From positions 18,332-82,331 of the IMG/VR virus record IMGVR_UViG_3300027708_000034: a DNA stretch of 64,000 bases; one strand, given 5' to 3'. Origin of the DNA: a virus. Taxonomy: Duplodnaviria > Heunggongvirae > Uroviricota > Caudoviricetes. Below are positions 1 through 64,000 of the stretch, one piece after another (positions within the stretch are counted from its first letter, which is position 1; the number at the start of each line of letters is the position of its first letter). The notes beneath the pieces were generated by a model. It worked only from the letters and a program-made list of their open reading frames with translations, had not been told where the DNA came from and did no database searches. The translations under genes were made by a program, and so were the position numbers.

Positions 1-312
1 CTACAAGATTACTGGTCCATTGAACAATGGCAAAAATGCATCGATAAACTGGATGAAGGTCACCACGATACAGTTGGTTGTCTATACAGAGAGTTTCCTT
101 TAAACCATTTTAGTGGTAATGTATATTGGGTAAAATCCAGTTTTATTAAAAAGTGTAATAAATTACCGCTATGTGATGCCAATCGAATTCCAAATGAACT
201 ATGGCCGGAAATGTGGGTCGGGGCTAATGGTGCAAAATTTTATAGTTTTCATGATACTTCACATAATCTTTACTATGTAGAGTATCCCCCGGATCGTTAT
301 AGAATCAAATAG
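1..312 (+). CDS. Hypothetical protein, 5'-truncated at the window edge (C-terminal ~103 aa, ends at TAG 310-312)
   Basis: Open frame 1 from the window start to a stop at 310-312. No recognisable motif. It is one of the few plus-strand genes. Confidence 0.35.
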   Translation, partial: LQDYWSIEQWQKCIDKLDEGHHDTVGCLYREFPLNHFSGNVYWVKSSFIKKCNKLPLCDANRIPNELWPEMWVGANGAKFYSFHDTSHNLYYVEYPPDRYRIK

Positions 313-318
313 ATTCCA

Positions 319-984
319 TCAGGGCGGCAACGGTGCATCCGGGATTCTAAATGCCTGATTAACTGGTATTTGCTTTTTATCAAACACAATGATACTGTCA
401 TAAAAACTTATACAGAATGTGTCTCTTGTAAAAGACGTTGGCTTAATTGTGAAATTACTATGCCAAACATGATCAGCGGCAAGTGAATCAGTTATTGCTT
501 TGACCTGATTAATGAATGACATGGGATTAGACAAACTGTTCCCGTGCGGCGCTTCATAAGTTCTGTGTAGATCTTCGACAAAATAACACCCATTCTCTGT
601 TACTTTAGAATATAAAAAATTAAAAGTCGCTGTTATATGATCGCTAATGTGGCTACCGTCGTCGATAACTATATCAAACGGGCCAAATTCATCGATTACT
701 CGTTGTAGGAATTCTGTATCAGTCTGATCCCCAATGCGTACATGTGTGCCAGGTGGTTCATGACGGGCGCAATTGGGATCAATATCGATTCCCACGATGG
801 TAGACCCTGGTCCAAAATAGTCTCGCCACATTTGTAAAGATCCCCCATGTTCAACTCCTATTTCTAAAACAGTAGCTGATTTGCCTTTCCATGGCGCAAA
901 GTGTTTTTCATATATGGGAAAATAGTTCACCCATTTGTGAATAGATTGTCCAGTGTTGTTTAACCAATATTGTTGTAAGTCCAT
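319..984 (-). CDS. Class I SAM-dependent methyltransferase (CmcI/TylF-like O-methyltransferase fold)
   Basis: VLEIGVEHGGS glycine-rich SAM motif I and a downstream acidic IDDGSH motif. Size 221 aa is typical of sugar/glycan O-methyltransferases. Confidence 0.6.
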   Translation of the reverse strand: MDLQQYWLNNTGQSIHKWVNYFPIYEKHFAPWKGKSATVLEIGVEHGGSLQMWRDYFGPGSTIVGIDIDPNCARHEPPGTHVRIGDQTDTEFLQRVIDEFGPFDIVIDDGSHISDHITATFNFLYSKVTENGCYFVEDLHRTYEAPHGNSLSNPMSFINQVKAITDSLAADHVWHSNFTIKPTSFTRDTFCISFYDSIIVFDKKQIPVNQAFRIPDAPLPP

Positions 985-992
985 TTTATCTC

Positions 993-1925
993 CTAATATT
1001 TTGTTATCACATTTAAAAAGTAATCAGCCAGCGCATCAGTGGTACAATATTTTTCAAAATGTATTTGTATTTGGTCATTTATCTCATACCAAAAATCTTT
1101 TCCTGAATCAGTAGTAAACCAATCTATGCCCAAATCTCTTGCTTGTTTAACGGTTTTGATCAGTACCTCTTTGGGCATTGTGGTCATGATGTCATCCGGA
1201 CATTGTTCTATGTCCAGGAATAGCGGCACGCAATTATTGGCCATAATTTCATAGTGTCGAACACAATCCCAACCATTCTTTTTCATAGTTACACCAAACA
1301 TACTTTCTGCATACTGTTTATAATATGCATCTTCTTGAGTATATATGTAAGTTGATGGATCTCTAGGATCCATCGGGGCCAATAATTTATCTTTATCAGT
1401 TTCGATAGTACCAATTTTTTCCTTGGGCATCGCAAAATTTATAGGATGCAAACCGGTATAAGTGTCTGTTATTTCTCTTTTAAAATATATAGACTTGTCC
1501 ACTGCCCAAGGAGTTAAATCACTCCATAGGTCCCCGCCATCTATCCATGCTATTTTATTTTTAGGATAATGATTAGTTACCAAGTCCCAAGAACCGGGTC
1601 TAAGTCCATAATGTGTATAGCCGAAAATTACTAGATCAAAATATTGATTTTTGATTTTATTCTCAATATCAGTTCGATCTATATTGCTATCGTCTCCCAG
1701 TGTTCGATAGATAGTGAATCCCCTATGTACATCATCACCTAATTTGCCCGGCCCAAAATCACCATAGTACATCCACCATGATCTCTCATATTCCACAACA
1801 CTGTCTCCAAACTTTCCCCTGAGTCCGTGTAGTAACATATCAGTTAGATAGCAAGCACCGCCTGAGCGTCCGCCGGGATATCTTCCAGCAGGCTTCTCCG
1901 GTTCTCTTAATATCAAAATTTTCAT
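993..1925 (-). CDS. Hypothetical protein (310 aa)
   Basis: Long ORF tightly packed with its neighbours (4-nt overlap with the next gene). No motif recognised. Confidence 0.5.
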   Translation of the reverse strand: MKILILREPEKPAGRYPGGRSGGACYLTDMLLHGLRGKFGDSVVEYERSWWMYYGDFGPGKLGDDVHRGFTIYRTLGDDSNIDRTDIENKIKNQYFDLVIFGYTHYGLRPGSWDLVTNHYPKNKIAWIDGGDLWSDLTPWAVDKSIYFKREITDTYTGLHPINFAMPKEKIGTIETDKDKLLAPMDPRDPSTYIYTQEDAYYKQYAESMFGVTMKKNGWDCVRHYEIMANNCVPLFLDIEQCPDDIMTTMPKEVLIKTVKQARDLGIDWFTTDSGKDFWYEINDQIQIHFEKYCTTDALADYFLNVITKY

Positions 1926-2836
1926 AGCAATGTGGCTAACCCTTGATCAAGCATTAGTGATTGTGGGTTGAGACTCATTGAAACTTGAACATTATTGCCT
2001 ACCCTATATTTGTTTAGAACTTCAAAGTTTCTAAAAACGATTTCGCCGGGATTCGAACAAGGGCCGTGATAAAAATAAGTTGCCCAGTCAGTAAAAATAA
2101 ATTCGTGGCCGCCTTTGATCCAGATTCTATCTTTTGGCAGCAACTTACTAGCAAAACATGCTAGGCTGCTTGAACACATGATAGCGGCTTCCGCTCCAGC
2201 AATGATTGGCCAAGTCTCTCTAAGTTTAGTTAGGTTAGTAAGATCCATCAATTTGGGATGAAAAGGTGGAAAATTTTTACTTTTGTTTACAACCACACCT
2301 ATGCAATTGATTGTTTCCAAAAATTGTATGATGTTATTCCAATCAGTATCATCAAATTCTCTTCCACAGATCTCAGCATCACTCCATGGATGTATTACAA
2401 CGTATCGATCAGGTAATTGGAAATTGCTAATGTTCAACCAGTTACGACGAACAGTTGTACACCTGCTGCTTTGCCAACGATGCCCAGCAAATATTCGCTG
2501 CAGGGTAGCATCTAAACTATGATCGCTTATTTCATTGATCTCTGTTTGACTTAAATTTAAATTGCACTTTAGATTCAATTCATGCTTCATTCCTATGTTC
2601 ATAAACCTATCTCCCGGCCGCCAAGGTCTAGTGGGCCTCTCATCGCAGAAATCATCAAACATGATTCGTTCTTCTTTTAGATTAGGGAAGATATCAGTCA
2701 TATCAAATGCTGCTTGGATCTCTTTCCTGTTCCTGGTAGCCCATAAAAGCGTAGTTACTGCATCTTTTTCGGCCTCGGTCATAAATGATTCTGCACCAAT
2801 AAAATCTCCCAGTGCTCCGGTGAACAATGCTTGCAT
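1922..2836 (-). CDS. Hypothetical protein, possibly a GT9 (heptosyltransferase-like) glycosyltransferase
   Basis: The C-terminal segment IAGAEAAIMCSSSLACFASKLL resembles the GT9 nucleotide-sugar binding segment (IAGADLVIGNDSGPMHLAAA). Weak. Confidence 0.35.
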   Translation of the reverse strand: MQALFTGALGDFIGAESFMTEAEKDAVTTLLWATRNRKEIQAAFDMTDIFPNLKEERIMFDDFCDERPTRPWRPGDRFMNIGMKHELNLKCNLNLSQTEINEISDHSLDATLQRIFAGHRWQSSRCTTVRRNWLNISNFQLPDRYVVIHPWSDAEICGREFDDTDWNNIIQFLETINCIGVVVNKSKNFPPFHPKLMDLTNLTKLRETWPIIAGAEAAIMCSSSLACFASKLLPKDRIWIKGGHEFIFTDWATYFYHGPCSNPGEIVFRNFEVLNKYRVGNNVQVSMSLNPQSLMLDQGLATLL

Positions 2837-3010
2837 GTTGATATATCCTTTAATCTAACGTTGCTATTACTTATGTTTCATTTTATTATACTTTAATTTT
2901 TTGTAAAATACAACTCCATGTAGCCATAAATATAGGATTATTGCCAAATCTATGATTAGAAGACTTCAAGTCAATAGCATAAATATCATATTAACTAGGT
3001 ACTCCAAACC

Positions 3011-6000
3011 ATGAGCCGACAATGTATATCGAATTTACCAGCATTAACCAATGCTACTGCTGCTGAAACCAAATTCATCGTACTGGATAGTACTGTTGAG
3101 CAGACATTAACAGTAGCAAGAGCACAGGCGTTACTAGCAACTCCTGGTCCAACTGGACCGCAGGGACCGCAAGGTGTCATAGGATATGCCGGTAGTAGGG
3201 GATATTCTGGAAGTTTGGGATATGCTGGATCTGTTGGTCCACAAGGTCCTGCCGGCCCACAGGGTCCTATTGGGTTTACTGGCAGTCGTGGATTCTCGGG
3301 ATCAGTCGGCGCCCAAGGCCCTTTGGGATTTACGGGCAGCAGGGGATATGCGGGCAGCATTGGATATACAGGAAGTGCAAGCACCGCCTCCGGATATGCT
3401 GGCAGTAAGGGCCCAACGGGTCCACAGGGGCAAATAGGCTATGCTGGAAGTGCAGCAGCCAATGCTAACACCACACAAAATATCGCCGGCGGCGCTGCTG
3501 GATCCATTCCGATTCAAGCAGCCACCAGCAGTACTACATTTATTCCATTGGGTGCTGTAGGGACTCTACTATATTCAGATGGTACTACTGCTACTTGGAT
3601 TAGCACTAGTACTATAATACCAGCATCTTCGGGACAAGCTGGCAAGGTATTGGTTAACTGTATTGCAGCAAACAGCGCCACAACATACTATCCTGGATTG
3701 TTTTCAACTCCGGGAGTATACGACACTCCCGGAATTAGCACAAAACTATCATTTGTTGCATCCACAGGTGTCTTATCGGCACCTAAGATACAATTAGGCA
3801 ATGGAGCAGTAGTTCAAGATGGTACTAACGGATCATTGACCTTCGGCTCAGCAACATCTAATCAAGGGGTCAATGCTGTCGCTATCGGTAAATGTGCAGG
3901 TAAGACTAGCCAAGGCGCAGCCGCTATTGCAATTGGTTGCAAGGCCGGAGTTACTAGCCAAGCCGCTAACAGCATTATATTAAATGCATCTAGTCAAACT
4001 GTAAATTCCAGTGTGGCTGGATTTTTTGTAGCGCCTGTTAGACGTGATAGTACTTGTGCCGGAACAGCTTATTCAATATACTATAATACTGCCACTAGCG
4101 AAGTAACGTATTCTGCTACTGTTCCCGCTGGATATACGGGTAGTGCAAGCACCGCAGCTGGATATATAGGCAGTAGAGGGCCGACAGGTCCACAAGGTCC
4201 ATCGGGGCCTACTGGTCCAACGGGCCCACAAGGGCCATTGGGATATACTGGTAGTATTGGTCCGACTGGTGTAGGACTCAGTGGTTATTTTGGATCAAGA
4301 GGATACACTGGGTCAGTTGGCCCGACTGGGCCTCAAGGTGCTATCGGTTATACAGGCAGCATGGGAACCACAGGCACTACTGGTTATTCGGGGTCAATAG
4401 GGGTGCAGGGCCCACAAGGATATGCGGGCAGTAGAGGTTATACTGGTAGCCAAGGCTCCACTGGAACTACTGGTTATTCAGGGTCAATAGGTGCAGGCAT
4501 TGCACTCAAAGGCACCGCTGCAACTACAGGTACTGGATATTCGGGAATTTATGGAGTCGTACCCCAAGGAACTGCCGTACAAGGCGATGCTGTTTTAATC
4601 AGTTCAAACGAACATTTATGGATCAGTAGCGGTGTTAGTGGCGGCCCAAGCAACCCGTGCGGATGGTCAGACGGTGGAAGTCTAGCTGGACCGCAGGGAC
4701 CGCAGGGATATACAGGATCTGCTGGCGCAGTGGGGCCGCAGGGCCCGCAAGGAATTACCGGCCCGCAGGGACCACAGGGATATACAGGATCTGCTAGCAC
4801 TGCCAGTGGATATGTTGGCTCAACAGGACCAACCGGTCCAACTGGTCCGCAGGGGCCTATAGGGTATGCTGGATCTGCAGGTGCAGCCAGTACAATGAAT
4901 TTCAAAGGAACTGTACTTGGTGTTACCTGTTTGCCAAAAACAGGACAGACTGTTGGTAATGCATGGGTAGTTTACAATGGCGGTTCACCAGGTAGTGGAA
5001 AAAGTTCCAACGGATCTACTTGGTTCTACGTCAATGGCGCAAGTGATGCGGGAAGATGTGTAAGTTGCGGTCCTTATTATGGATTTATTTACATTGGAAA
5101 CTTTACCGGGTATACTGGTAGTAAAGGTGACCTAGGATATTCCGGATCAGCTGGGCCGCAGGGACCTTTAGGATACTCTGGCAGCGGCGGCGGCTTTGGC
5201 TGCAGAGGATATACTGGCAGCATCGGTTATGCTGGCAGTGCTGGATATTGGGGTTCTACAGGCTATGTAGGTAGCCAAGGGACTTCATTTAACATCGTTG
5301 GTACAGTAGCAGGATACTTAAACTTGCCCGGATCAGGATCTGCAGGTGACGGATATGTTACTCAGAACAACAATACTATTTGGTTGTATAAAGGCTATGC
5401 TGGATCTGCATATGCAGGTTGTGGCAGTGCATTGGGCAAACAATATAATGGATGGTTGGCTATCGGACTATTGGGTGGCACTGGTTATACTGGCAGTGCA
5501 GGATACAATGGTAGTGCAGGATATACAGGATCTGCTAGCACCCAAGCTGGTCCACAAGGACCAGCCGGATATTCAGGCAGTGCAGGAGCCGCAGGTTGCA
5601 AGGGCTGTATAGGATACACCGGCAGTGCTGGAACATCGGGTATAGGTACCAAAGGATGTATTGGATTTACCGGTAGTGCAGGTGCTGGTTACGGCGGTAG
5701 TATTGGCTCAACTGGTTATACAGGCAGTGGTGGCGCTGGATATACAGGAAGCATAGGTAACGCCGGTCCACAAGGACCAATTGGATTTTCGGGAAGTGGC
5801 GGCGCTGGATACAATGGTAGTAGAGGATATGATGGATCAGTTGGTCCTAGTGGCCCAACTGGACCTACTGGACCACAGGGGTGTATGGGATACACAGGAT
5901 CTGCCAGCACCGCATCGGGGTATGTTGGTTCAACTGGATTTACTGGCAGTATAGGTAATTTGGGATATTATGGTAGTATAGGTTGCAGGGGATATACCGG

Positions 6001-6691
6001 ATCATCTGGTGCATTACCGTGCTGTGCCGGCCCTTGTAAACTCTACGCAAGAGTTTGGTGTAGTGGTCAAGTTAGAGGACCATTGTTATATCCAACTCTA
6101 GTGGCCAGATCAGGTACATGTACTGTCTACATGTCCGGAGCAAGTCCGTCAAACTTGTTTAGCTTCTGTGCTGCTAACGGTAAAGTAACAATTGGCGGGG
6201 CAGTATGTGCCAACGGCAACATAACCTCAGCTCAAGGCGTCCGCGCCTGCGGGTCCGTAACATCTGTGCAAAAGATGTATGCCCAAGGTGCATTGTGTGT
6301 CACTGGAAAAATCTGTGCATCATCATGTATTTCTACGCTGGGTAGTGTGATTGCCGCGGGCAACGTCATTGGTTATTGTGCAGCTTCTGATAGAAGATTA
6401 AAACAAAACATTAGACCAATCGCAGACGCGTTGGATAAAATTAGAACACTACAGGGTGTATTGTACGACTGGACTGACGAGTTCATGGAAACAGTCCCGG
6501 ATAATATTTCCAGACATGATACCGGATTGATTGCCCAGGATGTTCAGCAGGTCCTACCAGAGGTAGTGTTCCTCAGAGAAAACGGATACTTGGGTATTAA
6601 GTATGACAAAGTCGTAGGATTGATTGTACAAGCAATCAACGAACTAGCAGAAAAAGTAGATGCTATAGAGAAAACTCTAGCATCGGAATAA
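3011..6691 (+). CDS. Collagen-like tail fiber/tailspike protein with C-terminal S74 intramolecular chaperone (auto-cleaving) domain
   Basis: Many G-x-y triplet runs ([20 protein letters not shown]...). The C-terminus has the SDRRLKQNI...LQGVLYDW...[15 protein letters not shown] signature of the phage fiber chaperone/peptidase S74 domain. Confidence 0.85.
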
Positions 6692-6692
6692 G

Positions 6693-6989
6693 TTATTCTG
6701 ACGCATTAGCTCTAAACTTGTAGCCTTCTCCACTGTGTAATACACAGGCCATGTTTCCATCGTATTGAACTACGGTCCAAGTTAGGGTCGTGGGGTTTAC
6801 CATTACTACTGTATCAGTTCCGGTTTCTTCATCCTTACCGGACCAAATTGGTTTTTCTTTGGCAGCTTTAGTCAATGTTTCAAGAACAAATTTAGTCTTG
6901 CCGCAGGTAAATTTTCTTTCATATTCACTTACTTGAGCACCAGCAACGGAGCTGATTAGGCACAGCACGGCCAATAATAGATATCTCAT
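6693..6989 (-). CDS. Small secreted protein (signal peptide MRYLLLAVLCLISSVAGA)
   Basis: N-terminal hydrophobic signal with an AxA site. Convergent with the collagen fiber gene. A late-promoter-like TATAAATA lies 21 nt upstream. Confidence 0.5.
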   Translation of the reverse strand: MRYLLLAVLCLISSVAGAQVSEYERKFTCGKTKFVLETLTKAAKEKPIWSGKDEETGTDTVVMVNPTTLTWTVVQYDGNMACVLHSGEGYKFRANASE

Positions 6990-7010
6990 GGGTCACCCCT
7001 CCTTGTTAGA

Positions 7011-7018
7011 TATTTATA
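7011..7018 (-). promoter_or_regulatory. T4-type late promoter motif TATAAATA (minus strand), followed by SD AAGGAGG and the ATG of the 98-aa secreted protein
   Basis: Plus-strand tatttata = TATAAATA on the minus strand, 21 nt before the start codon at 6989. Confidence 0.45.
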
Positions 7019-7069
7019 GCCAATATATTATTACGCTTGTGTTAAAAAATATTAAATATTTTTTACTTC

Positions 7070-7077
7070 TATAAATA
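7070..7077 (+). promoter_or_regulatory. T4-type late promoter motif TATAAATA (plus strand), 16 nt upstream of the 7094 ATG, with a GAGG SD
   Basis: Exact TATAAATA. Divergent from the 7011 motif, so the pair may form a divergent late promoter. Confidence 0.45.
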
Positions 7078-7093
7078 AAACGAGGAAAACAAT

Positions 7094-7702
7094 ATGACCA
7101 TACTTGAAACATTAAAAGTCCAACGCTGGGACGATCACAGATATTACCATCATAGCCGAATCAATCAATTCTTACATTTAATCAGTGCCCTATCATTCAT
7201 AGTAGCCTACATTTATCTGTTTATCGATCCTGTTGTCAGTGCTTATATAGCATGGTTGATATCCATGACCACAAGACAGGCAGGACATTTTTTCTTTGAA
7301 CCCAAAGACTACGACACTTACAATCAGGCCACACAAGATCACAAAGAGGCTATCAAGATTGGATACAACCTCAAACGCAAACGAGTATTGATCGCTTGCT
7401 GGTTGGCTGTGCCCGTGCTGGCATACTTTGATGCGGCATTGTTTAATTTTGTCATGCCAGACGCTGCTCCAGACACATTGCTGGATAGAATTGGATGGGG
7501 ATGGTTATGGCTGGCTGTGGTTGCTGTGGTGTTCCGCATGATACAACTCACTGCCATACAGAGCCGCAGAGTTGCTATAGTATGGTGTATCAAGATATTG
7601 ACAGATCCATTCCATGATGCTGTGATCTATCGCAAGAGCCCGATCTATTTGTTGAAGGGTCAGTTGATTGATCCTGACCTACGCCAAGACTACGAAGATT
7701 GA
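7094..7702 (+). CDS. Integral membrane protein (possibly DUF962/Mpo1-like)
   Basis: Several hydrophobic helices. N-terminal HHSRINQFLHLIS histidine-rich segment. Low certainty on family. Confidence 0.5.
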   Translation: MTILETLKVQRWDDHRYYHHSRINQFLHLISALSFIVAYIYLFIDPVVSAYIAWLISMTTRQAGHFFFEPKDYDTYNQATQDHKEAIKIGYNLKRKRVLIACWLAVPVLAYFDAALFNFVMPDAAPDTLLDRIGWGWLWLAVVAVVFRMIQLTAIQSRRVAIVWCIKILTDPFHDAVIYRKSPIYLLKGQLIDPDLRQDYED

Positions 7703-8691
7703 ACTGGAGTAAGGTTGCTGCGGAATATACGCCAGGCATTGTCCCAGGACCATCTCTGGCTACCCACTAGGACCTGATTGCGATCTAACTTCAACGCTGC
7801 GTCTACAGCATCTTTAAGGTTACCACGGATACAACCAGTGACACCATCGTCGACTACATCTTCAGGTCCTTGGCAAGGATATGCTGCTACAGGGGTGCCG
7901 CAGGCCATGGCTTCGATCATGACTATACCAAATGTTTCCCATCGGCTGGGAAATACAAACACTTCTGCATTGGAATAATAACGTGCCAAGTCTATACCGG
8001 TCTTAAATCCTGTAAAGTGTACATCAGGATAACGCTTGCGATATGTTTCTAACATGGGTCCATCGCCTACCATGATCTTCTGATATCCTGGATAGTCCAG
8101 TTCGAAGAAATCTTCCAAATTCTTTTCTTTGCTGACACGGCTAACACACAGTAGATATTTGCCAGGAAAGTCTTCTCTCAAATCCGGTCGGAATATATCA
8201 CGATCAACACCGCGAGTCCAAGGAACCACCTCGCCACGGAATCCATGTCGTTCTAATTCTCGTACCATGCTGTCAGTAGTGGTCAACACACGGCCACTGT
8301 GCTTATGGAACCAACGAACGAATCTCCATGTGATCCATTCTGGTATACCAAACAGTTTCTTTAGACCTTCAGGAAACTTAGTATGATAAGCGGTATTGTG
8401 CCTAATATTATATAATGAAAGATACTTTCGAGACCACAGACCAAGAGGACCTTCTGTCGCGATGTGGATATAATCTGGATTGATCTCCGCAATCTTCTTG
8501 CCCAAGTTCCGGGGATAGGCAATCTTGACTTCGTTATATTTAGGGCAATCAATGTAGCGGAACCACCCGGGATGAAGCACCACAAAGTTATAACCGTCCA
8601 GAACCGCACATGTCTCAATATTCTTATATGTCGTGACAACGCCATTGATCTGATCCGGTAGATTATCAGTTATTATTAATATCGTTTTCAT
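7690..8691 (-). CDS. Glycosyltransferase family 4 (GT-B, GT1 superfamily)
   Basis: C-terminal VFVFPSRWETFGIVMIEAMACGTPV (EX7E motif region) typical of GT4 retaining glycosyltransferases. Confidence 0.8.
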   Translation of the reverse strand: MKTILIITDNLPDQINGVVTTYKNIETCAVLDGYNFVVLHPGWFRYIDCPKYNEVKIAYPRNLGKKIAEINPDYIHIATEGPLGLWSRKYLSLYNIRHNTAYHTKFPEGLKKLFGIPEWITWRFVRWFHKHSGRVLTTTDSMVRELERHGFRGEVVPWTRGVDRDIFRPDLREDFPGKYLLCVSRVSKEKNLEDFFELDYPGYQKIMVGDGPMLETYRKRYPDVHFTGFKTGIDLARYYSNAEVFVFPSRWETFGIVMIEAMACGTPVAAYPCQGPEDVVDDGVTGCIRGNLKDAVDAALKLDRNQVLVGSQRWSWDNAWRIFRSNLTPVQSS

Positions 8692-9578
8692 TGTATCTTC
8701 AATTTAATGAAATCAACAATGTGTTGTGCCATGTCCTGCCCACAATGCTTATCCATTCCTTTGAATCCAGGACTGCTGTTTGCCTCACATACTTTATACC
8801 CATCTTTATCGAATAATAAGTCAACTCCTGCTATCTGTAGGCCTAGCACACGAGCAGTTTCTCTTGCGATATAATCAATCTCCGGCGTGATATTAAATAA
8901 TTCACCGTGACCGCCTTGGCTGATATTAGCGCGGAAGTCTCCTTCTGCCCCTGTTCGTTTCATGGCTACGACGGTTTTACCACCTATCACCCATACTCTT
9001 AAATCAGTTCCTGGCATGGCATCTACAAATTCTTGTATGATCAATGTTTTCTTTAATGCTATGCTTGATAGCAATTCCATTAGACCTTCGAAAATTTTTC
9101 GTGTCTCGCATAGATAAACTGTCTTACCTCTACTGCCGCTAGTGGCTTTTACTACGCATGGAAACCCAATCTCTTTTTCAATCAACTCAATATCAACATC
9201 TCCGTTGACCAATATAGTTTTAGGAATAGGTAAACCTGCGCTGGCCAATACTTGACTGGTCATTAATTTATCACTAACTATTGCCACACTTTCGGTATCG
9301 TTAATAACCGGCACGCCTAACTTTTCAAACTGACGCATCAATGCCAGTGTAAAATAAGCACTACCTGATCCGGTTCGGCTTAATATCAAATCTGGTAAAT
9401 CGATCTTTTCGCCCCGATATCTGATACTTTTAGAATTTCCACGATTGACAATAATATCAAAATATTTTGGTTCAAGTATTTTGCTATCTATTCCGTTCTG
9501 TTGAAGACATTCAATCAGTCTGGTATTTTCATAAGCAGTAATTCCACTAGCGTGATGAAGTATCCATACTCGTTTCAT
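8688..9578 (-). CDS. rimK: RimK-like ATP-grasp ligase (alpha-L-glutamate ligase family)
   Basis: Colinear with E. coli RimK: DFRANISQGGHGE and EANSSPGFKGM motifs at the ATP-grasp C-terminus. Size 296 aa. Confidence 0.85.
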   Translation of the reverse strand: MKRVWILHHASGITAYENTRLIECLQQNGIDSKILEPKYFDIIVNRGNSKSIRYRGEKIDLPDLILSRTGSGSAYFTLALMRQFEKLGVPVINDTESVAIVSDKLMTSQVLASAGLPIPKTILVNGDVDIELIEKEIGFPCVVKATSGSRGKTVYLCETRKIFEGLMELLSSIALKKTLIIQEFVDAMPGTDLRVWVIGGKTVVAMKRTGAEGDFRANISQGGHGELFNITPEIDYIARETARVLGLQIAGVDLLFDKDGYKVCEANSSPGFKGMDKHCGQDMAQHIVDFIKLKIQ

Positions 9579-10359
9579 TTTCGTCCTTTTCTTGAGTCCA
9601 TGTAATTATTTCCCATGTACCGTCGTGATGTTCGACTAGCGCAGTACACGATTCGACCCAGTCACCGTCATTCATATATTTAATACCATCTATGGTCTTG
9701 ATCTCGGCATGATGAATGTGTCCACATATCACCCCATCGAACCCACGCTTCTTACAATAGCCTGCTAGATTACGTTCAAATTGAAACATGAAGTCAATGG
9801 CCTTCTTCACACGCTGTTTTAAGTATTGACTCAAACTCCAATAACCAAATCCAAACTTGTGTCGTAACCAATTGAATCTAGTGTTCCATATCAAGATCCA
9901 GTCATAAGCAGTATCGCCTAAAAAACTCAACCACGGCGCTAGTCTAGTGATGCCATCGAACATGTCTCCATGCACTACGAGATAATGTTTACCGTCCGCA
10001 CCTATGTGTTCGGTTTGATTACATATCTCTATCAAGCCAAAACTGAACCCATATGGGATCATGGGCCGAAGAAATTCGTCATGATTGCCAGCCACATACA
10101 CAACCCTAGTGCCACGTTTAGCATGACCAAGAACACGGCGAACCACGTTAGTATGGCTTTGTTTCCACCGCCACTTGTTTTGTTGGATTCTCCAGGCATC
10201 GATAATATCTCCTACAAGGTATAGGGTATCACAGGAATTATGTTTGAGAAAGTTGTTGAGCTGGTCGGCTTTACAATCTCTAGTACCGAGATGGACATCA
10301 CTGACGAAGATGGATCGGTATGTCTTCATAACCATATTTACTGCAAAAATGGGGTTCAA
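9547..10359 (-). CDS. Calcineurin-like metallophosphoesterase, LpxH-like (UDP-2,3-diacylglucosamine pyrophosphatase family)
   Basis: FVSDVHLG...YLVGDIIDAW...AGNHDEF...VVHGDMFDG...GHIHHAEI matches the LpxH motif order (DLHL...ILGDLFEAW...GNRDF...MHGD...GHTHRP). The true start may be an internal Met. Confidence 0.55.
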   Translation of the reverse strand: MNPIFAVNMVMKTYRSIFVSDVHLGTRDCKADQLNNFLKHNSCDTLYLVGDIIDAWRIQQNKWRWKQSHTNVVRRVLGHAKRGTRVVYVAGNHDEFLRPMIPYGFSFGLIEICNQTEHIGADGKHYLVVHGDMFDGITRLAPWLSFLGDTAYDWILIWNTRFNWLRHKFGFGYWSLSQYLKQRVKKAIDFMFQFERNLAGYCKKRGFDGVICGHIHHAEIKTIDGIKYMNDGDWVESCTALVEHHDGTWEIITWTQEKDENETSMDTSSR

Positions 10360-10391
10360 ATATTACAGTTCTATTAAACAGGTATATTAAG

Positions 10392-10399
10392 TATAAATA
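10392..10399 (+). promoter_or_regulatory. TATAAATA motif immediately upstream of the 10405 ORF
   Basis: Exact 8-mer 5 nt before the ATG. Either a late promoter for a transcript with almost no leader, or the real start is the second Met. Confidence 0.25.
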
Positions 10400-10404
10400 T
10401 TATA

Positions 10405-11052
10405 GTGAAAAAGCCCAAAATAGCAGTATTCATGCATCAACCCATGTGCTCGGTACAATCGGGCAACGGGATCATTAACGCCCTAAAATCACACTACGAT
10501 TTCAAAATATTCACCAAACATGAATTAGAGTCTGTATTCTTCAAAGATGTTGATATGGTTGCCTTTCCCGGTGGGTTTGGCAATTCTGATAGTTATGACT
10601 ACTTGCTGAAAATAAACGGCGACCCCATAAGGGAATTTGTCGATCGTGGCGGCAAGTATCTAGGCATTTGTATGGGCGCCTATTGGACCGGCAGTCACTA
10701 CTTTGACCTGCTGGATGGCATTGATGCTGTACAATACTACAAACGACCCACGGCCTGTACACATCGCCCACATACAAAGGCCATGCCCGTGACATGGAAT
10801 GGGCGGCCTGAAAAGATGTTCTTCAATGATGGATGCACCTTTGTGGGCAACCCTAAAAAGTATGAAACCATAGCCACTTATTCAAATGGTGATCCAATGG
10901 CCATCATACAAAACGGTATGGGATTAGTCGGCTGTCATCCAGAGAGCGAACAGTTTTGGTATGACAGTTATCGTTGGATGCCACCACATTGGCATGAGCA
11001 CAGACATCACAGCCTATTGCTTAAATTCGTGGACCAGCTGATGCAGCGGTAG
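10405..11052 (+). CDS. Class I glutamine amidotransferase-like protein (GATase1/BPL_N-like)
   Basis: GICMGAYW nucleophile-elbow (G-x-C-x-G) and an upstream AFPGGFG motif. The 3' end overlaps the convergent minus-strand gene by about 30 nt. Confidence 0.5.
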   Translation: MKKPKIAVFMHQPMCSVQSGNGIINALKSHYDFKIFTKHELESVFFKDVDMVAFPGGFGNSDSYDYLLKINGDPIREFVDRGGKYLGICMGAYWTGSHYFDLLDGIDAVQYYKRPTACTHRPHTKAMPVTWNGRPEKMFFNDGCTFVGNPKKYETIATYSNGDPMAIIQNGMGLVGCHPESEQFWYDSYRWMPPHWHEHRHHSLLLKFVDQLMQR

Positions 11053-12727
11053 CAGCTTTAGTACCCATTGGTATTTTAGATCCATCTGGCTTATTTAGAT
11101 TTTGTATACCCGGGGGATCTTGTGTAGTCGGCACAGGTTGCTGTTGTTGTACCGGTGCAGGTTGCTGTTGTACTGGTGCAGGTTGTTGCATAGTTTGCTG
11201 TTGAACAGGTTCTGATTGATTGGGATTCTGTTCTATATAGTTTTCGATATCGGCAATATTCTTTAACAACGGACCCATATTAATTCTATTTCTAACAGCT
11301 TTTGATCTATTATCAAATTGAGATCTAAGATCAATCAATCTAGCTGGATCACCTCTTGATGGGGTGAATTTTTTGGCCAAATCAGTTTTAGGCAATCCGT
11401 ATATAGAAATTACATATCCCTTTTCTTGTCTCAGCTCAACAAACAATTTAAGTTGTTTTAGTGCTTGTTCGAACTCTGTTCCAAAAGACAACTCTGCAAA
11501 GGCTCTTTTACTATCCGGTTCTAAGATAACCATTTCAACGCCTTCTTCTTTTCTGGTCAGATGTGTTAGTAATCCTTGATAAACATTTTCAATAAGGCTG
11601 TCTGGATTGCTTTTTGCCAAAACTTGTAACTGTTTGCTAATGTATTGATAACTATGAGAAAAAGCATTTTGAAAGTTTTGTTCTTTTTTATCATTCCAAG
11701 TAGCAGGTGCTTTGTAAGGAATTTCGTAGAATTTTTTTCTAAGATCTTCTGATAATGGTATTCCTACAATAGAGGTAAAAAAATCATTTAAGTTATCAAA
11801 ATTATGTCCGCCGGCCTGTCCAAACTGTTCAACGCCGCCTGCCTTAACACTTAGCAGTCTCTTTGCGGTTTCTTTACCGTCGATTAAAATCTTCAAGTCT
11901 ACCTTGGTTGTATTTTGATTTTCTTTTTCTGCACCATCGCTGATGACATCGATCTTATTTTCTCTCGGGTCCGTTACTGCTTCGTTAACTGCGCCAGATA
12001 TGCGTTTGGATTTATTAGCATATTCAATTGCACTTTTTAAACGTTGATCAAAAAGTGCAATTTTGTCTTTAGGAACATTATAGTCTTTTAAAGTTTTTCC
12101 TCTACTGTCTTCATTTAACCAAGCATAAAATGCTTTATTATCCATGAAGGGAATACTTACTTTAAACTCTAATATATCTTTTCCTGCTTGAATTTGTATA
12201 CTTCCTTTATTTCTTGCCAACTCTTTGGCTATGCTTATTACCTGCATTTCTGTAATAATTGAACCTTGGTTGGAAAATTTAGCAGCGACAGCACACCCTA
12301 AAATTGCCTCGGATACATTTCCCATGTTAGGATCAATTTCACCTTTGACTTTTTCATCTTTATAAATTTGTTTTGGAATAACATTTTCCCACTCTTCGCC
12401 AGTAGGTTCGAAAGTCTGATCATCAACTTCTGCCACAGTGAAAAACACATTACTGAAGTCTTTAAGTTTTATAGCACGTTTCATTTGTGCGATAACATTC
12501 TCAGGGTTTTGTATAATTCCTAAAAATCTATTCTCAGTTTTTTCTGCTTTTCTTGAACCGGGCAACTTTTCAGAAGTTACAACATTGAAAGCATACACTT
12601 GATTGTTAATTAACCCGTCAAAAAATAAATTATAATACTGAGGTTTAAGCCAATCGTTATCATTGCCTGTCTGGCTCATGAGCTTTTCAAGTAGTATTGA
12701 TTCGGATAAAAATTCTCTTGCTCGCAT
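11021..12727 (-). CDS. Putative head internal protein with T4-like capsid targeting sequence (start taken at MRAREFLSE)
   Basis: The N-terminus MRAREFLSE resembles the T4 internal-protein capsid targeting sequence MKTYQEFIAE, including the L/I-x-E prohead-protease site. C-terminal PAPVQQQ repeats. It is the last gene of the dnaK operon. Confidence 0.5.
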   Translation of the reverse strand: MRAREFLSESILLEKLMSQTGNDNDWLKPQYYNLFFDGLINNQVYAFNVVTSEKLPGSRKAEKTENRFLGIIQNPENVIAQMKRAIKLKDFSNVFFTVAEVDDQTFEPTGEEWENVIPKQIYKDEKVKGEIDPNMGNVSEAILGCAVAAKFSNQGSIITEMQVISIAKELARNKGSIQIQAGKDILEFKVSIPFMDNKAFYAWLNEDSRGKTLKDYNVPKDKIALFDQRLKSAIEYANKSKRISGAVNEAVTDPRENKIDVISDGAEKENQNTTKVDLKILIDGKETAKRLLSVKAGGVEQFGQAGGHNFDNLNDFFTSIVGIPLSEDLRKKFYEIPYKAPATWNDKKEQNFQNAFSHSYQYISKQLQVLAKSNPDSLIENVYQGLLTHLTRKEEGVEMVILEPDSKRAFAELSFGTEFEQALKQLKLFVELRQEKGYVISIYGLPKTDLAKKFTPSRGDPARLIDLRSQFDNRSKAVRNRINMGPLLKNIADIENYIEQNPNQSEPVQQQTMQQPAPVQQQPAPVQQQQPVPTTQDPPGIQNLNKPDGSKIPMGTKAATAASAGPRI

Positions 12728-12737
12728 AGTAGTATAT

Positions 12738-13409
12738 TTATACCACTTCTGGGAACAGGACTTCGTCCACAAACCGCTTCATCTTAGATTCATCTATGCC
12801 CATACTGACCATGCTGCGTATGACATGGGGGTTTTGCTTTTGATAATAGCAATAACGGTTCTGCGCCATATGGAAATCTGCTAGATCCTGCTGCGTATTG
12901 CCTACATTTAATAGATAATAATCCAAGGTTCTTGTGGCCAGCTCGCATAGATTATTCAACTCTTCCTCGGTTGATACATTGCCAGCAGCAACCATGTTGG
13001 GACTAAAAATTTGCTGAGCCCATTCTGGCAGATTCCTAGACTTACCCCACTCGTAAAACAATGCTTCGGTCCCGAACCACTTCATCATAGGATGGGCAGG
13101 ATCTCCTGCTGCGCTGAAGTCGCAGAATGCACCTGTGATTTTATTGGGACCGCAGACTGCATCAAAGCCCCAAATAGGGCTAGGATCGTTAAAGTGTGGA
13201 AATACTGTAGAGTGCAGTATATAGATATTGTGGCTCTCCCTATGGTCTACGATTTCCACATGGGCTCTGCGATATCGCGGGCTGGTCCAAAGGTCATTGT
13301 GCCATTCATAATCACTACTGATCTTGCCGTGTACAGCCTCACCGGTGGCATTGAATCTCGATTTGATATCCTCAGCTAATTTTTCAATTTTGTCCCAAAC
13401 GTTCGCCAT
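12738..13409 (-). CDS. Ferredoxin-dependent bilin reductase (PcyA/PebS/PcyX family)
   Basis: WTSPRYRRAHVEIV...ILHSTVFPHFNDPSPIWGFDAVCGPNKITGAFCDFS aligns with the PcyA core (YQTPQFRKMHLEL...ILHCVMFPEP...[20 protein letters not shown]). Confidence 0.85.
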   Translation of the reverse strand: MANVWDKIEKLAEDIKSRFNATGEAVHGKISSDYEWHNDLWTSPRYRRAHVEIVDHRESHNIYILHSTVFPHFNDPSPIWGFDAVCGPNKITGAFCDFSAAGDPAHPMMKWFGTEALFYEWGKSRNLPEWAQQIFSPNMVAAGNVSTEEELNNLCELATRTLDYYLLNVGNTQQDLADFHMAQNRYCYYQKQNPHVIRSMVSMGIDESKMKRFVDEVLFPEVV

Positions 13410-13926
13410 ATGATTCCATTATTTTAATCGCCCAGTCAAAGGCTATGTTAGCTTCATCTCCCATGTCGTCTGACAGCATACTACGCATATTAGTCATCAA
13501 CATTTTAGGATCTTCAAAGTCTAAATGTGAGTGCGGTGCGTCCACGATCTTCTTGATCATCTGCCCACCAAACAAGTCGCCCATATGCCAAGTGTATAAG
13601 TGTGCCATGATGCGTTTAGGATCATCTAGTGATCTAATGTAGCTGGCGTAATCCTTTGTCTCTTGCTTATATGTATTGTAACTACCCGTGGGTTTATCCA
13701 TGCTTTGGTAATCATCCATTATCAGTCCTGCCCGTTCAATCCCGGGCAATGCATTTAGCAATCCTGCTTTTCGAGCAGCATGTTCGATCTCTTTATACCA
13801 AAGTTGTTTTTGATAGGTAAAATCTACCCATAGTTCAAAGGGCAATGTTTTGTCAAATACTGCTTTCATGAAAGCAGTGCTTTCGGCAGCAGTGTGTTTG
13901 TCTTTGGTGAGATCTTTTAGGCTCAT
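13384..13926 (-). CDS. Heme oxygenase (short phage-type HO)
   Basis: LKDLTKDKHTAAESTAFMKAV matches HO-1 LKEATKEVHTQAENAEFMRNF. AHLYTWHMGDLFGGQMIKKI matches [20 protein letters not shown]. Confidence 0.85.
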   Translation of the reverse strand: MSLKDLTKDKHTAAESTAFMKAVFDKTLPFELWVDFTYQKQLWYKEIEHAARKAGLLNALPGIERAGLIMDDYQSMDKPTGSYNTYKQETKDYASYIRSLDDPKRIMAHLYTWHMGDLFGGQMIKKIVDAPHSHLDFEDPKMLMTNMRSMLSDDMGDEANIAFDWAIKIMESYGERLGQN

Positions 13927-14225
13927 TCCTGTACTGCCTTAGTGACCAAAGGATGACCGTTTAGTCTAGACAGCTCAGTGGCCTCTGCGACTTTCTGTTC
14001 GGCGATTTCATAACTGTAGATGCCCACTGCCGCACTACCTTGTTCATGAATCTGATAAGTCAATCTAATAGCAGATTCAGTGCTTATAGAAAACACCTTA
14101 ACCAGCAATGCTATCACAAATTCTACAGGAGTATAATCGTCGTTCATGACGACTACTTTATATTTGCTAGGTTCTTTTAACTTCCTAGTAACTCTTGTTT
14201 TTTCTTCAATTGCAGTATCAGTCAT
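13923..14225 (-). CDS. clpS: ClpS ATP-dependent Clp protease adaptor (N-degron recognin)
   Basis: YKVVVMNDDYTPVEFVIALLVKVF...GHPL is colinear with E. coli ClpS ([24 protein letters not shown]...EHPL). Confidence 0.85.
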   Translation of the reverse strand: MTDTAIEEKTRVTRKLKEPSKYKVVVMNDDYTPVEFVIALLVKVFSISTESAIRLTYQIHEQGSAAVGIYSYEIAEQKVAEATELSRLNGHPLVTKAVQE

Positions 14226-14269
14226 CTAATTCTTTCTTTATAAATGGGGGAGATTTACTCCCCCGATGT

Positions 14270-14704
14270 TTAATCGCCTTTGATAGTTAGTACACGCGGC
14301 TTCAATGCTTCGGGTACCACGCGATCTATTTTAATGGTTAAAACACCATTTTTAATAGCGCCTTCGCCTACGATCATATGTTCAGCCAGTGTCCACGAAC
14401 GAGTAAAGTCGCGGAATGCCAAACCACGGTGTAGAAATTCAGCATCGACATCACTGTCTTTGCTGCGAACACCTTTAACGATCAATTGGTTTTGATCGAT
14501 CTCAACCGCAACTTCATCCTTGGCAAAACCTGTCACAGCGATTTCGATCTCGTAAGTATCTTCATCGTGCTTGACGATATTGTAAGGTGGATAGCTGTTG
14601 TTGATTTGATTTGCAAAACGATTTTCGAAATCGTTGAACATGGTATCAAAACCTAGTAGTGCTCTATTAAGAGCATGGGTGTCAAAACGTACTAATTGTG
14701 TCAT
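14270..14704 (-). CDS. Small heat shock protein Hsp20 (IbpA/IbpB-like)
   Basis: FDTMFNDFENRF...YPPYNIVKHDEDTYEIEIAVTGFAKDEV...VPEALKPRVLTI is colinear with E. coli IbpA (alpha-crystallin domain, IxI-like C-terminus). Confidence 0.9.
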   Translation of the reverse strand: MTQLVRFDTHALNRALLGFDTMFNDFENRFANQINNSYPPYNIVKHDEDTYEIEIAVTGFAKDEVAVEIDQNQLIVKGVRSKDSDVDAEFLHRGLAFRDFTRSWTLAEHMIVGEGAIKNGVLTIKIDRVVPEALKPRVLTIKGD

Positions 14705-14791
14705 ATTTTTCTCCTTTAAAAGTAAGTGACAACATTGGGCATTGTGCCCTATAAAGTGGGACCCTAAATAGGTATCCCACGATATTATTTA

Positions 14792-16693
14792 TTATACAGT
14801 TTCCTTAGCCTCTGCGTCAACGACTCCATCAGCCGCATCCTTTTTAGCCTGTTCTTCAGCCTTCTTGGCTGCTTCCTCGGCTTGGTTTTTCTTAGCAGTG
14901 ACTGGGTTCATGGCTTGATAAAGTTTAGGAATAGTATCTTGGATGAGTTTTACATCATCGCCCGACATGGCATCCTCAAGCGCCTTGACCGCGTCTTCAG
15001 CAGTAGCACGTTCTTCTTCAGTGAGTTGGTCACTGTATTTTTCTAGATCCTCTTTGAATCCGTTCAATGTACCTTCTGCACGATTGCGTTCCTCAATCAA
15101 CTCGCGCTGCTTCTTATCTGCTTCAGCATTGAGTTCAGCATCTTGGACCATGCGATCGATTTCCTCTTTGGTCAATCCGCTGTCGGACTTGATAGTGATC
15201 TTGTTCTCTTTGCCTGTGCCTTTATCAGCTGCTTTGATATTCATGATACCGTTGGCATCGATATCTAGCGTGACTTCGATCTGTGGAACACCTTTGCGAG
15301 CAGGTGGGATGCCTTCTAATTTGAATTCGCCCAACAATTTATTATGCTGGACGAATTCACGCTCGCCTTGGAATACTTTGATGTCCACTGCAGATTGATT
15401 ATCTTCGGCTGTTGAGAACACTTGACTATGCTTGGTAGGAATAGTGGTATTCTTTTGAATCAACTTGGCCATCACCCCGCCCATGGTTTCGATACCAAGA
15501 CTCAATGGGGTAACGTCTAGCAATAGAACGTCTGTACGTCCACCACCTAGCACATCGCCTTGGATAGCAGCACCTGCGGCCACTGCTTCGTCTGGATTGA
15601 CGTCTTTGCGAGGAGCCTTGCCAAACAACTTCTCAACTGTTTCAACTACCTTAGGCATACGTGTCATACCACCGACAAGGATAACTTCGTCGATATCGCT
15701 GGCTGTGACTTTGGCATCTGCCATAGCTGTCTTGCATGGCTCGATACTGCGTTGGATCAGTTCGTCTACCAAACTTTCCAATTTAGCACGGGTCAACTTA
15801 ACGTTCATGTGTTTAGGACCTGATGCATCTGCTGTGATGTAAGGCAAGTTAACATCGGTCTGTGCTGAACTTGACAGTTCAATCTTGGCCTTTTCTGCTG
15901 CCTCTTTAAGACGTTGTAGTGCCAACATGTCTTTCTTGAGATCAACGCCGTTGTCCCGCTTGAATTCATCGACCAAGAAGTCCATGATACGTTGGTCAAA
16001 GTCTTCACCACCCAGGAATGTATCACCGTTGGTGCTTAGTACTTCGATTTGTTTCTCGCCATCAACATTGGCAATTTCGATGATGGATACGTCAAATGTA
16101 CCGCCACCCAAGTCATATACAGCAATCTTGCGATCACGCTTGTCTGCTTTATCAACACCATAGGCCAGTGCAGCAGCAGTAGGTTCGTTGATGATACGCA
16201 ACACTTCAAGTCCAGCGATCTTACCTGCATCTTTAGTTGCTTGACGTTGCTGGTCGTTGAAGTAGGCAGGAACTGTGATAACAGCCTGCGTGACTTCGTG
16301 TCCCAAATAGTCCTCAGCAGTCAGTTTCATCTTGCGAAGTACTTCAGCTGAAATCTGTGGTGGGGCAAGTTCTTGTTCGTTGGCCTTGACCCAAGCATCG
16401 CCATTACTGGCTTCGATGATTTTGTAGGGCATCAGATCGATGTCCTTCTGCACAGCCTGTTCTTTGAACTTACGTCCAATCAAACGCTTGGCTGCATAAA
16501 TTGTGTTTTTTGGATTGGTGATTGCTTGTCGTTTGGCACTTGCACCTACCAGAATTTCATCGCTAGCATATGCAATGATGCTGGGAGTAGTCCTCGCACC
16601 TTCGCTGTTTTCGATTACTTTGGGGATACCGTTTTCAATAACGGCTACGCATGAATTGGTTGTACCGAGGTCGATACCGATTACTTTACTCAT
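14792..16693 (-). CDS. dnaK: Molecular chaperone DnaK (bacterial-type Hsp70)
   Basis: N-terminus [31 protein letters not shown], and an acidic, lid-like C-terminus. Full length 633 aa. Confidence 0.95.
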
Positions 16694-16736
16694 TTTTTCT
16701 CCTTTAAATTAAGTAAGATTTTTTGGTGTTACACCG

Positions 16737-16763
16737 TTGTAGATGCCATTAGGTCATCTACAC
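16737..16763 (-). promoter_or_regulatory. 9-bp inverted repeat with 9-bp spacer (TTGTAGATG-N9-CATCTACAC) in the dnaK leader. CIRCE-like geometry but a different sequence.
   Basis: Lies between the predicted dnaK promoter (-10 at 16772-16777) and the SD. Eight of nine arm positions are complementary. Confidence 0.45.
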
Positions 16764-16771
16764 ATTTATTT

Positions 16772-16800
16772 AGTATAGCTAGATTAGCTGGATGTGTCAA
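16772..16800 (-). promoter_or_regulatory. Sigma70-type promoter for dnaK (minus strand: TTGACA-N17-TATACT)
   Basis: -35 TTGACA (RC of 16795-16800), 17-nt spacer, -10 TATACT (RC of 16772-16777). Sits about 70 nt upstream of the dnaK ATG. Confidence 0.5.
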
Positions 16801-17038
16801 CGTGGTCCGCAGCTTTTTCGACTCCACGCATGGCTTCGTCATATTCTCTTCTACTCTTTCCCACATCGAAATTATCAGGCACAGATTCTCGGATGGCAGT
16901 TAAAATTGGATGTAATAGTTTACTTGTGATTCCTCGGCTCATGTCTTCCATGACCTCTGCAGGATCGTCACCATTGGCGATCCGTTGAAGGGCCCGACCT
17001 TTTTCGAACATTTCTACTCTAGCCGCCCATGACTCCAT
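16784..17038 (-). CDS. Orphan glutamyl-tRNA reductase (HemA) C-terminal dimerisation-domain-like protein, 85 aa from the internal Met METMESW
   Basis: RALQRIANGDDPAEVMEDMSRGITSKLLHPILTAIRE parallels the GluTR dimerisation domain (E. coli [37 protein letters not shown], B. subtilis GIVNKLLHDPVVRLKE). No catalytic or NADPH domain is present. The longer 153-aa ORF form overlaps the upstream gene. Confidence 0.4.
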   Translation of the reverse strand: MESWAARVEMFEKGRALQRIANGDDPAEVMEDMSRGITSKLLHPILTAIRESVPDNFDVGKSRREYDEAMRGVEKAADHVDTSS

Positions 17039-17042
17039 TGTT

Positions 17043-17348
17043 TCACCCGGTTTTATTTTCACGATTAGACTTAATATGATGTCCGTATTTAAGCACAAAA
17101 AAAGTAGCGTACTTTTCTGTATAAAAAGCAAATACAGCATTGGGCGCAGGTATTGGTGGATCGTTGTATGTTCTATATGGAGCAGGATGATACGCCCAAT
17201 CAAAATCGTGACCCATGATCCATCCCTGTTCTCGTAGTTCTTCAACTATGTCCAACAGTGCGGGCACTTTGATATCGTGGAGTGTTATTTGATTCATGAC
17301 CACCTTATCAAGAACATGGTCAGGTCCTGTGGTCGTTTGAAATACCAC
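17043..17348 (-). CDS. Hypothetical protein (true start probably the internal Met MNQITLHD)
   Basis: ORF in the minus-strand gene train. Its N-terminal region overlaps the upstream paralog gene. Confidence 0.4.
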   Translation of the reverse strand: MVFQTTTGPDHVLDKVVMNQITLHDIKVPALLDIVEELREQGWIMGHDFDWAYHPAPYRTYNDPPIPAPNAVFAFYTEKYATFFVLKYGHHIKSNRENKTG

Positions 17349-17563
17349 CTGCCGTCGTGATAGACACAGGTTTCAGATTTGAAAGTTTCTGCACACCATT
17401 GGCTTTGATCCCATAACTCACGGCCAGGAGTGAGCGCATGGGCCGCTGGGGTGCTATGAGTCAGTCGAACTCTGCGGCGGCCGTAATCAATGATCAATAC
17501 GGGCCGTTCTGCTGTTATGACCACCTCTGCTGTCATAACCACCTCAGGATAAACATAGTCCAT
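17294..17563 (-). CDS. Small protein, TMFILRWS family member 1 (C-terminus TMFLIRWS)
   Basis: Shares the C-terminal motif W-x-F-x(6-7)-TMF(I/L)(L/I)RW(S/L) with the next two genes. Its start overlaps the end of the upstream paralog. Confidence 0.5.
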   Translation of the reverse strand: MDYVYPEVVMTAEVVITAERPVLIIDYGRRRVRLTHSTPAAHALTPGRELWDQSQWCAETFKSETCVYHDGRWYFKRPQDLTMFLIRWS

Positions 17564-17793
17564 TGTTGCTCAGTAAATTCAAAGGTCACCCAAGAATTTT
17601 CACTGCGATACATTCTATTCATACCAAAATATTCAGGCGCTGTTGAAAATAATCCGTCGAATCCATGCTCACGCCAACTTTCCTGCATATCATCTGGTAA
17701 CTGATTTACGATAACATCTTTAACCATTCTCCACCCGGCCTTCTCCGCATGATCGTCTATCCCCATTTCAGCACCTAATACTATCATGACCAC
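17533..17793 (-). CDS. Small protein, TMFILRWS family member 2 (C-terminus TMFILRWL)
   Basis: Same C-terminal motif. Overlapping start/stop with its neighbours. Confidence 0.5.
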   Translation of the reverse strand: MVMIVLGAEMGIDDHAEKAGWRMVKDVIVNQLPDDMQESWREHGFDGLFSTAPEYFGMNRMYRSENSWVTFEFTEQQWTMFILRWL

Positions 17794-18074
17794 CTCAAGA
17801 TAAACATAGTGCGATCCCGCTCATCACGGAACCACAACTTTTGATTACTGCCTATACAGCGAGCATTCGCCGATGACCAATCACTCTCTCCTATAGTTTC
17901 AGTGATCCAATCAGACATATCAAGCCATTCGTCCGCAGAGTAATTCAATGGTTTGACCCAATAAGGATATTTAGGTTGTATCTCAGCATAGCCGGTTTCA
18001 AGACGTTTTGCAGGTATAAAACTATCAACATCATCTACCCATCTTGCTTGAGACATAGCACGTTTCTTAAACAT
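17784..18074 (-). CDS. Small protein, TMFILRWS family member 3 (C-terminus TMFILRWS)
   Basis: Same C-terminal motif. Confidence 0.5.
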   Translation of the reverse strand: MFKKRAMSQARWVDDVDSFIPAKRLETGYAEIQPKYPYWVKPLNYSADEWLDMSDWITETIGESDWSSANARCIGSNQKLWFRDERDRTMFILRWS

Positions 18075-18321
18075 TAATCATCTTACCAACATGTTCCACA
18101 GTGAGATCATTGTTGGGCACGATAGGAGCGTTCCACATCAAGGCCATCATCAATGCGTCCTTGTTGCTGTTAAAAACAAAGTCCATATGCTCGGTATCGA
18201 CACGGGTATGAAATCTATCACCAGGTAGGCCAAAGTATTCTACAGCCCATGCGCAGACTTCATTCCATTTTTGCTCATTATCGAATTCACGACCCCATGC
18301 TATGCGTACTGTGCTGCTCAT
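18067..18321 (-). CDS. Small protein, divergent relative of the TMFILRWS family (internal DFVFNSNKDALMMALMWNA)
   Basis: Motif-like segment F-x-F-x5-ALMMALMW followed by a C-terminal extension. Adjacent to the family. Confidence 0.4.
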   Translation of the reverse strand: MSSTVRIAWGREFDNEQKWNEVCAWAVEYFGLPGDRFHTRVDTEHMDFVFNSNKDALMMALMWNAPIVPNNDLTVEHVGKMINV

Positions 18322-18542
18322 GTCTGCTTCTTAGGATCTTCGATTTTAGCGTCGATACAGGTGCCTTCTAGTATGGTCATCTTTCCGGCATTGGCCTGCT
18401 CAGCAACTTCCAGCATATGTATTTTTTGACTGTCGATGCTGGCTCTGCATTGTGCCTCACTTCGATAAACTGTTTGGGCCTGCATAAAATTACAGTTGCC
18501 ATTCATACAGATGAACAGCACAGGTATAAAAATTTCAATCAT
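18318..18542 (-). CDS. Small hypothetical protein with hydrophobic N-terminus and four Cys
   Basis: ORF in an ATGA-overlap chain. IFIPVLFICMNGNC N-terminal hydrophobic segment. Confidence 0.4.
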   Translation of the reverse strand: MIEIFIPVLFICMNGNCNFMQAQTVYRSEAQCRASIDSQKIHMLEVAEQANAGKMTILEGTCIDAKIEDPKKQT

Positions 18543-18784
18543 AGTTCAACTCCAAAAAATTCTCTAAGGTGTTTCTGCACCTGTGATGCACCCTCGTAAC
18601 TCAAATCTGAATTTTCATCACGCAGGACATCACGCACACATTCGATAGCATGACCAACAATCAACTCGGCAAACTTTTCTAAGTCTGTTTCTCGACCATC
18701 CACAACAGGCACCATTGGATTGCTCATCAGTTGAGTAAATCTCAGCCCAGCCTGTTCGGCAAGTTCTTTAATTCGTTCGTTCAT
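18539..18784 (-). CDS. Small protein, MNERIKELAEQA/KFAELIV/FGVE family member (start taken at the internal MNERIKELAEQAG)
   Basis: Shares the N-terminal MNERIKELAEQA, central KFAELIVGHAIEC and C-terminal FFGVEL motifs with four paralogs at 30.3-31.5 kb. Confidence 0.5.
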   Translation of the reverse strand: MNERIKELAEQAGLRFTQLMSNPMVPVVDGRETDLEKFAELIVGHAIECVRDVLRDENSDLSYEGASQVQKHLREFFGVEL

Positions 18785-18785
18785 A

Positions 18786-19601
18786 TCATACCTCAAAGTA
18801 AAAGTCGGGATTGAAACTGCTGGTATCCTCATGCCCAACATAACCACGAGGATTGCTTACTATACGGGTATCACCTATCATGTAGTCAACTGGATCATGC
18901 ATATGCCCATGCACCCAAGTTTTGATGTTGGGAAAATCCAAAATCAATTCACTTAGATCACTGGTATACCCACCATTCATCACAGTGTCACGGGCATATT
19001 TTTCGTTGATACTCATAAAACTCGGACCATGGTGAGTTATGACAACGAATGGTTTGTCACGATTCATTTCCAATACAGTTCTAAAATACTGCTTGGTTTT
19101 GAAATGCACTTCGGCAGTATGTTCTGGCGTCAACTTATGATACACATCTTTAGCAGGGTAATGATTTGTGATGACCCTATAGTCGTTCATGTATTGCTTG
19201 AGATGAAATGCAGTAATGCTATCACCCTTGTTAAGGTCAGTCCATAGTGTAGCACCCATAAACATGACACCTTTATAGTCAACTGCTTCGTTTTCTAACA
19301 AGGTCACATTCTTGGGCAGGATGCGTTTCAGTTCGTCATAGGTCTTATCAAAACGATTGTGATAGTGCTCATGATTACCAAGCACCATAAACACTTGATC
19401 ATACTTTTCACATTCCCACTTGAAGAACTCTGAACAACGATAGAACGTGTCTGGCGTGTCTTGTACAAGTTTGGTGCTGTGGTGATGCTTGCTGATGCTA
19501 CGTACTTCAGCGATATCTCCGGCCAAGATCAATACTTCGCCGCCGGGGAGTTCTTGGTAGCCGAATTCTAGGTGGAGGTCTGATACTAAACCGATTTTCA
19601 T
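18786..19601 (-). CDS. Calcineurin-like metallophosphoesterase
   Basis: MKIGLVSDLHLEFG ... LILAGDIAE ... VLGNHEHY ... GHMHDPVDY: the canonical phosphoesterase motif set. Confidence 0.75.
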   Translation of the reverse strand: MKIGLVSDLHLEFGYQELPGGEVLILAGDIAEVRSISKHHHSTKLVQDTPDTFYRCSEFFKWECEKYDQVFMVLGNHEHYHNRFDKTYDELKRILPKNVTLLENEAVDYKGVMFMGATLWTDLNKGDSITAFHLKQYMNDYRVITNHYPAKDVYHKLTPEHTAEVHFKTKQYFRTVLEMNRDKPFVVITHHGPSFMSINEKYARDTVMNGGYTSDLSELILDFPNIKTWVHGHMHDPVDYMIGDTRIVSNPRGYVGHEDTSSFNPDFYFEV

Positions 19602-19996
19602 GTTATCTTAACCTTGTGTGTTTCTGCTCGATCGCTGTACAACTTATGGCCGCGTTCCCTGATCAATTCTGCTGTAAATTGTGGGTGTTCCTCCCACTGT
19701 TCTCGCCAAAATTTCTCATCCATTTCTTCAGTACAATCCACAGCATAGATTTCATAATGCCGCTGTGAATTGTATTTGGCCCGCAATATTAAATTTCGGA
19801 CGATACCATCTAGTGGATTTTTTATTGTGGGCTTTTCGCTGAGAATACGGATTAAATTTTGCTGTTCAATGTGCTCATATTGAGAGATAGGAACGATGGA
19901 TTCGATACCCATGTTATCCCAACTAAAGATAAATGCGTTTTTGGTTGCCATGCCACTATTATACACTAATTCATTAATCTTGTCAAGGATTTCCAA
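19598..19996 (-). CDS. Hypothetical protein (132 aa)
   Basis: ORF with a 4-nt overlap to the downstream gene. Confidence 0.45.
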   Translation of the reverse strand: MEILDKINELVYNSGMATKNAFIFSWDNMGIESIVPISQYEHIEQQNLIRILSEKPTIKNPLDGIVRNLILRAKYNSQRHYEIYAVDCTEEMDEKFWREQWEEHPQFTAELIRERGHKLYSDRAETHKVKIT

Positions 19997-20023
19997 AGTT
20001 GTTAAATAGTCAAAAGGGACGAT

Positions 20024-20446
20024 ATGTTATCTAAAATTAAGAAAGTACTTTGGTTTACAGCAGGTATGCTGTTTTTAGGCCTGGCCTATATTGGTATTAT
20101 CGTTCCTGGAATTCCTTGGTCGACACCAAGTCTTATTGCAACATACTGCTTCGCCCGTAGCAGTAAACGGTTCCACGACTACATGATGAACCATAAACTA
20201 TTTGGACCGTTCATTCGTGATTGGCAAGATGGTAGTGTATTTCCAACCAAAGGCAAATGGTTCATGTTTATCAGCATGGATTGTAGCCTTGTGATCTTTT
20301 GGTTTGCTACACAGAACTGGAAAGCTACGATGGGCATGGGCATATTCTTTGCTCTGATTATACTATGGGCAAGCCGATTGCCAGGCAGCAAAGAAGAAGC
20401 TCTACGCAGAAAAGAAGCTGGCGAAAAATTAGGCTGGTTTCGTTAA
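20024..20446 (+). CDS. DUF454/YbaN-like inner membrane protein
   Basis: GIIVPGIPWSTPSLIATYCFARSSKRFHDYMMNHKLFGPFIRDWQ parallels E. coli YbaN ([39 protein letters not shown]). Confidence 0.7.
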   Translation: MLSKIKKVLWFTAGMLFLGLAYIGIIVPGIPWSTPSLIATYCFARSSKRFHDYMMNHKLFGPFIRDWQDGSVFPTKGKWFMFISMDCSLVIFWFATQNWKATMGMGIFFALIILWASRLPGSKEEALRRKEAGEKLGWFR

Positions 20447-21213
20447 ATCTTATAATCGTAGTTGACCTGAGTCCAACGATTATTGTTCCATCTAGAATTA
20501 ATCTGTGCCATAGATCCTGCACGGCGATCATGATAAAATAATCTCGCATCAGTCGAATTGAACACACTGTCCACTAGCCAGAAAAAGCTGGTGTTGACGC
20601 AATGGATTTCTTTGGCATTCTTTATCAAATCAATGTAGTGCATCATGTTGTTGGTCGTGCCAATGTTGACTTCGATGATTTTCATATTGGGCATATTGCT
20701 TGCTTGCCTAAAGCCCTCTAGATCGATACCCATTCCGTTCTTATGATCACCAGTCTGTTGATTCCATAATACATAATCCGTCACGCCGCCAGTCAATTGT
20801 TGATACAGTTCTCGAGATCCGGGAATGTGATCGGGCAAGACAAATTCTCTATATCGCTGGGAGTACAATATATCAAAGTATTCATAAATTTGACGATCCC
20901 AATTAACTGATGACTGCACATATCTAGGAGGATTGTCCCTATGCACCATAGTGGGATAGATTGGGGGTGATTCTATCCTAGTTAAATTATGCAGTTTGAT
21001 AAATTCATTTTCGTGAAGTGGGCTGTCAAAGCCCACTACTTCGATGTTGGATTCATCAGCATATAACGACGACAAAGTATCAAAGTATTCACGACGGCAT
21101 GGCAAGTACATCTTCTCTGTGGTTCTAGCTACTATCCTAGAAATTGGATAATAGACGAAGGCATCGCCTAAAGACATCGCACCGCAGAAAAATAACCTGT
21201 TCAATATCCTCAC
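20443..21213 (-). CDS. Hypothetical protein (256 aa)
   Basis: Long ORF. No motif recognised. Confidence 0.5.
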   Translation of the reverse strand: MRILNRLFFCGAMSLGDAFVYYPISRIVARTTEKMYLPCRREYFDTLSSLYADESNIEVVGFDSPLHENEFIKLHNLTRIESPPIYPTMVHRDNPPRYVQSSVNWDRQIYEYFDILYSQRYREFVLPDHIPGSRELYQQLTGGVTDYVLWNQQTGDHKNGMGIDLEGFRQASNMPNMKIIEVNIGTTNNMMHYIDLIKNAKEIHCVNTSFFWLVDSVFNSTDARLFYHDRRAGSMAQINSRWNNNRWTQVNYDYKI

Positions 21214-21216
21214 AGA

Positions 21217-21747
21217 TTAGTGTTCCCGAATTTTTAGTTTGGTGTAGACATTTTGTACACCTATGGCTTGACGGATAGCATCTTGTAATGCATCATGCTT
21301 GCTGGCAGTGGGCATGTCTGGATCTACACCTAGATCAAACAGTGTACGAGTGTCTCTAAGTTGCCAGAAATTCCACGGTAGAGGTTTACCGATCTGTCGA
21401 TAGATATTTTCTAAAATCACTAGGTCAAATGTAGCACCGTGACTCCAAAAAGTTGAACAGCCCCAAGCAAATTTATGGAATCGATCCATAGCTTCTACCA
21501 AGGGCAACCGGTCATCTGGACTGAAGGCTTCTTCCATGATGGCAGGGTCCTGTTTCGACCACCATTCGATGGTATTAGGATCTACTTCCCTGCCTAATGC
21601 ATCTTGATCGTCGATGCTGATACGGAAATATATTTTGTCTCCGTAGCCATTACCATAGGGATTGAAGTGTACTGCCCCGAGAGTCAGTACAGTTGCATTT
21701 GGGCCAGTGGCCATCGTTTCCATATCCACCATCAATGCTTTTGTCAT
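21217..21747 (-). CDS. DEDDh-type 3'-5' exonuclease (DnaQ/RNase T-like fold)
   Basis: MVDMETMATGPNATVLTLGAV (Exo I D-x-E) ... SHGATFDLVILEN (Exo II) ... HDALQDAIRQA (Exo III H-x4-D). Confidence 0.6.
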   Translation of the reverse strand: MTKALMVDMETMATGPNATVLTLGAVHFNPYGNGYGDKIYFRISIDDQDALGREVDPNTIEWWSKQDPAIMEEAFSPDDRLPLVEAMDRFHKFAWGCSTFWSHGATFDLVILENIYRQIGKPLPWNFWQLRDTRTLFDLGVDPDMPTASKHDALQDAIRQAIGVQNVYTKLKIREH

Positions 21748-21784
21748 TGTTGTCTTTCTATAGTTTTAAACAACTATTATAGCA

Positions 21785-23020
21785 CTATGCGGCAGGTGTG
21801 TCAACGGCTTTTTTATTAAATTCCATCAAGGCGTTGCCTTTGCCGCCCACAGTGTTTTTATCTATAACAATTTTAACCAGTCCTCGTTCCACTAGATCCA
21901 TGGCTTCAAACTGATACGGCAGTAATATTTTTTCGATGATGTTTTTCAATCCACGAGCGTTAGTTTTAAGTTCCTTGGCTTTCTCAGCTATCTGTGATAA
22001 TGCTTCTTTTTCAAACATTAGTTCGATGCCATCTAATTTAAAAATGTATTGATACTGTTTGACAATGCTGTTCTTTGGCTCGTCCAATACCTGCACGAGA
22101 TTTTCGATAGACAATTCATCCACGTTGGTGATCAATCCAAACCTGCCTACAAACTCAGGAATCAATCCGTACTGTATAAGGTCCTTGGTGCTGACTAATC
22201 TGTAGGGGTTTTCTACCACTGTTTTATCTACAGAAGCTGAGTGGAATCCCACGCTGCGAGTATCCATACGTTTTTCGATCAGCTTGTCTAAGCCAACAAA
22301 TGCCCCGCCGCATATAAACAAGATGCTGCTGGTATCGATTTCCTGCATGTCACCGCCCGGGTGCTTACGCTTGCTGGTAGAAGGGATACGCATGATGCTG
22401 CCTTCGATCATTTTTAAGAGTGCCTGCTGTACGCCTTCTCCTGACACATCTCTTGTTATGCTGACGTTTTCGCCTTTACGTGCGATTTTATCTATCTCGT
22501 CGATATAAACAATACCCCGAGATGCTTTGGCTACATCACCATCAGCTTCGTTGATTAGTCGTGTTAGAATGCTTTCCACATCATCACCCACATAGCCCGC
22601 TTCTGTGATACCTGTGGCATCACATATGACAAAAGGCAGATCCAAATACTCGGCAATCTTTCTTGCCAGCATGGTCTTGCCGCAACCAGTAGGTCCTAGT
22701 AATAGTACATTGGTCTTTTCTAGTCGTATTTCTTTACTTGGATTGTTGATGCGCTTGAAGTGTTGACTGACTGCTACACTAAGAGCAATTTTAGCATCGT
22801 CCTGTCCGACAACATAATCGTCTAGGTAATCTTTGATCAACGTGGGATTCAAAAGATTTTTATGATCGTGAGGTTTTTTACCCTTTTCATCATTTAGTAT
22901 TTCCGAGCATAGGTCTATGCAGTCATTGCAAATAGCAGCATGTTCACCGACTATAAGTTTTTCAACATCTTCTTTGCTCTTACCGCAAAAATCGCAATTA
23001 TGATTTGTTTGTGTCGTCAC
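21785..23020 (-). CDS. clpX: ClpX ATP-dependent protease ATPase subunit (N-terminal C4 zinc finger plus AAA+ domain)
   Basis: CDFCGKSKEDVEKLIVGEHAAICNDCIDLC zinc-binding domain. LLLGPTGCGKTMLARKIAEYLDLPFVICDATGITEAGYVGDDVESIL is colinear with E. coli ClpX. Confidence 0.9.
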   Translation of the reverse strand: MTTQTNHNCDFCGKSKEDVEKLIVGEHAAICNDCIDLCSEILNDEKGKKPHDHKNLLNPTLIKDYLDDYVVGQDDAKIALSVAVSQHFKRINNPSKEIRLEKTNVLLLGPTGCGKTMLARKIAEYLDLPFVICDATGITEAGYVGDDVESILTRLINEADGDVAKASRGIVYIDEIDKIARKGENVSITRDVSGEGVQQALLKMIEGSIMRIPSTSKRKHPGGDMQEIDTSSILFICGGAFVGLDKLIEKRMDTRSVGFHSASVDKTVVENPYRLVSTKDLIQYGLIPEFVGRFGLITNVDELSIENLVQVLDEPKNSIVKQYQYIFKLDGIELMFEKEALSQIAEKAKELKTNARGLKNIIEKILLPYQFEAMDLVERGLVKIVIDKNTVGGKGNALMEFNKKAVDTPAA

Positions 23021-23402
23021 CTAAAATGGTCTCCAAAAATTCTTCGATGTTACTTACTCTATTGTGATTGATGTGTTGATATATTTCTACAAGCTCGTAA
23101 TTTGATGTAGAGTAATAGACTCCGCGCTTGCTCAATATATGCCCTGCCAGTGCCTGTGTAATAAAATTGCAATCATCTAAGTTAATGTACTTATGCTCAC
23201 ATAAACTCATGGTGTAAAAAAGCCACTTCATATTCTTCTCGCCCGAGTAAACATAAAAATTTATGTCTTGATTTACATTGGAATTTTTCAACCAAACACT
23301 GGCAGCATCTTGATCTTTAGCATTTAGGTGCATGAACAATATACTGGCATTGCTGTTCTCAAAAAAATCCGGTTCAGTGATTAGGGTAATTTTTCCTTGC
23401 AT
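22998..23402 (-). CDS. Hypothetical protein (134 aa)
   Basis: ORF overlapping the clpX start by about 20 nt. Confidence 0.4.
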   Translation of the reverse strand: MQGKITLITEPDFFENSNASILFMHLNAKDQDAASVWLKNSNVNQDINFYVYSGEKNMKWLFYTMSLCEHKYINLDDCNFITQALAGHILSKRGVYYSTSNYELVEIYQHINHNRVSNIEEFLETILGDDTNKS

Positions 23403-23403
23403 A

Positions 23404-24669
23404 TTATAACTTGGCCGATACTTCTTGTTTTATATATCTAGGAACATCGTCGATGGACAGTTCGTTGTTTTTAACTCGTTCAGCTAGTTCATTGACATGC
23501 TGTTCTATTTTTGCCTTGCTGGTCTTGACATAGTCATCTCTGCTGATGCTATTGACTTTGCTCCACACATTGCTGGTAGATTGTTCTTCATTTTGCACAT
23601 ACCCGCTTGCGTTTAATGCAGTCATGTTATTGAATGCTTCGTCTTCTTCGGGAGTGGATTCGCCGTACATGACTGTGCTGGCAGTTTCTTTTATTGGTTC
23701 GATTTCTTCTTCAGTCAATGGCCCCTCATTGGGTTCAATTTCTTCTTCGGGGATATATTCTTGTGGTTGGGGTACAATATCGTTAATGCTTACAGCCTTA
23801 ACAGGTTCGGTGTCTCTACTCCTAAACATTTCAAAACTGATTTGGCTGGCAATCAACAGTATCAATGCCAAGGGATCAAATACCACGATGATCAGTATGA
23901 TCACCCAAGTAACTGCACGTTCTAGAATAGTTTCATTAGTGCTGCCGTATACAAATGCCGCTATGTATTTGATTGGTCCAACTTCAGCTTCTACCTTTCG
24001 AACTTCCGCTGCGATTGGCGCACGCTCTTCATTAAGCTGACTAATTGCTGCCTGGAAGGTTTGGATTTCCTCTTGTAAGCGAGCACGCTCTTTCTGTTGG
24101 GACCTCCGAATGTTAACTGATTTTTCTGCACCCTTTTGGTCGTTACTGCGACCCATGACCTGATCCACAGCCTCATCGAGCTGTTTAAGTGCTTTGCGAT
24201 TGGCATCTATGTTCTCCTTGGCTATGTTAATTTTTTCATCGTACACTGCTATCTTGGCCGCAACATCTCCCGACACTAGATTTTGGTCACTATGCGCTTT
24301 GCTTAGAAAGCCAAAGATACCCATGCTGGTAATGACCATAAGCATGGCGATGGCTATGCACAGATACGTTTTAACAGTCAGCGGAGAGATGCTCCAGTTT
24401 TGTTTGAGCCACACAGTGGCCACAATCTTGCTGACTTCCAGTGCCACACCCATGATGATAATGGGTATGACTGCTGCTGAGAAGATTGCTGTAAGTCCTG
24501 CAACGCTGTAGTATATTGCCACTGCTGACAGTGCCAGTCCGCTGAGTAGTGCTAGATAAGCGATTAGCCGTTCATTGAGTGTAGTTTTCATTATATATTT
24601 ATCGTCCATTTTATCTACGCATGGAGGAAATGCTAATGGCTTCTTCGTCGCTGAACACCGGTACTGCAT
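23404..24669 (-). CDS. Membrane protein with N-terminal transmembrane helices and a central coiled-coil (start probably an internal Met)
   Basis: Four hydrophobic helices, then a long K/E/Q-rich heptad region, then another hydrophobic helix (VTWVIILIIVVFDPLALILLIA). Confidence 0.5.
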   Translation of the reverse strand: MQYRCSATKKPLAFPPCVDKMDDKYIMKTTLNERLIAYLALLSGLALSAVAIYYSVAGLTAIFSAAVIPIIIMGVALEVSKIVATVWLKQNWSISPLTVKTYLCIAIAMLMVITSMGIFGFLSKAHSDQNLVSGDVAAKIAVYDEKINIAKENIDANRKALKQLDEAVDQVMGRSNDQKGAEKSVNIRRSQQKERARLQEEIQTFQAAISQLNEERAPIAAEVRKVEAEVGPIKYIAAFVYGSTNETILERAVTWVIILIIVVFDPLALILLIASQISFEMFRSRDTEPVKAVSINDIVPQPQEYIPEEEIEPNEGPLTEEEIEPIKETASTVMYGESTPEEDEAFNNMTALNASGYVQNEEQSTSNVWSKVNSISRDDYVKTSKAKIEQHVNELAERVKNNELSIDDVPRYIKQEVSAKL

Positions 24670-25006
24670 TGCTCTTATGCATGGTACCGATGCCTAAAAT
24701 TTTTGTGCCTGTATATTGTGGATTGGGTTTGCTGGAGACTGGGCCAGAATGTCCAGTGTCTAAACTTTTGATATGATGCGTATTAGTCCTGCCCACAGGA
24801 GTAGGCAATGAATACACAAGGGGTTCAGCAGCAAGGGCACGTCGACGCTTTTTTTCGTCAGCTTCGACGCCCCACCGCTTTTGCATGTCTTTCCAGGATT
24901 CTTCCAATTCCCTGGCCTTACGTGCTTGTTCAGAATTTCGATATTTTTGTTTGCCCTTCTTCTTACCACTCAGGCTCAAAGAAGGATGTACAAGATGCAT
25001 AGTCAT
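24611..25006 (-). CDS. Hypothetical basic protein (131 aa)
   Basis: Lys/Arg-rich N-terminal half. No motif recognised. Confidence 0.4.
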   Translation of the reverse strand: MTMHLVHPSLSLSGKKKGKQKYRNSEQARKARELEESWKDMQKRWGVEADEKKRRRALAAEPLVYSLPTPVGRTNTHHIKSLDTGHSGPVSSKPNPQYTGTKILGIGTMHKSNAVPVFSDEEAISISSMRR

Positions 25007-25066
25007 AAGTTATCCTAGAAGTAATTCTAAATACTAGTATAACTTACTACTAGTGCTAAGTCAACA

Positions 25067-25249
25067 TTACAGAACTTCAATTAGCAATTTGTGCAGATTG
25101 TCCCTGCGCTCTGATTCATCGACTAACATCTCGTAATCTTCTTTACCACAGCCACATTCTGGGCAGGTAAAATCATCGGCTAGGTTTTCCCACTTGCCTT
25201 CGGTCGCTTCATCGTGGACATGCCCACATACTACGCATACTGGTTTCAT
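25067..25249 (-). CDS. Rubredoxin-like protein (60 aa)
   Basis: CVVCGHVHDE...W...FTCPECGCGKEDYE: two CxxC(G) knuckles with the conserved Trp/aromatic spacing of rubredoxins. Confidence 0.65.
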   Translation of the reverse strand: MKPVCVVCGHVHDEATEGKWENLADDFTCPECGCGKEDYEMLVDESERRDNLHKLLIEVL

Positions 25250-25698
25250 TATAGTGCCTCCAATTTTGATTGATATGCTGCCGCATGGCGCTGTTCGATT
25301 TTTGCCAATGCTGCAAAACGCTTTTCTGCCTTAGCCAATACTGCTGCAAATTTCTCTGCATGTTCTTGGCTTTCGGCGATTTGATGATCAGCTTCGATCA
25401 CTGCACGGGCATTACCTTCGTGTTCCGCTGCTCTCTTGAACTCTGGATACATGGTGGTAAACTCATAGGTTTCACCTTCGATAGCCTTCTCCAAACACTC
25501 TCGGGTTGATGGTTTGCCAACGAGCAATTCCAAATGACCCCAAGCGTGTAGCAGTTCTTGATCTGCGGTATGCTCAAAATGTTGAGCAATTTCCTCATGG
25601 CCTTCTTCACGGGCGATCCGGGCAAAGTAGCGATACTTGATGTGTGCTTGGCTTTCCCCTGCCAAGGCACTTTCAAGATTTTTAATTGTAATAGACAT
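25249..25698 (-). CDS. Rubrerythrin/ferritin-like diiron protein (no fused rubredoxin domain)
   Basis: Paired E...ExxH motifs (ESQAHIKY...EEGHEEI and EGETYEF...ESQEHAEKF) typical of rubrerythrin diiron four-helix bundles. Confidence 0.7.
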   Translation of the reverse strand: MSITIKNLESALAGESQAHIKYRYFARIAREEGHEEIAQHFEHTADQELLHAWGHLELLVGKPSTRECLEKAIEGETYEFTTMYPEFKRAAEHEGNARAVIEADHQIAESQEHAEKFAAVLAKAEKRFAALAKIEQRHAAAYQSKLEAL

Positions 25699-25794
25699 AG
25701 TCTTTCTCCTTTATGTATATATTATATATCCTATTAATTACTAAAATCAATAGGTTTTTTTAATAATTGTTCCTATAACAGGAATTAAAGAAAC

Positions 25795-26202
25795 TTATGA
25801 AGGCCTAGTTTCTTTCAATACCTTTAGCACACCTTCTAAACGGGCAATGTCTTCATAAGTTGCATCGTTTTTCATTCGATTACACCGCATACAGATAACC
25901 CATAGATTAGCCAAGTCATTAGTTCCGCCAATGCTTTGGGGAATTAGATGATCAGTGCTGGGAGTTTCGTAGTCCTTCTTACCGTGATTGTTTTTACCTA
26001 AACCATAATTTAGTTCAGTACCACAGCAAGGACAGTGTGTTTGACACTTGGCCAAAAATGGCTCGTATTCCACACCCCAAGTAATGCTGCTCGATTTAGC
26101 CCAAACTGGACGTAGGTCCCCGGTGGCACATACCTGAGCATATAGATCCCTACTCAGATATGTTTCCGGATTATACTTTGGATATAACTGGAATGTGGAC
26201 AT
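25795..26202 (-). CDS. HNH endonuclease
   Basis: CPCCGTEL...DHLIPQSIGGTNDLANLWVICMRCNRMKND: HNH H-N-H and Cys zinc knuckles. Confidence 0.65.
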   Translation of the reverse strand: MSTFQLYPKYNPETYLSRDLYAQVCATGDLRPVWAKSSSITWGVEYEPFLAKCQTHCPCCGTELNYGLGKNNHGKKDYETPSTDHLIPQSIGGTNDLANLWVICMRCNRMKNDATYEDIARLEGVLKVLKETRPS

Positions 26203-27209
26203 TATGCTTCCTCCGTCATTTCTTCTTCAACGTGAACACTTACCTTGGGCATGGAAATATCAAAAGGCTTGTCGCATAATTTGTTGCCTTTGGCCTTCTC
26301 ATAGATGTCAATGATACCTGAAGCAATCTTTTCACGAACGCCCATACCTTTATAGTTTGTAGGATATGTAGTTTGGAATGCATGGTTAATGCCCAAGTGC
26401 AGATCTTTATTGGTCTCTGCATAATTACTACATTCAAAAACAACGTCATTGAATGTACTGTCGTTCCACAAGCCGTCATCTACCATGATCTCTCGTAGTT
26501 TCAAAAAGCCCAACGCTGTAGGCATTTCAATTTTATCCTGCGGCCAGAATTGACGCATCTTGTTCAGCACTAATGTCAGTGCGCCTGCGCCGTAGTTTTC
26601 GTAAGCATCTTGTAAATGGCTAACGTGTGTGATACAACCAGGAGAACGTTTCTTGTAGGCAGTTTCGCAGTTAGCATCAGTTACTGCTTTTTCCAAAGCA
26701 ATGGCATGCTTGTCGCCCATCATGATTTTTTGCTGATGGATAAAGAACTTGGCCATGGGCTCGCTGTCAGTGTTCAATGCCAATAATTGGATTGACTCAA
26801 CATTTTCATCGGCACTTTCAACATAAAAACATGGGATATGTGTGAGCATGCCGTACTTCAGTAACCAAACAGTCATATGCTGTTGACCATCTGCCCCATA
26901 GTATTTGTCCTCAATGGGATCATAACGGCATTGAAGTGGAGTTACGCATCGGATATCCCACTTACCGAGCAACTTTTTCATGTGCTTAGGTTCAGGCCAC
27001 CGCTGGCGTTTATAATTGATAAGAATTTTATCTGCTGGTACCCAACCAAATTTCAGAACATCCTGGACGGACACGTCTGCTTTATTTTGGACTTTTTCCC
27101 CAATGCGTTTGGAGATTTGTTTAGCTACATCCGTGATAGGAATTCGCTTGTCTGCTAGACCCGCCGAGGGATCAAATGGAGCCAAAGAGGCCGTTGCTGT
27201 CTTACTCAT
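26202..27209 (-). CDS. ParB/sulfiredoxin-fold protein with a DGQHR-like motif (ADGQQHM)
   Basis: ILINYKRQRW...YYGADGQQHMTVWLL resembles the DGQHR-domain (DndB/DpdB-like ParB nuclease superfamily). Translationally coupled to the HNH gene (shared ATGA). Confidence 0.35.
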   Translation of the reverse strand: MSKTATASLAPFDPSAGLADKRIPITDVAKQISKRIGEKVQNKADVSVQDVLKFGWVPADKILINYKRQRWPEPKHMKKLLGKWDIRCVTPLQCRYDPIEDKYYGADGQQHMTVWLLKYGMLTHIPCFYVESADENVESIQLLALNTDSEPMAKFFIHQQKIMMGDKHAIALEKAVTDANCETAYKKRSPGCITHVSHLQDAYENYGAGALTLVLNKMRQFWPQDKIEMPTALGFLKLREIMVDDGLWNDSTFNDVVFECSNYAETNKDLHLGINHAFQTTYPTNYKGMGVREKIASGIIDIYEKAKGNKLCDKPFDISMPKVSVHVEEEMTEEA

Positions 27210-27295
27210 AATATACCTTTCTGTTTATCAACAAAGTTATGTTAGTATTTGGCATTCGCCCTAACATTTGTACCACACCGTGCAGTACAGTAGTA

Positions 27296-27324
27296 ATTAT
27301 ACAGTCGAAAGCATTAAAAGTCAA
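27296..27324 (-). promoter_or_regulatory. Sigma70-type promoter with extended -10 (minus strand TTGACT-N15-TGTATAAT), upstream of the ParB-like gene
   Basis: -35 RC of 27319-27324, -10 RC of 27296-27301, preceded by TG. Located immediately after the porin terminator. Confidence 0.5.
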
Positions 27325-27353
27325 TAAAAAAGGCAGTAAAAACTGCCTTTTTC
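27325..27353 (-). terminator. Rho-independent terminator of the porin gene (hairpin aggcagt-aaaaa-actgcct plus T-run on the minus strand)
   Basis: 7-bp GC-containing stem, then U-tract, 17 nt downstream of the porin stop. Confidence 0.6.
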
Positions 27354-27369
27354 GGAATAAAAACTTCGA

Positions 27370-28260
27370 TTAGAAGCTATATTCTAAACCAACGCCATAG
27401 CGCGTGGTATCAGAGCTTGCATCTTCCAACAAGTAACGAGCCAATACTTTGGTATTTTTACCTATGTCATAGTTAAGACCCACGTTGTAGGCCTTGGTAG
27501 AACTGACTTCACCGTAGCTGGCCATTGCGGTCAATTTTGGCATCACTGTTTGAGTAACACCAACGCTTCTACCTGTGGTTGCTACACCGCTGACTGTGTC
27601 GTCGGAATATAGACCAAATACAGTTGTACCAGTCTTAGCCAGGGTGTACTTAACGCCATAGGCATTGGTTAGACTTGTTACACCGTTGTCAAAACGAGCA
27701 TATGTAAGTCCAACTGGACCAGCAGCGAAAACTAAACTGGCAGTATAAGAGTTTGGTGTACCAGCGACTTCACTGTTGCTGTATACATAGTTGGCTGTCA
27801 AACCATCTACGAATGTATTGGTAGATAGGAATATGCCATTGCTCAAACGTGTACCTTGATATGCATGGATAGTGCCTGCACTGGATCCAAACAAATCACC
27901 ACCCATGGCATCAAACGAGTCAAGTGCTTTGGTTAGGGAAGTCTTATCACGACCCAATCCCATTGTGCCATACTCATTCTTAAGTCCGATCAAGGCAATG
28001 CGATCGCCAATGGTGCTGGCGGTTGGTGTATCAATACCCACACCTACTTCGATTTGACCAAATGCTGATAGTCCATCACCGAGGTTGTCGCCTGCCTTGA
28101 AACCAAGACGGCTTTTGTCGTTGGTTAAAGAAGTAACAGCGGCTGCTGTGCCAACGGTGGAGGATTCCTCGTAGACACGGCCCATGCCGTAAACGGTGAC
28201 ATCGGCTTGGGCTAATCCCATGAATCCGATTAATGCTGCAAAGATTGCAAGTTTTTTCAT
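27370..28260 (-). CDS. Outer-membrane general porin (Gram-negative porin, Porin_4/OmpC-like beta-barrel)
   Basis: Signal peptide MKKLAIFAALIGFMGLAQA. Alternating amphipathic beta-strands. C-terminal ...YGVGLEYSF with terminal Phe (OMP sorting signal). DVTVYG start typical of neisserial/betaproteobacterial porins. Confidence 0.8.
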   Translation of the reverse strand: MKKLAIFAALIGFMGLAQADVTVYGMGRVYEESSTVGTAAAVTSLTNDKSRLGFKAGDNLGDGLSAFGQIEVGVGIDTPTASTIGDRIALIGLKNEYGTMGLGRDKTSLTKALDSFDAMGGDLFGSSAGTIHAYQGTRLSNGIFLSTNTFVDGLTANYVYSNSEVAGTPNSYTASLVFAAGPVGLTYARFDNGVTSLTNAYGVKYTLAKTGTTVFGLYSDDTVSGVATTGRSVGVTQTVMPKLTAMASYGEVSSTKAYNVGLNYDIGKNTKVLARYLLEDASSDTTRYGVGLEYSF

Positions 28261-28348
28261 TTTTCAATTTCCTTTATTTTATACAGTCTGTGTGACCATA
28301 ATATAGTATATATGCCTGCGAGGATCGCAGTCAACAAAAACAAGCGCC

Positions 28349-28591
28349 TTAAAATTCTTTTAGTCGGGCAATGTCTTTATGTTTGACGATTATTATATGT
28401 TTAATTTCGTCGTTGTATTTAATGGGCAAGTCTAGGTGTATGGTTATTTCAGGACCGGAGTCATTGATTTTACGGTCATTTCCCACTGAACCGACAAAAG
28501 GAATCTCGTTCCAATAGCCAAATACTCTATCTCCTATAGAATACTTGGGCTTGTAGCCTTTTTCGTTAAAATAGTCTGCGAGGCTTGGCAT
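28349..28591 (-). CDS. Small hypothetical protein (start uncertain; the long N-terminal extension of the 145-aa ORF overlaps the GDSL gene and is probably not translated)
   Basis: Conserved-looking C-terminal 80 aa after the internal Met MPSLADYF. Confidence 0.3.
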   Translation of the reverse strand: MPSLADYFNEKGYKPKYSIGDRVFGYWNEIPFVGSVGNDRKINDSGPEITIHLDLPIKYNDEIKHIIIVKHKDIARLKEF

Positions 28592-29021
28592 CTTTGGTTT
28601 GCTCCGCAAGGTCCCTATATCCAGACCAACTGGGATGGATGTTGTCTTTTTGTACACGAGTGAAGGGTAAAACAATGTCACCATTTTCCGCGGCGACTGC
28701 CTTGACGAAACGTTGTATCCATTCAATATCCATACCACCGGCAGGGTTGTTGCCATGTGGCAAGATCCAAAACACATGCTCGGCATTGACTGCCTTACGT
28801 ATCTGTTGTAATTCGAAGATAGTTCTCACATTTTTATGATCATTGGAGCCTAAACTGATGATCACAGTTTTAGCCTCGGGCAATACACCCTGATCACTTT
28901 TTAGATATTGTTTGTTCCATTGCTGACTATTGATACCACCTTTGGCCATGACCGCACACTCAGGTCTAAACTGTTGTGTACCTACTGCTATACTATCACC
29001 TAAAATCAAACATTCAATCAT
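28566..29021 (-). CDS. SGNH/GDSL hydrolase family protein
   Basis: Block I GDSIAVG, block III GSNDH, block V DNIHP (DxxH). Confidence 0.65.
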   Translation of the reverse strand: MIECLILGDSIAVGTQQFRPECAVMAKGGINSQQWNKQYLKSDQGVLPEAKTVIISLGSNDHKNVRTIFELQQIRKAVNAEHVFWILPHGNNPAGGMDIEWIQRFVKAVAAENGDIVLPFTRVQKDNIHPSWSGYRDLAEQTKDAKPRRLF

Positions 29022-29029
29022 TTTTAGTC

Positions 29030-29257
29030 CTATACAATCGTGGTTCTGCGTTTCTTTGAGTTTGGAAAGAATACCAAAGAGAAGACGGGGAAGTCCATTG
29101 GCTCGTCCGGAGTAACTGTCTCGACGTTGATTAGCACAGCACCTTGCGCCATGTGCCTACGTAGTTCACCATTGCTCATGTTGGTACATGGCCTCTCCGC
29201 ACTCATGGGTATGGCTGGGCGTAGGTTGTTAAGGTATTGCATCACGCTCATACTCAT
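29030..29257 (-). CDS. Small hypothetical protein
   Basis: ORF only. Confidence 0.3.
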   Translation of the reverse strand: MSMSVMQYLNNLRPAIPMSAERPCTNMSNGELRRHMAQGAVLINVETVTPDEPMDFPVFSLVFFPNSKKRRTTIV

Positions 29258-29417
29258 TTTTTAAACCCCCGATAAAATGTTAAACACAATGCACTCCACC
29301 ACAATCGTAAAAGATAAACTGTTCCTGCTTTTCCATAATAGTGACGAGACACTCCGAACCCTGGCGAGATCCCGGTTCGCTTGTGGAAAGTGATTTGCAT
29401 TTTCATTCGTTTTTGTT

Positions 29418-29642
29418 TCATTTCTCAATCTTCACATTTTTTCGAAAGTCGCAGGCTCTACAATGTGTTCCACTAAAGTATTCACCTTGTTTATTATGCC
29501 AAATGAATAGTTTAGTTGTCATCCAATGATCGCCAATCTTACATTGTTTGCGACGGTCGTCCCAGGTCATGTGATCCGCAAACACCAACCAACCCCATCC
29601 TGCCAGGGCCGCGATAAACAATACAGCACTAAAGTAGATCAT
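29418..29642 (-). CDS. Small membrane protein
   Basis: Hydrophobic segment YFSAVLFIAALAGWGWLVF. Coupled to the next gene by an ATGA overlap. Confidence 0.4.
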   Translation of the reverse strand: MIYFSAVLFIAALAGWGWLVFADHMTWDDRRKQCKIGDHWMTTKLFIWHNKQGEYFSGTHCRACDFRKNVKIEK

Positions 29643-30046
29643 AATATTTCTTCTTCCAAATATCGTTTCAATTCTTTGTCCAAGGGCTGTACTGTGTAAT
29701 TCTGTTTGAAAAATATTTCATAACTGTCACTGCCGTACTTGCCAATCCCATACAACACTGTAGCATCATCGCCGTCCCAAGTCAACCAGTCACGACTCAT
29801 GCCCACCAACCTCTTGTAGCGCACATTGGTCATGCCCAGGGGTTTGATAATGCTTTTGACAAATTCCTCATCGGCGGAGATCAATGCCTCGGGTGTGGGA
29901 AACCAATATAGGAATTCAGGCAAGGTGGTCTTGACTGGTTTGCGTCCGGTTTGGTTCAGCATGATCACGCCCACCATATGTTCCCAACTGTTCTGTATCT
30001 GTTGCTGTACCATTAGGTCATCGCGTAGGGGTTCGAAAAATTTCAT
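29639..30046 (-). CDS. Short HhH-GPD-like protein (possible DNA glycosylase)
   Basis: VGVIMLNQTGRKPVKTT...FPTPEAL...VLYGIGKYGSDSYEIF...QPLD: helix-hairpin-helix Gly-rich turn followed by a P-x-D about 18 aa later. Confidence 0.4.
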   Translation of the reverse strand: MKFFEPLRDDLMVQQQIQNSWEHMVGVIMLNQTGRKPVKTTLPEFLYWFPTPEALISADEEFVKSIIKPLGMTNVRYKRLVGMSRDWLTWDGDDATVLYGIGKYGSDSYEIFFKQNYTVQPLDKELKRYLEEEIL

Positions 30047-30321
30047 TTATAGCATTCCCAGGTGTTGGCATCATAGTTCCAGTGCCGTGTGTCGTAGAAT
30101 TCTAGTTCAATTTCATAACCAAATACTCCAAACATCAATCTAGCACCTGCATGGTCGCCTCGTAGTGTCCAGTGGAAATCTACATTAATGATATGACCAG
30201 TGCGGTATCCGTTAAACTCCCAGGCCTTGTTCTGGGAGATGAATCCCGACTTGTTCCACAGGATATCCCAGATCTTGGCGGACCTCCATGGCATGGCCAT
30301 GCTAAAGTTTAGATTGATCAC
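30043..30321 (-). CDS. Hypothetical protein (GTG start)
   Basis: ORF. Its start codon overlaps the stop of the downstream small paralog. Confidence 0.4.
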   Translation of the reverse strand: MINLNFSMAMPWRSAKIWDILWNKSGFISQNKAWEFNGYRTGHIINVDFHWTLRGDHAGARLMFGVFGYEIELEFYDTRHWNYDANTWECYK

Positions 30322-30479
30322 GATTCAACTCCGAAATGTTCTTTAATCCTACGGTTAATCTCCGTTAATACCTCTTCGGTAACATCTTTGACCTTGCCTG
30401 TTAGAACACAATGTTCGTGTTCCCAAGTGCAGATTGTTTTACTTTTTCCATCTTGCTCAACCACAACCGATAGTTTCAT
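30318..30479 (-). CDS. 53-aa protein with the C-terminal IKEHFGVES motif (short member of the FGVE family, not in the ORF track)
   Basis: Translates as MKLSVVVEQDGKSKTICTWEHEHCVLTGKVKDVTEEVLTEINRRIKEHFGVES. Shares the 17-nt 3' DNA repeat ttcaactccgaaatgtt with two paralogs. Confidence 0.4.
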   Translation of the reverse strand: MKLSVVVEQDGKSKTICTWEHEHCVLTGKVKDVTEEVLTEINRRIKEHFGVES

Positions 30480-30736
30480 TCTTCAACTCCGAAATGTTTT
30501 ATTACACGGACGATGTCTTTTTGTAAAAGATTAGCACCATTCAAATCTCCCTTGTCTAGTAGTTGCTTACGATCTTTTCCAAGAGTAAGTTCTAAACATT
30601 CCCTAACAATCAACTCGGCGAACTTTGGCAAAAAGATTTCGTTATAGAGACGTCTGTTTCTACGACTTTCATCTTCATATTCTGCCTTGATTTCTTCTTC
30701 AGCCTGTGACCAAAGTTCTTTAATTCGTTCGTTCAT
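30476..30736 (-). CDS. Small protein, MNERIKEL.../KFAELIV/FGVEE family member
   Basis: MNERIKELWSQAEEE...KFAELIVRECLE...HFGVEE. Confidence 0.55.
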   Translation of the reverse strand: MNERIKELWSQAEEEIKAEYEDESRRNRRLYNEIFLPKFAELIVRECLELTLGKDRKQLLDKGDLNGANLLQKDIVRVIKHFGVEE

Positions 30737-30996
30737 TCTTCAACTCCGAAAATGTTCTTAATCGTTTCACCGGCATCAAACATACCATCTTCCCAACCCA
30801 CTTGATAATCAGTGCTTTTGTCCCGACGCAATTCCTGTGTATCAAGAACCGTATATCGCAATTCTTCGAGACATTCCTTGACAATCAACTCGGCGAACTT
30901 TTCTCGGTCAAACACTTCAAAGGTAAGTGGATTGTAAGGTGTAGGGCCTTGAATAGAGGTAGCCTGCTCAGCAAGTTGTTTAATTCGTTCGTTCAT
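30733..30996 (-). CDS. Small protein, MNERIKQLAEQA/KFAELIV/FGVEE family member
   Basis: MNERIKQLAEQATS...KFAELIVKECLEE...IFGVEE. ATGA overlap with the previous member. Confidence 0.55.
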   Translation of the reverse strand: MNERIKQLAEQATSIQGPTPYNPLTFEVFDREKFAELIVKECLEELRYTVLDTQELRRDKSTDYQVGWEDGMFDAGETIKNIFGVEE

Positions 30997-31245
30997 TTAC
31001 ATTCCTTCACATTTAACGCCGCCGCCATTATCACCAATCACCTGCTGTGGAAATCCACGTTGACCGATAATGAATTTATAACCATCTATACAGCGTGATT
31101 CAGTCAAGCCATTAATGCCCATGCTAACATTGCTGGAACCGTTTTGAGATACAGCAAAAAAGCCAAAGACCGCTATAACAATAATAAAACCTATTGCTAT
31201 AACCATCATCAATTCAATTAAAGTAAATCCGTGATTAGTTTTCAT
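30997..31245 (-). CDS. Type IV pilin/pseudopilin-like protein (prepilin-type N-terminal cleavage/methylation domain), 82 aa
   Basis: MKTNHGFTLIELMMVIAIGFIIVIAVFGF: G^FTLIE with Glu at +5 and a hydrophobic alpha1 helix. Short C-terminal domain with one Cys pair. Confidence 0.6.
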   Translation of the reverse strand: MKTNHGFTLIELMMVIAIGFIIVIAVFGFFAVSQNGSSNVSMGINGLTESRCIDGYKFIIGQRGFPQQVIGDNGGGVKCEGM

Positions 31246-31481
31246 TCTTTAACTCCAAATTGGCGTGCGATTCTATATGCCACAATGCCTACCGCATTTG
31301 ATTCTTTAACAAGTTTGGCATTTACCAGTTGATCATCCCAATTTTTAGCAATATTCAAACAGTCTCGCACAATCAACTCGGCAAACTTACTTGCTGTAAA
31401 ATCGGAATAATCAATCCCCTCGGCACCAAAGCGAGCACCAGCCTTGTGTAGAAGGCTATCTATTAGTTGTTGATTCATCAT
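31242..31481 (-). CDS. Small protein, KFAELIV/FGVKE family member
   Basis: ...SKFAELIVRDCLNIA...RQFGVKE. First gene after the promoter at 31512-31540. Confidence 0.5.
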   Translation of the reverse strand: MMNQQLIDSLLHKAGARFGAEGIDYSDFTASKFAELIVRDCLNIAKNWDDQLVNAKLVKESNAVGIVAYRIARQFGVKE

Positions 31482-31511
31482 TCAACTCCAAAATCGCTTA
31501 GTTAAAACAAT

Positions 31512-31546
31512 ATTATACACAAAAAGAAGGGGCCTGTCAAGGCCCC
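31512..31546 (-). promoter_or_regulatory. Compact terminator-promoter module: the hairpin ggggcc-TTGACA-ggcccc terminates the SPFH gene, and its loop supplies the -35 of a TTGACA-N17-TATAAT promoter for the paralog/pilin cassette
   Basis: Minus-strand hairpin followed by TTCTTTTT. -35 in the loop (RC of 31535-31540). -10 TATAAT (RC of 31512-31517). Confidence 0.55.
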
Positions 31547-31564
31547 TGTGTTGTTTATCGACGA

Positions 31565-32422
31565 TTACTTACCAATGTTCATCAGGGTCTTTGTATCGCC
31601 GCCCAACATTGTGCTAGGCAATGCACCGTTCCACTTTTCAATCCACTGCAACTTGACATAGTTCTCACCACCGTTGCTTTGGATAGCAGCGGCTTGGATC
31701 GCGATGGCCTTGGCTTCACCATCTGCTTGTGCGATACGACTTGCAGCCTCAACTTTGATACGCTCCAGGTCTTGTTGAGCCTTGGCAGTTTGTTGCACAG
31801 AGATCACCTTGGCTTCGATGGCCTTTTGATATTCAGGACTGAATCCAAAATTCACCAAACTAATATTGCTCACCGTGATGTTGAACGGAGCCATCTTTTC
31901 CACCAAGTGCTGTAGAATTTCTGCACTGACCAAATCACGTTTGGTAACCAATTCTTCACTGGTGTAGTGACCAGTCACACTCTTGAACGCTTCGTTGATG
32001 CCAGGGCCAAGAACCTTTTCATCCACATTGAGACCGAACTCTTTATAGATATGTGGTACTTTGAGTGGATCTAGACGATAGTTAACCACGATGTCAGTAT
32101 GCACAACCTGCAGGTCTTTGGTACCTGCATTGGCACCTTTTAGTTCCGCCTTCTGTAGACGAACATCCACATCCTTGATTGAACTGATTGGATTCACAAA
32201 GTGAACACCTTCAGTCAAGGGCAAGGGATTGACTTCACCAAGTGTAACCTGTACACCAGTGTGTCCTGCACTGATCACAGTAAATGCTGAAACTCCAATT
32301 GATATGAGAATAATTGCTAGACCTGTAAGTACGCCCAACGCAATCTTTTTGAATTCTGACATAAAAATAATAGCACCTGCTACTAGCAAACCTACGATGA
32401 CACCCACAAGAATTGTGAACAT
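31565..32422 (-). CDS. SPFH/band-7 (prohibitin/HflC-like) membrane protein
   Basis: N-terminal TM helix. SPFH core (QVVHTDIVVNYRLDPLKVPHIYKEFG...) and a C-terminal coiled-coil alanine-rich region. Confidence 0.8.
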   Translation of the reverse strand: MFTILVGVIVGLLVAGAIIFMSEFKKIALGVLTGLAIILISIGVSAFTVISAGHTGVQVTLGEVNPLPLTEGVHFVNPISSIKDVDVRLQKAELKGANAGTKDLQVVHTDIVVNYRLDPLKVPHIYKEFGLNVDEKVLGPGINEAFKSVTGHYTSEELVTKRDLVSAEILQHLVEKMAPFNITVSNISLVNFGFSPEYQKAIEAKVISVQQTAKAQQDLERIKVEAASRIAQADGEAKAIAIQAAAIQSNGGENYVKLQWIEKWNGALPSTMLGGDTKTLMNIGK

Positions 32423-32445
32423 GATATTCCTTTGTTAAAAATTAA

Positions 32446-32479
32446 ATTATACACAAAAAGAAAGGGCCCGTCAAGGCCC
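32446..32479 (-). promoter_or_regulatory. Second compact terminator-promoter module (hairpin gggcc-TTGACG-ggccc, T-run, -10 TATAAT), near-identical in architecture to 31512-31546. Promoter for the SPFH gene.
   Basis: -35 in the loop (RC of 32469-32474), 17-nt spacer, -10 (RC of 32446-32451). Hairpin followed by TTTCTTTTT on the minus strand. Confidence 0.55.
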
Positions 32480-32574
32480 TTTGGTTGTTTTGATAATAAG
32501 GTAAGTCCTACCTCACCAAAGCCTAAGCGGCGATGGAATATAACTCGTCGTTTGCAGTTATGAAATTTGCTTGA

Positions 32575-32802
32575 TTAACGGTCATCGCCTACCGTGTTGC
32601 CGTCGCCACTATCTAGCCCAATCGATCCTGTGTCAGGCCCAACATAAAGAAACTTTGGAATAGGATTATTAAATCCTTTAAATCCTGTAAAACGATATCC
32701 TAGATTAGGAATATCCCAAAGTAAAGGTGCCCAACACACTCTTTTTACTGTGTCATCTTTGTCTACTACAACAAAATACTGTTTTACTTTTTCCAATTTC
32801 AT
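32575..32802 (-). CDS. Small hypothetical protein (ATG at 32802; the track shows a TTG start one codon upstream)
   Basis: ORF. Preceded by a GC-rich structured leader. Confidence 0.4.
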   Translation of the reverse strand: MKLEKVKQYFVVVDKDDTVKRVCWAPLLWDIPNLGYRFTGFKGFNNPIPKFLYVGPDTGSIGLDSGDGNTVGDDR

Positions 32803-32894
32803 CAAATTTCCTTATGGTGGACCTGCCGGGCACTGCCCCCGGGTCTTGGCCTCCTTCGTTTTGAAGGGATTACAACAATAACTCTTACTTATCT

Positions 32895-33131
32895 TCAATG
32901 TCTCACAGCAAACATACTGCTGATCATCGCTCTTACCAAAACTAAGTCACTTTCACATGTGACCACTATGGGTTCATCCAAATCTTCGTCATCTTCCCAT
33001 GCCTCTTTTGGAAACTGTAAAAAATCGAAAATAGTTCTAAAGGTCACAGTCCTACCTTGTGTGTAGGCCAATTCTATCACATCCACTATAGAATTTACTA
33101 TTTGTTGAGTTTTAAAATCCAAAGGAGTCAT
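32895..33131 (-). CDS. Small acidic hypothetical protein
   Basis: ORF only. Confidence 0.4.
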   Translation of the reverse strand: MTPLDFKTQQIVNSIVDVIELAYTQGRTVTFRTIFDFLQFPKEAWEDDEDLDEPIVVTCESDLVLVRAMISSMFAVRH

Positions 33132-33268
33132 GATATCTTCTAATAAATTTGACGGACTCCCCAGGGCGTGTATAGAGCCTCCGCCTAGCCAAGTAGCTTC
33201 GCACTACCCCAAGCCGCTATGCAACTTTATCCCTGCAAGATGCAATATTTATAAGTAATTCTCCATTC

Positions 33269-33685
33269 TCAAAAATTATCAGTGTGCATCACAGGTGACT
33301 CCTTCAAGATCAACATAACTTCCTCTTTGGTAGTGTAGATTAGATGATGTTGTTCTAATATTGCTCTACGCTCGTGATCTGCCAAGGCCAGCCAGTCTTT
33401 GACCTCGTCATAACTGCCCCAGGCTTGATTGGGCATGTGTGCAGTTATCCATCCTGTCAGTTTTTTAAGAGCAGGAATGGTGTTACTAGGGTGGCTGGAC
33501 CTCACGGCATCCATGAAGTTATTAGCCAGCACCGCAGTAAAGAAACTGCCTGGCTCAAATCCATTAATCAAATATTCATACATAGGGCCCATGTAGTCCA
33601 ATTCGTCCACGCCCCATTCAGTGAAAGTCTCCCGCAGTCGTTGTTTACTATGATCAGACAGTTTCATTTTTACCCTACTTATCAC
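33269..33685 (-). CDS. Hypothetical protein (138 aa)
   Basis: ORF. 11-nt overlap with the next gene. Confidence 0.45.
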   Translation of the reverse strand: MISRVKMKLSDHSKQRLRETFTEWGVDELDYMGPMYEYLINGFEPGSFFTAVLANNFMDAVRSSHPSNTIPALKKLTGWITAHMPNQAWGSYDEVKDWLALADHERRAILEQHHLIYTTKEEVMLILKESPVMHTDNF

Positions 33686-34007
33686 TATTTTTAATAATTT
33701 CCATCAATTCTTTATTACGCAGGTCTTGTTCTTTTCGAGCTCGCTTGGCATTGAGATTTTTATCAATGGTGAAAAGATCGTAATCCCGTGCCCACATGAT
33801 CCCTTGCATGAAATGATCAGCACCCTCAAGTGAGCCAGCAAATAGCTGAGCATCACGGGTGTAGATGGGCAGCGAGTCCTGATCCTTGGGCACCAGTGCC
33901 ACATTTTCGCCAAAATTATCATAATGGTAAGGAGCCAATTTCATACCTAATCGATCAGCTCGCAGTTCCAGTTCTCGGATCTGTTTGATTACGTTCCAGC
34001 CTGCCAT
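33675..34007 (-). CDS. Hypothetical protein (110 aa)
   Basis: ORF only. Confidence 0.45.
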   Translation of the reverse strand: MAGWNVIKQIRELELRADRLGMKLAPYHYDNFGENVALVPKDQDSLPIYTRDAQLFAGSLEGADHFMQGIMWARDYDLFTIDKNLNAKRARKEQDLRNKELMEIIKNSDK

Positions 34008-34008
34008 G

Positions 34009-34182
34009 TTAGTAAGTCTCTTTTACGATGTCGAACAGTTCCGGCGGCCACTTGGCTTTGAACTCCTCAGTTTTGACATAGTCATTGTAGTCCTTGGCAT
34101 TGAAAAACACCTTGTGGAAGGCAGTTATAAATGTGCCTTTGGGGTTGATTGTGAGATACACTGATTTTGCTTTGCCTGCCAT
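34009..34182 (-). CDS. Small protein (57 aa, MAGKAKSVYLTINPKG...), not in the ORF track
   Basis: Continuous minus-strand frame with an ATG at 34182 and TAA at 34009, filling the gap between neighbouring genes. Confidence 0.3.
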   Translation of the reverse strand: MAGKAKSVYLTINPKGTFITAFHKVFFNAKDYNDYVKTEEFKAKWPPELFDIVKETY

Positions 34183-34190
34183 GATAGTTC

Positions 34191-34331
34191 CTAAGTTAAA
34201 ACATTGTTGATAAAATCTAAAGCCATTTGCACCAATTCTGTAGTGATATTAAGTTTAGCAGCGATGTCTGACACTGTGAAATGCCTATCAGCTAATTCAC
34301 GTACTGCTAAAATAATATCTCTGCGGATCAT
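34191..34331 (-). CDS. Small protein (46 aa) with a helix-turn-helix-like segment (FTVSDIAAKLNITTELVQMAL), not in the ORF track
   Basis: ATGA overlap with the upstream gene stop at 34328-34330. HTH-like hydrophobic pattern. Confidence 0.3.
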   Translation of the reverse strand: MIRRDIILAVRELADRHFTVSDIAAKLNITTELVQMALDFINNVLT

Positions 34332-34564
34332 ACTACATGACCGAGAACAGTATAGATCAGTTGATCCAGTTCTGTTTGGTAATCTTGATTGCCCACTCTG
34401 CGTTTCAGCCAGATTGCTTCTAGCAATTCTTTAGAATCAAATTGACCGCTACTGGAACTGCATCCAGTCCATTCTCCTCGATCCTCTAACTCTTCGATAA
34501 GATCCTCGGTGTCGAACTCTGACAAGTCAACTTCAACATCTGTAGTAATTGTTCTATATGTCAT
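34328..34564 (-). CDS. Small acidic hypothetical protein
   Basis: ORF. Asp/Glu-rich. Confidence 0.4.
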   Translation of the reverse strand: MTYRTITTDVEVDLSEFDTEDLIEELEDRGEWTGCSSSSGQFDSKELLEAIWLKRRVGNQDYQTELDQLIYTVLGHVV

Positions 34565-35018
34565 GTTTTTCTTCCTTGGTTAGTTTACACATTAAAATAA
34601 AGTGATCGTATGCTTTCTTCACTGCTGGATTAGAGTATAACACATTTGCTTCCTTTTGTAAAGCCCTTAGGCCTGCTTGAACGATATCGTGTGTGCTGAC
34701 TCCATTCAATTGGTATAGTTCCTCACCAAACTCTTTGGCCAGTTTTCGCCATGCTCGGCGTTGTCCAGATGTAATTGGTGTCTTGCTTGGCTTCAGTTGA
34801 CTAGCATTATACATGGCCGTACTCATGGCTTCTTCAGCCACCCGCCCGGCAGCAATCATTCCAGCATAGTCCGGATCGATGTTGTACCTACGACTCCGTC
34901 CACCTGGATAGCACATGATGATGTGAGTACCTTTTGGAAAACTATCCAAGTAATCACTATCGTATTCGGCTACAGGAACATACCGTCCTCCGACCTTTTC
35001 ATAATACGTCTTCTTCAT
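34554..35018 (-). CDS. Hypothetical protein (154 aa)
   Basis: ORF only. Confidence 0.45.
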   Translation of the reverse strand: MKKTYYEKVGGRYVPVAEYDSDYLDSFPKGTHIIMCYPGGRSRRYNIDPDYAGMIAAGRVAEEAMSTAMYNASQLKPSKTPITSGQRRAWRKLAKEFGEELYQLNGVSTHDIVQAGLRALQKEANVLYSNPAVKKAYDHFILMCKLTKEEKHDI

Positions 35019-35443
35019 ATCTGTTCAATCTTTACACCCGATGACACAAGGAACTTAACACCGCCAGTGTCCCGATAAGAATTACGGTATAGTACGTGCC
35101 CAATGCCGCTTTGATGTATAAGTTTGGCACATTCCATACATGGAGCATGGGTAACGAACATAGTAGCACCCAAGCCACTGTTAGTAGATTTTGCCAATTT
35201 GGCGATTGCATTAGATTCTGCATGTAGTACCTCTGGTTTGGTTTTAAGTACAGGGCCCTTTGTATCATATCCTACAATATTTTCGCAGTTGTTATCCCAA
35301 CCTGCAGGCATGCCATTGTACCCGTAACTGATCACACAGTCGTCATTGACGATGACTGCACCCACTTGCAGTCTTTTAGCATGGCTAAGTTCAGCTGTGC
35401 GCTCAGCCCATGCCATGTAAAGATCTATGAATTTCTGTTTCAT
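35015..35443 (-). CDS. cd: dCMP deaminase (cytidine/deoxycytidylate deaminase zinc-binding family)
   Basis: HAESNAI ... THAPCMECAKLI (H-A-E and PCxxC zinc ligands). Size 142 aa as in phage dCMP deaminases. Confidence 0.85.
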   Translation of the reverse strand: MKQKFIDLYMAWAERTAELSHAKRLQVGAVIVNDDCVISYGYNGMPAGWDNNCENIVGYDTKGPVLKTKPEVLHAESNAIAKLAKSTNSGLGATMFVTHAPCMECAKLIHQSGIGHVLYRNSYRDTGGVKFLVSSGVKIEQI

Positions 35444-35469
35444 GTACTAATTATACATGAAAATTGGCC

Positions 35470-36528
35470 TTATGTCAAGGGCAATATTTCAACAGCACAG
35501 AAAGTCAGTGGTATGGTTATAACAGTCCAACTCAACAGGGTTTCTAAACTTGGAATGAGGGCTTTTAATATGTCAACTATTGCTTGGATGAATGCTTTGA
35601 TGATGGAGATAACATAGTTCTGCACCCAAACTTTGATATCAACTAGCATTTGGCGGAAATTTAAATCAGGCTTTTGGGGGTTGAACCAAGGTGGTGTCCA
35701 ATCAAATGGCCTCAGTTTCAGTATGGGTATTTCAAAATCACGTAAGATAGCCATTATCTCTTCGTATGTTAACAACAGTTTACCGTAGTAGTTTCTTGCA
35801 AATTCTAAGATCCATTCTTTGATCTGTTCTAGGGTAGGCGGGTTCAATATGAAATCCAGAATTTTTCCAAAAATTTGTTCTTTGATTGTCTTCCACAATG
35901 TGGCAAATATAGTCCTGCCTTGGTTAACAACTTCATCGTATATTTCCAGTGCTAGTTGTATGAGGCCAATTATCTTGCCAACCGTTTTAATAACTATATC
36001 CCATAGCGCATGTACGATGGCAGACATAATCTGCTCTATGATTTTTTGGGGACTTTCTACATTATCAAACCAAGGCCAACCGAGACCCAGAGATTTTAAA
36101 AGTGCTTCTAGTTCTGCTTTGGCATTGTCCCAAAGATATTGGATTCTTGCTTTTATTTTATCATAGAGACCGGGCTTGAACAAATCACCTATAGTTAGAT
36201 CTAAAATTGGTAATCGATAGTCCAGCACCTCATCTATGAGGTCGCCCAAGAACTCCAGAATTGCCATTAGTACGTCCCATATAGGTTTGAATATGGCCCG
36301 CATGAGCTCGTCAAAAAGTCTAGATATAGCTGCTTTTATATCACTGACTGGATCGATGACACCAAACCCCTTACATTCAGCATTGACAATAGGTATGGCG
36401 ATTCCGTCTATTCGATACTTGTCCTTGCCTGGAAATGAAGTCATGATGGTATCAGACAAGGTCTGCATGTTCAGAGCTTTCTTAAGATCGATTACGATTT
36501 CACCATCTATTGGTATATGTTTATACAT
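35470..36528 (-). CDS. Hypothetical alpha-helical protein (352 aa)
   Basis: Long ORF rich in I/L/E/K heptad-like repeats. Confidence 0.5.
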   Translation of the reverse strand: MYKHIPIDGEIVIDLKKALNMQTLSDTIMTSFPGKDKYRIDGIAIPIVNAECKGFGVIDPVSDIKAAISRLFDELMRAIFKPIWDVLMAILEFLGDLIDEVLDYRLPILDLTIGDLFKPGLYDKIKARIQYLWDNAKAELEALLKSLGLGWPWFDNVESPQKIIEQIMSAIVHALWDIVIKTVGKIIGLIQLALEIYDEVVNQGRTIFATLWKTIKEQIFGKILDFILNPPTLEQIKEWILEFARNYYGKLLLTYEEIMAILRDFEIPILKLRPFDWTPPWFNPQKPDLNFRQMLVDIKVWVQNYVISIIKAFIQAIVDILKALIPSLETLLSWTVITIPLTFCAVEILPLT

Positions 36529-36811
36529 TGCTTTCTATTCTGGCCATGTTCTTTGTGTATTCTTCTGCTGCGTCGAGTTTGGCTGGCACCATGGAATATA
36601 CGTGTGTCATCTTGATATTTACCACACTGGCATCACCTAGTGCAAACCATGGAATTGCCCCCGCACCCTCTTCTGATACAGCAACCACCATGGGATTGGT
36701 CAATGTTACTGATTCGGCAGTTGAATCTAGTAGTCTAGCAATTAATTCATCTCCATTTAAAATCCTGAGACTCACGATAGATCCCGGAGTCATTGCTTTT
36801 GATTTTAACAT
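36521..36811 (-). CDS. Hypothetical protein (96 aa)
   Basis: ORF only. Confidence 0.4.
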   Translation of the reverse strand: MLKSKAMTPGSIVSLRILNGDELIARLLDSTAESVTLTNPMVVAVSEEGAGAIPWFALGDASVVNIKMTHVYSMVPAKLDAAEEYTKNMARIESNV

Positions 36812-36812
36812 T

Positions 36813-37262
36813 TTATTCCTTGGTTTCTTTTGGTATTTCGCATAATGCCTCTAACAACTTGTAGTGATCGTATGCTTTCTTCAGTGCTTCAAAGTGTTCT
36901 AATTTTTCTGGGTCTGGTACGAGTATGGCCAAACGCTTGCTCATTGCTTCCATAAACTCGCCAAGGTCTCGCTTGTTTATCGTAACCCGGCCTTCAAACT
37001 CAGCATCACCTTTAATTTGTACCGATGATTTTGTGGTACCAATATTACTCCAATTTGGGAGGCTGGTGGTGCCGATCGTGTAGGGAGAAGTTGTCCACAT
37101 AGGGCTGGTGCTGTTGGTAGTGAGAACCGAGCCGCTTGCGCCAACGCTATAAGTTCCATTGACACCTGTGCTTGATCCAATACCTACATTATAATCAGGA
37201 TATGGACCAATGATAGAAGAATTGTCTATGTTCCACTGATCTATATCCTTAATATCGCTCAT
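36813..37262 (-). CDS. Hypothetical Ser/Thr/Gly-rich protein
   Basis: ORF. Low-complexity N-terminal half. Confidence 0.45.
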   Translation of the reverse strand: MSDIKDIDQWNIDNSSIIGPYPDYNVGIGSSTGVNGTYSVGASGSVLTTNSTSPMWTTSPYTIGTTSLPNWSNIGTTKSSVQIKGDAEFEGRVTINKRDLGEFMEAMSKRLAILVPDPEKLEHFEALKKAYDHYKLLEALCEIPKETKE

Positions 37263-37480
37263 TTCAAATACTCTTTCAATTCGTTGTATCCTCCTACATG
37301 TCCATCTTCGATAAAGATTTGCGGAACACTACGAGCATTGGGTACTGCTTCTAACAGTTCTTCTCGACTAAATCCATCACCGATCTTGCGTTCTTCAATT
37401 TCATAACCTTTAGATTTTAGCAATGCATGTGCTTGATCACAGTAAGGGCAGTGATACTTACTCCATAATACGGCTTTCAT
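37259..37480 (-). CDS. Glutaredoxin (CPYC active site), likely the RNR reductant
   Basis: KYHCPYCDQA ... SVPQIFIEDGHVGGYNEL: canonical Grx fold motifs. Adjacent to nrdB/nrdA. Confidence 0.8.
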   Translation of the reverse strand: MKAVLWSKYHCPYCDQAHALLKSKGYEIEERKIGDGFSREELLEAVPNARSVPQIFIEDGHVGGYNELKEYLK

Positions 37481-37689
37481 TTTTTATCTCCAATTTTGAT
37501 AATACATGGGCTGTCGATTCTGTCGGATACTTTCTTGACACGCACACTCCAGTCCGCCAGTTGATAACTCAACCAATCTAAAAAACGCACACGGAGGCAA
37601 CGATTCTTTTCTTCGATTCGTTCGAACTCCTTCATCACCTTACTGATTACTTTAAAATCTTCAGTTTCTCTTAATTTTTCATTTAACAT
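37477..37689 (-). CDS. Small hypothetical protein
   Basis: ORF between the glutaredoxin gene and nrdB. Confidence 0.4.
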   Translation of the reverse strand: MLNEKLRETEDFKVISKVMKEFERIEEKNRCLRVRFLDWLSYQLADWSVRVKKVSDRIDSPCIIKIGDKK

Positions 37690-37700
37690 TTTTGTTTCCT

Positions 37701-38834
37701 TTATAAGTCAGGTAATTCATCATAGCTGACGTTGTCACTCATCACACCAATAACATAGTTGGTGCTTTCAGTTTCCTGTAGAGCACTTTGCTTCTTGCCA
37801 ATATTGACATGCTTGTTGAACCATGGAATAGGACTGCTACGTGGATGCTCTTCAGCATACTTGATACCAATGTCTTTTAGTCTGACGAATGCAGTATGAT
37901 CCACAAAGTCTTTGAGAATAGCAGCATTGAGACCAATCACTGGACCTTTCTTGAACAAGTAGTCTGCCCAGGCCTTTTCTTCTTCTATGACCTCTATATA
38001 CATAGCATATACTTCCTCACGGCATTCTTCAACTATTTCGGCAAAACGTTCATCATCTTTTACCACATTGTTGATCAACCAAGCGGTCCACTCTGCATGT
38101 AGTAATTCGTCCTGCAAGATTAGGCTGATGATATTGCCATTGCCAATGTAGATCTTGTTCTCTACCATGGCCAAACTGGTGGCAAATGACACCATAAAGC
38201 GGAATGCCTCCAGTGCATAACTGGCATTGAGTGCCAACCAGATGGCCTTAATATGACTACGATCACTGACTGATCCAGGATTTACTTCCTTGAAACAATT
38301 TAGTTCATGCAGCTTGTCATAGTGATTGCCAACACTAGCTGCCATGTCTACTATTTCAGATGTGTCATGTATGGTGTTGAATACGTCTTTTGGCACACCA
38401 TAGACATTGCGGATGATATGACTGTAGCTCTTGCTGTGTATATTTGTCTCGAAGAAACTCCAGTTGCTTACCAGTGCTTCAAGTTCAGGCAAGCTGATCA
38501 CAGGACTGAAGATCTGACTCGGAGCACGACCTTGGATACTGTCTAGTGCTGTCTGTCGTAGCAGGTTACTGGTGAAGATATGCTTGACGGCATCACTAGC
38601 ATCCTTGTGATCTATTTTATCTTTGGTCAAACTGATCTCCTCTGGCACCCAAAAGAACCCACGGGCTAATTCTTCAAACTTGGCTATGCGTGGATACTTG
38701 ACTTCTTCAAAACGCTGTACAGTTACAGGACCCTCTGGATCCAAAAACATCTTGCGTTTTAGATAGTTTGTTTGTTTTGATAAATTGTATTGTTCTTTTG
38801 ACATAATATTTCCTATAATTTGCAGGCCTCGCAA
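37701..38834 (-). CDS. nrdB: Ribonucleotide reductase class Ia small (beta) subunit
   Basis: Ferritin-like diiron motifs (…ELLHAEWTAWL…) and the C-terminal tail. Overlaps nrdA by 22 nt. Confidence 0.9.
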   Translation of the reverse strand: MRGLQIIGNIMSKEQYNLSKQTNYLKRKMFLDPEGPVTVQRFEEVKYPRIAKFEELARGFFWVPEEISLTKDKIDHKDASDAVKHIFTSNLLRQTALDSIQGRAPSQIFSPVISLPELEALVSNWSFFETNIHSKSYSHIIRNVYGVPKDVFNTIHDTSEIVDMAASVGNHYDKLHELNCFKEVNPGSVSDRSHIKAIWLALNASYALEAFRFMVSFATSLAMVENKIYIGNGNIISLILQDELLHAEWTAWLINNVVKDDERFAEIVEECREEVYAMYIEVIEEEKAWADYLFKKGPVIGLNAAILKDFVDHTAFVRLKDIGIKYAEEHPRSSPIPWFNKHVNIGKKQSALQETESTNYVIGVMSDNVSYDELPDL

Positions 38835-41140
38835 TTTTCTTCATCTTCACTATAAATCGTAACAGGTTCCGCTGCTATTAATCTATCACTTTGTGTGTTT
38901 AATATATTCTTACTACCTACTTTGTCGATAAGTGAGTAGTACATGGTCTTAAGACCCCACTTGTAGGCCAACATTAGGTTCTTGGCAATTAATGTGCCCG
39001 GAACCTTGCCATCTTTGAAATGACGTGGACTGTAGAATGTATTGGTACTTAGGCTTTGATCAATGTACACTGCTAATACTGCTGATGTCTTTAAGTATTC
39101 AACACAGTCAGTCTGTTCCCACATGAGTTGATAACGGTTCTTTAGTCGTCGATATTCTGGAACCACCTGTACAAAACTACCTGCTTTACTTTCTTTAACA
39201 CTGATCAGTTCCATGGGCATTTCGATGCCATTAGTGCTGTTGAGAACAACACTGGAACTCTCTACAGGAGCCACAGCCATCAATGTAGCATTACGTATTC
39301 CATACTTCTTCATACGCTCACGTAGTGGTTCCCAATCCATGCTAGGTGTAAAGTCTGTTAGTTCGTTAACACCTTTGGCCCTACGCTCCCAGGGAAATAC
39401 TCCCCGACCGTAATAGGTGTGTTCGCTACGCAGACATGGGCCACGCTCTTGGGCCAATTCCACACTGGTTTCGGTTAGGTAGTATGCTTGATGTTCCATC
39501 CAACGCTTGACTTCGGCCAGTGCTTCTGGAGTGCCATATTTAAAACTGCGACGAGCATGCCAATAAGCCAAGTTGGTGATGCCAACACCAAGAGGCTCAA
39601 AATCTGTATTAGCCAACTTGCTCTGTATGCTTAGGAAGTCTTGATAGTTTAGTAGATTACTAAGGCTACGCACTAGTACACGGCAAGCCTTTCGCATCTC
39701 TTGCGGGTTACGGAAGGCGCCCCAGTTTATGCTGCCAAGAGTGCAAAGAGCAATGCGCCCATCTGGATCTTCAATTCTCTGGAAAGGTCGCGTGGGTAGA
39801 AGTATTTCCTGGCATAGATTTGATTGGTAAATGGGATCAAGCGTTGTATCAAATGAACCCTGATTGATGACGTTGTCGATATTGACAAGATAAATGCGCC
39901 CCGTATCAGTACGCTCTTTAAGAATGCCATTTTTGAATATCTCATCTGCCGATATGCGTTTCTTTTTAATTGTCGGATGCTTTTCATAGTTGATATATAA
40001 AGTTTCAAATTCTTTGATGTCTCTGTAATAGGCCTCGTATAGGTCCGGAACATCATGCGGGTCAAATAATGTAACCATCTCTCCACGCTTGTAACGATTC
40101 CAGAACATGGCATTGACTACTACTGAGTAATCCATTTGACGCACACGAGTTTCATCTGTACCTTGATTGTTCTTCAATACAATAAGGTCTTCGAACTGAT
40201 AATGCCAAATAGGGAATGTGACTGTGCAACTTGCATTGCGTATACCACCTTGACTACAACTACGCAGATCAGCAAACCATTTCTTCAGGAATGGTATCAT
40301 ACCCGTATGCTTGATCTCACCGTTGCGGATTGGAGCACCTACGGGTCTGATTCTGCCAATTTCAAGGCCAATTCCGGCTCGTTTTGACGCATATTTGGCC
40401 ATCATTTCACCACTAGCGAAGATACTGTCCAAAGTATCATCACTGCTGATAAGTACACAGCTACTGAACTGCTTAGTAGTAGTACCAAGCCCAGCAAGCA
40501 CAGGTGTAGCCAACGTGAAATGCCCTGCGCTGGCACATTCATAATATTCTTTAACATACTTGAGTCTAGCCTCCTTGGGTTCGTTGTGGAATGCTGTTGC
40601 TGCGGCAATAGCATATCGTACCTGAGGAGTCTCGAATATCTGTCCAGTGGCACGATTCTGTACTAGATACTTTTCACATAACTGCGCTATGGCAGCATAG
40701 GTGTAGGTTTCGTCTTTGTCATGATCAATAAAGAGATCAATGATATTCCATTCATCTTCTGTATACCAGTCTAGTAGTTCTGTAGTATACATGCCCGATG
40801 TTACATTTTGTTTTACGATATCATAAAGTTTAGGCGGCTCGTATTCGCCATACACTTCTTTGCGTAGCATACTGACTCGCTGTCTACCTGCTACATATTG
40901 GTAGTTGACATTGTTTATTTCTGGATTTTCTGTTTCGTCAATCAAATCTACCATGGCCTTGAGCAAGAGTTGATCTATCGTCTCTGTGGTCATCCCGTCG
41001 TGTAGTTCTATTTGGGCTTTGATCTCTACCATGCTTGGGCTAACACCGTCTATGCCCTTACATGCATGGGCCACTTGCCTCTGTATTTTGCTAATATCTA
41101 AAGGTACTTTTACCCCATTTCTTTTGACCACTGTGATCAT
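38813..41140 (-). CDS. nrdA: Ribonucleotide reductase class Ia large (alpha) subunit with N-terminal ATP-cone
   Basis: MITVVKRNGVKVPLDISKI ATP-cone start. Catalytic-core Cys/Asn/Glu region. C-terminal CxxC tail (CEACKL). Confidence 0.9.
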   Translation of the reverse strand: MITVVKRNGVKVPLDISKIQRQVAHACKGIDGVSPSMVEIKAQIELHDGMTTETIDQLLLKAMVDLIDETENPEINNVNYQYVAGRQRVSMLRKEVYGEYEPPKLYDIVKQNVTSGMYTTELLDWYTEDEWNIIDLFIDHDKDETYTYAAIAQLCEKYLVQNRATGQIFETPQVRYAIAAATAFHNEPKEARLKYVKEYYECASAGHFTLATPVLAGLGTTTKQFSSCVLISSDDTLDSIFASGEMMAKYASKRAGIGLEIGRIRPVGAPIRNGEIKHTGMIPFLKKWFADLRSCSQGGIRNASCTVTFPIWHYQFEDLIVLKNNQGTDETRVRQMDYSVVVNAMFWNRYKRGEMVTLFDPHDVPDLYEAYYRDIKEFETLYINYEKHPTIKKKRISADEIFKNGILKERTDTGRIYLVNIDNVINQGSFDTTLDPIYQSNLCQEILLPTRPFQRIEDPDGRIALCTLGSINWGAFRNPQEMRKACRVLVRSLSNLLNYQDFLSIQSKLANTDFEPLGVGITNLAYWHARRSFKYGTPEALAEVKRWMEHQAYYLTETSVELAQERGPCLRSEHTYYGRGVFPWERRAKGVNELTDFTPSMDWEPLRERMKKYGIRNATLMAVAPVESSSVVLNSTNGIEMPMELISVKESKAGSFVQVVPEYRRLKNRYQLMWEQTDCVEYLKTSAVLAVYIDQSLSTNTFYSPRHFKDGKVPGTLIAKNLMLAYKWGLKTMYYSLIDKVGSKNILNTQSDRLIAAEPVTIYSEDEENCEACKL

Positions 41141-41175
41141 GTTTTTCTTACCTTTTTAATGTGCTGAGATAATAT

Positions 41176-41604
41176 TTACCGAGAAGCGTTAACTTCGATT
41201 AGATTTTCTATCAAAAGTGACTCGGGGATGGATTCTTTGCTTATTACCCCTTTATCGTCGATGGCCCATTTATCGTCAATGCACACTACATTGTAACAAA
41301 TGCTTTTGGAACTGTCTACTAATGTGTGTACTTCTATCACTGAGTTTTTAAATCTTTGAGTGTATTTTATGGTATACGCTATCATCAAAGATCGAGTAAA
41401 ATCATCATATTTGTTTTCAGCAATGATTTCCCAGGGTGTAGGCCAACTGTTTTGATTATAGGGATCAATATTTCTATTGTAGGGAATGAATGGAGCCTGA
41501 CTCCAAAAATCAAATGTGGCTATCAATGGGTCTGAGCTGTCTTCTAAAGCCGATCGATGATCCGCCCATGACGATAGCCTATCTTCTGTAGATAGAGTGA
41601 ACAT
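41176..41604 (-). CDS. Hypothetical protein (142 aa)
   Basis: ORF only. Confidence 0.45.
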   Translation of the reverse strand: MFTLSTEDRLSSWADHRSALEDSSDPLIATFDFWSQAPFIPYNRNIDPYNQNSWPTPWEIIAENKYDDFTRSLMIAYTIKYTQRFKNSVIEVHTLVDSSKSICYNVVCIDDKWAIDDKGVISKESIPESLLIENLIEVNASR

Positions 41605-41605
41605 G

Positions 41606-43921
41606 TTATTTCTGAAAAATTTCTGTTTGGAAAGTTATATTATATGTTACACCTGAGCTAGTGTTTACTACTCCGGTGCTGTCGCAATTTAATGTAATGA
41701 AATTAGATGCTGTATTAATGTAGGTTCCAAATATAGGATTATCAGCAGTTAACAGTGACCAGCGTTCAGTGGGGTAGATAACAGGATCATAATTAAATTG
41801 TGGATTAGAACTCTGAGTAACGATTTGGAATGTAGAGGAAGTAATCGCAGATATAGAAATTACATAAGCAGCTTGCCCAGAAAAATCATTATTCCCGGTA
41901 ACATACAATGTGCTATTTCCGCCATTGATATTTTTACTGACCAAATCATTAAAGACTGCCAGGCGCCCGGGTGAATTAGCAGTGACTAAAAGAGAATCAT
42001 ACGATGAATTATTATCAGCTAATAAATTATTTGTGTAGGCTACATTATATGGAGATTGTTCTTCTGTGTATATGTAGTTGTCTGACACACTGACCGGACT
42101 GGTAGACGTTGAATTGGCTCTAACATTCAACGATGCAGTGCCTTTTCTAGATAAAAATTCGTTACTCATCTGATATTTTACTTCGATGAGTTGCTCAGTA
42201 CCAGTCAATGGGAAACTGACAACGGGAGTTATCTGATTATTTGGTACTGTGATTGATCTTGCTGTTTGATCTTGTATGTTAGTTGAGCCTTTGGCCACTA
42301 AATTATAAAAGAATGTGGTCGATGTTGTCCCAGTCGTGGCTTCAAAAGATCTATTAAAAAAATCATTAGAACTTAAATTGCCTTGACTACCAAATTCTAT
42401 GATCGGATATGCTGAGTAAGTTATATTACTATCGCTCACACCTTTGGTAGGCTGTTCTAACCCGTTGCCAACCTGTGTAAAATAATTGTAGGAACTTAGA
42501 ACATTACTTGGCATATTGTTAGGATTGCTGCCAACCATTATACCCTGCTTGTAAACAGTGTCGAAAATATTTCTTGTAATTTGTACACTCAACGGTCCGT
42601 TGGCAGTATTATTAGCAGAGTCTGTATACAATTTAATTCCGTTATAGGAATTTCTAAAAGTACTATTTGTGATCACTGTCTTGAATGTTGAACCAGTGCT
42701 TATCACACCTGTAACTAGACTGTTAAAATCGCAATCTATCAATTGCGTGTTTTCACTGAAAGGTATGTTATTGGAGTTGGCATTAGCACCACCATCATCC
42801 TGAGTTCGCACATATACACCGGTGCCACCGCCCTCAAAAATATACACTGAATATACCTCACTCGGGCTTGATCCAAAATTCATAGCAATACCAGATGCCG
42901 ATGAAGTGGTAACCATTCTAATAAAGCCACCGGCATATGAGAAACTGCTGACTTCGACTGCGATATCACTGTATAAAGAATTGCCGGTTATCATGTACTT
43001 TGCATTTTGAGATAGGCCGGCTAGTGCAGGGTATGTTGCGGTTCCTGCGACGAATAAATTTTGTGTAGACCCAGATGCTGTGCTGGCTCCGGTGACTACG
43101 GTGGTAAACCCAGTATAAGTACTGCCAGTAAATCTCACTGATCGTGCAATGGCATTGCGAGTATTGTCAAAACTTAATAGACTCTTGGTTGACCGTGTAC
43201 CAGTGTTAAATGCCAGAGTCATATTTTCGATGCATATGTTGAACGGATTTACGAACTGGTTATTAGACGATGCCATACTGCCAAATGTATTTCCCTGTTT
43301 ATCAACAGTCTGCATCAAGTTAACTGAATCATTGATTAAATTTAACACAGTTATATCTTTGCCCTCACCTACTAGATGAGTGTTTGGCGGTAGATTTAAT
43401 GCTGAGTGTACATAATAATTTCCTGCCGGTATTTTTAAAACACGTGGCATATATGTGGTAACCGTATTAGCATAGAGATCTTTTAACACAGCATTGGTCA
43501 ACAATGTTATGTCACGGCCCACTGGTGGCCATATGTCACTGAAATCTGCTAGGCTAACTGTTTGATCCAATTTAAGCGCCATGCTGATTGATGGTCGTTT
43601 TTGCCCCACATATAAAGCATTTACATTGGCAAATGTTGCTGTGGTGACTCCGTCCTGTACTCCAAACTCTCGATATTGGTAGCTGCTGGTGCTAGCCACT
43701 GTGCTGCCCGGAGCGATCATGGCAAACACATTCACTAGATCATTTTCAGTTAATATGCGTGTATTATTATCATCCTTGGCACCCTCGATGATACGCTTGC
43801 CAATATATAAGTGCTCAGTGTCTTCTGCCCAGCCCAGTTCTCCCGGCGCTAGTTGTGGAACCCCGGTTACTGATTCTTGTCCACGTCTAACTTGTATGCG
43901 GGCAATCTCTATTACAGCCAT
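41606..43921 (-). CDS. Tail fiber/tailspike protein with conserved phage-fiber N-terminal domain and right-handed beta-helix
   Basis: N-terminus IQVRRGQESVTGVPQLAPGELGWAEDTEHLYIG (the RRG...P.L..GE.G...DT..LYIG pattern seen in Mtd_N-type fiber N-termini). Repetitive N/S/T/G-rich beta-helix-like body. Confidence 0.55.
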   Translation of the reverse strand: MAVIEIARIQVRRGQESVTGVPQLAPGELGWAEDTEHLYIGKRIIEGAKDDNNTRILTENDLVNVFAMIAPGSTVASTSSYQYREFGVQDGVTTATFANVNALYVGQKRPSISMALKLDQTVSLADFSDIWPPVGRDITLLTNAVLKDLYANTVTTYMPRVLKIPAGNYYVHSALNLPPNTHLVGEGKDITVLNLINDSVNLMQTVDKQGNTFGSMASSNNQFVNPFNICIENMTLAFNTGTRSTKSLLSFDNTRNAIARSVRFTGSTYTGFTTVVTGASTASGSTQNLFVAGTATYPALAGLSQNAKYMITGNSLYSDIAVEVSSFSYAGGFIRMVTTSSASGIAMNFGSSPSEVYSVYIFEGGGTGVYVRTQDDGGANANSNNIPFSENTQLIDCDFNSLVTGVISTGSTFKTVITNSTFRNSYNGIKLYTDSANNTANGPLSVQITRNIFDTVYKQGIMVGSNPNNMPSNVLSSYNYFTQVGNGLEQPTKGVSDSNITYSAYPIIEFGSQGNLSSNDFFNRSFEATTGTTSTTFFYNLVAKGSTNIQDQTARSITVPNNQITPVVSFPLTGTEQLIEVKYQMSNEFLSRKGTASLNVRANSTSTSPVSVSDNYIYTEEQSPYNVAYTNNLLADNNSSYDSLLVTANSPGRLAVFNDLVSKNINGGNSTLYVTGNNDFSGQAAYVISISAITSSTFQIVTQSSNPQFNYDPVIYPTERWSLLTADNPIFGTYINTASNFITLNCDSTGVVNTSSGVTYNITFQTEIFQK

Positions 43922-43964
43922 ATTATCTCTCCTGATATTCTATTTATCGCGGAAGCTGTCTAGA

Positions 43965-44663
43965 CTAGGCTGTGAGTTTGTAATATTCTTCTACTTTGGC
44001 AAGCCAGAGATCTTGATACTTGTTGAAGTCTTTAGGTTCTAGTGTAAATTGCTGATATTGTAGATCTCTGCTGCACATGAATATAACACCCTTGCGTATG
44101 TTGGTTTTGTAAACTTCATTGTGTGCTAATATGTAAGCAGTTAATTGCAGATAATAATCGTCGACCCATTCTGCTTTTTTAGGCTTGTTAGTCTGTTTGT
44201 GATCACATACTGCCGGTTCATCTTCATGCACACCGATCAAGTCGGTGGTGCCGCTGTATAATCCGGGAAAGTAAAGACTCTGTTCCATGGCCCATACTTC
44301 ACTCATTTTATTGAGTCCGTTTTCAATAATGATATTGGCCATCTTGTTGGCTTGTACATGTACAGGATTATTACCGGGTTGTCTCTGTTCCCCAATTAAA
44401 AATCGTTCCAAGTTGGCGTGCATGGCTGTCCCTACTCCGGCTGCCTCTGTAGTAATTTGCTGTGCCTTGGCGTGTCCAATACGGTCGCGCCATTCATTGA
44501 GTGCAGTCATGTCTTTGGTTGCACCCAAAATAGTAGTAACGCTGGGCAAACTTTCTCCATCAGGAGTTCGGTAAACTCGTTTACGAGTTACAGGATCGTT
44601 TATCTGTTGACAGTTTTTATATTGGAATCGTTCGATGAACGGGGGAGGATTATAGTTATTCAT
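43965..44663 (-). CDS. PD-(D/E)xK nuclease (RecB/Cas4-like fold)
   Basis: D...EDEPAVCDHKQTNK (D-x(n)-E-x-K) and QLTAYILAH (Q-h-x-x-Y) motifs. Confidence 0.55.
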   Translation of the reverse strand: MNNYNPPPFIERFQYKNCQQINDPVTRKRVYRTPDGESLPSVTTILGATKDMTALNEWRDRIGHAKAQQITTEAAGVGTAMHANLERFLIGEQRQPGNNPVHVQANKMANIIIENGLNKMSEVWAMEQSLYFPGLYSGTTDLIGVHEDEPAVCDHKQTNKPKKAEWVDDYYLQLTAYILAHNEVYKTNIRKGVIFMCSRDLQYQQFTLEPKDFNKYQDLWLAKVEEYYKLTA

Positions 44664-44700
44664 ATAGTGTAATTATAACACTACATGATCTATATAGCAA

Positions 44701-45054
44701 CTATCTGGTTACGCTTTTGGCATTATGCGCTGCCATTTGATCCACTGATGGGCCTGTGGGTTGTCCAGCGCCGGGACTTAATTGATCGCTAGGCGTGTCG
44801 GTATTGAGTATGACTGTTCCATCAGGAGTTACTTCAGCCACTACTTTACCTTGTGGATCTATATCTTTGAAAATTGCCTGTAGTGCCTGTTGGCTTTCGG
44901 GGCCGCCGTTGCCAATGGCATAGTCGAAATCTGAAAATGCATGTTGGACTAGACCAAAGGGCAGCTCTGAATCGCGCCCCTGTTCGTTGGCCAAGTCCTG
45001 TAGCACTTTGAGTACAGACCTAGCACTACCTAGGTCTATTTCGAAGAATCTCAT
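44701..45054 (-). CDS. Hypothetical protein (117 aa)
   Basis: ORF only. Confidence 0.45.
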   Translation of the reverse strand: MRFFEIDLGSARSVLKVLQDLANEQGRDSELPFGLVQHAFSDFDYAIGNGGPESQQALQAIFKDIDPQGKVVAEVTPDGTVILNTDTPSDQLSPGAGQPTGPSVDQMAAHNAKSVTR

Positions 45055-46484
45055 TATGATGCGAGTTTGCTCATGATACTGTGTGACTCAGCTAGTCTGC
45101 GGGCAAACTTGCTTTCACGCATTTCACGTCCGCTAGCCTCTGGTCCACCAGCAGCAGCATCGCTAGCACCAAATTCGTCACCCCCCATCTCTGGATTCAT
45201 GGCATCTGGCGGAGCTGTATCCATACCTGGCTCCATGCCTGCATCCATGCCTGGCTCCATACCCATACCTTCCGGTGGTGCTGAACCCGAAGCTAATTGT
45301 GCAACTGCATTGCTGATAGATTCACGTTGTTGTGTCAGTGTTTCAAGTGTAGCACTCAATGCTGGACCGACTGCTTGTTTGAATACTTCAGCTTCTGCAG
45401 GTCCAAACTCAGCGCGGATCTCATCGCTTAATTCAATGATGGCTTTAGTTTGATATTGACCAACACGTTGCATCCAGCTGGTAAAGTCATTGACCATATC
45501 GCCTGCTGCTGTAATAGTCTTGGCTTTACCTTCTTCATCTTCTTGTAGCAAATAGCCGATGCTTTCGTTTACAAAACGTACATTGTGCTTGAATGCATTC
45601 ACAGACTCTTTGACTTTCTTTCTAGCACGTAGTTTGGCAAAATCGCTTTTCTCTAGTTTGCCGTCGTGGTCAACATCAAGTTTGCCTTGCTTGCCTTTTA
45701 GGCCTTCCATAGTACCCATGCACTCTTTGCAATCGCAGTCCTTAGGATGTGCCTTGCCTTCTCCAACTTTCTTATTTTTTGGCTTGTCTTCAGTGCCATT
45801 GTCAAATGTACTGGACTTGCGAGTATACTGTGTACCGGTAGTAGTTTTTTTCTTATCAAACTTACCTGTTGTGGAGTTCTTTTCTTTTGCATGATCGGAC
45901 TTGACTTTGTTCATCATATCATCCCAACTCTCATCCATCTTACCATGGACCGGACATTTGTCTTCACCTTTTGTAGAGCAGCAGCACTTCTCGCTCATTG
46001 CTTCTTTAACTGCTGATTCTTTCTTAGCAAACGGATTTACACCTTTCTTTGGACCTGCTTTTTTGTCAGCAACAGCTTTTTTCATTGGCTCTTTTTTGTC
46101 GCCATCTTTGTCCATGTCAAGGAAATCTGGTTTGCTGCCCTTAGCAGCAATTTTTGTTTTTGGAGGGCGAGTACCTTTTTTGGCCTCGCTCAGTTGGTCC
46201 ATTTTGTCACGTAGTTTTTTGATGTCTTCGCCTAGCATTTCTTTTATCCTTATGTTGAGCAATTCTAACATTGCTTTGTCTTTTTGGTAAGTCTCGTTGG
46301 TTAACAAATCATTAACGCCAGACGACCCTTCTTGTTGAAAGATACGAGTACGTAGTTTGTTACGAATATCTTCTAGTTGCTCACGATCGTACTTTTCTAA
46401 ATGGACTCGAGTACCAAATTGCTTACGCATATTTTCTAAAAGATATGCGCTGGTTATCTTGGGGCTGAAGTCTATGGTTTTCAT
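45054..46484 (-). CDS. Highly charged Lys/Glu-rich coiled protein with Met/Pro/Gly-rich C-terminal tail (start taken at ATG MKTIDF; the track's TTG start at 46496 is less likely)
   Basis: N-terminus MKTIDFSPKITSAYLLE↓N (the MKT start and L-x-E resemble T4 prohead-protease substrates). About 40% K/E/D. Possibly a scaffold or internal protein. Confidence 0.45.
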   Translation of the reverse strand: MKTIDFSPKITSAYLLENMRKQFGTRVHLEKYDREQLEDIRNKLRTRIFQQEGSSGVNDLLTNETYQKDKAMLELLNIRIKEMLGEDIKKLRDKMDQLSEAKKGTRPPKTKIAAKGSKPDFLDMDKDGDKKEPMKKAVADKKAGPKKGVNPFAKKESAVKEAMSEKCCCSTKGEDKCPVHGKMDESWDDMMNKVKSDHAKEKNSTTGKFDKKKTTTGTQYTRKSSTFDNGTEDKPKNKKVGEGKAHPKDCDCKECMGTMEGLKGKQGKLDVDHDGKLEKSDFAKLRARKKVKESVNAFKHNVRFVNESIGYLLQEDEEGKAKTITAAGDMVNDFTSWMQRVGQYQTKAIIELSDEIRAEFGPAEAEVFKQAVGPALSATLETLTQQRESISNAVAQLASGSAPPEGMGMEPGMDAGMEPGMDTAPPDAMNPEMGGDEFGASDAAAGGPEASGREMRESKFARRLAESHSIMSKLAS

Positions 46485-46510
46485 AATTGATTCCAAAAAG
46501 TGGTTAATGT

Positions 46511-46518
46511 TATTTATA
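46511..46518 (-). promoter_or_regulatory. T4-type late promoter motif TATAAATA (minus strand), 26 nt upstream of the MKTIDF start
   Basis: Plus tatttata = minus TATAAATA in the 17-nt intergenic region. Confidence 0.4.
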
Positions 46519-46978
46519 TTAATTTAGTCAGTTTCTCAAAACTCTTCATGATCTCTTGTTTGTGGGCGGCCTTCTTATGCAGGGCGATTTTGTGCTTTTC
46601 CAAGTTGATATCGAAGTAATCTAAGTTTTTGTGGTCCCGTTCGATGGCTCGCTTGTGTAACTGTTCCTTAAAATCAGCGTATCCATAGCTTTTATCCATA
46701 GCGATCAATTGAGAATCTGTATGCTTGCCCAATGCTAGACTGTTGGCAGTAATCAGTGCAGTCTGTGGCAAGTTGATTCCTGATACTATGGCTTCTTTAG
46801 TATGATCTAATATAGAGTAAGATCCATCTGGATTCCTAACCACTGTATACCAACCAAATTTGATAGTGCCGTTTTTGCTTTTGATAGGAACTACAAATCC
46901 CTTGGCCCTTAGTTGACTTTTGACTTCTCTATCGAGCTGGGATAATTTTTTTAGTAGGTCTTCAGTTAGATTTTTCAT
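46514..46978 (-). CDS. Hypothetical protein (154 aa)
   Basis: ORF only. Confidence 0.45.
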   Translation of the reverse strand: MKNLTEDLLKKLSQLDREVKSQLRAKGFVVPIKSKNGTIKFGWYTVVRNPDGSYSILDHTKEAIVSGINLPQTALITANSLALGKHTDSQLIAMDKSYGYADFKEQLHKRAIERDHKNLDYFDINLEKHKIALHKKAAHKQEIMKSFEKLTKLI

Positions 46979-47171
46979 GTAAGTTTTTGATCAGCGTACT
47001 GCTATCATTACTTAGTGAAAATACGCCCTTGCGCATTAGATTTTGAGCAACCCAACGATCGTGATCATCTAGGCTGGTGATCCTAACATCGTGCTCATGA
47101 TTTTCTAAGAAACGATGCTCTTCATTAGACAGAGCGATATCTACCTTAGATAGTAGTTGATATATTTTCAT
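46962..47171 (-). CDS. Small hypothetical protein
   Basis: ORF with overlaps on both sides. Confidence 0.35.
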   Translation of the reverse strand: MKIYQLLSKVDIALSNEEHRFLENHEHDVRITSLDDHDRWVAQNLMRKGVFSLSNDSSTLIKNLHEKSN

Positions 47172-48076
47172 GCTGATGATATGGTGTTAGGAGTTGTTCC
47201 GGCAGCGCTGGGCGGTTTCTGTGATAGATTCGTTGTTTTGCCCTGTGATCGCTGTAGTAGCTGTTGTTGTCGCTGTTGACTAGCTTGATTGATCTGACGT
47301 GTATCAAGCTGATTTTTTGGAGCAGGTGCTGCCGGATTGTAGTAAGGTGATGGAGCCTGGAATTCATCGTTTTTGTAATCAGACCATTTTGGTTCAGAAC
47401 CGGCTGCTGCACCCATGCCTGCTGCTTTGAGTTTTGCTTCGACATCTTTTTTAACAGCAGCCGCGTTTGCAAGGTTGGGTACTTGATACGAAGATACATT
47501 ATTTGGTGTCGATCCAGTAGTAGTCTGTTGTTGCTGTTGTTGTATCTGAGATTGCTTTTTTGCTCCGGTGCTGATGGCCTGTTTGATTTGATTGGCTGTA
47601 CTAGGATCCATTAATGCATCAGACAAGCCAGGTAATAGTGCCTGTAAATCTTTTTGTGCCTGTGGATTCATGGGCTGTCCCGGAACTTGAGTTGCTAGTG
47701 TCTTGCTTAATCTATTAGAATCGACATTGCCGCCGCCCGCTTGCTGTACAGCACTTTTTATATTGTCTACACCAGACTTGATGTTATTGGTTACATTAGA
47801 GGCTGCTTGTGGTGCGGCCTGTCCAATCTTCTGCACACCCTGCGCTACAGCACTGCCGACTTTCTGTACACCCTGTGCAAGTCCGCGACCCACTGCCTGT
47901 GCTCCTGTGAGTGCTGCATCGCCCGCTGCTAATGCACCTCGACCAATTGCCTGTCCGGCTGCTAGAGCACCTCGACCAATCATACCAGCAACTGGTGCAG
48001 CAGCGGCTGCTAGTGCAGGTAAAAACTCATCGAGTTTTTGGTCAGACTTCTCGGCTATGAATTCCCTGGCGCGCAT
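47168..48076 (-). CDS. Putative head internal protein with T4-like capsid targeting sequence (MRAREFIAE) and Ala/Gly/Gln-rich repeats
   Basis: N-terminus MRAREFIAEKSDQKLDEF matches the T4 CTS MKTYQEFIAE. Repeated GRGALAAGQAIGRGALAAG and AQGVQKVG/AQGVQKIG units. Confidence 0.5.
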   Translation of the reverse strand: MRAREFIAEKSDQKLDEFLPALAAAAAPVAGMIGRGALAAGQAIGRGALAAGDAALTGAQAVGRGLAQGVQKVGSAVAQGVQKIGQAAPQAASNVTNNIKSGVDNIKSAVQQAGGGNVDSNRLSKTLATQVPGQPMNPQAQKDLQALLPGLSDALMDPSTANQIKQAISTGAKKQSQIQQQQQQTTTGSTPNNVSSYQVPNLANAAAVKKDVEAKLKAAGMGAAAGSEPKWSDYKNDEFQAPSPYYNPAAPAPKNQLDTRQINQASQQRQQQLLQRSQGKTTNLSQKPPSAAGTTPNTISSA

Positions 48077-48079
48077 ATA

Positions 48080-48319
48080 TTAGTGTGCTTTAGACAGCAG
48101 AACAAATAGCACGCTGAGCACACCAGTGACGACTGTGCCAGCAGTGCCTATGATGACTTTGGTCATGCTGCTGTGGCCATCTTCGATTAACTTTTTCAAG
48201 TCACCAAACTTGCCTTCGATGGCAGTGAGTCTATCGTCAAGACTCTGATAGCGTTGAGCGCATAAATCAACGTGTGCTTCTAAATTTGTTTTTTCAATCT
48301 CAATCGGTCCAGTGGACAT
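48080..48319 (-). CDS. Small C-terminally membrane-anchored protein
   Basis: A single C-terminal TM helix (VIIGTAGTVVTGVLSVLFVLLS). Confidence 0.45.
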   Translation of the reverse strand: MSTGPIEIEKTNLEAHVDLCAQRYQSLDDRLTAIEGKFGDLKKLIEDGHSSMTKVIIGTAGTVVTGVLSVLFVLLSKAH

Positions 48320-48351
48320 AGTTGCTCCTTCAGTTGGGGTATTACGGTGCC

Positions 48352-48780
48352 TTAATTTGTGCCTAGATGAGCCGTGATGATTGTATTTTTTGCAATACTA
48401 TCATTACATGAGAATATTGCCTTACCAATATTTATACTCTCCGTGAGATTTTTAATCAAAGGAACACCGTCTAAATCGTCAAATAATAGGCCAATTTCGT
48501 TATTATTGTCATCTAAATAGACGCTTTCTCTGTCAGGATTGAATCGAAATGTCCATACCCTATGACGGCCAGCATACATGGTGCCGAAGCCCATGTCTTT
48601 TATATCCACTTCTTCTACAGTGGGCGCATGTTCATAGGACACGACACTACGCATTTCCGCGCACTGTAATAATGTTATAAAATTCCTATGCTGATCCAAT
48701 TCAAGCTGAGTACCTTGATTAGGTCTTATGACACGAGTGTGTGTGATATCTATCAAAGTGTTTATTTCTATTTGAACCAT
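48352..48780 (-). CDS. Hypothetical protein (start taken at ATG MVQIEINTL)
   Basis: ORF. A late-promoter motif lies 18 nt upstream. Confidence 0.45.
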   Translation of the reverse strand: MVQIEINTLIDITHTRVIRPNQGTQLELDQHRNFITLLQCAEMRSVVSYEHAPTVEEVDIKDMGFGTMYAGRHRVWTFRFNPDRESVYLDDNNNEIGLLFDDLDGVPLIKNLTESINIGKAIFSCNDSIAKNTIITAHLGTN

Positions 48781-48797
48781 AAAGTACCTATATAATG

Positions 48798-48805
48798 TAT
48801 TTATA
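48798..48805 (-). promoter_or_regulatory. T4-type late promoter motif (minus strand GGCTATAAATA; the same GGCTATAAATA context as at 7011)
   Basis: Exact TATAAATA immediately after the terminator of the upstream gene. Confidence 0.45.
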
Positions 48806-48806
48806 G

Positions 48807-48837
48807 CCAAAAAGAAAGGGAGTTAAAAAACTCCCTT
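48807..48837 (-). terminator. Rho-independent terminator after the 145-aa gene (hairpin aagggag-ttaaaaaa-ctccctt plus TTCTTTTT on the minus strand)
   Basis: 7-bp stem followed by a U-tract. Confidence 0.6.
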
Positions 48838-48859
48838 GCTTATTTCTTAAAGTTAAGAA

Positions 48860-49297
48860 TTATAGCGCAACGCCACGGACGTCGGCAGCAACTGCTGCAC
48901 TAGACATAGCAAAACCTTGATAAGTCTTACCGCACTGTACTAGTGTTGTCAAGTAAGCGGCCATTGATTCAGTTCCGCTAACACCATCATAGTTGTCTGC
49001 TGGATAATCGCCGCCGATAGCAGCAACACCGATTGTCAATGTTGTATCGCTAGAGCTGTAACGTGGTGTACCGATGATCTCGATGCTAACACGACTTTGG
49101 ATCAATTCCAATGCTTTAACAACTGGGCTCTTAGCTGTTTCTTCAGTTTTTGTACCAGCGACAAAAGCTGCGTAGTCAGTGGTTAACTTAGCTGTTAGGT
49201 CTGCACCTGTGAATGTGATTGTGAAAAACTGTAGTGTAACGCCGTTCTTGAAGAATGGTGCTACGACCTTTTCATTTCTATTAATTAATTGTGCCAT
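48860..49297 (-). CDS. Hypothetical protein, monocistronic and terminator-flanked (possibly an abundant virion component)
   Basis: Stand-alone transcription unit with its own upstream region and a strong terminator. Ala/Thr/Gly-rich sequence. No motif recognised. Confidence 0.45.
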   Translation of the reverse strand: MAQLINRNEKVVAPFFKNGVTLQFFTITFTGADLTAKLTTDYAAFVAGTKTEETAKSPVVKALELIQSRVSIEIIGTPRYSSSDTTLTIGVAAIGGDYPADNYDGVSGTESMAAYLTTLVQCGKTYQGFAMSSAAVAADVRGVAL

Positions 49298-49389
49298 TTT
49301 AATGACTCCTATATCTTTTTTATGAATCCCCCTATGGGACTCTGGTGTAATTATTTATCTTCTTTGGAAAAAACTTTCCCAAACACACC

Positions 49390-49716
49390 TTATTCGTCGT
49401 CTTTTAAGTCACCTTCGATTATGGTAAGACGGCTGGCAGTTTCTTTACTGTCACGTAGTCTACGTATGCTACGGGTAAATTTACTGGCATCACCACCTCT
49501 AATGCTGTTGACTAGTCTACGCTCTAGCTCATAGGCCTTTTCTGGATTGTAGGTTTCTTTGATTAATTTCAGCAGATTGATGGCACTATCGATCACATGC
49601 GTGGCACGGCTTTCGATGATAGCTTCGCTGTCTTTCCTATGCGAAATGTCATTCAGTTCTTCTAGTAAACTGCGAGTGGTACGTTTCAAGATAGTGTCCT
49701 TTGTGGTATTTAGCAT
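49390..49716 (-). CDS. Hypothetical protein (108 aa)
   Basis: ORF. The last minus-strand gene before a divergent control region. Confidence 0.45.
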   Translation of the reverse strand: MLNTTKDTILKRTTRSLLEELNDISHRKDSEAIIESRATHVIDSAINLLKLIKETYNPEKAYELERRLVNSIRGGDASKFTRSIRRLRDSKETASRLTIIEGDLKDDE

Positions 49717-49746
49717 ATTGTAGCAGGTCCTTTGGGAGAATGCAAC

Positions 49747-49783
49747 ATTGCAAATTGTGCGGTTGCAGCATATACTAGTATAA
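49747..49783 (+). promoter_or_regulatory. Divergent control region: sigma70-like TTGCAA-N17-TATACT overlapping a TATAAATA late motif (49776-49783), with a palindromic TGCAACATTGCA element just upstream
   Basis: Hexamers at 49747-49752 and 49770-75. Exact TATAAATA at 49776-83. About 50 nt upstream of the 49833 ATG. Confidence 0.4.
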
Positions 49784-49832
49784 ATACTTACGTAGAACTA
49801 CTAAGTATCTACCTTAATATACAGGAGAAAAT

Positions 49833-50006
49833 ATGTTAAAACAACTAGCTGAATACTTCCAAAAGATGTTTCAGGATTTCAGTAAGCCACAAACTTACCA
49901 GTCAGCGTTAGAAGAATACATCGTTAGAAATGCACCGCAAGATATGTGCGATGTAGATCGCCTCACTCGTCAATTTGATATGATGCAATCACGTAGAGGA
50001 TGGTAA
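49833..50006 (+). CDS. Small protein (57 aa), not in the ORF track
   Basis: ATG preceded by the SD AGGAGAAAAT. Translates as MLKQLAEYFQKMFQDF...RRGW. Confidence 0.3.
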   Translation: MLKQLAEYFQKMFQDFSKPQTYQSALEEYIVRNAPQDMCDVDRLTRQFDMMQSRRGW

Positions 50007-50008
50007 TC

Positions 50009-50134
50009 ATGAGCATACTACAAGCCATCTATAATTTTTTAAGTGAGGTGGGTCGCGCTCGTGCTGCTTCACATCTAGCACGTCTTGGAGATCACGAAGC
50101 TGCTCGACGAGTCATGTTAATGGATTTAAAATAG
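50009..50134 (+). CDS. Small protein (41 aa), not in the ORF track
   Basis: ATG 2 nt after the previous stop. Translates as MSILQAIYNFLSEVGRARAASHLARLGDHEAARRVMLMDLK. Confidence 0.25.
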   Translation: MSILQAIYNFLSEVGRARAASHLARLGDHEAARRVMLMDLK

Positions 50135-50141
50135 CCATTAA

Positions 50142-50170
50142 GGTTGTTATATAAATAACACGACAGTATA
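50142..50170 (+). promoter_or_regulatory. Plus-strand promoter candidates upstream of the 50206 gene: TTGTTA-N17-TATAAT with an embedded TATAAATA (50149-50156)
   Basis: Hexamer spacing of 17. Exact late 8-mer inside the spacer. Confidence 0.35.
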
Positions 50171-50205
50171 ATATACTGATACACATAACACACAGGGAAA
50201 TAAAA

Positions 50206-50487
50206 ATGTTTAATAAACTATTCGCACCATATCTAACACTTGACGCACACATCGATGCGTTCCAAGAAACCAAGCGAGGCCTAACAGACAAGATCATTAC
50301 TGATCCTACGCTGAATAAGGCAGCACATGAATATATCGATGCTCAGACACAGTTCGCCAAGATGTTGTCACACAACTTCACTGACATCGCCAAGTATTCT
50401 ATGGATTCCATTGCTAACAAATGGTTTCCACAGAAAGAAGAAGTCCAGGCTAAGGCTTCTGCGAGCAAGAAGGCTCGTGCCTTTTAA
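50206..50487 (+). CDS. Hypothetical protein (93 aa)
   Basis: ORF with the SD GGGAAATAAAA. Confidence 0.45.
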   Translation: MFNKLFAPYLTLDAHIDAFQETKRGLTDKIITDPTLNKAAHEYIDAQTQFAKMLSHNFTDIAKYSMDSIANKWFPQKEEVQAKASASKKARAF

Positions 50488-50514
50488 GACATACACACAC
50501 GTAAGGAGAAAATT

Positions 50515-50787
50515 ATGTCAACAGCAACAGCAAAACTACCTGAAGTAAAATTCAACAAGAACGGTTACGAAATCCGCACAGACATTCTAGCAATGGCCAA
50601 GGACCTAGTAACACACGATTATTCCATCAAATTCCAAGGATGGGAAATGACTGCCACTCGTGATGAGAAGACTGGACAAATTATCAGCAAAATTGGTATG
50701 CCAGTGTTTCCAGGACTTGAATCAGTATTAGAAACAGCAGAAAAAATGTATAGCTTTGTTAACGCAGGCGTTGCACCTAAGAAATAA
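50515..50787 (+). CDS. Hypothetical protein (90 aa)
   Basis: ORF with the SD AAGGAGAAAATT. Followed by a terminator. Confidence 0.45.
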   Translation: MSTATAKLPEVKFNKNGYEIRTDILAMAKDLVTHDYSIKFQGWEMTATRDEKTGQIISKIGMPVFPGLESVLETAEKMYSFVNAGVAPKK

Positions 50788-50816
50788 TTATAATAAAATG
50801 TAGGACGTAGTCCAGG

Positions 50817-50850
50817 AGCCCCACCAACAACAATAGAGTGGGGCTTTTTT
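50817..50850. terminator. Bidirectional rho-independent terminator between convergent genes (8-bp stem agccccac/gtggggct with TTTTTT on the plus strand and a U-rich tract on the minus strand)
   Basis: Perfect 8-bp GC-rich stem, 13-nt loop, flanking A/T runs on both sides. Confidence 0.65.
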
Positions 50851-51019
50851 ACGACTCTGTATCTGCAGGCAAGGGAGTATTACCTTCATCAAGCCATTTT
50901 AGATATTGTTGATAATCAGTATTGTCTGGGTCGAATACAAAAGATATAGTCTTATCATCTTCAATTTTTGCTGCACCACCGACTTGTCCTGTAAATTTAC
51001 ATTTAATTAATTTATACAT
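50849..51019 (-). CDS. Small protein (56 aa, MYKLIKCKFTGQVGGAAKIEDDK...), not in the ORF track
   Basis: Continuous frame from the ATG at 51019 (adjacent to the upstream stop) to a TAA overlapping the terminator T-run. Confidence 0.3.
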   Translation of the reverse strand: MYKLIKCKFTGQVGGAAKIEDDKTISFVFDPDNTDYQQYLKWLDEGNTPLPADTES

Positions 51020-52111
51020 TTATAACTCCGATGTTAACCAAAGATATGCTGTTTGACTGTTATTTATTATTAACTCGTATGCTCTTGTTGCGGTTAAACC
51101 AGTTGCGCCACCGTAAGCAAGTAGTACACTATATGGAGTAGATGCTACATCTAGAGTTGGTGTTGAAATTGTTGGTATACTAACTCCGTCATATAATGCA
51201 AAACTACCACTAGCCGTTAATGTCGGTACTGCTCTGAAAGTCACTAATGGTTTGACTTGTGCGATACCACTGGTGGTATTACTAACAGGACCATATCCAA
51301 TACGAGTATAAGCATTACTAGCCGGATTCACTGTATCTGAACCTTTGTATACTTGACAGTATCGTTGACAGAGCTGCAATTCAGTAGTATACGGACGATA
51401 ATCGAACAGGGATGCGGTCGAACTCTTTTCCAACTGCACACCGGTGATATAGAAAGTAGCACCAGACGTACTAATCCAGTTTGTAGCACCAGTAACAGTC
51501 ATGTAATTTGCACTAGCCCATGCACCAGCAGTTCCGGTATAAGTAGAACCTATGCCAAATCCTAATCGTAAACGAACACCAATACCATTAGTTGCCCCTA
51601 TCCAAGTTCCAGATGTATCACCAGGAACTGTAACAGTTTTTTGTTCCCATGTATTTGCTAAAGAAATTGTATAACTAAATGGGTATGAACGATTTTGTGC
51701 AGAATTTACTAATGCACCGCCATAGGTTCCTATAATGCTAGACCGACACCAAAATGATAAAGTTACCGTTGCTGCGTTTGCTGTTCCCCATCCGCAATCA
51801 GCAAAGTTAAAACCTTCAATTTTTTGACCAAGAAAATAATAATCACCTGCTGCCACTGTAGTTGCCGCACTTGATGTTAAAAGAAGCGAATTGTTGAAAC
51901 CAGTAGGTGCAGTTGTACTTTGTTGTGCAGTTAGTTTACTACTTACTGAAGGTGCAAATTGCCATCTATCAGTCGTATATTCTTCAGCAGTTGTAATCGT
52001 AAGACTTACCCCACTATTGCGCTGGTCAATCACCATCCCCCCATTGAAGATACGGTTCTTAAAGGACACCGAATCAGCATTGAATGAGGATAAATCACTG
52101 GCTTTTGACAT
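51020..52111 (-). CDS. Virion structural protein, fiber-like (363 aa)
   Basis: Ser/Thr/Gly/Ala-rich beta-rich composition. Sits in the structural gene block. Confidence 0.5.
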   Translation of the reverse strand: MSKASDLSSFNADSVSFKNRIFNGGMVIDQRNSGVSLTITTAEEYTTDRWQFAPSVSSKLTAQQSTTAPTGFNNSLLLTSSAATTVAAGDYYFLGQKIEGFNFADCGWGTANAATVTLSFWCRSSIIGTYGGALVNSAQNRSYPFSYTISLANTWEQKTVTVPGDTSGTWIGATNGIGVRLRLGFGIGSTYTGTAGAWASANYMTVTGATNWISTSGATFYITGVQLEKSSTASLFDYRPYTTELQLCQRYCQVYKGSDTVNPASNAYTRIGYGPVSNTTSGIAQVKPLVTFRAVPTLTASGSFALYDGVSIPTISTPTLDVASTPYSVLLAYGGATGLTATRAYELIINNSQTAYLWLTSEL

Positions 52112-52128
52112 ATGTACTTCCCGTTAAA

Positions 52129-55100
52129 TTATGCTTGAGCTTCGCCCCAACGCAGCACCAAGTTGGCATTAACCGCACTACCCTGTGTAACGTACACGTT
52201 GATCATCAACACGTCCGGACCGTTGGGATATGCACCCCTGCCGCCGATTGGTGTGTTGGTCAATTCTTTCAATGGTGTTAAATCTAATCCGTCTTTTGAT
52301 GATGGACTTGATATGAATGAGAAAATCTGTTCCCCAGGATTTGCATACTGATTTCTACCAAAGTTGAAATTACCATTAGCTACAGAGATCAACGGCTGAC
52401 TTACTGTGATGGTGCTAGCACCGATGCTAGTGACCACCGTACCGCCCTGTAAAAAGTTACCGTTATATACCGCATCACCGATGGCCACGCTGGCAGTGCT
52501 GGCCACACCTACTACAGACTGATTAGGAAATCCGCCAGTGGCACTCAATGTACCGGTGCTGACATTGTCAAATGTGATGGAATTACCCGAGGCCACCTGA
52601 CTGAAACTAGGTTGTCCGCTACTGGTCAAGTTAGTCCAGGTAATGTTGTTGGTGTTTGATGGATAGTTGCTGGGATTCAAGATACCCTCGATGATCAAGG
52701 CCTGACCCGCAGCACTAGTGCCGGCTGTAATTTCAATACCCTGTAGCAGCAGTTGAGCGCGATTGATTAATTCCCTAACTCCTAGATCGCCTGTGATAGC
52801 ATTACTAACGCTAGGTGACAATCGAATGGCAAATGCAGTGGTCTTTCTAATCTGGGCTGCAATATTGGTAGCAGCATAGTTAAAGATGTATCCTCGATCA
52901 TTGTCAAATCCACCATCAGTTAGGAATGCACTTCCCCAATGACTGATCACTGGACTTGCTGTCTGACCGACTACAATAACACCGGTTCCAGATGTATGCG
53001 CAAATGCGCCGCTGCCACTGAATGTTCTATTCTGTCCAGCTACCCATTGGGTGAAACTTGATCCCCTAGCACCCAATGTCAATTGATTAGTAGCAGTGGT
53101 TTTGGCAGTGTAAGGAATGATTTCATTATCGATCATGATCGTGCCGGAATTGGCAAAATATGTGACGTCAGTCAAGGTCATAACTGTGCCTGCACTTGAA
53201 ATATCAGTGGCCAAGGCTGACCTAGCGCCCTCATTGGTAACTTCGTATCTGACCGGCATGTTACCTGTGCGCATATACGCTTCATTATTGACGTTGGAGT
53301 TTTTGATCCTATGCATGGTTAGATAATTTCCATCAGGGCCCCTCAACATATAATCGATAAATCCTGCACCATACCAAGTCCATTGCAATCCGATCATTTG
53401 CATTTTATTAGGTATTAAATTATATCCGCTGGGATTGAACACGCTGTTGGTTCCATCACATCTATCATTATTCCATTGACTTTGCGGGATGATGATATCA
53501 CGAGTTTTTACTGCCTTGACTCCGGTGGAAGCAATCACACCTCGATAGTCTGGAGTTATGGTAATACTGGTCTGGCTATTTACTGCGCTGACCACATGGG
53601 TCATACCCCTGATCACTATCCTATCCCCGGCAATTAGCTGGTCGCGGAATCTAGTATTTGTGCCAGTGATTAAATTAGAATCCGGAATCACTGAAATTGT
53701 TCCAGCAAGTTGCAAGGTACTGGTCCTGAGACCCAAAGCCATGACCTGGCCGTCGTATTGGATAAACATACCGTTTTGTTCATCAAATGTGCCAGCTCTT
53801 ACTGTGGATCCGCTCCAAGTTACTAGCGAAACTAAACAAGGAGTATCCAATATTGCCGTTGTGGTGTCTAAAGTATTGGTTGCGAAAAATAAGAAAGTTC
53901 TCTCGTCAACGATACCGGCCACAGTATAGGTACCGTTATATCCACCACTAGTCACACCGGATATCTGTATCACTGCACTAACCTGCAGGCCGTGATCCAC
54001 ATCATCTACTACCACAGTCACAGTGGAGCCTATAGTGGTGCCCGATGCAGTTAAACTTCTTATGTCATAATTGGGGGCAAACAATCCGCCGGTATTGTAA
54101 TTGATGGCCTTACCACTTTGATAACGTATGTATTTTTTACTCATACGCACGGATTGAGCACCGTGTTGTGGGCCGCCGTTGCCTAGAGACACACCACCGT
54201 CATATGGTCTATGAACATAAAAACTATCTGACCTTACATATATGGTACCCGTCACAGTGCCAGTGATCGACCCAACACTTCTAGCCATGTAGACCAAAGA
54301 GGTTCCAGTGGTCACTGTGGATATATAGAATGGGCCTTGACACAGATTGTTATTGTTGCTGCCGTTGTCACTGCCGATGGCAACATATATACTATTTCCC
54401 GGAACTAGTCCGTGATTGGCGGCGAAACTTACAGTAACGGTGCCAGTGGTGCTGGCACCACTTCCAATCACTGTAAATGTTGGAGTTCCTATAGAAGCGC
54501 CGGTGTAAAAACCACCTTTCCTGATCTGTGTGTAGGTGCTGCTGATAGTTTCACCTATGGCAGATCCCACACGGGCCTTGGCATAATAGTTAAAAATATT
54601 AGTTCCAGTGACAGCATTTATCACGAAGGATCCCTCTGCGCGGGCATAACCAGATGCCGAAGACAGCAATGCCTTCACAGTGATGGGAGTACTGGTACTT
54701 AAATTATGCGGAGAAGAACATGTCACAGTGATGAGGCTTTCAGCATCAACAGATCCGCCGTTGGAATAATCTGTAGTTATCGAACTGATATTACTCAAAT
54801 CAGTGCCGGGGATTTCATATATGCCCGGATATCCTCGAACCATGCTGAGAGTCTGCCATTTGGTTGGTTGCAGTCCGTATTCAAAGTCAGCGTCCAACAT
54901 GCTTTGCGGTGCAGCCATACGTGTACGTTCAAAAGCATCAGTGCCCAGAGACCAGGGACGAGTGACAATTTCATTTCGTTCTACGAATATCTGTAGGGAA
55001 TCAGTGGAACTCATGGCACTGGTATCGTAGCCTAATCTAAAAGTAGTCACACCATCAGTATTTTGTAGAGCTTGGGGAAAACTGGCAGTATTGGCCCTGC

Positions 55101-55278
55101 TAAAAGTCACTGTTGTGTTATTATAGGCGATATCTGCAAAATTATAGATTATGATATTTTTTGTGATATTGGTAACAATCAGCAATTGGTTAAGATCCCA
55201 TTTGCCGGGTACACTTATAGTCCCGTTGGTGGCTGTTCCGGGTGCGAACACATAAGTTCTTAATAGTTGCTTAGCCAT
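52129..55278 (-). CDS. Large virion structural protein (1049 aa; baseplate/fiber-associated)
   Basis: Very long T/S/G/N-rich ORF with beta-rich repeats, located between fiber genes. Confidence 0.55.
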   Translation of the reverse strand: MAKQLLRTYVFAPGTATNGTISVPGKWDLNQLLIVTNITKNIIIYNFADIAYNNTTVTFSRANTASFPQALQNTDGVTTFRLGYDTSAMSSTDSLQIFVERNEIVTRPWSLGTDAFERTRMAAPQSMLDADFEYGLQPTKWQTLSMVRGYPGIYEIPGTDLSNISSITTDYSNGGSVDAESLITVTCSSPHNLSTSTPITVKALLSSASGYARAEGSFVINAVTGTNIFNYYAKARVGSAIGETISSTYTQIRKGGFYTGASIGTPTFTVIGSGASTTGTVTVSFAANHGLVPGNSIYVAIGSDNGSNNNNLCQGPFYISTVTTGTSLVYMARSVGSITGTVTGTIYVRSDSFYVHRPYDGGVSLGNGGPQHGAQSVRMSKKYIRYQSGKAINYNTGGLFAPNYDIRSLTASGTTIGSTVTVVVDDVDHGLQVSAVIQISGVTSGGYNGTYTVAGIVDERTFLFFATNTLDTTTAILDTPCLVSLVTWSGSTVRAGTFDEQNGMFIQYDGQVMALGLRTSTLQLAGTISVIPDSNLITGTNTRFRDQLIAGDRIVIRGMTHVVSAVNSQTSITITPDYRGVIASTGVKAVKTRDIIIPQSQWNNDRCDGTNSVFNPSGYNLIPNKMQMIGLQWTWYGAGFIDYMLRGPDGNYLTMHRIKNSNVNNEAYMRTGNMPVRYEVTNEGARSALATDISSAGTVMTLTDVTYFANSGTIMIDNEIIPYTAKTTATNQLTLGARGSSFTQWVAGQNRTFSGSGAFAHTSGTGVIVVGQTASPVISHWGSAFLTDGGFDNDRGYIFNYAATNIAAQIRKTTAFAIRLSPSVSNAITGDLGVRELINRAQLLLQGIEITAGTSAAGQALIIEGILNPSNYPSNTNNITWTNLTSSGQPSFSQVASGNSITFDNVSTGTLSATGGFPNQSVVGVASTASVAIGDAVYNGNFLQGGTVVTSIGASTITVSQPLISVANGNFNFGRNQYANPGEQIFSFISSPSSKDGLDLTPLKELTNTPIGGRGAYPNGPDVLMINVYVTQGSAVNANLVLRWGEAQA

Positions 55279-55302
55279 TTGTTAAAATCCTTTTAATCTT
55301 CA

Positions 55303-57258
55303 TTACATTCCCAGTACTATGGACATTGCCACACTAAAACTTTTTAGACTGTTTACACTACTTATCGGTGTAGTACTGGTCTGGCCAGAAATCACTTTCA
55401 CAACATCTCCAGCTGATCTAGCCACAGTCAGTGTTATAGTAGTACCATTCAATGCTGTAAAATCTCCTGATCCAAACAGTATGCCATTTACATAAACTTG
55501 TGCAGTACCCGGAGTATATCCACTGGGAATAGTGAATACTGTTTGACCGGCAGTGGCTATTAGTTCTTGTATATTTAATGGTATGATCTGCTGTCCGTTG
55601 GTAAAGACGTTGCCGGCATACATGCTGCCGCCAATGCCAACCCCACCTGTTACGGTCAACGCACCAGTTAGTGTAGAACTAGCAGCGGTCAATCCAGATA
55701 TAGACATCCTAGACACACCACTGATAGTTCCACCAGCAACACCAGTAGTGGCAAAACTTGACGCATAAACAGTGCCGCCAAAGCCCGCTCCGCCAGCAAC
55801 GATCAACGCGCCGGTCTGTGTAGAAGTAGCCGATGTGGCATTGGTAACAGTAAATGCAGAGGTTACATTGCCAGTGACAGTCAAATTAGTGGCAGTTATG
55901 TTTACTGCTTGGAAACTGGTCACTCCGGTGATCGAACCGCCGGTGCCAGTTGTGGTATATGAGGTGGCTGTAACAACCGTGGCTACTATATTTGTGGCAC
56001 TGACATTTGTAGCATATAGATAAGAAACACATCTAATGACGCCAAGTCCAGAGCCTCCAACGAATCCCTGAGCATAGACAGTTCCACCAACACCCAAGCC
56101 GCCTGCTACCACTAGAGCGCCGGTCTGTGTAGAAGTGGCCGATGTGGCATTAGTAAGAGTGAATGCCGAAGTTACATTACCAGTGATGCTCAAATTAGTA
56201 GCAGTCACGGTACCAGTGACGTTGATGTTTAAACCAGAATATTGATTTACTCCGGTGATCACTCCAAGTCCACCCGATCCATAAAATGCAGCGGCGTAAA
56301 TATCACCGCCGATACCCACACCACCACGTACCTGCAGAGCACCTGTAGTGGTACTGGTACTCGAAGTGGTGTTCAATATTACGAATGTAGCTGTCGTACC
56401 AGTACTGGATGAGGAGGATGCCGCGGCATACAATCCAATAGTAGCAGTGGTGATGATCTGAGCGCCGGCAATGAATGAAGAAGTGCCGATATAAACAGCG
56501 CCACCGATGCCAACTCCGCCTGTTACTATCAATGCGCCAGTCGTAGTTGATGTTGATGTAGCAGTACTGGTTATTGTGGCCGTAGATGCTGACAAAAATC
56601 CAACACCGGTAATAAATCCACTGCCAGCTACACCGGCAGTTACGATACTGGTGGCGGTTATTACTCCACCAACAAATAATCCGCCGCCAACACCAACTCC
56701 GCCTACTACCTGTAGAGCACCTGAATTGGTACTGGTTGTGCTGGCAGTGCTGGAGATAACGAATGTGCCAGTAGTACCGGTACTGGCGGTGCCTGCCGCA
56801 GCATAAAGACCAATAGTGGCAGTGGTGATGATCTGTGCACCAGCGATGAATGACGCAGTTCCTATATAAACAGCACCACTGATACCAACGCCGCCAGTTA
56901 CCTGTAAAGCGCCAGTTGTAGTCGATGTAGATGCAACATTGCCAATTATTGTGGCAGTGGATGCTGATATGAAAGCAGCACCAGTGATAGATCCAGCTCC
57001 AACACCACCTGTTACAATACTAGTAGCAGTTATCACACCGCCAACATATAAGTTACCGCCAATACCCGCCCCGCCCCTCACTTGCAGAGCACCTGTAGTG
57101 GTACTAGTAGACGATGCCGTGCTAGAAACTACTAATGTAGTGGTAGCGGTTACTGCTCCAGCAACTCTAGTCCAAGAGTTGGTGGCTGAACTATAGGTAT
57201 AGGTAATACCGTTTAGTGAGGCAGTTTGTCCATTAGTGGGTGATAAGGGGAATGACAC
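55303..57258 (-). CDS. Fiber protein with about six tandem repeats of roughly 50 aa (TSTTTGALQVxGGVGIGGxVYxG...ATSIVTGGVG)
   Basis: Internal periodicity visible in the translation. Thr/Gly/Ala/Val-rich beta-solenoid-like repeats. Confidence 0.6.
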   Translation of the reverse strand: MSFPLSPTNGQTASLNGITYTYSSATNSWTRVAGAVTATTTLVVSSTASSTSTTTGALQVRGGAGIGGNLYVGGVITATSIVTGGVGAGSITGAAFISASTATIIGNVASTSTTTGALQVTGGVGISGAVYIGTASFIAGAQIITTATIGLYAAAGTASTGTTGTFVISSTASTTSTNSGALQVVGGVGVGGGLFVGGVITATSIVTAGVAGSGFITGVGFLSASTATITSTATSTSTTTGALIVTGGVGIGGAVYIGTSSFIAGAQIITTATIGLYAAASSSSSTGTTATFVILNTTSSTSTTTGALQVRGGVGIGGDIYAAAFYGSGGLGVITGVNQYSGLNINVTGTVTATNLSITGNVTSAFTLTNATSATSTQTGALVVAGGLGVGGTVYAQGFVGGSGLGVIRCVSYLYATNVSATNIVATVVTATSYTTTGTGGSITGVTSFQAVNITATNLTVTGNVTSAFTVTNATSATSTQTGALIVAGGAGFGGTVYASSFATTGVAGGTISGVSRMSISGLTAASSTLTGALTVTGGVGIGGSMYAGNVFTNGQQIIPLNIQELIATAGQTVFTIPSGYTPGTAQVYVNGILFGSGDFTALNGTTITLTVARSAGDVVKVISGQTSTTPISSVNSLKSFSVAMSIVLGM

Positions 57259-57271
57259 CAGTAGTTCCTAT

Positions 57272-57637
57272 TTAGAGAGGCATCCAGTCAGTAGCTGCTT
57301 CGTCCCATTGATACATTTTGCCATCAGTAGGATACGGTGTCGGTGCTTCCCAAAGCCAATTAGTAGCTTCGCTGATAGTCCATGAATTGAAGGGCCTCGG
57401 CGGGTAAAAAACATCGTGTTTCGAATCGTAGATATAGCCAATACCTGCATAATTTCCCCGTAACGCAACACCGCCATCCGGTTCACCGTTGGCATTATAA
57501 TGCACATTCCCTCGGGTATTATAGCTGGTCTGTATCCATACTCCCGGCGTATCGTCTACATAACTGTCGATAAATTCTTGTTCTGCTACGATAACTCTCT
57601 GTACTTTACCGTATGCAACTTTTGCGAAATGACTCAT
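57272..57637 (-). CDS. Hypothetical protein (121 aa)
   Basis: ORF. Preceded by the conserved 24-nt BglII-palindrome element. Confidence 0.45.
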   Translation of the reverse strand: MSHFAKVAYGKVQRVIVAEQEFIDSYVDDTPGVWIQTSYNTRGNVHYNANGEPDGGVALRGNYAGIGYIYDSKHDVFYPPRPFNSWTISEATNWLWEAPTPYPTDGKMYQWDEAATDWMPL

Positions 57638-57661
57638 TTTACTATTCCTTTTTACTATTTA

Positions 57662-57686
57662 ACTCAGATGCAGATCTGTTAGAAAG
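57662..57686 (-). repeat. Conserved upstream element ACTCA(G/C)ATGCAGATCTGTTAGAA (second copy at 62672-62697), containing the palindrome CAGATCTG
   Basis: A 24-nt match with one mismatch between the two loci. In both it sits 25-50 nt upstream (minus strand) of a gene start and is followed by TAAATAGTA...AAAGGA. Confidence 0.5.
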
Positions 57687-57700
57687 ATATATTTCCTATA

Positions 57701-58627
57701 TTAGTAGTTTTTCTTAATGACAAATCTACCGCCGCTGCCACTTCCGGAACTGGTTCCTCCAGTTCCTGCTGTACCTCTATCAGCATCGGCATTATTACCC
57801 GCAACACTGCCGCTACCGGCAGTGGTGGTGCCACTGGTAATGCCCGCGCCGCCGATGTAACCAGATCCACCTCCGGCACCCGCCCCTGCGGTGTCACCGC
57901 CACCTCCACCACCGCCAAAATATCCGCCACCTCCACCACCGCCGCCTGCGTCGCCGGAACAAAGGATACCGCCGCCGCCATTACCAAATCCCAATCCGCC
58001 GGCGGCCGAAACCCCGCCACCACCTGATCCATTACCTCCATTACGACCGCTTCCAGCAACTCCTGTTCTTCTAGATCCAACCCCGCCGGCACCCGCTGCA
58101 GATTGTGTTCCGCCATAACCTCCGATGCTGCCACTACAGGTACCGTTAACACCTGTGGCACCACCACCGGCACCACCGCCGCGTGTGCCGCTGCTGTCGC
58201 CAGATCCTCCACCACCACCGGCTACAATAATTGCTGTTGATCCAACAGCGGTCTGCATGCCTGTACCAGCGCCACCGCCTGATCCAACACGGCTTGCGGC
58301 GGTTCCAGTACCGCCGCCACCTACTATAATCTGATAATTGGTTCCAGCACTAAATGTAAAGTTACCGGTTGAATTTCCACCACCACCGCCGGCGGCACCG
58401 CTGGCTGATCCACCGCCGCCGCCCCATAGCTTGAGTGTCGTAGGAACACTATTACCGGTGGCACTTATAGTATAGGTCGTATTGGCAGTGGTTATTACTA
58501 GATCGCCATCTCCTGCCAAATCCCAAGTTGTTTTCCCAGAAACTGCTGGAGAAATCGTGAGTGTAAGAGGAAATGCTCCCATGGTTAAGGTTCCTCCTAT
58601 TCTAACGCCGCTGCCGCCGATGATCAT
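57701..58627 (-). CDS. Glycine-rich protein, MIIGG family member (308 aa)
   Basis: N-terminus MIIGGSGVRIGG. More than 45% Gly with GGGGG runs. Confidence 0.55.
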   Translation of the reverse strand: MIIGGSGVRIGGTLTMGAFPLTLTISPAVSGKTTWDLAGDGDLVITTANTTYTISATGNSVPTTLKLWGGGGGSASGAAGGGGGNSTGNFTFSAGTNYQIIVGGGGTGTAASRVGSGGGAGTGMQTAVGSTAIIVAGGGGGSGDSSGTRGGGAGGGATGVNGTCSGSIGGYGGTQSAAGAGGVGSRRTGVAGSGRNGGNGSGGGGVSAAGGLGFGNGGGGILCSGDAGGGGGGGGYFGGGGGGGDTAGAGAGGGSGYIGGAGITSGTTTAGSGSVAGNNADADRGTAGTGGTSSGSGSGGRFVIKKNY

Positions 58628-58641
58628 AATATATATATTTC

Positions 58642-59547
58642 CTAGAATATTATAGAACCTGATGCAGTGAATATGTAAAATATGGTACTGCTTGTGACAT
58701 ATTGATTGGCATTTGTAGATATTGCTGCTGCGTATGTTATTGGATAACGCACTATAACCACACCACTACCGCCAGTGGCTCCAAGATTGCCGCCACCTGC
58801 TCCACCACCGGTATATGGTTGACCGTTGCCGCCTGCTAAACTCGTACCAGATCCGCCGGATGACACACCATTTCCTCCACCACCCAAAGCACCAGTTCCG
58901 CCAGTGCCGTTGGCCATGCCACCGCCACCACCTGCAAAGTAAACTTGGCCACCACTAATTTCCCCAACACCTGCTGCTGTTGCGGTTGGTACACAAATAA
59001 ATGTAGTGGCCACGCCAGCACCGCCAGCACCGCCAGTATTTGCTCCACTAGAGCCAGCGATACCAATTCCACCCACTCCTCCTGCTCCACCACCGCCACC
59101 GCCTGCACTATTGGCAGTGATACAGCTAGTCCTAGCTCGACCACCTGCAAATCCTTGTCCCGCGATACCAGCACCGCCCGCAGTACTGCTACGGCCGCCG
59201 CCCCCGCCACCAGAGCCGCCTGCAAGCCCTGCAGTATTGAACACGCCTCCACGTCCACCGCCAGTGGCTGTTACTGCATCGATAGAAGATGCGCCGCCGC
59301 AGGTCTTTACACCGCCTGGTCCAACAACAATGCTGATTGGCGTGCCTTGGACTACTGCTAAAGTTCCAGTCAATACTCCGCCAGCGCCACCAGCTGCAAT
59401 ACCTGCATTTCCATCACCGGATTGGGGTGACCCACCGCCGCCTGCCACCAAAAAATACTGGATCGAAGGCGGTGGATTTCGTATGATAAAATCTGATATG
59501 CTAAAAGGGCCACCCCCTATTGTAACGCCGCCACCGCCGATGATCAT
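58642..59547 (-). CDS. Glycine-rich protein, MIIGG family member (301 aa)
   Basis: N-terminus MIIGGGGVTIGG. C-terminus FYIFTASGSIIF shared with paralogs. Confidence 0.55.
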   Translation of the reverse strand: MIIGGGGVTIGGGPFSISDFIIRNPPPSIQYFLVAGGGGSPQSGDGNAGIAAGGAGGVLTGTLAVVQGTPISIVVGPGGVKTCGGASSIDAVTATGGGRGGVFNTAGLAGGSGGGGGGRSSTAGGAGIAGQGFAGGRARTSCITANSAGGGGGGAGGVGGIGIAGSSGANTGGAGGAGVATTFICVPTATAAGVGEISGGQVYFAGGGGGMANGTGGTGALGGGGNGVSSGGSGTSLAGGNGQPYTGGGAGGGNLGATGGSGVVIVRYPITYAAAISTNANQYVTSSTIFYIFTASGSIIF

Positions 59548-59575
59548 AATGTATATTTCCTATATTAATAATTTT

Positions 59576-61729
59576 CTAACCACCGATTAGTTGTGCTGTC
59601 GGTGGTGTGAATGCGGCTGTATATCTAGCATAGCCTTTGGTTACTCGGTAGTCATCCATATATCCATTAAAGAAAAAGGTACCGCTTAGGTATGCTACTC
59701 TACCAATGTTATAGGGAATAGTTGCATCAGTGTATATAGCACTCGATGATGTAAAAGTCCTATCCACCACACCATTTACAAAACTTCTGAATGTGCTGCC
59801 ACTGCGGGTAACAGCAATATGATACCAAGTATTTGCGGACAATAGTATGTTGCCCCTATTGCCGACAGTGTCGCATTCCAAAATGTCCCAGCTGGTGCCG
59901 TTGCTACTAGCCCACATACATACTTGCTGTCCCCATATTTCCAATCCAAATCCCTTATAGTGTGAGGCAGTGTCAGTTCCTGGGCCTGATACGTATTTTC
60001 TAGCACTAGTATCTCCAATGTATACCCATGTTTCTATTGTAAAGTCAGCTTTTGAGAAAAGGAATGAGTGTGTGTTTGGTAAAAAACAATAATCAGTTGA
60101 TCCATTGAACTTCAAGGATGCTGTACCGTATTTGACCTGGGTAGTACTGGCCTGAGCAGAACCCACAGTGATCACATCGTTCATGGCTGCTGAATCATAG
60201 ATGCCAGCGTTGGCAAAATTGAGTAACAATTGAGTATTAGTCACTGTTGTTAGTGGAGTAGTCGGAGGGGTAAAGTTACTGGTATAGACTGCCGTGCCTT
60301 TGACGATGCGAAGATCGCTAAGGTATCCATTGTATTGAAAATTGACTGTACCTACATCGTCGTACCCAATTCTCAGAGTCTGCGCAGCCGAACTAGGAAG
60401 TGTTATGGTAGTTGGGCCCGCTACTGAAACTCCGTTGACATATATCCTTGCGCTGCCGGCATTACACACCACTGCTATATGATACCAATTGTTCAATGCT
60501 ATAGTACCGGATGGAGCTCCAATGAGGGTTCCGGGGCTACCATATGGTCTATACCATCCAAAACTTCCGTTGTTGTCGTACCCTATATCCCAGCCAGCAG
60601 CATCACCGTTGGCGCCTGCCATTAGTAATCGGCATTGATTTCCCGATGTAGGAGTAGCCATAGAGTACATCCACCATTCTATGGTCCATGTACTGCTAGA
60701 TAAGTCAAACACACTAGATGACGGAAGTGTTAATTTATCTCCACTGCCATTGAAGTACGCACTAGTACCAATTGTGCCGGCAGTATATTCAGTTTGGCCA
60801 TTTCCAAAAGGACCAAAACGTTGGATACTTGGATTGCTAACTGTGGTTACAGCAAAGGCATTGCTACTTCTATCGATGATTCTATTATCTTGGAACAACA
60901 ATAACTGTACACCCGAGGCTCCTTGACTAGTTGTTGTTACGGCAGCAGTTGGTGGTGTGAATATGGTAGTTCCAGCAGTGGTACTGGTAGTAGAGTACGA
61001 GGTAGGTACAGCGCCGATACACATCCTGAAATTGCTTATATACATTTCAGTTAAATCTCCGCCCAGTTGTGAGTTGGTTCCAAAGCTGGTATTTGAAGTT
61101 CCGTTAATGTTGGTTGAGTTTGCAGTGGCTTCGCGCAGTATTCCATTTACAAATAATCTAAGATATCCGTTTTGTCTAGATGACACTACATGTATCCATT
61201 GTCGAACATGCCCTGAACCGTTGGTGCCAGTGGTATCGTATGTTGCACTATTATATGTTTGACTATTGCCGTCGACTAGTGTTTGTATCAAGGTATCAAC
61301 AGTACCAAATGCCAATTCAACACCTATGCTGCCTGCTAGACCGTAGTTACTCTGATGACTCCAGACTCGGGTATAATTCGCCGGCTGTTTTGCTATGTAT
61401 AACCAGCACTCGATTGAAAAATCTCCAGTACCAATTGCTCTGGTAGCGCTGTATGGCAAATAAGCATAGCTGCTGGTACCGTTGGTATACAAACTCCAAT
61501 TATTACCATACGGGCTAAATGAACCCTGTGTTGTTGTACCAGTACGAGTGATAGAGAAATTGTTAGAGGAAGAATCTAAGAAAGTATTATTCTGTGCAGC
61601 GTTGGCACCATCTCCATAAAATAGTGCAGTTACATAATTGAATTGAGCGTCAGTTGGCGTTGGTACAACAGCAGGTCCTAATATTTGTACCCTACCTTGT
61701 ATTACAATTCCACTACCGGTGATAATCAT
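59576..61729 (-). CDS. Structural protein (717 aa) sharing the MIITGSGI N-terminus of the Gly-rich family but with a large non-Gly-rich beta-rich body
   Basis: N-terminus MIITGSGIVIQG. T/S/N/G-rich lectin/fiber-like body. Confidence 0.55.
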   Translation of the reverse strand: MIITGSGIVIQGRVQILGPAVVPTPTDAQFNYVTALFYGDGANAAQNNTFLDSSSNNFSITRTGTTTQGSFSPYGNNWSLYTNGTSSYAYLPYSATRAIGTGDFSIECWLYIAKQPANYTRVWSHQSNYGLAGSIGVELAFGTVDTLIQTLVDGNSQTYNSATYDTTGTNGSGHVRQWIHVVSSRQNGYLRLFVNGILREATANSTNINGTSNTSFGTNSQLGGDLTEMYISNFRMCIGAVPTSYSTTSTTAGTTIFTPPTAAVTTTSQGASGVQLLLFQDNRIIDRSSNAFAVTTVSNPSIQRFGPFGNGQTEYTAGTIGTSAYFNGSGDKLTLPSSSVFDLSSSTWTIEWWMYSMATPTSGNQCRLLMAGANGDAAGWDIGYDNNGSFGWYRPYGSPGTLIGAPSGTIALNNWYHIAVVCNAGSARIYVNGVSVAGPTTITLPSSAAQTLRIGYDDVGTVNFQYNGYLSDLRIVKGTAVYTSNFTPPTTPLTTVTNTQLLLNFANAGIYDSAAMNDVITVGSAQASTTQVKYGTASLKFNGSTDYCFLPNTHSFLFSKADFTIETWVYIGDTSARKYVSGPGTDTASHYKGFGLEIWGQQVCMWASSNGTSWDILECDTVGNRGNILLSANTWYHIAVTRSGSTFRSFVNGVVDRTFTSSSAIYTDATIPYNIGRVAYLSGTFFFNGYMDDYRVTKGYARYTAAFTPPTAQLIGG

Positions 61730-61746
61730 TTGTATTTCCCTTATTT

Positions 61747-62649
61747 TTAGAAACTTATATATCCCGATGCAGTGAATATATAAATTCTATTATTGCCCGA
61801 CAACACTGGCGTTATAGTCGTGCCCGTAATTGTCGCACTGGTATAAGAAGATGGGTAACGGATGATAACGATCCCAGAGCCGCCTGCGCCGCCAGTGTTG
61901 TTAAACTCAGAGCCAGCACCGCCACCTCCACCACTATTGGCAGTTGCGTTTGATCCGCTGAGGTTAGTATTGGCACCTGCGCCGCCGCCGCCACAGCCGC
62001 CAGTTCCAGGTCTCGATCCGTTGTGCGTAGCGCCTCCACCACCACCTGCGTAGTAGGTTGCTGTGCCAGAAATAGAAGACAAAATTCCAATACCACCATT
62101 ACCTCTTATCGCAGTGTTTGCGTCGTTATATGAAACACCTGCCCCGCCTGCGCCGCCGCCGCCGCCACCCACGTCTAGATTGTTATTACTATCTGATCCG
62201 CCAGTGCCACCAGCAAATCCTTGGCCACAGGTTCCGCCGCCACCCGCAGCTCCAGCACTGGCGCCAACACCGCCGCCGCCACCAGACCCCCCAGCAACAC
62301 CAGCTAGTCCAACACTCGACCTATAAGAGCCGCCGCCGCCGCCACCTGCTGAAGTGATTGTAGAAAAAGCTGAAGGATTGCCACTAGATCCAGCAGGTCT
62401 ACAACCGTTGCCGCCTGAAGCAGTCCCTGGCCCACCAGGACCAATAGTCACTGTGTAACTGATACCTGCTGATACAGCAAAACCAACGGCAGTTCTAGCA
62501 CCACCAGCGCCGCCGCCGCCACCTGACTGCGTACCGCCGCCGCCGCCTCCGGCAACTACTAGATATTCTACCGTAGGTGGGGCAGTTGGAGCAGATGTAT
62601 CTCCTATTTGAATAAACCCACCCATCGTAATTCCAGCACCGATAATCAT
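61747..62649 (-). CDS. Glycine-rich protein, MIIGG family member (300 aa)
   Basis: N-terminus MIIGAGITMGG. C-terminus RIYIFTASGYISF. Confidence 0.55.
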   Translation of the reverse strand: MIIGAGITMGGFIQIGDTSAPTAPPTVEYLVVAGGGGGGTQSGGGGGAGGARTAVGFAVSAGISYTVTIGPGGPGTASGGNGCRPAGSSGNPSAFSTITSAGGGGGGSYRSSVGLAGVAGGSGGGGGVGASAGAAGGGGTCGQGFAGGTGGSDSNNNLDVGGGGGGAGGAGVSYNDANTAIRGNGGIGILSSISGTATYYAGGGGGATHNGSRPGTGGCGGGGAGANTNLSGSNATANSGGGGGAGSEFNNTGGAGGSGIVIIRYPSSYTSATITGTTITPVLSGNNRIYIFTASGYISF

Positions 62650-62692
62650 TGTGTCAACTGTCCTTTGTACTATTTACTCACATGCAGATCTG

Positions 62693-64000
62693 TTAGAATT
62701 TAATAGTTCCTGATGAAGTGGTCCACGAGTATGTTCTATAACCGCCAGCAACAGTGACAGTTGCAAAAGTAGACGATGTTGCCTCGGCATATACATCGGA
62801 ATAGCGAATGACCACTATACCACTGCCGCCGTCGCGCACACTGCTTCCACCATTGCCGGTATTTGCTGAGCCAGATACCAGCTGTGCGCCTCGTCCACCA
62901 GCACTAAATGTAGCATTACCAATTGAACTAAACAAGCCTGCCCCCGGAGTAAAGGAAACTGCGGCTCCGCCAGCGCCACCACCGCCGCCACTATCCCAGC
63001 CACCATTTGAGTTTATTGCTGGTGCCGTGCCACCAGCAAATCCTTGTCCAGTTGTACCGGCGCCGCCAACATTACTGCCGCCGTTGATATCGCCACCGCC
63101 ACCACCTGATCCACCCGCGCCGCCACTATTATTTCGTGTCCCGCCATAGCCGCCGCCTATAGCAGTCAAGCCAAATGCACTGGAATTTACACCTTGGGTT
63201 CCATTGCTGCCTCCGCCGGTTCCTGTATTATCTGGACCAGTACCTCGAGGTCCGCCAGCACCAACCGTGATCGTATACGTTGTTCCAGCAGATATCGCAA
63301 GGCTACTGGAAGTTAAGAATCCGCCGCCACCGCCGCCACCACCTACATCAACGTCAGATCCACCACCACCTCCGCCTGCAACTATCAAGTATTCAATTGT
63401 AGGCGTAGGTATTGGAACTGGTGCAACTGACAGTGTTCCTGATGCAGTAAACACATGAGCAACGTAAGAAGTTCCACAAACAGTATATGAGTAAACAGAT
63501 CCGCCAGTCGCTCGCTGGATTAAGGATTGGTATCTAACGATGACAACTCCACTGCCGCCATTACCACCGCCGTGTGTAGTATCTCCACCAGCACCACCAC
63601 CTCCACCGCCAGTGAATGCTGTAGCCGCCGTTCCATTGGCATTGACTCCCCCAGCACCGCCGCCGCCCAGTCCTCCCGAACCTGCTGGACGACCTGCATT
63701 GACGGTATTGATTCCACCACCTCCGCCACCTGCAAAATATAAACTGGTGCTAGTGGTCTGTCCTATGCCTGCAGATACTGCTGTACTGGTGGAAATTATC
63801 GTAGTCAATGTACCGATACCACCGTTACCGCCTACTAGAGTGGTACCAGCAGCGCCAACTCCACCCGCGCCACCACCACCTCCGCCTGCGTAGTTTTGTC
63901 CAGTAGTTTCTCCATTGCCGCCCGCAAATCCCTGTCCAGCTACGCCAGCGGCACCCGTTTGTCCAGTACCGCCACCTCCCCCGCCACCACCGCCACCGCT
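62693..64000 (-). CDS. Glycine-rich protein, family member, 5'-truncated by the window edge (the frame stays open to position 64000; the track's TTG start at 63808 is an edge artifact)
   Basis: The minus-strand frame continues without a stop through 63809-64000, encoding further GGGGGG-rich sequence. C-terminus TSSGTIKF. Confidence 0.5.
   Translation of the reverse strand, partial: SGGGGGGGGGGTGQTGAAGVAGQGFAGGNGETTGQNYAGGGGGGAGGVGAAGTTLVGGNGGIGTLTTIISTSTAVSAGIGQTTSTSLYFAGGGGGGINTVNAGRPAGSGGLGGGGAGGVNANGTAATAFTGGGGGGAGGDTTHGGGNGGSGVVIVRYQSLIQRATGGSVYSYTVCGTSYVAHVFTASGTLSVAPVPIPTPTIEYLIVAGGGGGGSDVDVGGGGGGGGFLTSSSLAISAGTTYTITVGAGGPRGTGPDNTGTGGGSNGTQGVNSSAFGLTAIGGGYGGTRNNSGGAGGSGGGGGDINGGSNVGGAGTTGQGFAGGTAPAINSNGGWDSGGGGGAGGAAVSFTPGAGLFSSIGNATFSAGGRGAQLVSGSANTGNGGSSVRDGGSGIVVIRYSDVYAEATSSTFATVTVAGGYRTYSWTTSSGTIKF

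Follow-up and report, generated by a model that had tools for sequence, protein, structure and literature searches.

Why does a phage of the T4 type carry a gene for an outer-membrane porin? The question is raised by one gene in the 64,000-nucleotide stretch of viral DNA analysed here (the window; positions 18,332 to 82,331 of IMG/VR record IMGVR_UViG_3300027708_000034). Known phage auxiliary genes for nutrient acquisition, such as pstS, phoA and amtB, concern the periplasm and the inner membrane; to our knowledge little attention has been paid to the outer membrane as a step that could limit uptake. Porins are familiar from lambdoid phages and prophages, namely Lc of phage PA-2 and NmpC of the cryptic prophage DLP12. 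These are enterobacterial proteins of the OmpC/OmpF type, found in temperate phages and expressed from the prophage, and a receptor-replacement role has been proposed for Lc.

The gene product is a predicted 16-strand general porin

An initial annotation, made from the DNA sequence alone, had described a full-length general porin at this locus, and the analysis bears this out. The open reading frame encodes exactly 296 residues, with the N-terminus MKKLAIFAALIGFMGLAQA|DVTVYG and the C-terminus GVGLEYSF (Table 1). The Pfam check proposed in that annotation returned Porin_1 at 38 bits against a cutoff of 23.7 (E = 1.8e-9), and precomputed hits to Porin_1, Porin_4 or both are found on nearly all homologues. 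As read from the sequence, the signal peptide has a positive n-region, a hydrophobic core and an AXA site; it aligns with that of Neisseria PorB (4aui), and in the AF2 model the region forms a helix (residues 2-16) ahead of strand 1. The model (pLDDT 76, pTM 0.68) contains 16 strands and a predicted internal loop L3. When this predicted structure was used as a Foldseek query against the PDB, it retrieved trimeric general porins with E about 1e-15, a TM score of 0.77 and a probability of 1.00. The C-terminal aromatic residue of porins is the beta-signal for BAM, and F296 is invariant in all 20 sequences of our alignment A1. Together these sequence and modelling data confirm the gene product as a general-diffusion porin with a Sec signal peptide and a predicted 16-strand barrel.

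Table 1. Features of the porin locus (positions in the window)
Feature	Position	Strand	Basis or remark
Porin CDS, 296 aa plus TAA stop	27370..28260	(-)	ORF list, Pfam, AF2, Foldseek
Sec signal peptide, residues 1-19, MKKLAIFAALIGFMGLAQA	28204..28260	(-)	predicted cut after AQA (AQA|DV)
Mature barrel, residues 20-296, 16 predicted beta strands, end ...GLEYSF	27373..28203	(-)	DSSP of AF2 model
Loop L3, residues 107-137, predicted constriction loop	27850..27942	(-)	two short AF2 helices; D114/D117 conserved
Candidate sigma70-like promoter, TTGACT-18 nt-TATACT	28305..28334	(-)	consensus scan, 10/12 matches
CTGTATAAA box in 5' leader, motif of the initial annotation	28278..28286	(-)	conserved position upstream of orthologues
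Ribosome-binding site AAGGA, 9 nt before ATG	28270..28274	(-)	read from sequence
Intrinsic terminator, 12-bp stem and 4-nt loop, then T run	27326..27353	(-)	starts 17 nt past stop
Next candidate sigma70-like promoter, TTGACT-17-TATAAT	27296..27324	(-)	11/12 matches; also in L009

The closest sequences in the PDB are Neisseria PorB, Delftia Omp32 and Burkholderia Omp38. The structures of Omp32 from Delftia acidovorans (1e54/2fgq), PorB from Neisseria (4aui, 3wi4) and Omp38 from Burkholderia pseudomallei (8jto) share the same 16-strand fold with TM scores of 0.75-0.77, at only 18-22% identity in the Foldseek alignments. Common to the phage porin and the betaproteobacterial general porins are a DVT(V/L)YG N-terminus, an SRLGFKG strand, an arginine cluster and a terminal Phe; the invariant R51, R87 and R138 align with R38, R75 and R133 of the Omp32 cluster. 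In contrast, the mature phage protein has 277 residues where betaproteobacterial porins have 310-340, its external loops are cut down, and it is phage-borne and falls in a group apart from them. L3 spans 31 residues between strands 5 and 6, with helices at 108-118 and 128-131 modelled at a pLDDT of only about 54. Conserved D114 and D117 both lie on this loop, where model confidence is low; the phage L3 keeps acidic residues, and we know of no such counter-charges on L3 of Omp32. The latching loop L2 is highly conserved, which is compatible with a trimer but is no proof of one. Against the NCBIfam PorB equivalog NF040479 the protein scored 42.8 bits (cutoff 480) with only residues 1-118 aligned, and by this comparison it is PorB-like at its N-terminus and no PorB orthologue.

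The porin gene forms its own transcription cassette

The initial annotation had also presented the gene as a unit flanked by promoter and terminator. This was upheld, as promoter, ribosome-binding site, coding sequence and terminator form a self-contained cassette, with the qualification that the candidate promoter is a different one. The TTGACT-18-TATACT candidate is absent from that annotation. A sigma70-like match is by itself no better than chance, with five found in the AT-rich stretch against 4.4 expected, so its weight comes only from conservation: TTGACC/T-17/18-TATAAT is kept upstream of the orthologues in L002-L009, the closest relatives of the window. The cTGTATAAA motif singled out by the annotation is likewise present and conserved, but it is not a T4 late promoter, and the sigma70-like signal is better supported. 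The box reads TATAAAAT where the T4 late consensus is TATAAATA, and CTGTATAAA shows no enrichment in the window, where 30 sites with at most one mismatch compare with 22 expected. A Pho box was rejected on reading the sequence, which has a single CTGTAT half-site, downstream of the -10 element.

The remaining signals are widely kept. The AAAGGAAAT ribosome-binding site recurs in nearly all viral porin loci inspected. The gene's own terminator, as annotated, is a real 12-bp hairpin with a T run, and a hairpin and T run lie 3' of the porin stop in 61 of 67 distinct viral loci, with stems that differ in sequence. The next candidate promoter opens the downstream unit and so bounds the porin cassette.

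The porin gene belongs to the phage

That the gene lies in a T4-like phage genome, as first annotated, is borne out by several markers. The 1049-aa virion protein of the source genome shares 52% identity with its counterpart in Synechococcus phage S-CAM1, TATAAATA is enriched, with 10 sites where 4.2 would be expected, RNR genes are present, and relatives encode a PAAR spike-tip protein. Inspection of the window and of the flanks covered revealed no signs of a temperate lifestyle. The source is probably a very large T4-like freshwater phage from lake metagenomes.

Within such a genome the porin could still be a passenger that brings the phage no adaptive benefit, or the contig could be an artefact of assembling host with phage. 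The identical protein, however, is flanked by the same phage genes in contigs of six separate JGI samples, and nine IMG/VR loci are syntenic around it, which refutes the host-contig contamination that the initial annotation had allowed for. The local GC of 0.43 matches that of the window, and promoter, ribosome-binding site and terminator are conserved. Relatives of the porin occur on at least 86 IMG/VR viral contigs of up to 349 kb, and also on phage contigs of 243-357 kb with RNR, ClpX, Hsp20 and ribosomal protein bS21. Over 154 pairs the median dN/dS is 0.14, by which measure the phage porins are under purifying selection. The gene thus shows what marks a viral auxiliary gene, namely viral contigs, viral neighbours, recurrence across viruses and purifying selection, and from these comparisons it belongs to the phage and not to a host contig. 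A passenger would fit its accessory nature and shifting position in the genome: with the neighbouring 131-aa gene as anchor, a porin lies within 10 kb in only 2 of 80 loci. This anchor test shows variable position and not absence, since contig 3300027969_000039 yielded both L049 and L184, so that at least one anchored genome carries the porin elsewhere. We regard a passenger or an artefact as scarcely credible.

A phage porin lineage with trimmed external loops

Searches at E<=1e-3 found 197 porin homologues in a 90%-clustered protein collection, and 5802 were found in a 50%-clustered library, numbers that put the feature far outside chance. A neighbour-joining tree and best-hit analysis separated porins in viral contexts from those in bacterial contexts. 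All twelve phage-context porins inspected fall in a group of about 70 clusters (50% identity) that holds none of the bacterial porins inspected. Identity to any named bacterial porin found is at most about 39%, in a list of nearest bacteria that is incomplete because the profile-derived GTDB scan used only two peptide patterns. A GTDB scan with the single porin protein found nothing, and the best hit of the profile-derived scan, a contig of a 'Haliscomenobacter' MAG, encodes a phage RNR and probably represents a phage binned there by mistake. Among the sequences compared, the porin lineage is so far seen only in phages; since these porins form a deep group of their own, this distant from named bacterial porins, the transfer would be old. 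For the same reason the betaproteobacterial or neisserial resemblance pointed out in the initial annotation holds for the nearest solved and curated relatives but gives a weak hint of the host clade, and the porin is a weak pointer to a betaproteobacterial donor.

The statement that porins are unusual in T4-like genomes was found to apply to cultured phages only. No tblastn match of the porin was obtained at E<=1e-3 in 50,697 INPHARED records, nor did megablast of 8 kb around the gene find a match in INPHARED, but such porins are common in uncultured lake phages, as the viral contigs above show. No PHROGs family holds the window porin. Literature searches on phage members of its family found nothing specific, and the 'Moraphage' paper (PMC12619734) concerns an unrelated lineage. 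The uncultured Caudovirales porins A0A6J5L4P1 and A0A6J5LP82 in UniProt/BFVD (420 and 285 aa) are likewise predicted barrels (Foldseek E 6e-16 and 6e-10), but at 18-22% identity they are another family by sequence; no published study of them was found. With Lc and NmpC the window porin shares the state of a phage-borne general porin carried as an accessory ('moron') gene, and it differs from them in its lytic-type T4-like phage and its betaproteobacterial-like branch. Assignment to the Lc/NmpC class was rejected, given the lack of an INPHARED tblastn match, the T4-like context, and closest relatives that are betaproteobacterial and not enterobacterial.

Phage porins are about 26 residues shorter than bacterial ones, and the whole loss falls in the external loops; in the window porin L5-L8 have just 2-5 residues each. 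Such trimming would suit superinfection exclusion or surface remodelling, where a loop-trimmed porin would replace or dilute the host porin that serves this phage or its competitors as receptor, so that binding sites are lost while permeability is kept. Between the window and L009, identity falls from 90-99% to 59-74% exactly at the porin, suggesting allele swapping or fast divergence, and Lc and NmpC offer a precedent. Yet conservation in the family is highest, and not lowest, in the external loops L1, L2 and L4, and the low dN/dS also argues against this role. As porins already in the membrane persist through a lytic cycle, receptors would be removed only slowly, and the window and flanks inspected bear no sign of a temperate lifestyle. 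We consider exclusion unlikely, and the gene neighbourhoods described below would be unexpected under a receptor-replacement model.

Linkage to uptake genes suggests a role in nutrient import

In six distinct loci (L010, L137, L143, L178, L179 and L184) pstS lies directly downstream of the porin gene, and tctA lies within about 1 kb of it in all four deep lineages inspected. The gene string in L046 is tctC, an uncharacterised gene, tctA and porin; L045 has tctA, a 300-aa protein with a signal peptide, and porin; and in L206 and L207 tctA is about 1 kb or less from the porin. Neither pstS nor tctA was found in the 64-kb window, and pstS is present in only 6 of 83 closely related loci. Linkage to pstS or tctA in sister lineages favours a nutrient-uptake role over superinfection exclusion, and from this gene context the phage porin probably helps infected cells import nutrients. 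Of the two functions suggested in the initial annotation, the linkage thus lends indirect support to altered permeability and none to receptor replacement or exclusion.

These data allow us to propose how such a porin might act. Host RNA polymerase would transcribe the gene early from the sigma70-like promoter, and the precursor, after export by Sec, would be placed in the outer membrane by the BAM machinery of the host. With these additional channels, small hydrophilic nutrients (phosphate, carboxylates and other solutes) would cross the outer membrane of the infected cell at an increased or sustained rate. This influx would feed periplasmic binding proteins and inner-membrane transporters, some of which related phages encode themselves (PstS, or TctA with or without TctC), and would thereby help the phage to replicate where lake water is poor in nutrients. 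Trimming of the external loops could save coding space or, speculatively, offer little surface to rival phages. Porins are normally abundant and stable, which makes the benefit of added copies uncertain. Taken as a whole, a phage-owned, working general-diffusion porin that raises or maintains nutrient influx is the best explanation of the locus, and one to which we give about even credence. More tentatively, and with clearly less confidence, a lineage confined to phages might have diversified for long in large freshwater T4-like phages and be the outer-membrane step of a virus-encoded, envelope-spanning import route (porin with PstS for phosphate, porin with TctC/TctA for carboxylates), its trimmed loops leaving no landing site for competitors.

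A further arrangement bears on the timing of expression. In 51 of the 83 loci two structural-looking proteins, a PAAR protein and one of 643 aa, are encoded ahead of the porin. In most of these 51 a regex search of the upstream region gave no sigma70-like promoter, so porin expression may be late in those phages. Position behind structural-looking, and so probably late, genes would suit a porin that permeabilises the outer membrane for phage exit or lysis timing. The analogy here is with the CsgGF outer-membrane pore of the related aquatic T4-like pelagimyophages and OM43 phage Melnitz, a pore for which a lysis-timing role has been proposed (PMC9004378). Those phages and the window phage have in common an aquatic T4-like nature, an outer-membrane channel and a permuted tmRNA, but CsgG is a nonameric lipoprotein secretion channel and not a porin, unrelated to the window porin in sequence and fold. 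A 16-strand porin, moreover, admits only small solutes and makes no breach in the membrane, the cassette in the window combines an early-type promoter with a terminator of its own, and no endolysin, holin or spanin gene was identified adjoining the porin. We consider a role in such permeabilisation very improbable.

The nutrient-influx reading has a precedent in marine viral contigs, which carry glnK-amtB-ompL cassettes with an OmpL-like porin (Gazitua et al. 2021, PMC8115048). As with relatives of the window porin, these are uncultured viral contigs in which the porin adjoins a nutrient-uptake gene and has been read as auxiliary (PMC8115048). The viral OmpL belongs to another family, comes from Flavobacteriales and is linked to ammonium transport (PMC8115048), whereas the porins described here are of the Porin_1/Porin_4 type and are linked to PstS or TctA.

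A diverse porin group, so far seen only in phages and recurring near pstS or tctA, suggests that some phages of oligotrophic lake bacteria also invest in the first barrier that nutrients meet. If so, outer-membrane permeability would be a trait manipulated by viruses, and if the envelope-spanning import route is real, infection would rebuild the path of nutrients into the cell, beginning at its surface. With its 277 residues the compact barrel would, in addition, offer a porin scaffold already minimised by nature.

Host of the phage

The porin gene indicates a Gram-negative host. A cyanobacterial host was considered, as the virion protein resembles that of cyanophage S-CAM1 and the window encodes a heme oxygenase and a bilin reductase. 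Against it, the bilin reductase is closest to that of Pelagibacter phage Mosig (40%) and only 24-28% identical to cyanophage PcyA, and the gene set also resembles the one that Chen et al. 2020 describe for large freshwater phages.

A complete porin in a phage genome

In the ORF list, the minus-strand reading frame at 27370..28260 yields a product of 296 residues that begins MKKLAIFAALIGFMGLAQA|DVTVYG and ends GVGLEYSF, exactly as in the initial annotation, which had described a full-length porin with a DVTVYG feature and a terminal LEYSF from the sequence alone. A porin profile and the predicted fold both bear this out. The product scores 38 bits (E=1.8e-9) against Pfam Porin_1, above the curated cutoff of 23.7. 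In contrast, the NCBIfam neisserial PorB model aligned with residues 1-118 only, at 42.8 bits, far below its equivalog-type cutoff of 480. A sequence search of solved structures placed Neisseria PorB best, followed, with the family profile, by Delftia Omp32 and Burkholderia Omp38.

An AlphaFold2 model, for which 20 family members served as input (mean pLDDT 76, pTM 0.68), predicts 16 beta strands preceded by an N-terminal helix that corresponds to the signal peptide. Strands 5 and 6 are joined by 31 residues that include two short helices; this loop is predicted where classical porins have the constriction loop L3, and it bears conserved D114 and D117. Foldseek matched the model to trimeric general porins in the PDB (probability 1.00, E ~1e-15, TM 0.75-0.77), with betaproteobacterial porins ranked on top. 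In a profile alignment the arginine cluster of Omp32 (R38, R75, R133) is kept as R51, R87 and R138, which are invariant in the family. Because sequence match, predicted fold and hallmark residues agree, we assign the protein as a porin, putatively a trimeric channel. The presence of a porin implies that the phage host has a Gram-negative envelope.

Phage-borne porins are already known, with Lc and NmpC found in lambdoid phages. A viral OmpL porin has been published (PMC8115048), and BFVD holds several porin-annotated proteins of uncultured Caudovirales that are 18-22% identical to the window porin. No member of the present family was found in 50,697 deposited phage genomes, PHROG has no family for it, and a literature search found no paper on it. 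Points of added interest are a distinct porin group, so far seen in phages only, the systematic trimming of external loops in phage porins, and a recurrent linkage to PstS or TctA.

Phage ownership, selection and lineage

The porin gene is complete, owned by phages, under purifying selection and organised as an independent cassette. The window is phage DNA, and GC around the porin matches that of the window (0.43). An identical protein is present on contigs from six JGI samples, flanked, where the contigs reach, by a GDSL hydrolase and an 80-aa ORF upstream and a 335-aa ORF and an HNH endonuclease downstream. Nine syntenic IMG/VR contigs encode porins of 67-73% identity near rubrerythrin, a 131-aa gene, ClpX and ribonucleotide reductase (RNR), and a profile-derived scan found a porin relative on 86 IMG/VR contigs. 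Porin-bearing relatives of the window are found on contigs 243-357 kb long that keep its gene order of exonuclease, pectate-lyase-like protein, RNR and ClpX. The shared phage flanks in six samples, the synteny, the 86 contigs and the matching GC exclude a recent contaminant from a host contig, which the initial annotation had named as one scenario that would overturn it. Among viral copies 80-99.5% identical, dN/dS has a median of 0.14 (range 0.06-0.49; 154 pairs), and the gene is therefore, judging by its substitutions, kept by selection within phages. That it is a useless passenger or an assembly artefact is hardly credible, being contradicted by both recurrence and selection.

A profile of the 20 family members, searched against 1.84 billion cluster representatives, returned 5802 proteins at E<=1e-3; at the stricter E<=1e-30 there were 72 clusters. 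The best ~70 representatives (285-320 residues) are closer to porins of viral loci than to any bacterial porin sampled, whereas from about rank 72 down the proteins have 320-360 residues and are closer to bacterial porins instead. All twelve upper-group neighbourhoods examined were phage-like (the window, a 357-kb contig and the numbered homologous loci L010, L012, L014, L042, L045, L046, L199, L202, L206 and L207); the first bacterial neighbourhood, L044 (cluster representative P0195, rank 76), has ribosomal proteins S9 and L13, argC and tandem porins. A midpoint-rooted neighbour-joining tree places all viral-context porins in one half and all named bacterial porins in the other (Hydrogenophaga and other Comamonadaceae, Aquitalea, Crenobacter and several MAGs). 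Given that the tree is without support values and that genomic context was checked for a minority of clusters, monophyly of the viral porins is likely, short of shown. The named bacterial relatives share 37-45% identity over the N-terminal third and at most ~33% over the full length; the betaproteobacterial/neisserial resemblance noted at the outset is real but reflects an old origin and gives no usable signal of the host clade.

Locus L014 is a 70-kb contig of a 'Haliscomenobacter sp.' MAG (GTDB NZ_JBBAKG010000031.1). Its porin is 49% and its RNR small subunit 74% identical to those of the window, with which it shares further genes, so that the contig is probably phage DNA assigned to a bacterial bin by mistake.

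Expression signals of the porin cassette

Features of the window on which the analysis draws
Feature	Position	Strand	Details
Tail fibre	3011-6691	+	1226 aa; collagen triple-helix repeats, C-terminal S74 intramolecular chaperone domain
Group-1 glycosyltransferase	7690-8691	-	adjoins ligase
RimK/cofF-like ATP-grasp ligase	8688-9578	-	Pfam RimK E=2e-45
Bilin reductase	12738-13409	-	
Heme oxygenase	13384-13926	-	
ClpS	13923-14225	-	
Hsp20	14270-14704	-	
DnaK	14792-16693	-	
ClpX	21785-23020		further along than the 12738-16693 block
335-aa ORF and HNH endonuclease	25795-27209	-	directly downstream of porin
Sigma70-like promoter of next unit	27324..27296	-	TTGACT-17-TATAAT; strong; right behind terminator
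Terminator hairpin	27353..27326	-	12-bp stem, 4-nt loop, T run; starts 17 nt past porin stop codon
AAGGA		-	9 nt upstream of porin ATG; read from sequence
Box CTGTATAAA	28278-28286	-	between promoter and RBS
Sigma70-like promoter	28334..28305	-	TTGACT-18-TATACT; upstream of porin
Permuted (two-piece) tmRNA	32521-32892	-	Rfam tmRNA_permuted 122.6 bits, alpha_tmRNA 67.8 bits
Gly_rich_2 paralogues (phrog_2295)	58642-59547, 61747-62649, 62693-63808	-	three genes

The terminator originally ascribed to the porin is present. Of 67 distinct viral loci, 61 have a hairpin and T run after the porin stop codon, with stems that vary in sequence while the hairpin is kept. Sigma70-like matches by themselves are not commoner than in shuffled sequence (5 vs 4.4); orthologue leaders on independent viral contigs read TTGACC/T, 17-18 nt, TATAAT, a TATAAA-containing box, then AAAGGAAAT. 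The cTGTATAAA motif picked out earlier exists and its box recurs in orthologues, but it does not match the T4 late consensus: the porin leader reads TATAAAAT, not TATAAATA, and the box was rejected as a T4 late promoter. The window does contain more copies of this consensus, TATAAATA, than expected (10 sites vs 4.2, a count reached in none of 100 shuffles). For the window's lineage the description as a monocistronic unit holds, the promoter and terminator arrangement recurring in orthologues, and an early-type promoter most likely drives the porin. Such a promoter speaks against a role of the porin in lysis or exit. That role is also hard to reconcile with what a porin lets through, and we regard it as very improbable.

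A PAAR protein and a 643-aa Ala/Ser/Thr-rich protein precede the porin in 51 of the 83 related loci. Since a search for the sigma70-like pattern upstream of the porin found no site in most of these 51, regulation may differ among lineages. In these PAAR-type loci (L141-L201; e.g. L170 3926-5857, L042 8019-9926), PAAR being a spike-tip protein, the ~640-aa protein matches nothing in Pfam and lacks a homologue in the window. Conserved elements particular to these loci, TATACT..CTAAGTAAG and a small hairpin, are present in the intergenic region. Loci L010, L137, L143, L147, L175 and L178 have a hairpin between promoter and RBS, ~60 nt upstream of the porin ATG, whose stems change yet keep pairing (gcctgag..caggc vs accccaaaagggt); it may be a regulatory leader. 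Four members of this group (L010, L137, L143 and L178) have pstS directly downstream of the porin.

Trimmed external loops and local divergence

Viral porins are ~26 residues shorter (median) than those of the bacterial half of the tree. The difference lies entirely in the predicted external loops (L1 4, L3 2, L4 3, L5 6, L6 3.5, L7 region 5 and L8 5 residues), with strands and periplasmic turns of the same size, and in the window porin L5 to L8 retain 2-5 residues each. Conservation within the family is highest in the longer remaining loops, L1, L2 and L4, at a mean column entropy of ~0.6 bits versus 1.0-1.5 in most strands; bacterial porins exposed to phages or immunity usually show the opposite pattern. 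A role of the phage porin in superinfection exclusion or receptor remodelling would account for the trimming, but we consider it unlikely, given that the remaining loops are conserved, dN/dS is low, the lifestyle is lytic and the gene is linked to transporter genes.

Between the window and L009, its closest long relative, nucleotide identity is 90-99% in genes downstream of the porin, drops to 59-74% from the very stop codon of the porin, and is back at ~83% upstream. This drop would fit either allele exchange with a recombination breakpoint or locally faster divergence.

Linkage to uptake genes and a proposed role

In the window, neither the upstream neighbours (the 80-aa ORF and GDSL-type hydrolase) nor the downstream ones offer a functional clue. 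The downstream pair, the 335-aa ORF (no family match) and the HNH endonuclease, is probably a mobile insertion, because it is restricted to the window, L009 and the identical-porin contigs and is absent from L001-L008. The DGQQH motif of the 335-aa ORF may hint at ParB/DUF262-type nucleases.

Sister lineages repeatedly link the porin physically to periplasmic and inner-membrane uptake components. The porin is immediately followed by a gene for a PstS-type phosphate-binding protein (PBP_like_2, E=6e-38) in six different viral loci (L010, L137, L143, L178, L179 and L184), three of them from 231-303 kb contigs. All four deep-branching viral loci examined have a gene for TctA, a permease of the tripartite tricarboxylate transporters, near the porin. 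In L046, tctC, an unknown gene, tctA and the porin overlap in a single string; in L045 a 300-aa protein with a signal peptide stands between tctA and the porin; and in L206 and L207 tctA is within ~1 kb. L045 also has other genes in common with the window. To our knowledge, tct genes have not been discussed as phage auxiliary genes. The glnK-amtB-ompL arrangement on marine viral contigs is a precedent from a different porin family (PMC8115048), and aquatic T4-like phages that infect SAR11 and OM43 encode a further pore of the outer membrane, CsgGF, of unknown role (PMC9004378).

We hypothesise, with confidence evenly divided, that the phage porin raises the nutrient supply of the infected cell. 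Host polymerase would transcribe the gene early, the product would be exported by Sec and inserted by BAM, and the outer membrane of the infected cell would gain diffusion channels. More channels would mean a greater supply of small solutes, bringing phosphate, carboxylates and others to a large phage in nutrient-poor water.

Genomic setting

The window encodes both RNR subunits, an exonuclease, and lectin-fold and tail-fibre-like proteins. A virion protein of 1049 aa shares 52% identity with its counterpart in Synechococcus phage S-CAM1, which is T4-like. A T4-like nature is supported, the T4 core structural genes lying outside the window. Host-type genes encode DnaK, Hsp20, ClpX, ClpS, rubrerythrin, rubredoxin, an SPFH protein, heme oxygenase, bilin reductase, a RimK-like ligase and a permuted tmRNA; the set of ho1, pcyX-like, Hsp20 and cofF/RimK-like genes is reminiscent of the large freshwater phages in Chen et al. 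2020. For the bilin reductase the closest match is the enzyme of Pelagibacter phage Mosig (40% identity, versus 24-28% to cyanophage PcyA). Together with ClpX, the 12738-16693 block looks like a phage proteostasis/tetrapyrrole kit. tmRNA genes like that of the window, for which ARAGORN gives the tag peptide ANDELYSIAA, have been reported in pelagimyophages and phage Melnitz. The tail-fibre gene is among the few ORFs opposite to the majority strand and has a GC of 0.49-0.52 versus 0.43 for the window; in the stretch of Gly_rich_2 paralogues GC rises to 0.53-0.56.

Follow-up and report, generated by a model that had tools for sequence, protein, structure and literature searches.

Judging from profile matches, the window, a 64,000-nucleotide stretch from an uncultured T4-like lake phage, holds four members of a very large family of small proteins, three of them in one cassette. 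The genes share a common layout: an N block (MNERIKELAEQA), a variable slot 1, a central block (KFAELIVREC), a variable slot 2 and a C block (HFGVEE). We consider it likely, with a probability of roughly three in four, that these genes represent a large three-helix family whose slots are shuffled at the blocks, whose last block doubles as a built-in coupling signal, and whose products play an early role in the interaction with the host. As the family had no name, we refer to it as the MNERIKEL/KFAELIV/HFGVEE family.

Members in the window and beyond

A protein of about 70-95 aa was counted as a member if it gave a significant full-length profile match taking in the N, central (KFAELIVxEC) and C-terminal (HFGV) blocks. 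Minus-strand ORFs were found wherever the initial annotation had placed genes; of the five paralogues it proposed, four are significantly related, and the fifth, D, has only its 3' end in common with them. The members are A (31242-31481; 79 aa, or 78 aa if the start is at 31478), B (30733-30996; 87 aa), C (30476-30736; 86 aa) and a distant single copy, E (18539-18784; 81 aa), flanked by a Metallophos gene and a DUF1482-like gene. In blastp searches against all window ORFs, they are mutually related with E values of 1e-5 to 3e-8, and each matches the family HMM over its full length (A, E=2.4e-29; B, 1.8e-25; C, 3.2e-36; E, 7e-17). The N, central and C blocks lie at 30961-30996, 30865-30904 and 30731-30764 in B and at 30701-30736, 30590-30626 and 30474-30504 in C. 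In A, the central block spans approximately 31353-31389 and the C block (FGVKE) 31240-31262, while the N block at the N-terminus, MMNQQLID..., has diverged. The variable slots have a pN/pS of 0.22-0.24, a sign of purifying selection, and the genes are therefore most probably translated, as the initial annotation presupposed.

Gene D (30318-30479, minus strand; 53 aa) belongs to a separate small family of 14 clusters. We rejected the possibility that it is a truncated member of the larger family: it is missed by the family HMM (E<=1e-3) and has homologues of its own. Its blastp match to C is confined to the last 9 residues (E=4.8). D consists of an unrelated N-terminal part fused to the terminal ...IKEHFGVES block of the family (30316-30348); it is 98.8% identical at the nucleotide level in two other loci, L098 and L091.

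A profile built from the four window sequences returned more than 7,600 matches, all metagenomic, which saturated the candidate list. Among representative clusters at 50% identity, at least 6,661 reached E<=1e-3 and 727 reached E<=1e-10. We collected 304 unique coding sequences from 80 IMG/VR loci. Copy number varies from 0 to 15 per locus; the other viral contigs with family genes have 1-15 of them in tandem, with up to 15 copies within 12 kb. The members are acidic, about 80 aa long, and are encoded by large uncultured myoviruses of lakes. Scans of A, B, C and E gave no match at the curated cut-offs of Pfam-A or NCBIfam, and the best PHROGs v4 matches had E>=0.02. The best match in a PDB sequence profile search was at chance level (E=0.045). 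A tblastn search with E, B and a consensus-like member found nothing in 50,697 GenBank phage records, even at E<=10, and megablast of the region against GenBank phages gave nothing relevant. Literature searches retrieved no paper with the family's motif strings and nothing relevant on paralogous small ORFs in hyperplastic regions. Among 185,579 species genomes scanned, the family turned up solely in taxonomically inconsistent bins from lake metagenomes; these are probably phage contigs binned in error, and they give no clue to the host.

The AlphaFold2 model of C (pLDDT 80.5) comprises helices at residues 3-19, 28-61 and 65-82, and the KFAELIV motif falls within a predicted helix, in agreement with the initial expectation. 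Foldseek comparisons gave only chance-level matches in the PDB; in BFVD they gave only uncharacterised proteins of uncultured Caudovirales, which are probably family members themselves. One could envision that the block residues form the hydrophobic core of a helical bundle, so that any combination of slots would still fold; for this core role we draw entirely on hydrophobic-residue conservation and the positions of the helices. The proteins might then be early cytoplasmic host-interaction factors, serving host takeover or anti-defence, with their specificity in the two slots. This is the weakest step of our proposal.

The C block and the transcription unit

The C block reads CAT TTY GGA GTT GAA GA-ATG-A. 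It codes for HFGVEE and at the same time spells GGAG, a 7-nt spacer and an ATG-A overlap; it is shown in this way to hold a predicted Shine-Dalgarno and stop/start overlap, built in for any gene that follows. The family's 3' sequence is present in 248 of the 304 family genes, which come from unrelated contigs. Within this set, the GGA codon is kept in 237 genes and GTT in 211; the gene end is ATGA in 208, GTGA in 10 and TAATG in 14, irrespective of the gene downstream. Among 555 other long ORFs of the same loci, used as controls, only 19% end in ATGA and 7% have GGAG at the corresponding position. The block also terminates unrelated proteins, namely D, a GIY-YIG-like ORF and membrane proteins. 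These findings bear on the claim that three members of the cassette have identical 17-nt 3' ends and are thus recent duplicates. The exact sequence, TTCAACTCCGAAATGTT, occurs only twice, at the ends of C and D, and differs in B; moreover, because the same sequence closes family genes of unrelated contigs, a conserved ribosome-binding and coupling block accounts for the shared ends better than recent duplication.

The joining of the cassette genes by ATGA overlaps, as initially described, was seen between A and the pilin-like gene, between B and C, and between C and D. The pilin-like gene and B, by contrast, are adjacent without overlap (TAA-ATG), and D overlaps the next gene by GTGA. An orphan C-block junction, TTTTGGAGTTGAATGATG, lies in non-coding DNA upstream of A (31473-31495, minus strand) and belongs to a repeat family, D3, with five copies. 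It provides a GGAG (31489-31486) located 7 nt ahead of the second ATG of A (31478). The genes of the array would be translated by coupling. The HFGVEE protein motif would, at least in part, be dictated by the overlapping ribosome-binding signal, an overlap that readers of conserved C-terminal motifs and builders of family profiles should allow for.

Upstream of the array is a Band_7/SPFH gene (31565-32422, minus strand), which served as an anchor for orthologous loci and is bordered on both sides by elements resembling the promoter-early stem-loops (PeSLs) of T4-like phages (31565-32482 with the distal element). The proximal element contains a GC-rich stem-loop, AGGGGCCTTGACAGGCCCCT (31547-31528; 8-bp stem with 6 GC pairs, loop of 4), followed by a T-run (tail TCTTTTTGTG) and predicted to be the terminator of the Band_7 gene. 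A sigma-70-type promoter is predicted at 31540-31512, with TTGACA at 31540-31535, a 17-nt spacer and TATAAT at 31517-31512 (12 of 12 consensus positions). The TTGACA lies inside the stem-loop, which bears out the initial description of a promoter embedded in the preceding terminator. A second, near-identical element occupies 32482-32446, with its stem-loop at 32482-32461 and TTGACG-17-TATAAT at 32474-32446 (11 of 12 matches). Both have G/C-rich stems of 8-9 bp and T-runs, and each precedes a Shine-Dalgarno and start: the GGAG at 31489-31486 before ATG 31481/31478, and AAGGAA before ATG 32422. They are the only two exact copies of the element in the 64 kb. A permuted tmRNA carried by the phage lies at 32521-32892. 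An indel of about 3 kb relative to a related locus (L099) begins directly after the Band_7 gene, that is, at the PeSL-like element. Promoters of this type (TTGACN-16..18-TANAAT) occur within 110 nt upstream of just 6 of 299 family genes, and an Rfam search of the cassette revealed no RNA family. We propose early transcription of the array by the host's sigma-70 RNA polymerase, starting at the PeSL-like promoter/terminator element.

The downstream limit of the unit is another matter. The genes had been described as a promoter-to-terminator cassette ending at 30318, but nothing terminator-like is present between 31528 and 29611, and overlapping genes continue past that point: a 92-aa ORF (30043-30321), an HhH-GPD glycosylase-like gene (29639-30046) and a 74-aa ORF (29418-29642), all on the minus strand. 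Their overlapping stops and starts show that 30318 is not the end of the transcription unit.

Between A and B lies a gene for an 82-aa pilin-like mini-protein (30997-31245, minus strand). Its initial designation proved sound: it matches PF07963 with E=2.5e-7 (30.4 bits against a cut-off of 21.2) and TIGR02532 with 25.8 bits against 16.3. The protein has a G|FTLIE prepilin motif, a hydrophobic helix at residues 9-35 and a small Cys-Cys beta domain. It defines a family of its own, with 54 clusters and lengths of 77-108 aa. Across the 54 homologues GFTLIE is invariant or nearly so, and G6, F7, T8, C52 and C79 are invariant; the two cysteines could form the usual disulfide. Its AlphaFold2 model (pLDDT 72, pTM 0.32) places a small beta-sheet after the helix and, in a fold search of the PDB, found no match with E<2. 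No genes for a prepilin peptidase or for pilus assembly turned up in the region examined, and the literature on phage pilin-like genes yielded nothing relevant. Like type IV pilins and type II secretion pseudopilins, the protein combines a class III signal peptide (G|FTLIE, with Glu5) and a hydrophobic helix at the N-terminus with a pair of conserved cysteines close to the C-terminus; unlike them, it measures only 82 aa and comes from a lytic-type phage without assembly genes nearby.

Mosaic genes and competing explanations

The slots combine freely among genes and phages. In a set of 462 proteins, we distinguished 280 slot-1 and 254 slot-2 clusters. Twenty different slot-2 modules accompany the slot-1 module of C, 27 slot-1 modules accompany the slot-2 module of A, and for 27 module pairs all four combinations were seen. 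The blocks are conserved even at synonymous sites. Block positions favor particular codons over family-wide usage: CGA for Arg (89% versus 39%), GAG for Glu (85% versus 20%), TTG for Leu (84% versus 32%) and GGA for Gly (94% versus 39%). The bias recurred in 58 genes found through the neighboring Band_7 gene and hence without selection on the family itself (CGA, 75% versus 14%; GAG, 92% versus 26%; GGA, 93% versus 27%). Where genes from different contigs with unrelated slots have identical block residues, the same codon is used in 75-84% of cases, against an expected 45-50%. This codon-identity measure, with its explicit expectation, replaced a comparison of Nei-Gojobori pS between blocks and slots, from which nothing could be learned since pS is inflated by two-fold codons. 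Phages with Band_7 genes no more than 81-88% identical still share block islands at 90-100% identity. Part of the codon-level conservation could stem from RNA-level constraints, namely translation initiation in the N block and the Shine-Dalgarno in the C block.

Both the indel breakpoints that separate related phages and the crossover points of chimeric genes lie within the blocks. The surroundings of E illustrate the former. Window positions 19700-18753 align with 1627-2574 of a related phage contig (L082), and 18558-14701 with 4239-8092; between these stretches lie a single family gene in the window and six in L082, and the edges of the difference fall in the N block and the C block. As for chimeras, one gene (in L086) matches B at 100% identity until the central block and C at 100% identity beyond it, another (in L084) joins B to A, and a third (in L082) joins an A-like part to B. 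The blocks may therefore be viewed as candidate homologous-recombination joints, at which paralogues, and likewise co-infecting phages, would exchange sequence by unequal crossing-over and gene conversion. Such exchange would shuffle the slots, grow or shrink the arrays and allow unrelated genes such as D and the pilin-like gene to be spliced in.

Other explanations deserve consideration. We give hardly any credence to the original one, in which a five-gene paralogous cassette was recently duplicated around the pilin-like gene and acts jointly with it, as small regulators or as modulators of a pilus or secretion system. The pilin-like gene does sit between A and B, is predicted to be coupled translationally to A and has a valid prepilin motif. 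However, no such ORF occurs at any of the 80 other loci of the family. The seven loci closest to this one (Band_7 89-95% identical) carry two to four family genes and no pilin, and pilin homologues elsewhere mostly lack family neighbors: those of L087, L088 and L090 have no adjacent member, the sole family gene lying about 1.3 kb downstream (in L087). This missing co-occurrence, together with the exclusion of D from the family and the family-wide occurrence of the 3' sequence, largely refutes the idea. The pilin-like gene is, on its distribution, a passenger inside the array and outside the family, and the notion of a pilus modulator is left without its only support. It is also very unlikely that the mosaicism was created in the assembly of short metagenomic reads, by jumps between paralogues at shared repeats. 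Contigs do often end at family genes (L081 and L086 are examples), the blocks consist of exact repeats 23-36 nt long, and assembly at shared repeats of 25-36 nt could in principle have produced some of the chimeric genes. Against this, the same combinations recur in dozens of independent JGI, ENA and IMG/VR assemblies with point differences of their own, the chimeras reappear in many independent JGI and ENA assemblies with substitutions of their own (P0003-P0032) and are found inside long contigs with synteny conserved on both sides (L082, 87 kb; L084, 36 kb), and every ORF is intact. The final k-mers of assemblers are, besides, usually longer than the blocks.

We regard as improbable a third alternative, that the blocks are kept only for the needs of the protein, be it for core residues or for a peptide motif at the C-terminus, their DNA similarity reflecting common descent and recombination at them being incidental and rare. 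Hydrophobic residues predominate among the conserved positions, which fall within predicted helices, and FGV is invariant at the protein level, as this explanation would have it. It does not readily account for block codons so far from family usage (see above), nor for a block codon identity of 0.75-0.84 between genes with unrelated slots when recently diverged homologous slots reach 0.72. Modules that are 100% identical in nucleotide sequence occur in different combinations, and the unrelated proteins mentioned above end in the C block. Somewhat less improbable, though still unlikely, is that the blocks are cis-acting nucleic-acid signals, either because homing-type nucleases associated with the arrays target the central block or the junction and provoke gene conversion, with shuffling driven by an enzyme, or because the GGAG of the C block is an RNase site. 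RegB-like cutting for the shut-off of early mRNAs in T4 is the model for the latter. Two nuclease ORFs adjoin family arrays and end in the FGV junction, a GIY-YIG ORF (L039 5618-6001; E=3.4e-5) and a T5orf172/MUG113 ORF (L061 8670-9185), and nucleotide conservation in the central block has no translational explanation. Yet such nuclease ORFs occur only in a minority of loci and are absent from the cassette in the window, the data point to no cleavage site, and the general homologous recombination of T4-like phages suffices. Cis-acting signals would be compatible with the shuffling of a three-helix family at its blocks, and the two are not mutually exclusive.

Relation to known modular systems

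PeSL cassettes are known from T4-like phages (Arbiol et al. 2010, PMC2839356; Comeau et al. 2014, PMC4122927). [quoted passage not shown] In contrast to the RB49 PeSLs, where the stem lies between the hexamers or over the -10 hexamer, the stem in the window overlaps the -35 hexamer. A further difference is that most joints of the family lie inside coding sequence and not in intergenic regulatory DNA, with the result that half-genes are shuffled besides whole ones.

A comparable arrangement exists in the gp38 adhesins of T-even phages, in which glycine-rich motifs (GRMs) separate hypervariable segments (HVSs) (Trojet et al. 2011, PMC3157838). Both systems place conserved core motifs between hypervariable specificity segments. 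Whereas gp38, a virion adhesin whose function is known, is present in single copy, the family consists of multi-copy, small, helical and probably cytoplasmic early proteins, unrelated to gp38 in sequence or fold, and its last motif doubles as a ribosome-binding site. An ATGA stop/start overlap with the Shine-Dalgarno in the upstream gene is a general coupling feature of bacterial and phage operons. The family conforms to it, with GGAG placed 7 nt ahead of an ATG overlapping the TGA stop; it departs from it in that the signal is a fixed, portable part of the coding sequence and dictates HFGVEE across thousands of divergent genes. One is also reminded of the "orphan" arrays of polymorphic toxins and CDI systems, whose modules are exchanged at conserved junction motifs such as VENN. 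By analogy, tandem variable modules joined to a conserved recombination sequence might yield combinatorial diversity in an arms race. The CDI arrays are, unlike the family, bacterial, and encode large secreted toxins with immunity genes, with no homology to the proteins described here; in this comparison nothing marks the latter as toxins or immunity factors.

The family emerges as one of the larger unannotated families of phage proteins, one that has no entry in curated libraries and for which a simple recognition rule is now given. Linker-mediated modular shuffling, seen in intergenic PeSLs and in gp38 adhesins, is extended into small early genes. The block repeats also account for the breaks that occur at this place in assemblies of these phages. 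If the slots are specificity determinants, the arrays would be a natural library of small binders directed against host proteins of lake bacteria that are abundant but uncultured. It is tempting to go one step further and to speculate, more tentatively, that the arrays are a self-diversifying combinatorial library, in which the blocks have been selected as joints, possibly used by GIY-YIG/T5orf172 nucleases, for the reshuffling of two specificity slots. If so, these phages would possess a constantly renewed repertoire of early binders, directed against the host or its defences and built on an unchanging three-helix scaffold, and foreign genes spliced into an array would come already equipped with a ribosome-binding site. 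Such a library would be the phage counterpart of the module exchange seen in antigenic variation and polymorphic toxins, accomplished inside a protein of about 80 aa.

Gene content and setting of the cassette

The window comes from an uncultured T4-like myovirus; it has PHROG matches to tail fibre, baseplate wedge, ribonucleotide reductase and virion proteins, and no close relative was found among GenBank phages. Downstream of a Band_7 (SPFH) gene, the minus strand carries the small genes A (31242-31481, 79 aa), B (30733-30996, 87 aa), C (30476-30736, 86 aa) and D (30318-30479, 53 aa), with a pilin-like gene (30997-31245, minus, 82 aa) between A and B; E (18539-18784, minus, 81 aa) is a distant copy. 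The initial annotation grouped A to E as one family. The relationship stands for A, B, C and E, which match one another at E 1e-5 to 3e-8 (blastp against all 658 stop-to-stop ORFs of the window), beyond chance resemblance, and are recovered by the family HMM at E 7e-17 to 3e-36. D is not recovered, matches C only over the last nine residues (E=4.8, same 658 ORFs), and belongs to a separate small family (14 clusters, 52-65 aa); the window therefore holds four members, not five.

At the sequence level, the proposed promoter embedded in a terminator is borne out. Stem-loop AGGGGCCTTGACAGGCCCCT and a T-run occupy 31547-31528; TTGACA lies in the loop and stem, and 17 nt separate it from TATAAT at 31517-31512 (12/12 consensus match). 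This element fits the description of the PeSLs (promoter-early stem-loops) of T4-like phages, which combine a strong sigma-70 promoter, a G/C stem-loop terminator and a Shine-Dalgarno sequence with start codon, and mediate ORFan gene shuffling (PMC2839356; PMC4122927). A near-identical element precedes the Band_7 gene (32446-32482), making Band_7 itself a cassette bounded by PeSL-like elements; the two copies (31512-31547 and 32446-32482) are ~45 nt long and read AACAAC..GGGCCTTGACRGGCCC..CTTTTTGTGTATAAT. The supposed closing terminator is absent at 30318, and overlapping genes run on past this point, via an HhH-GPD glycosylase-like gene, to at least 29418. The ATGA stop/start overlaps described earlier are present at A/pilin, B/C and C/D, but the pilin/B junction is TAA-ATG without overlap and D is followed by GTGA.

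The idea that the family is built around the pilin-like gene is not supported. The gene product has a valid prepilin motif, two invariant Cys and a helix (9-35) that leads into a small beta domain, and belongs to a family of 54 clusters (77-108 aa). No pilin-like ORF was found in 80 family loci or in the closest relatives of the cassette locus, and most homologues elsewhere have no family gene beside them. The pilin-like gene is most plausibly a passenger spliced into the array. The earlier finding thus concerned a real feature, with the wrong member count and the wrong organising principle. These short phage "mini-pilins" form a distinct family in which GFTLIE and two Cys are invariant and a ...NGMTESRCIDGYKFIIG...GKGVKC domain is conserved (alignment A3); the one at 30997-31245 has no fold match in PDB. 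In contig L089 a mini-pilin lies directly after a Band_7 gene; in the window, too, the gene lies downstream of Band_7.

Several other genes of the window deserve mention. Just upstream of Band_7's PeSL-like element lies a permuted (two-piece) tmRNA gene (32521-32892, minus; ARAGORN 32432-32907; Rfam RF04321, 122.6 bits, E=1.9e-23; alpha_tmRNA, 67.8 bits; tag peptide ANDELYSIAA); such a gene is unusual in a phage and may help to point to the host. A full-length DnaK/HSP70 homologue (14792-16693, minus, 633 aa) is 66-68% identical to bacterial DnaK (tblastn), and the orthologous locus in contig L082 has a Pfam HSP70 match followed by an HSP20 gene. The precomputed annotation of an orthologue (L081, 2736-3311) as Pfam Porin_1 (PF00267) suggests that the phage encodes an outer-membrane porin-like protein in a 296-aa ORF (27370-28260, minus); close by, at 28566-29021, is a weakly GDSL-lipase-like ORF. 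A 74-aa gene (18318-18542, minus), ATGA-coupled to E, has a sub-threshold match to Pfam DUF1482 (24.2 bits, cut-off 25).

A large family of mosaic proteins

The family is very large, unannotated and previously undescribed. A profile of the four window proteins retrieved more than 7,600 proteins, with the candidate list saturated; all are unnamed metagenomic sequences of 75-95 aa. When 1.84 billion cluster representatives were searched exhaustively with HMMER, 6,661 clusters at 50% identity had E<=1e-3, 727 of them E<=1e-10. No match was found in Pfam, PHROGs, NCBIfam or PDB sequences, nor by tblastn in 50,697 GenBank phage records even at E<=10, and the motif strings turned up in no paper of the literature library searched. 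In a scan of 185,579 species genomes, members came up solely in lake-metagenome bins whose taxonomy is inconsistent (e.g. Erken, LaPlata), most simply explained as mis-binned phage contigs. In IMG/VR, 80 loci contain 304 unique family genes, 1-15 per locus, mostly in one-strand head-to-tail arrays.

Family proteins consist of three conserved blocks, MNERIKEL (N), KFAELIV (central) and HFGVEE (C), separated by two variable slots of 8-42 aa (slot 1) and 15-50 aa (slot 2), and homologues are obvious mosaics. Protein P0003 joins the first half of B to the second half of A; others combine B with C (P0002), C with A (P0005), A with C (P0037), A with B (P0066) and E with B (P0064). We cut 462 proteins at the blocks, a sample enriched for the window's own modules because it was ranked by similarity to them, and clustered each slot at 60% identity: 280 slot-1 and 254 slot-2 clusters occurred in 391 combinations. 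There, the slot-1 module of C is paired with 20 different slot-2 modules and the slot-2 module of A with 27 slot-1 modules; in 27 pairs of slot-1 modules, all four combinations with two slot-2 modules exist. A further protein, P0336, fuses the N-terminal half of D to a different slot and HFGVEE.

Homologous slot pairs show substantial synonymous divergence and a pN/pS of 0.22-0.24; the slots are therefore translated and under purifying selection, which speaks against the concern that the genes are untranslated. The proteins are acidic (median pI 4.9, median net charge -6), and about half have a single Cys, the conserved one of KFAELIVxEC. The AlphaFold2 model of C (57 sequences; pLDDT 80.5, pTM 0.63) has helices at 3-19, 28-61 and 65-82, with the N block in helix 1, the C block at the end of helix 3 and the central block, as the initial annotation expected, within a helix (mid-helix 2). 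Judging from helix positions and the conservation of hydrophobic residues, those residues of the three blocks probably pack against one another, the slots forming the distal surface. Fold searches with the family model gave no informative match.

Conservation of the blocks as DNA

Conservation of the blocks extends to synonymous positions. Consensus sequences over the 304 genes are ATG AAC GAA CGA ATT AAA GAA CTT ... CAG GCT (N), GAA AAG TTC GCC GAG TTG ATT GTN CGG GAA TGT (central) and CAT TTY GGA GTT GAA GAA TGA (C). Block codons depart strongly from the family's own usage, and slot codons match the background: CGA (Arg) is used in 89% of cases in the blocks against 39% family-wide, CTT (Leu) in 72% against 24%, AAG (Lys) in 85% against 37%, GCC (Ala) in 83% against 32%, GAG (Glu) in 85% against 20%, TTG (Leu) in 84% against 32%, GGA (Gly) in 94% against 39% and GTT (Val) in 91% against 46%. 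Since the first loci were seeded with the KFAELI peptide pattern, the test was repeated on 58 family genes reached via neighbouring Band_7 only, with the same result (block versus outside: CGA 75% and 14%, GAG 92% and 26%, TTG 92% and 22%, GGA 93% and 27%). Across 15,068 different-contig gene pairs with unrelated slots, codon identity at identical block residues was 75-84%, against 45-50% expected from slot codon usage, and no lower than the 72% of slot pairs with >=60% protein identity. Band_7 DNA is 81-88% identical between the window and five relatives; the sole parts of the cassette shared with them are 23-36-nt islands of 90-100% identity coinciding with the N (30996-30961, 30736-30701), central (30904-30871, 30626-30596) and C (30764-30732, 30504-30476, 30348-30324) blocks. 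Between 30300 and 31500, a repeat finder picked up three copies of the central block and five of the junction. In the family consensus, the 10-mer ATTAAAGAAC occurs in both the N block (IKEL codons) and the C block (IKEH codons), as at 30961-30996 (B start) and 30324-30352 (D end), creating a short direct repeat ~28 nt apart at each gene-gene junction.

The sequence of the C block marks it as a portable signal for ribosome binding and coupling. FG[VI] plus 0-3 residues ends 248 of the 304 genes; among these, Gly is GGA in 237 and Val GTT in 211, and the 3' end is ATGA in 208, GTGA in 10 and TAATG in 14, which places GGAG 7 nt before the next ATG. The following gene starts at the stop/start overlap whether or not it is a family member. 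Such ends are rarer among the 555 other long ORFs of these loci: only 19% finish with ATGA, and 7% carry GGAG at the corresponding position. The ending (K)EHFGVEE is shared by about 20 unrelated ORFs, including D, GIY-YIG-like, T5orf172/MUG113 and membrane proteins, and the C-block sequence TTTTGGAGTTGAATGATG recurs in non-coding DNA just upstream of A, whose true start we favour at 31478 on account of spacing and homologues (MNQ...). Three identical 17-nt 3' ends had been attributed to recent duplication; exact copies exist only twice, at the ends of C and D, and reflect this family-wide functional block. Directly upstream of family arrays, several contigs carry GIY-YIG-like and T5orf172/MUG113 nuclease-like ORFs (L039 5618-6001, L011 5217-5732, L003 182-565, L061 8670-9185) that share the terminal ...FGV(K/E) junction; these ORFs may promote gene conversion locally.

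Breakpoints, proposed exchange and possible function

Breakpoints fall inside the blocks. Window 19700-18753, which leads into the E locus, is 93% identical to L082 1627-2574; the match stops inside the N block, 32 nt into the family gene, and homology restarts inside the C block (window 18558 = L082 4239). The interval between these points spans 195 nt with a single gene in the window, and 1,665 nt with six family genes and one further gene in L082. Whether related phages expand or lose the family had been posed as a question, and they do vary in copy number: besides the six genes of L082, relatives have 0-4 family genes downstream of Band_7, and in contig L099 the entire stretch of ~3 kb between 31564 and 28576 is missing. 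Other contigs hold chimeric genes whose modules match those of the window exactly. One in L086 shares nt 31-90 with B and nt 121-246 with C at 100% identity, one in L084 joins B to A and one in L082 an A-like module to B, the switch always lying within the 30-nt bin that holds the central block. The D region (window 30498-30329) is 98.8-98.9% DNA-identical in L098 (6232-6401) and L091 (6853-6947), while the flanking Band_7 is only 87-89% identical, which suggests that D alone was exchanged recently by horizontal transfer.

Exchange by homologous recombination between blocks, both inside arrays and among co-infecting phages, would shuffle slots, change copy number and insert foreign genes, which would inherit a ribosome-binding site; frequent exchange would in turn homogenise the blocks. 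The array would be transcribed early, starting at the PeSL-like promoter, and its genes would be translated by coupling. This predicted early expression, together with the multiple copies per array, the extreme diversity and a constant scaffold that bears variable surfaces, leads us to the tentative, rather doubtful suggestion that the proteins are host-takeover or anti-defence binders.

A parallel is offered by the gp38 adhesins, in which conserved motifs within the gene divide hypervariable segments and exchanges occur at the motifs (PMC3157838). The novelty here is twofold: the proposed joints sit within the genes of a multi-copy family of small, presumably early proteins, and the final one also provides the following gene with its ribosome-binding site. 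The cassette is better explained by phage genome plasticity of a known kind that takes a new form in a very large unannotated family.

Follow-up and report, generated by a model that had tools for sequence, protein, structure and literature searches.

An 82-aa phage protein, encoded on the minus strand of the window (the whole stretch of viral DNA that was analyzed, 64,000 nucleotides in length), joins a prepilin-type N-terminus to a small C-terminal domain (C-domain) that defines a large protein family. The novelty lies in the C-domain family itself, which is large, confined to phage contigs, and equipped with interchangeable N-terminal anchors; a phage gene with a prepilin signal already has precedent, and pilin-like phage proteins are known. 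We propose, with a probability of roughly 0.4, that the protein (hereafter, the mini-pilin) is an early, periplasm-facing effector on a prepilin stem, which would be delivered to type IV filament machinery and would block or cap assembly there. A membrane-tethered effector is more likely than a pilus subunit. The gene and its parts are as follows:

30997..31245, minus strand: mini-pilin ORF, 82 aa plus stop codon; a prepilin-signal mini-protein with N_methyl and TIGR02532 matches, under purifying selection
31253..31256, minus strand: Shine-Dalgarno sequence GGAG, 7 nt 5' of the mini-pilin ATG, read from the sequence
31228..31245, minus strand: leader peptide MKTNHG, whose last residue is the Gly(-1) of the site where prepilin peptidase is predicted to cleave
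31144..31227, minus strand: pilin-type alpha1-N stem, from mature F1 (Phe7) to about residue 34, with Glu+5 (E11), Gly13, and Gly22
31000..31134, minus strand: C-terminal domain, residues 38-82, a predicted four-stranded antiparallel beta-meander
31090-31092, minus strand: invariant Cys52, within the C-terminal domain
31009-31011, minus strand: invariant Cys79, within the C-terminal domain

The ORF encodes MKTNHGFTLIELMMVIAIGFIIVIAVFGFFAVSQNGSSNVSMGINGLTESRCIDGYKFIIGQRGFPQQVIGDNGGGVKCEGM from an ATG start. This ATG overlaps the TGA of an upstream 79-aa ORF (ATGA), and the next ORF begins on the base right after the mini-pilin stop codon, so that the gene is embedded in a translationally coupled string. 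A large protein search recovered 54 homologs of 77-108 aa with the same motif and C-terminal part, 48 of which have a precomputed PF07963 match. In a codon-level comparison of 38 genes, dN/dS was 0.05-0.2 in closer pairs, and the 211 pairs for which dS was usable had a median of 0.24. Ten short metagenome contigs encode the identical 82-aa protein with 0-1 synonymous differences, in two flanking contexts, one with a Band_7 and a 79-aa gene and the other with a GIY-YIG and a 64-aa gene. Additionally, when all six frames of the 64-kb window were scanned with a regular expression for a prepilin motif followed by a hydrophobic run, one site only was found, directly after the start codon. The mini-pilin ORF is a real gene, its motif is no chance match, and the feature is no artifact. 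Two properties, the small size of the protein and the location of the gene in a hyperplastic, shuffling-prone region, would fit a chance ORF or a non-functional remnant of a captured host pilin gene. The conservation data already effectively refute such an origin, which we regard as next to impossible given the purifying selection in relatives, the 250 clusters with a conserved C-domain (see below), the Shine-Dalgarno sequence and translational coupling, and the recurrence of the identical protein on the metagenome contigs.

The N-terminus reads MKTNHG followed, across the predicted cleavage site, by FTLIELMMVIAIGFIIVIAVFGFFAV; it thus starts MKTNHG-FTLIE and combines a 6-residue basic leader, Gly at -1, Phe at +1, and Glu at +5 with a subsequent hydrophobic run of about 20 residues, as expected of a class III signal. 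The earlier note had described a textbook prepilin leader with a class III signal and would have given it up had the Pfam N_methyl profile (PF07963) found no match and prepilin peptidase not processed the protein. That profile scores 30.4 bits against a gathering threshold of 21.2 (E = 2.5e-7; residues 1-27, full profile 1-27/27), and TIGR02532 scores 25.8 bits against a cut-off of 16.3; the signal is genuine.

In an alignment of 55 close homologs (A3; 38-99 per cent identical overall), the invariant positions are G6, F7, T8, I10, N45, R51, C52, I53, G64, Q68, G76, and C79. Specifically, Gly(-1) is present in 55 of 55 sequences, L9 and E11 are conserved in at least 90 per cent of them, and the membrane helix (residues 12-32) has no conserved position. 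Invariance of G-1, F1, T2, and I4 and conservation of L3 and E5 at 90 per cent or more, next to a freely varying transmembrane (TM) helix, indicate a constraint on the peptidase and assembly motif that goes beyond hydrophobicity. Among 126 canonical members of the wider family, mature positions 1-4 are F in 93 per cent, T in 99 per cent, L in 90 per cent, and I in 90 per cent, the E at mature position 5 being fixed by the selection pattern. Their stem fits the consensus of type IVa (T4a) pilins and the type II secretion system (T2SS), with Gly at position 14 in 45 per cent and Pro (37 per cent) or Gly (25 per cent) at position 22. All 109 family leaders of up to 15 residues contain K or R (109/109), and most are 4-6 residues long. 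The constraint on the stem exceeds what a plain anchor needs and argues for recognition by a host prepilin peptidase, and possibly by the assembly platform too. In the clade of the window protein, the pilin stem looks functional.

Resemblance to pilins does not extend beyond the stem. In a sequence profile search of the PDB, the matches were geopilin (61-69 aa, the top match), PilA, PilE, MshA, and GspG, always over profile positions 2 to ~45. The NCBIfam equivalog models (GspG, GspH, GspI, GspJ, PilA, ComG) all scored far below their cut-offs, with matches confined to the first 38 residues (GspH, 17.6 vs 80; GspG, 14.7 vs 88.85; GspI, 13.4 vs 44.35; ComGE, 14.9 vs 49). Six prepilin-like PHROG families (phrog_3433, annotated as 'pilin', and 27437, 11263, 11596, 13280, and 10597) match the N-terminal stem of the mini-pilin and its relatives; their matches cover residues 1 to ~39 only, and none covers the C-domain. 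The earlier note had suggested a mimic of a minor pilin or pseudopilin; the mini-pilin is not recognizable as either, the equivalog scores coming from the stem only and the predicted C-domain having no pilin-fold match. Metagenome (JGI) pipelines label close relatives 'pseudopilin PulG', a name that, on this evidence, overstates the sequence support. The remark in the earlier note that lytic phages normally do not encode pilins was too strong, given four groups of PilA-like proteins in virulent phages (PMC12952977) and the six PHROG stem families.

We predicted the structure of the mini-pilin with AlphaFold2 from a 138-sequence alignment (mean pLDDT, 85). The model has a helix at residues 9-34 (pLDDT 89-96) and strands at 38-43, 46-53, 56-60, and 66-68 (C-domain pLDDT ~88-91), and a run with the 55-sequence alignment gave the same topology at a pLDDT of 71. 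Cys52 and Cys79 are invariant among the 138 sequences and may form a disulfide; the D-region of T4a pilins is a disulfide-bounded loop between two C-terminal cysteines, to which this pair may be related. In all, the C-domain has these two invariant cysteines and ~10 near-invariant positions. The globular part is indeed very short, as had been noted from the sequence, at ~45 aa. The predicted helix stops at mature residue 28, and the alpha1-C half, which packs on the sheet in true pilins, is therefore absent from the model. The mini-pilin does not have the pilin fold, in which the N and C halves of alpha1 (~50 residues) lie on a sheet of 4-5 strands. The modeled topology (a helix, a four-stranded antiparallel sheet, and a C-terminal tail pinned by two cysteines) is pilin-like in outline only. 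The C-domain has no match in Pfam, no fold match in the PDB (Foldseek), and, when used alone as the query, no match among PHROGs.

To delineate the family by this domain, we compared a C-domain-only profile (A4), seeded by the window protein, with 1.84 billion cluster representatives. The profile matched 250 clusters at E <= 1e-3, 90 of them at E <= 1e-10, where the ~250 family clusters are defined at 50 per cent identity. Nearly all are 54-230 aa long and carry the C-domain at the extreme C-terminus, with the motif ...NGxTExRCIxGYKFxxGxxGxxxQxxDxxGxGxxC behind one N-terminal membrane- or periplasm-targeting segment. The nature of that segment varies. A prepilin-type motif with Gly-1 is present in 129 of 205 members (63 per cent), and a generic hydrophobic N-terminus in 58 (~28 per cent). 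At least 10 (10/205) have a clearly decayed motif without Gly-1 (e.g. MKDFTLIE, MRITIIE). The remaining 8 have no TM segment (5) or no in-register second Cys (3), and some of these are probably truncated calls. Inspection of the non-canonical set revealed many more xTLIE relics in which the Glu is kept, which suggests a prepilin-type ancestor and repeated decay of the motif. For 43 of the 63 generic-TM and no-TM members, the nearest neighbor by C-domain is prepilin-type, which is about the background frequency; anchor type thus appears to be evolutionarily labile, with the proviso that the domain is short and its phylogenetic signal weak. Some members appeared to have internal prepilin motifs after long N-terminal extensions. 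In many of these, a Met immediately precedes the motif, which suggests that the ORF was called too long; in P0095, P0123, P0127, and P0168, no such Met accounts for the internal motif.

Every N-terminus class found (prepilin, signal-anchor, and lipoprotein-like) targets the periplasm or anchors the protein in the membrane. Judged from these alignments, what the family conserves is the C-domain rather than the pilin signal, and the C-domain is the likely functional unit. Because ~28 per cent of members have a generic TM segment, at least 10 have a decayed motif, and N-terminus type does not track C-domain similarity, many lineages probably have a C-domain that does its work with no prepilin processing, and the case for a link to type IV filaments is weaker for it. 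Incorporation into a host pilus, which the earlier note had offered as one outcome, cannot be the core mechanism of a family in which about one-third of members have generic, decayed, or lipoprotein-type N-termini.

Among the data searched, the family is found only on phage or viral contigs. In IMG/VR, we located 51 loci of the C-domain family, and the contigs that bear them reach 374 kb. The contexts that we inspected were all phage-like: one 267-kb contig has a terminase, a RecA/UvsX-like gene, a Gp23 match, and a helicase, and other contigs with the family carry ClpP, ClpX, ClpS, IF3, HSP20, and SmpB. When 185,579 species genomes of bacteria and archaea were scanned for the C-domain, no relative was confirmed, with the caveat that the scan relied on a single peptide pattern that distant copies could escape. 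A scan of the same 185,579 species genomes with the phage porin, carried out for host prediction, likewise yielded no confirmed relatives.

Among 50,697 GenBank phage records, four carry the family, and a fifth phage member, from Delftia phage RG-2014, was found in BFVD. The four are as follows:

'Synechococcus' phage BUCT-ZZ01: prepilin N-terminus; C-domain profile, 63.6 bits
Acidovorax phage ACP17: Sec-type or TM N-terminus; C-domain profile, 29.5 bits
Xanthomonas phage XacN1, ORF355: lipoprotein-like signal (…AIGGC); C-domain profile, 21.2 bits
Xanthomonas phage JGB6: prepilin N-terminus and helical linker; C-domain profile, 17.6 bits

The profile scores of XacN1 and JGB6 are weak singly, but their C-domains are 48 per cent identical to each other (E = 5e-9), and this mutual match supports the assignment of both. 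An apparent linkage to a gene of the SPFH class in JGB6 was set aside, since the 'prohibitin family' label in question sits on an ORF with a CxxxCxxC radical-SAM-like motif and, by our reading of the sequence, is an unreliable annotation.

The surroundings of the mini-pilin gene include the following features:

31512..31547, minus strand: PeSL-type terminator/early-promoter cassette, with the hairpin AGGGGCC-TTGACA-GGCCCCT and then a T-run
31242..31481, minus strand: first gene of the transcription unit, 79 aa, of a small paralogous family with the motif KFAELIVRECL...FGVEE
30476..30996, minus strand: two further paralogs of the KFAELIVRECL family, of 87 aa and 86 aa, which continue the gene string immediately downstream of the mini-pilin
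31565..32422, minus strand: SPFH/Band_7 membrane protein, 285 aa, the preceding transcription unit (Band_7, 104 bits; phrog_200)
27370..28260: porin-like ORF, an envelope-related neighbor

The description of the genome as T4-like agrees with our results, by which the window comes from a T4-like myovirus: a 1049-aa virion protein of the window is 52 per cent identical to a protein of cyanomyovirus S-CAM1, PHROG matches include long tail fiber, baseplate wedge, and NrdA, ClpX is present, and there are PeSL cassettes. A megablast search with positions 29500-32500 found no close DNA relative among the 50,697 phage records. The cassette, read from 31547 to 31512 (31547..31512), holds a perfect sigma-70 promoter (TTGACA-17 nt-TATAAT; 12/12), and a second copy of it lies at 32482..32446. 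PeSLs are composite terminator/early-promoter elements of the hyperplastic regions of T4-like phages (PMC4122927). The mini-pilin sits 31 bp and one gene downstream of the cassette promoter, and we infer that it would be transcribed early by the host sigma-70 polymerase, within a region of shuffled accessory genes; the two flanking contexts of the identical protein agree with such a region.

Envelope-related genes cluster in this early region (the SPFH/Band_7 gene, the porin-like ORF, and a gene for an SGNH/GDSL-like hydrolase). Genes that recur beside the family encode a DUF7205 protein, a 336-aa protein, a DEAD helicase, and the KFAELIVRECL family, the last of which lies near the gene in 17 related loci. 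The three small ORFs that flank the mini-pilin were considered as members of DUF7205, and alignment showed them to be a different family. No pil, gsp, or peptidase A24 genes were seen near the family loci, and the PADLOC defense HMMs matched neither the mini-pilin nor any of six neighbors.

The reading that we prefer, an effector delivered to type IV filament machinery, envisages two modules. The first would be a class III signal, with Glu+5 and a basic leader of 6 residues that is cleaved off between G6 and F7, plus an alpha1-N stem like that of type IVa pilins and the T2SS, and the second, a 45-residue beta-meander, putatively disulfide-stapled, on the periplasmic side of the inner membrane. 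Host sigma-70 RNA polymerase would transcribe the gene from the PeSL promoter in the first minutes of infection, and the product would insert into the inner membrane in an N-in/C-out orientation. The host prepilin peptidase (PilD/GspO) would remove the leader at G6/F7, and the resulting 76-residue mini-pilin would be drawn via its stem to the machinery of the type IV pilus or of the type II secretion pseudopilus. There, the C-domain would act as the effector, blocking or capping assembly or binding a periplasmic component. The infected cell would lose the surface machine or have it altered, leading to superinfection exclusion or host takeover. The pilin stem would be a delivery and anchoring device, replaced in other lineages. 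Removal of the leader, association with pilus or T2SS machinery, the target, and the phenotype are all putative. The poisoning of pili or of the T2SS and the exclusion of superinfecting phages, which the earlier note had put forward, are plausible candidate functions. We are doubtful of a more specific version, in which the family is a hitherto undescribed class of early periplasmic effectors, restricted to phages and built on the two-cysteine beta-meander. In most lineages, a genuine pilin stem would carry the effector, which would jam the type IV pilus or T2SS of the host in the manner of a 'Trojan-horse' or as a chain-terminating subunit; the repeated exchange of the stem for generic or lipoprotein anchors would then imply action at the base of the machine and not in the fiber.

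Several of the same observations can be read differently. The mini-pilin could have nothing to do with type IV filaments and be a generic periplasmic effector tethered to the membrane, its prepilin signal serving only as a compact N-in/C-out anchor and its C-domain, for example, blocking the tail lysozyme or DNA ejection of an incoming phage (as T4 Sp and Imm do) or modulating the envelope or lysis. The anchor is interchangeable (129 prepilin-type, at least 10 decayed, and ~58 generic TM of 205), also among cultured phages, where ACP17 has a Sec-type or TM N-terminus and the C-domain of lipoprotein-like XacN1 ORF355 is 48 per cent identical to that of prepilin-type JGB6; the conserved part is the C-domain, and the gene lies in an early hyperplastic location among the SPFH, porin, and SGNH hydrolase genes. 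A plain anchor leaves unexplained, however, the strict G-1, F1, T2, I4, and E5 across the clade of the window protein and the pilin-like G14 and P22 in many members, and the Pfam, PHROG, and PADLOC searches revealed no homology to Sp, to Imm, or to another known inhibitor. On balance, we consider this possible, if less probable than delivery to filament machinery. We find it unlikely that the protein is a true structural mimic, polymerized as a minor or tip subunit that alters or masks a phage receptor in the manner of P-FimU. Its class III signal and alpha1-N consensus are complete, its C-terminal cysteine pair resembles the T4a D-region, geopilin (61-69 aa) shows that pilins can be very short, and P-FimU and 60-residue PilA-like proteins in virulent Pseudomonas phages are precedents. 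Yet no minor-pilin or pseudopilin equivalog comes near its cut-off, alpha1-C and a pilin-fold match are lacking, and a third of the family does not have the motif that polymerization requires.

The neighboring SPFH gene raises a further alternative. NfeD proteins are partners of bacterial SPFH proteins and have a C-terminal OB-fold domain, and the mini-pilin could be a functionally similar partner of the phage SPFH/Band_7 protein at the inner membrane. In 30 of the 61 loci compared (from related phages, not dereplicated), there is an SPFH gene within 2.5 kb, either up- or downstream, and its anchor comes in two versions, a TM segment or a lipoprotein signal. In locus L005 the two genes are immediate neighbors, and in the window the SPFH gene is the preceding transcription unit. 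Linkage is only partial, however, since an SPFH gene is missing from 12 loci in which at least 9 kb is available on either side, and the identical 82-aa protein also occurs beside a GIY-YIG gene instead. Because the related phages were not dereplicated, inherited synteny could explain the linkage, and the mini-pilin has no NfeD match in Pfam at E <= 1. We therefore rejected an NfeD-like partner as a candidate, and an SPFH partnership of any kind seems to us more improbable still than polymerization into a pilus.

Should the host prepilin peptidase process the mini-pilin, and should the mini-pilin interfere with pili or type II secretion, virulent phages of environmental Proteobacteria would have in it a compact tool for the first minutes of infection. 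The family is large and almost wholly uncultured, its C-domain belongs to no Pfam or PHROG family, and the four cultured phages are entry points to it. Its variety of N-termini (prepilin, generic TM, and lipoprotein) amounts to a natural domain swap, which sets 'must enter the pilus' against 'must merely face the periplasm'.

The short basic leader, the G/FTLIE junction with Glu+5, a hydrophobic alpha1-N in which Gly or Pro occurs around positions 14 and 22, and C-terminal cysteines are common both to the mini-pilin and to the type IVa pilins and major pseudopilins of the T2SS (PilA, geopilin PilA-N, and GspG). The likeness ends at about mature residue 30, as the mini-pilin has neither alpha1-C nor an alpha-beta roll; in addition, its gene lies outside pil and gsp loci and is found on phage contigs only. 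T4 Sp (spackle), Imm, and the RI antiholin, which are encoded in variable regions, are early proteins of only 80-100 aa that are targeted to the envelope, and they are not known to use class III signals. They resemble the mini-pilin in that a small domain is presented to the periplasm from an N-terminal signal or anchor, whereas in sequence and fold the mini-pilin has no similarity to them (no Pfam, PHROG, or PADLOC matches).

Close parallels are pilin-like proteins of phages themselves. P-FimU, encoded by prophages (F10-like Pseudomonas phages), replaces FimU at the pilus tip and blocks tip-binding phages (Sztanko et al. 2026, PMC12952977), and one of the four groups of PilA-like proteins in virulent phages, whose functions are putative, is truncated to ~60 residues (PMC12952977). 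The mini-pilin shares with these a phage-encoded prepilin-type N-terminus and a proposed or shown action on type IV pili for phage exclusion. P-FimU, however, is a full-size homolog of a specific minor pilin and complements a fimU deletion, whereas a homologous head domain is lacking in the mini-pilin, for which the GspH/FimU-type model gives 17.6 bits (cut-off, 80). The mini-pilin, in contrast to P-FimU, is on a lytic early promoter, and its family can dispense with the pilin signal; if the proposed action is correct, it would extend the P-FimU principle of prophages to lytic phages.

Metagenome contigs L063–L068, on which the gene differs by 0–1 nt, encode an identical 82-aa mini-pilin protein in two different settings: upstream of the gene lie either a Band_7 gene and the 79-aa gene, or a GIY-YIG gene and a 64-aa gene. 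These two upstream contexts of an identical mini-pilin show directly that cassettes near the gene have been shuffled recently. In the window, its surroundings comprise the following features:

30476..30736, minus strand: small paralogous ORF, 86 aa
30733..30996, minus strand: small paralogous ORF, 87 aa
31242..31481, minus strand: small paralogous ORF, 79 aa
31512..31547, minus strand: composite terminator/promoter cassette, copy 1
31565..32422, minus strand: SPFH/Band_7 protein, N-terminal TM form
32446..32482, minus strand: composite terminator/promoter cassette, copy 2
32523..32877, minus strand: phage-encoded permuted (two-piece) tmRNA (Rfam RF04321 and ARAGORN)

The three paralogous ORFs flanking the mini-pilin gene have in common the motif KFAELIV(R/K)(E/D)CL and, at the C-terminus, FGV(E/K)E; they have no match in Pfam, PHROG or PADLOC. 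Small ORFs of this KFAELIV family also lie close to a mini-pilin family gene at 17 related loci.

Two anchor versions exist among the phage SPFH/Band_7 proteins: one has an N-terminal TM segment, as in the window, and the other a lipoprotein signal (…ATGC followed directly by TRIETGEVG). In 30 of the 61 loci surveyed (a set that is not dereplicated), a gene of one or the other version is found no more than 2.5 kb from the mini-pilin gene. Two further phage SPFH/Band_7 proteins are encoded on related contigs:

L005, 9202..9999: phage SPFH/Band_7 protein
L009, 6230..7027: phage SPFH/Band_7 protein

In Xanthomonas phage JGB6 (L070; OQ436456), the CDS at 2733..3797 is annotated as a 'prohibitin family protein'; its sequence contains a radical-SAM-like CPIGCRFC motif, and its SPFH character is not obvious. 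Product names in this stretch of the record therefore look unreliable.

Among members recovered with the C-domain profile, P0168, P0155, P0095, P0123 and P0127 have apparent N-terminal extensions of 70–170 residues preceding an internal GFTLIE. Two extended members carry a SEC-C zinc motif immediately next to the prepilin motif; in P0168, Pfam SEC-C scores 38 bits. The extended members are either real fusions or over-long ORF calls.

One accessory region of the window holds the ClpX, hydrolase-like and glycosylase-like genes listed here with a porin-like ORF:

21785..23020, minus strand: ClpX (zf-C4_ClpX and AAA_2)
27370..28260, minus strand: porin-like ORF, 296 aa (signal peptide and Porin_1)
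28566..29021, minus strand: SGNH/GDSL-like hydrolase (score under the Pfam cut-off)
29639..30046, minus strand: short HhH-GPD glycosylase-like protein

The Gram-negative porin match (Porin_1, 38 bits) lies in an ORF of a lytic T4-like phage. No homolog occurs in the 61 related loci (0/61), and a scan of species genomes turned up no close relative among bacteria. The ORF may be a further gene for envelope remodelling or exclusion.

The two-piece tmRNA, a short way upstream of the SPFH gene, matches RF04321 over the whole model (122.6 bits; gathering threshold 47), with a predicted tag of ANDELYSIAA (ARAGORN); SmpB is encoded on related contig L007. Because aquatic phages such as Melnitz have been reported with two-piece tmRNAs (PMC9004378), the feature is of a type already known. 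The two near-identical cassettes, the only ones of their kind found in the window, each consist of a GC hairpin with a –35 box (TTGACA or TTGACG) inside its loop, followed by a T-run and, at a spacing of 17 nt from the –35 box, TATAAT. They resemble the PeSL elements of T4-like phages, which are said to drive modular shuffling (PMC4122927).
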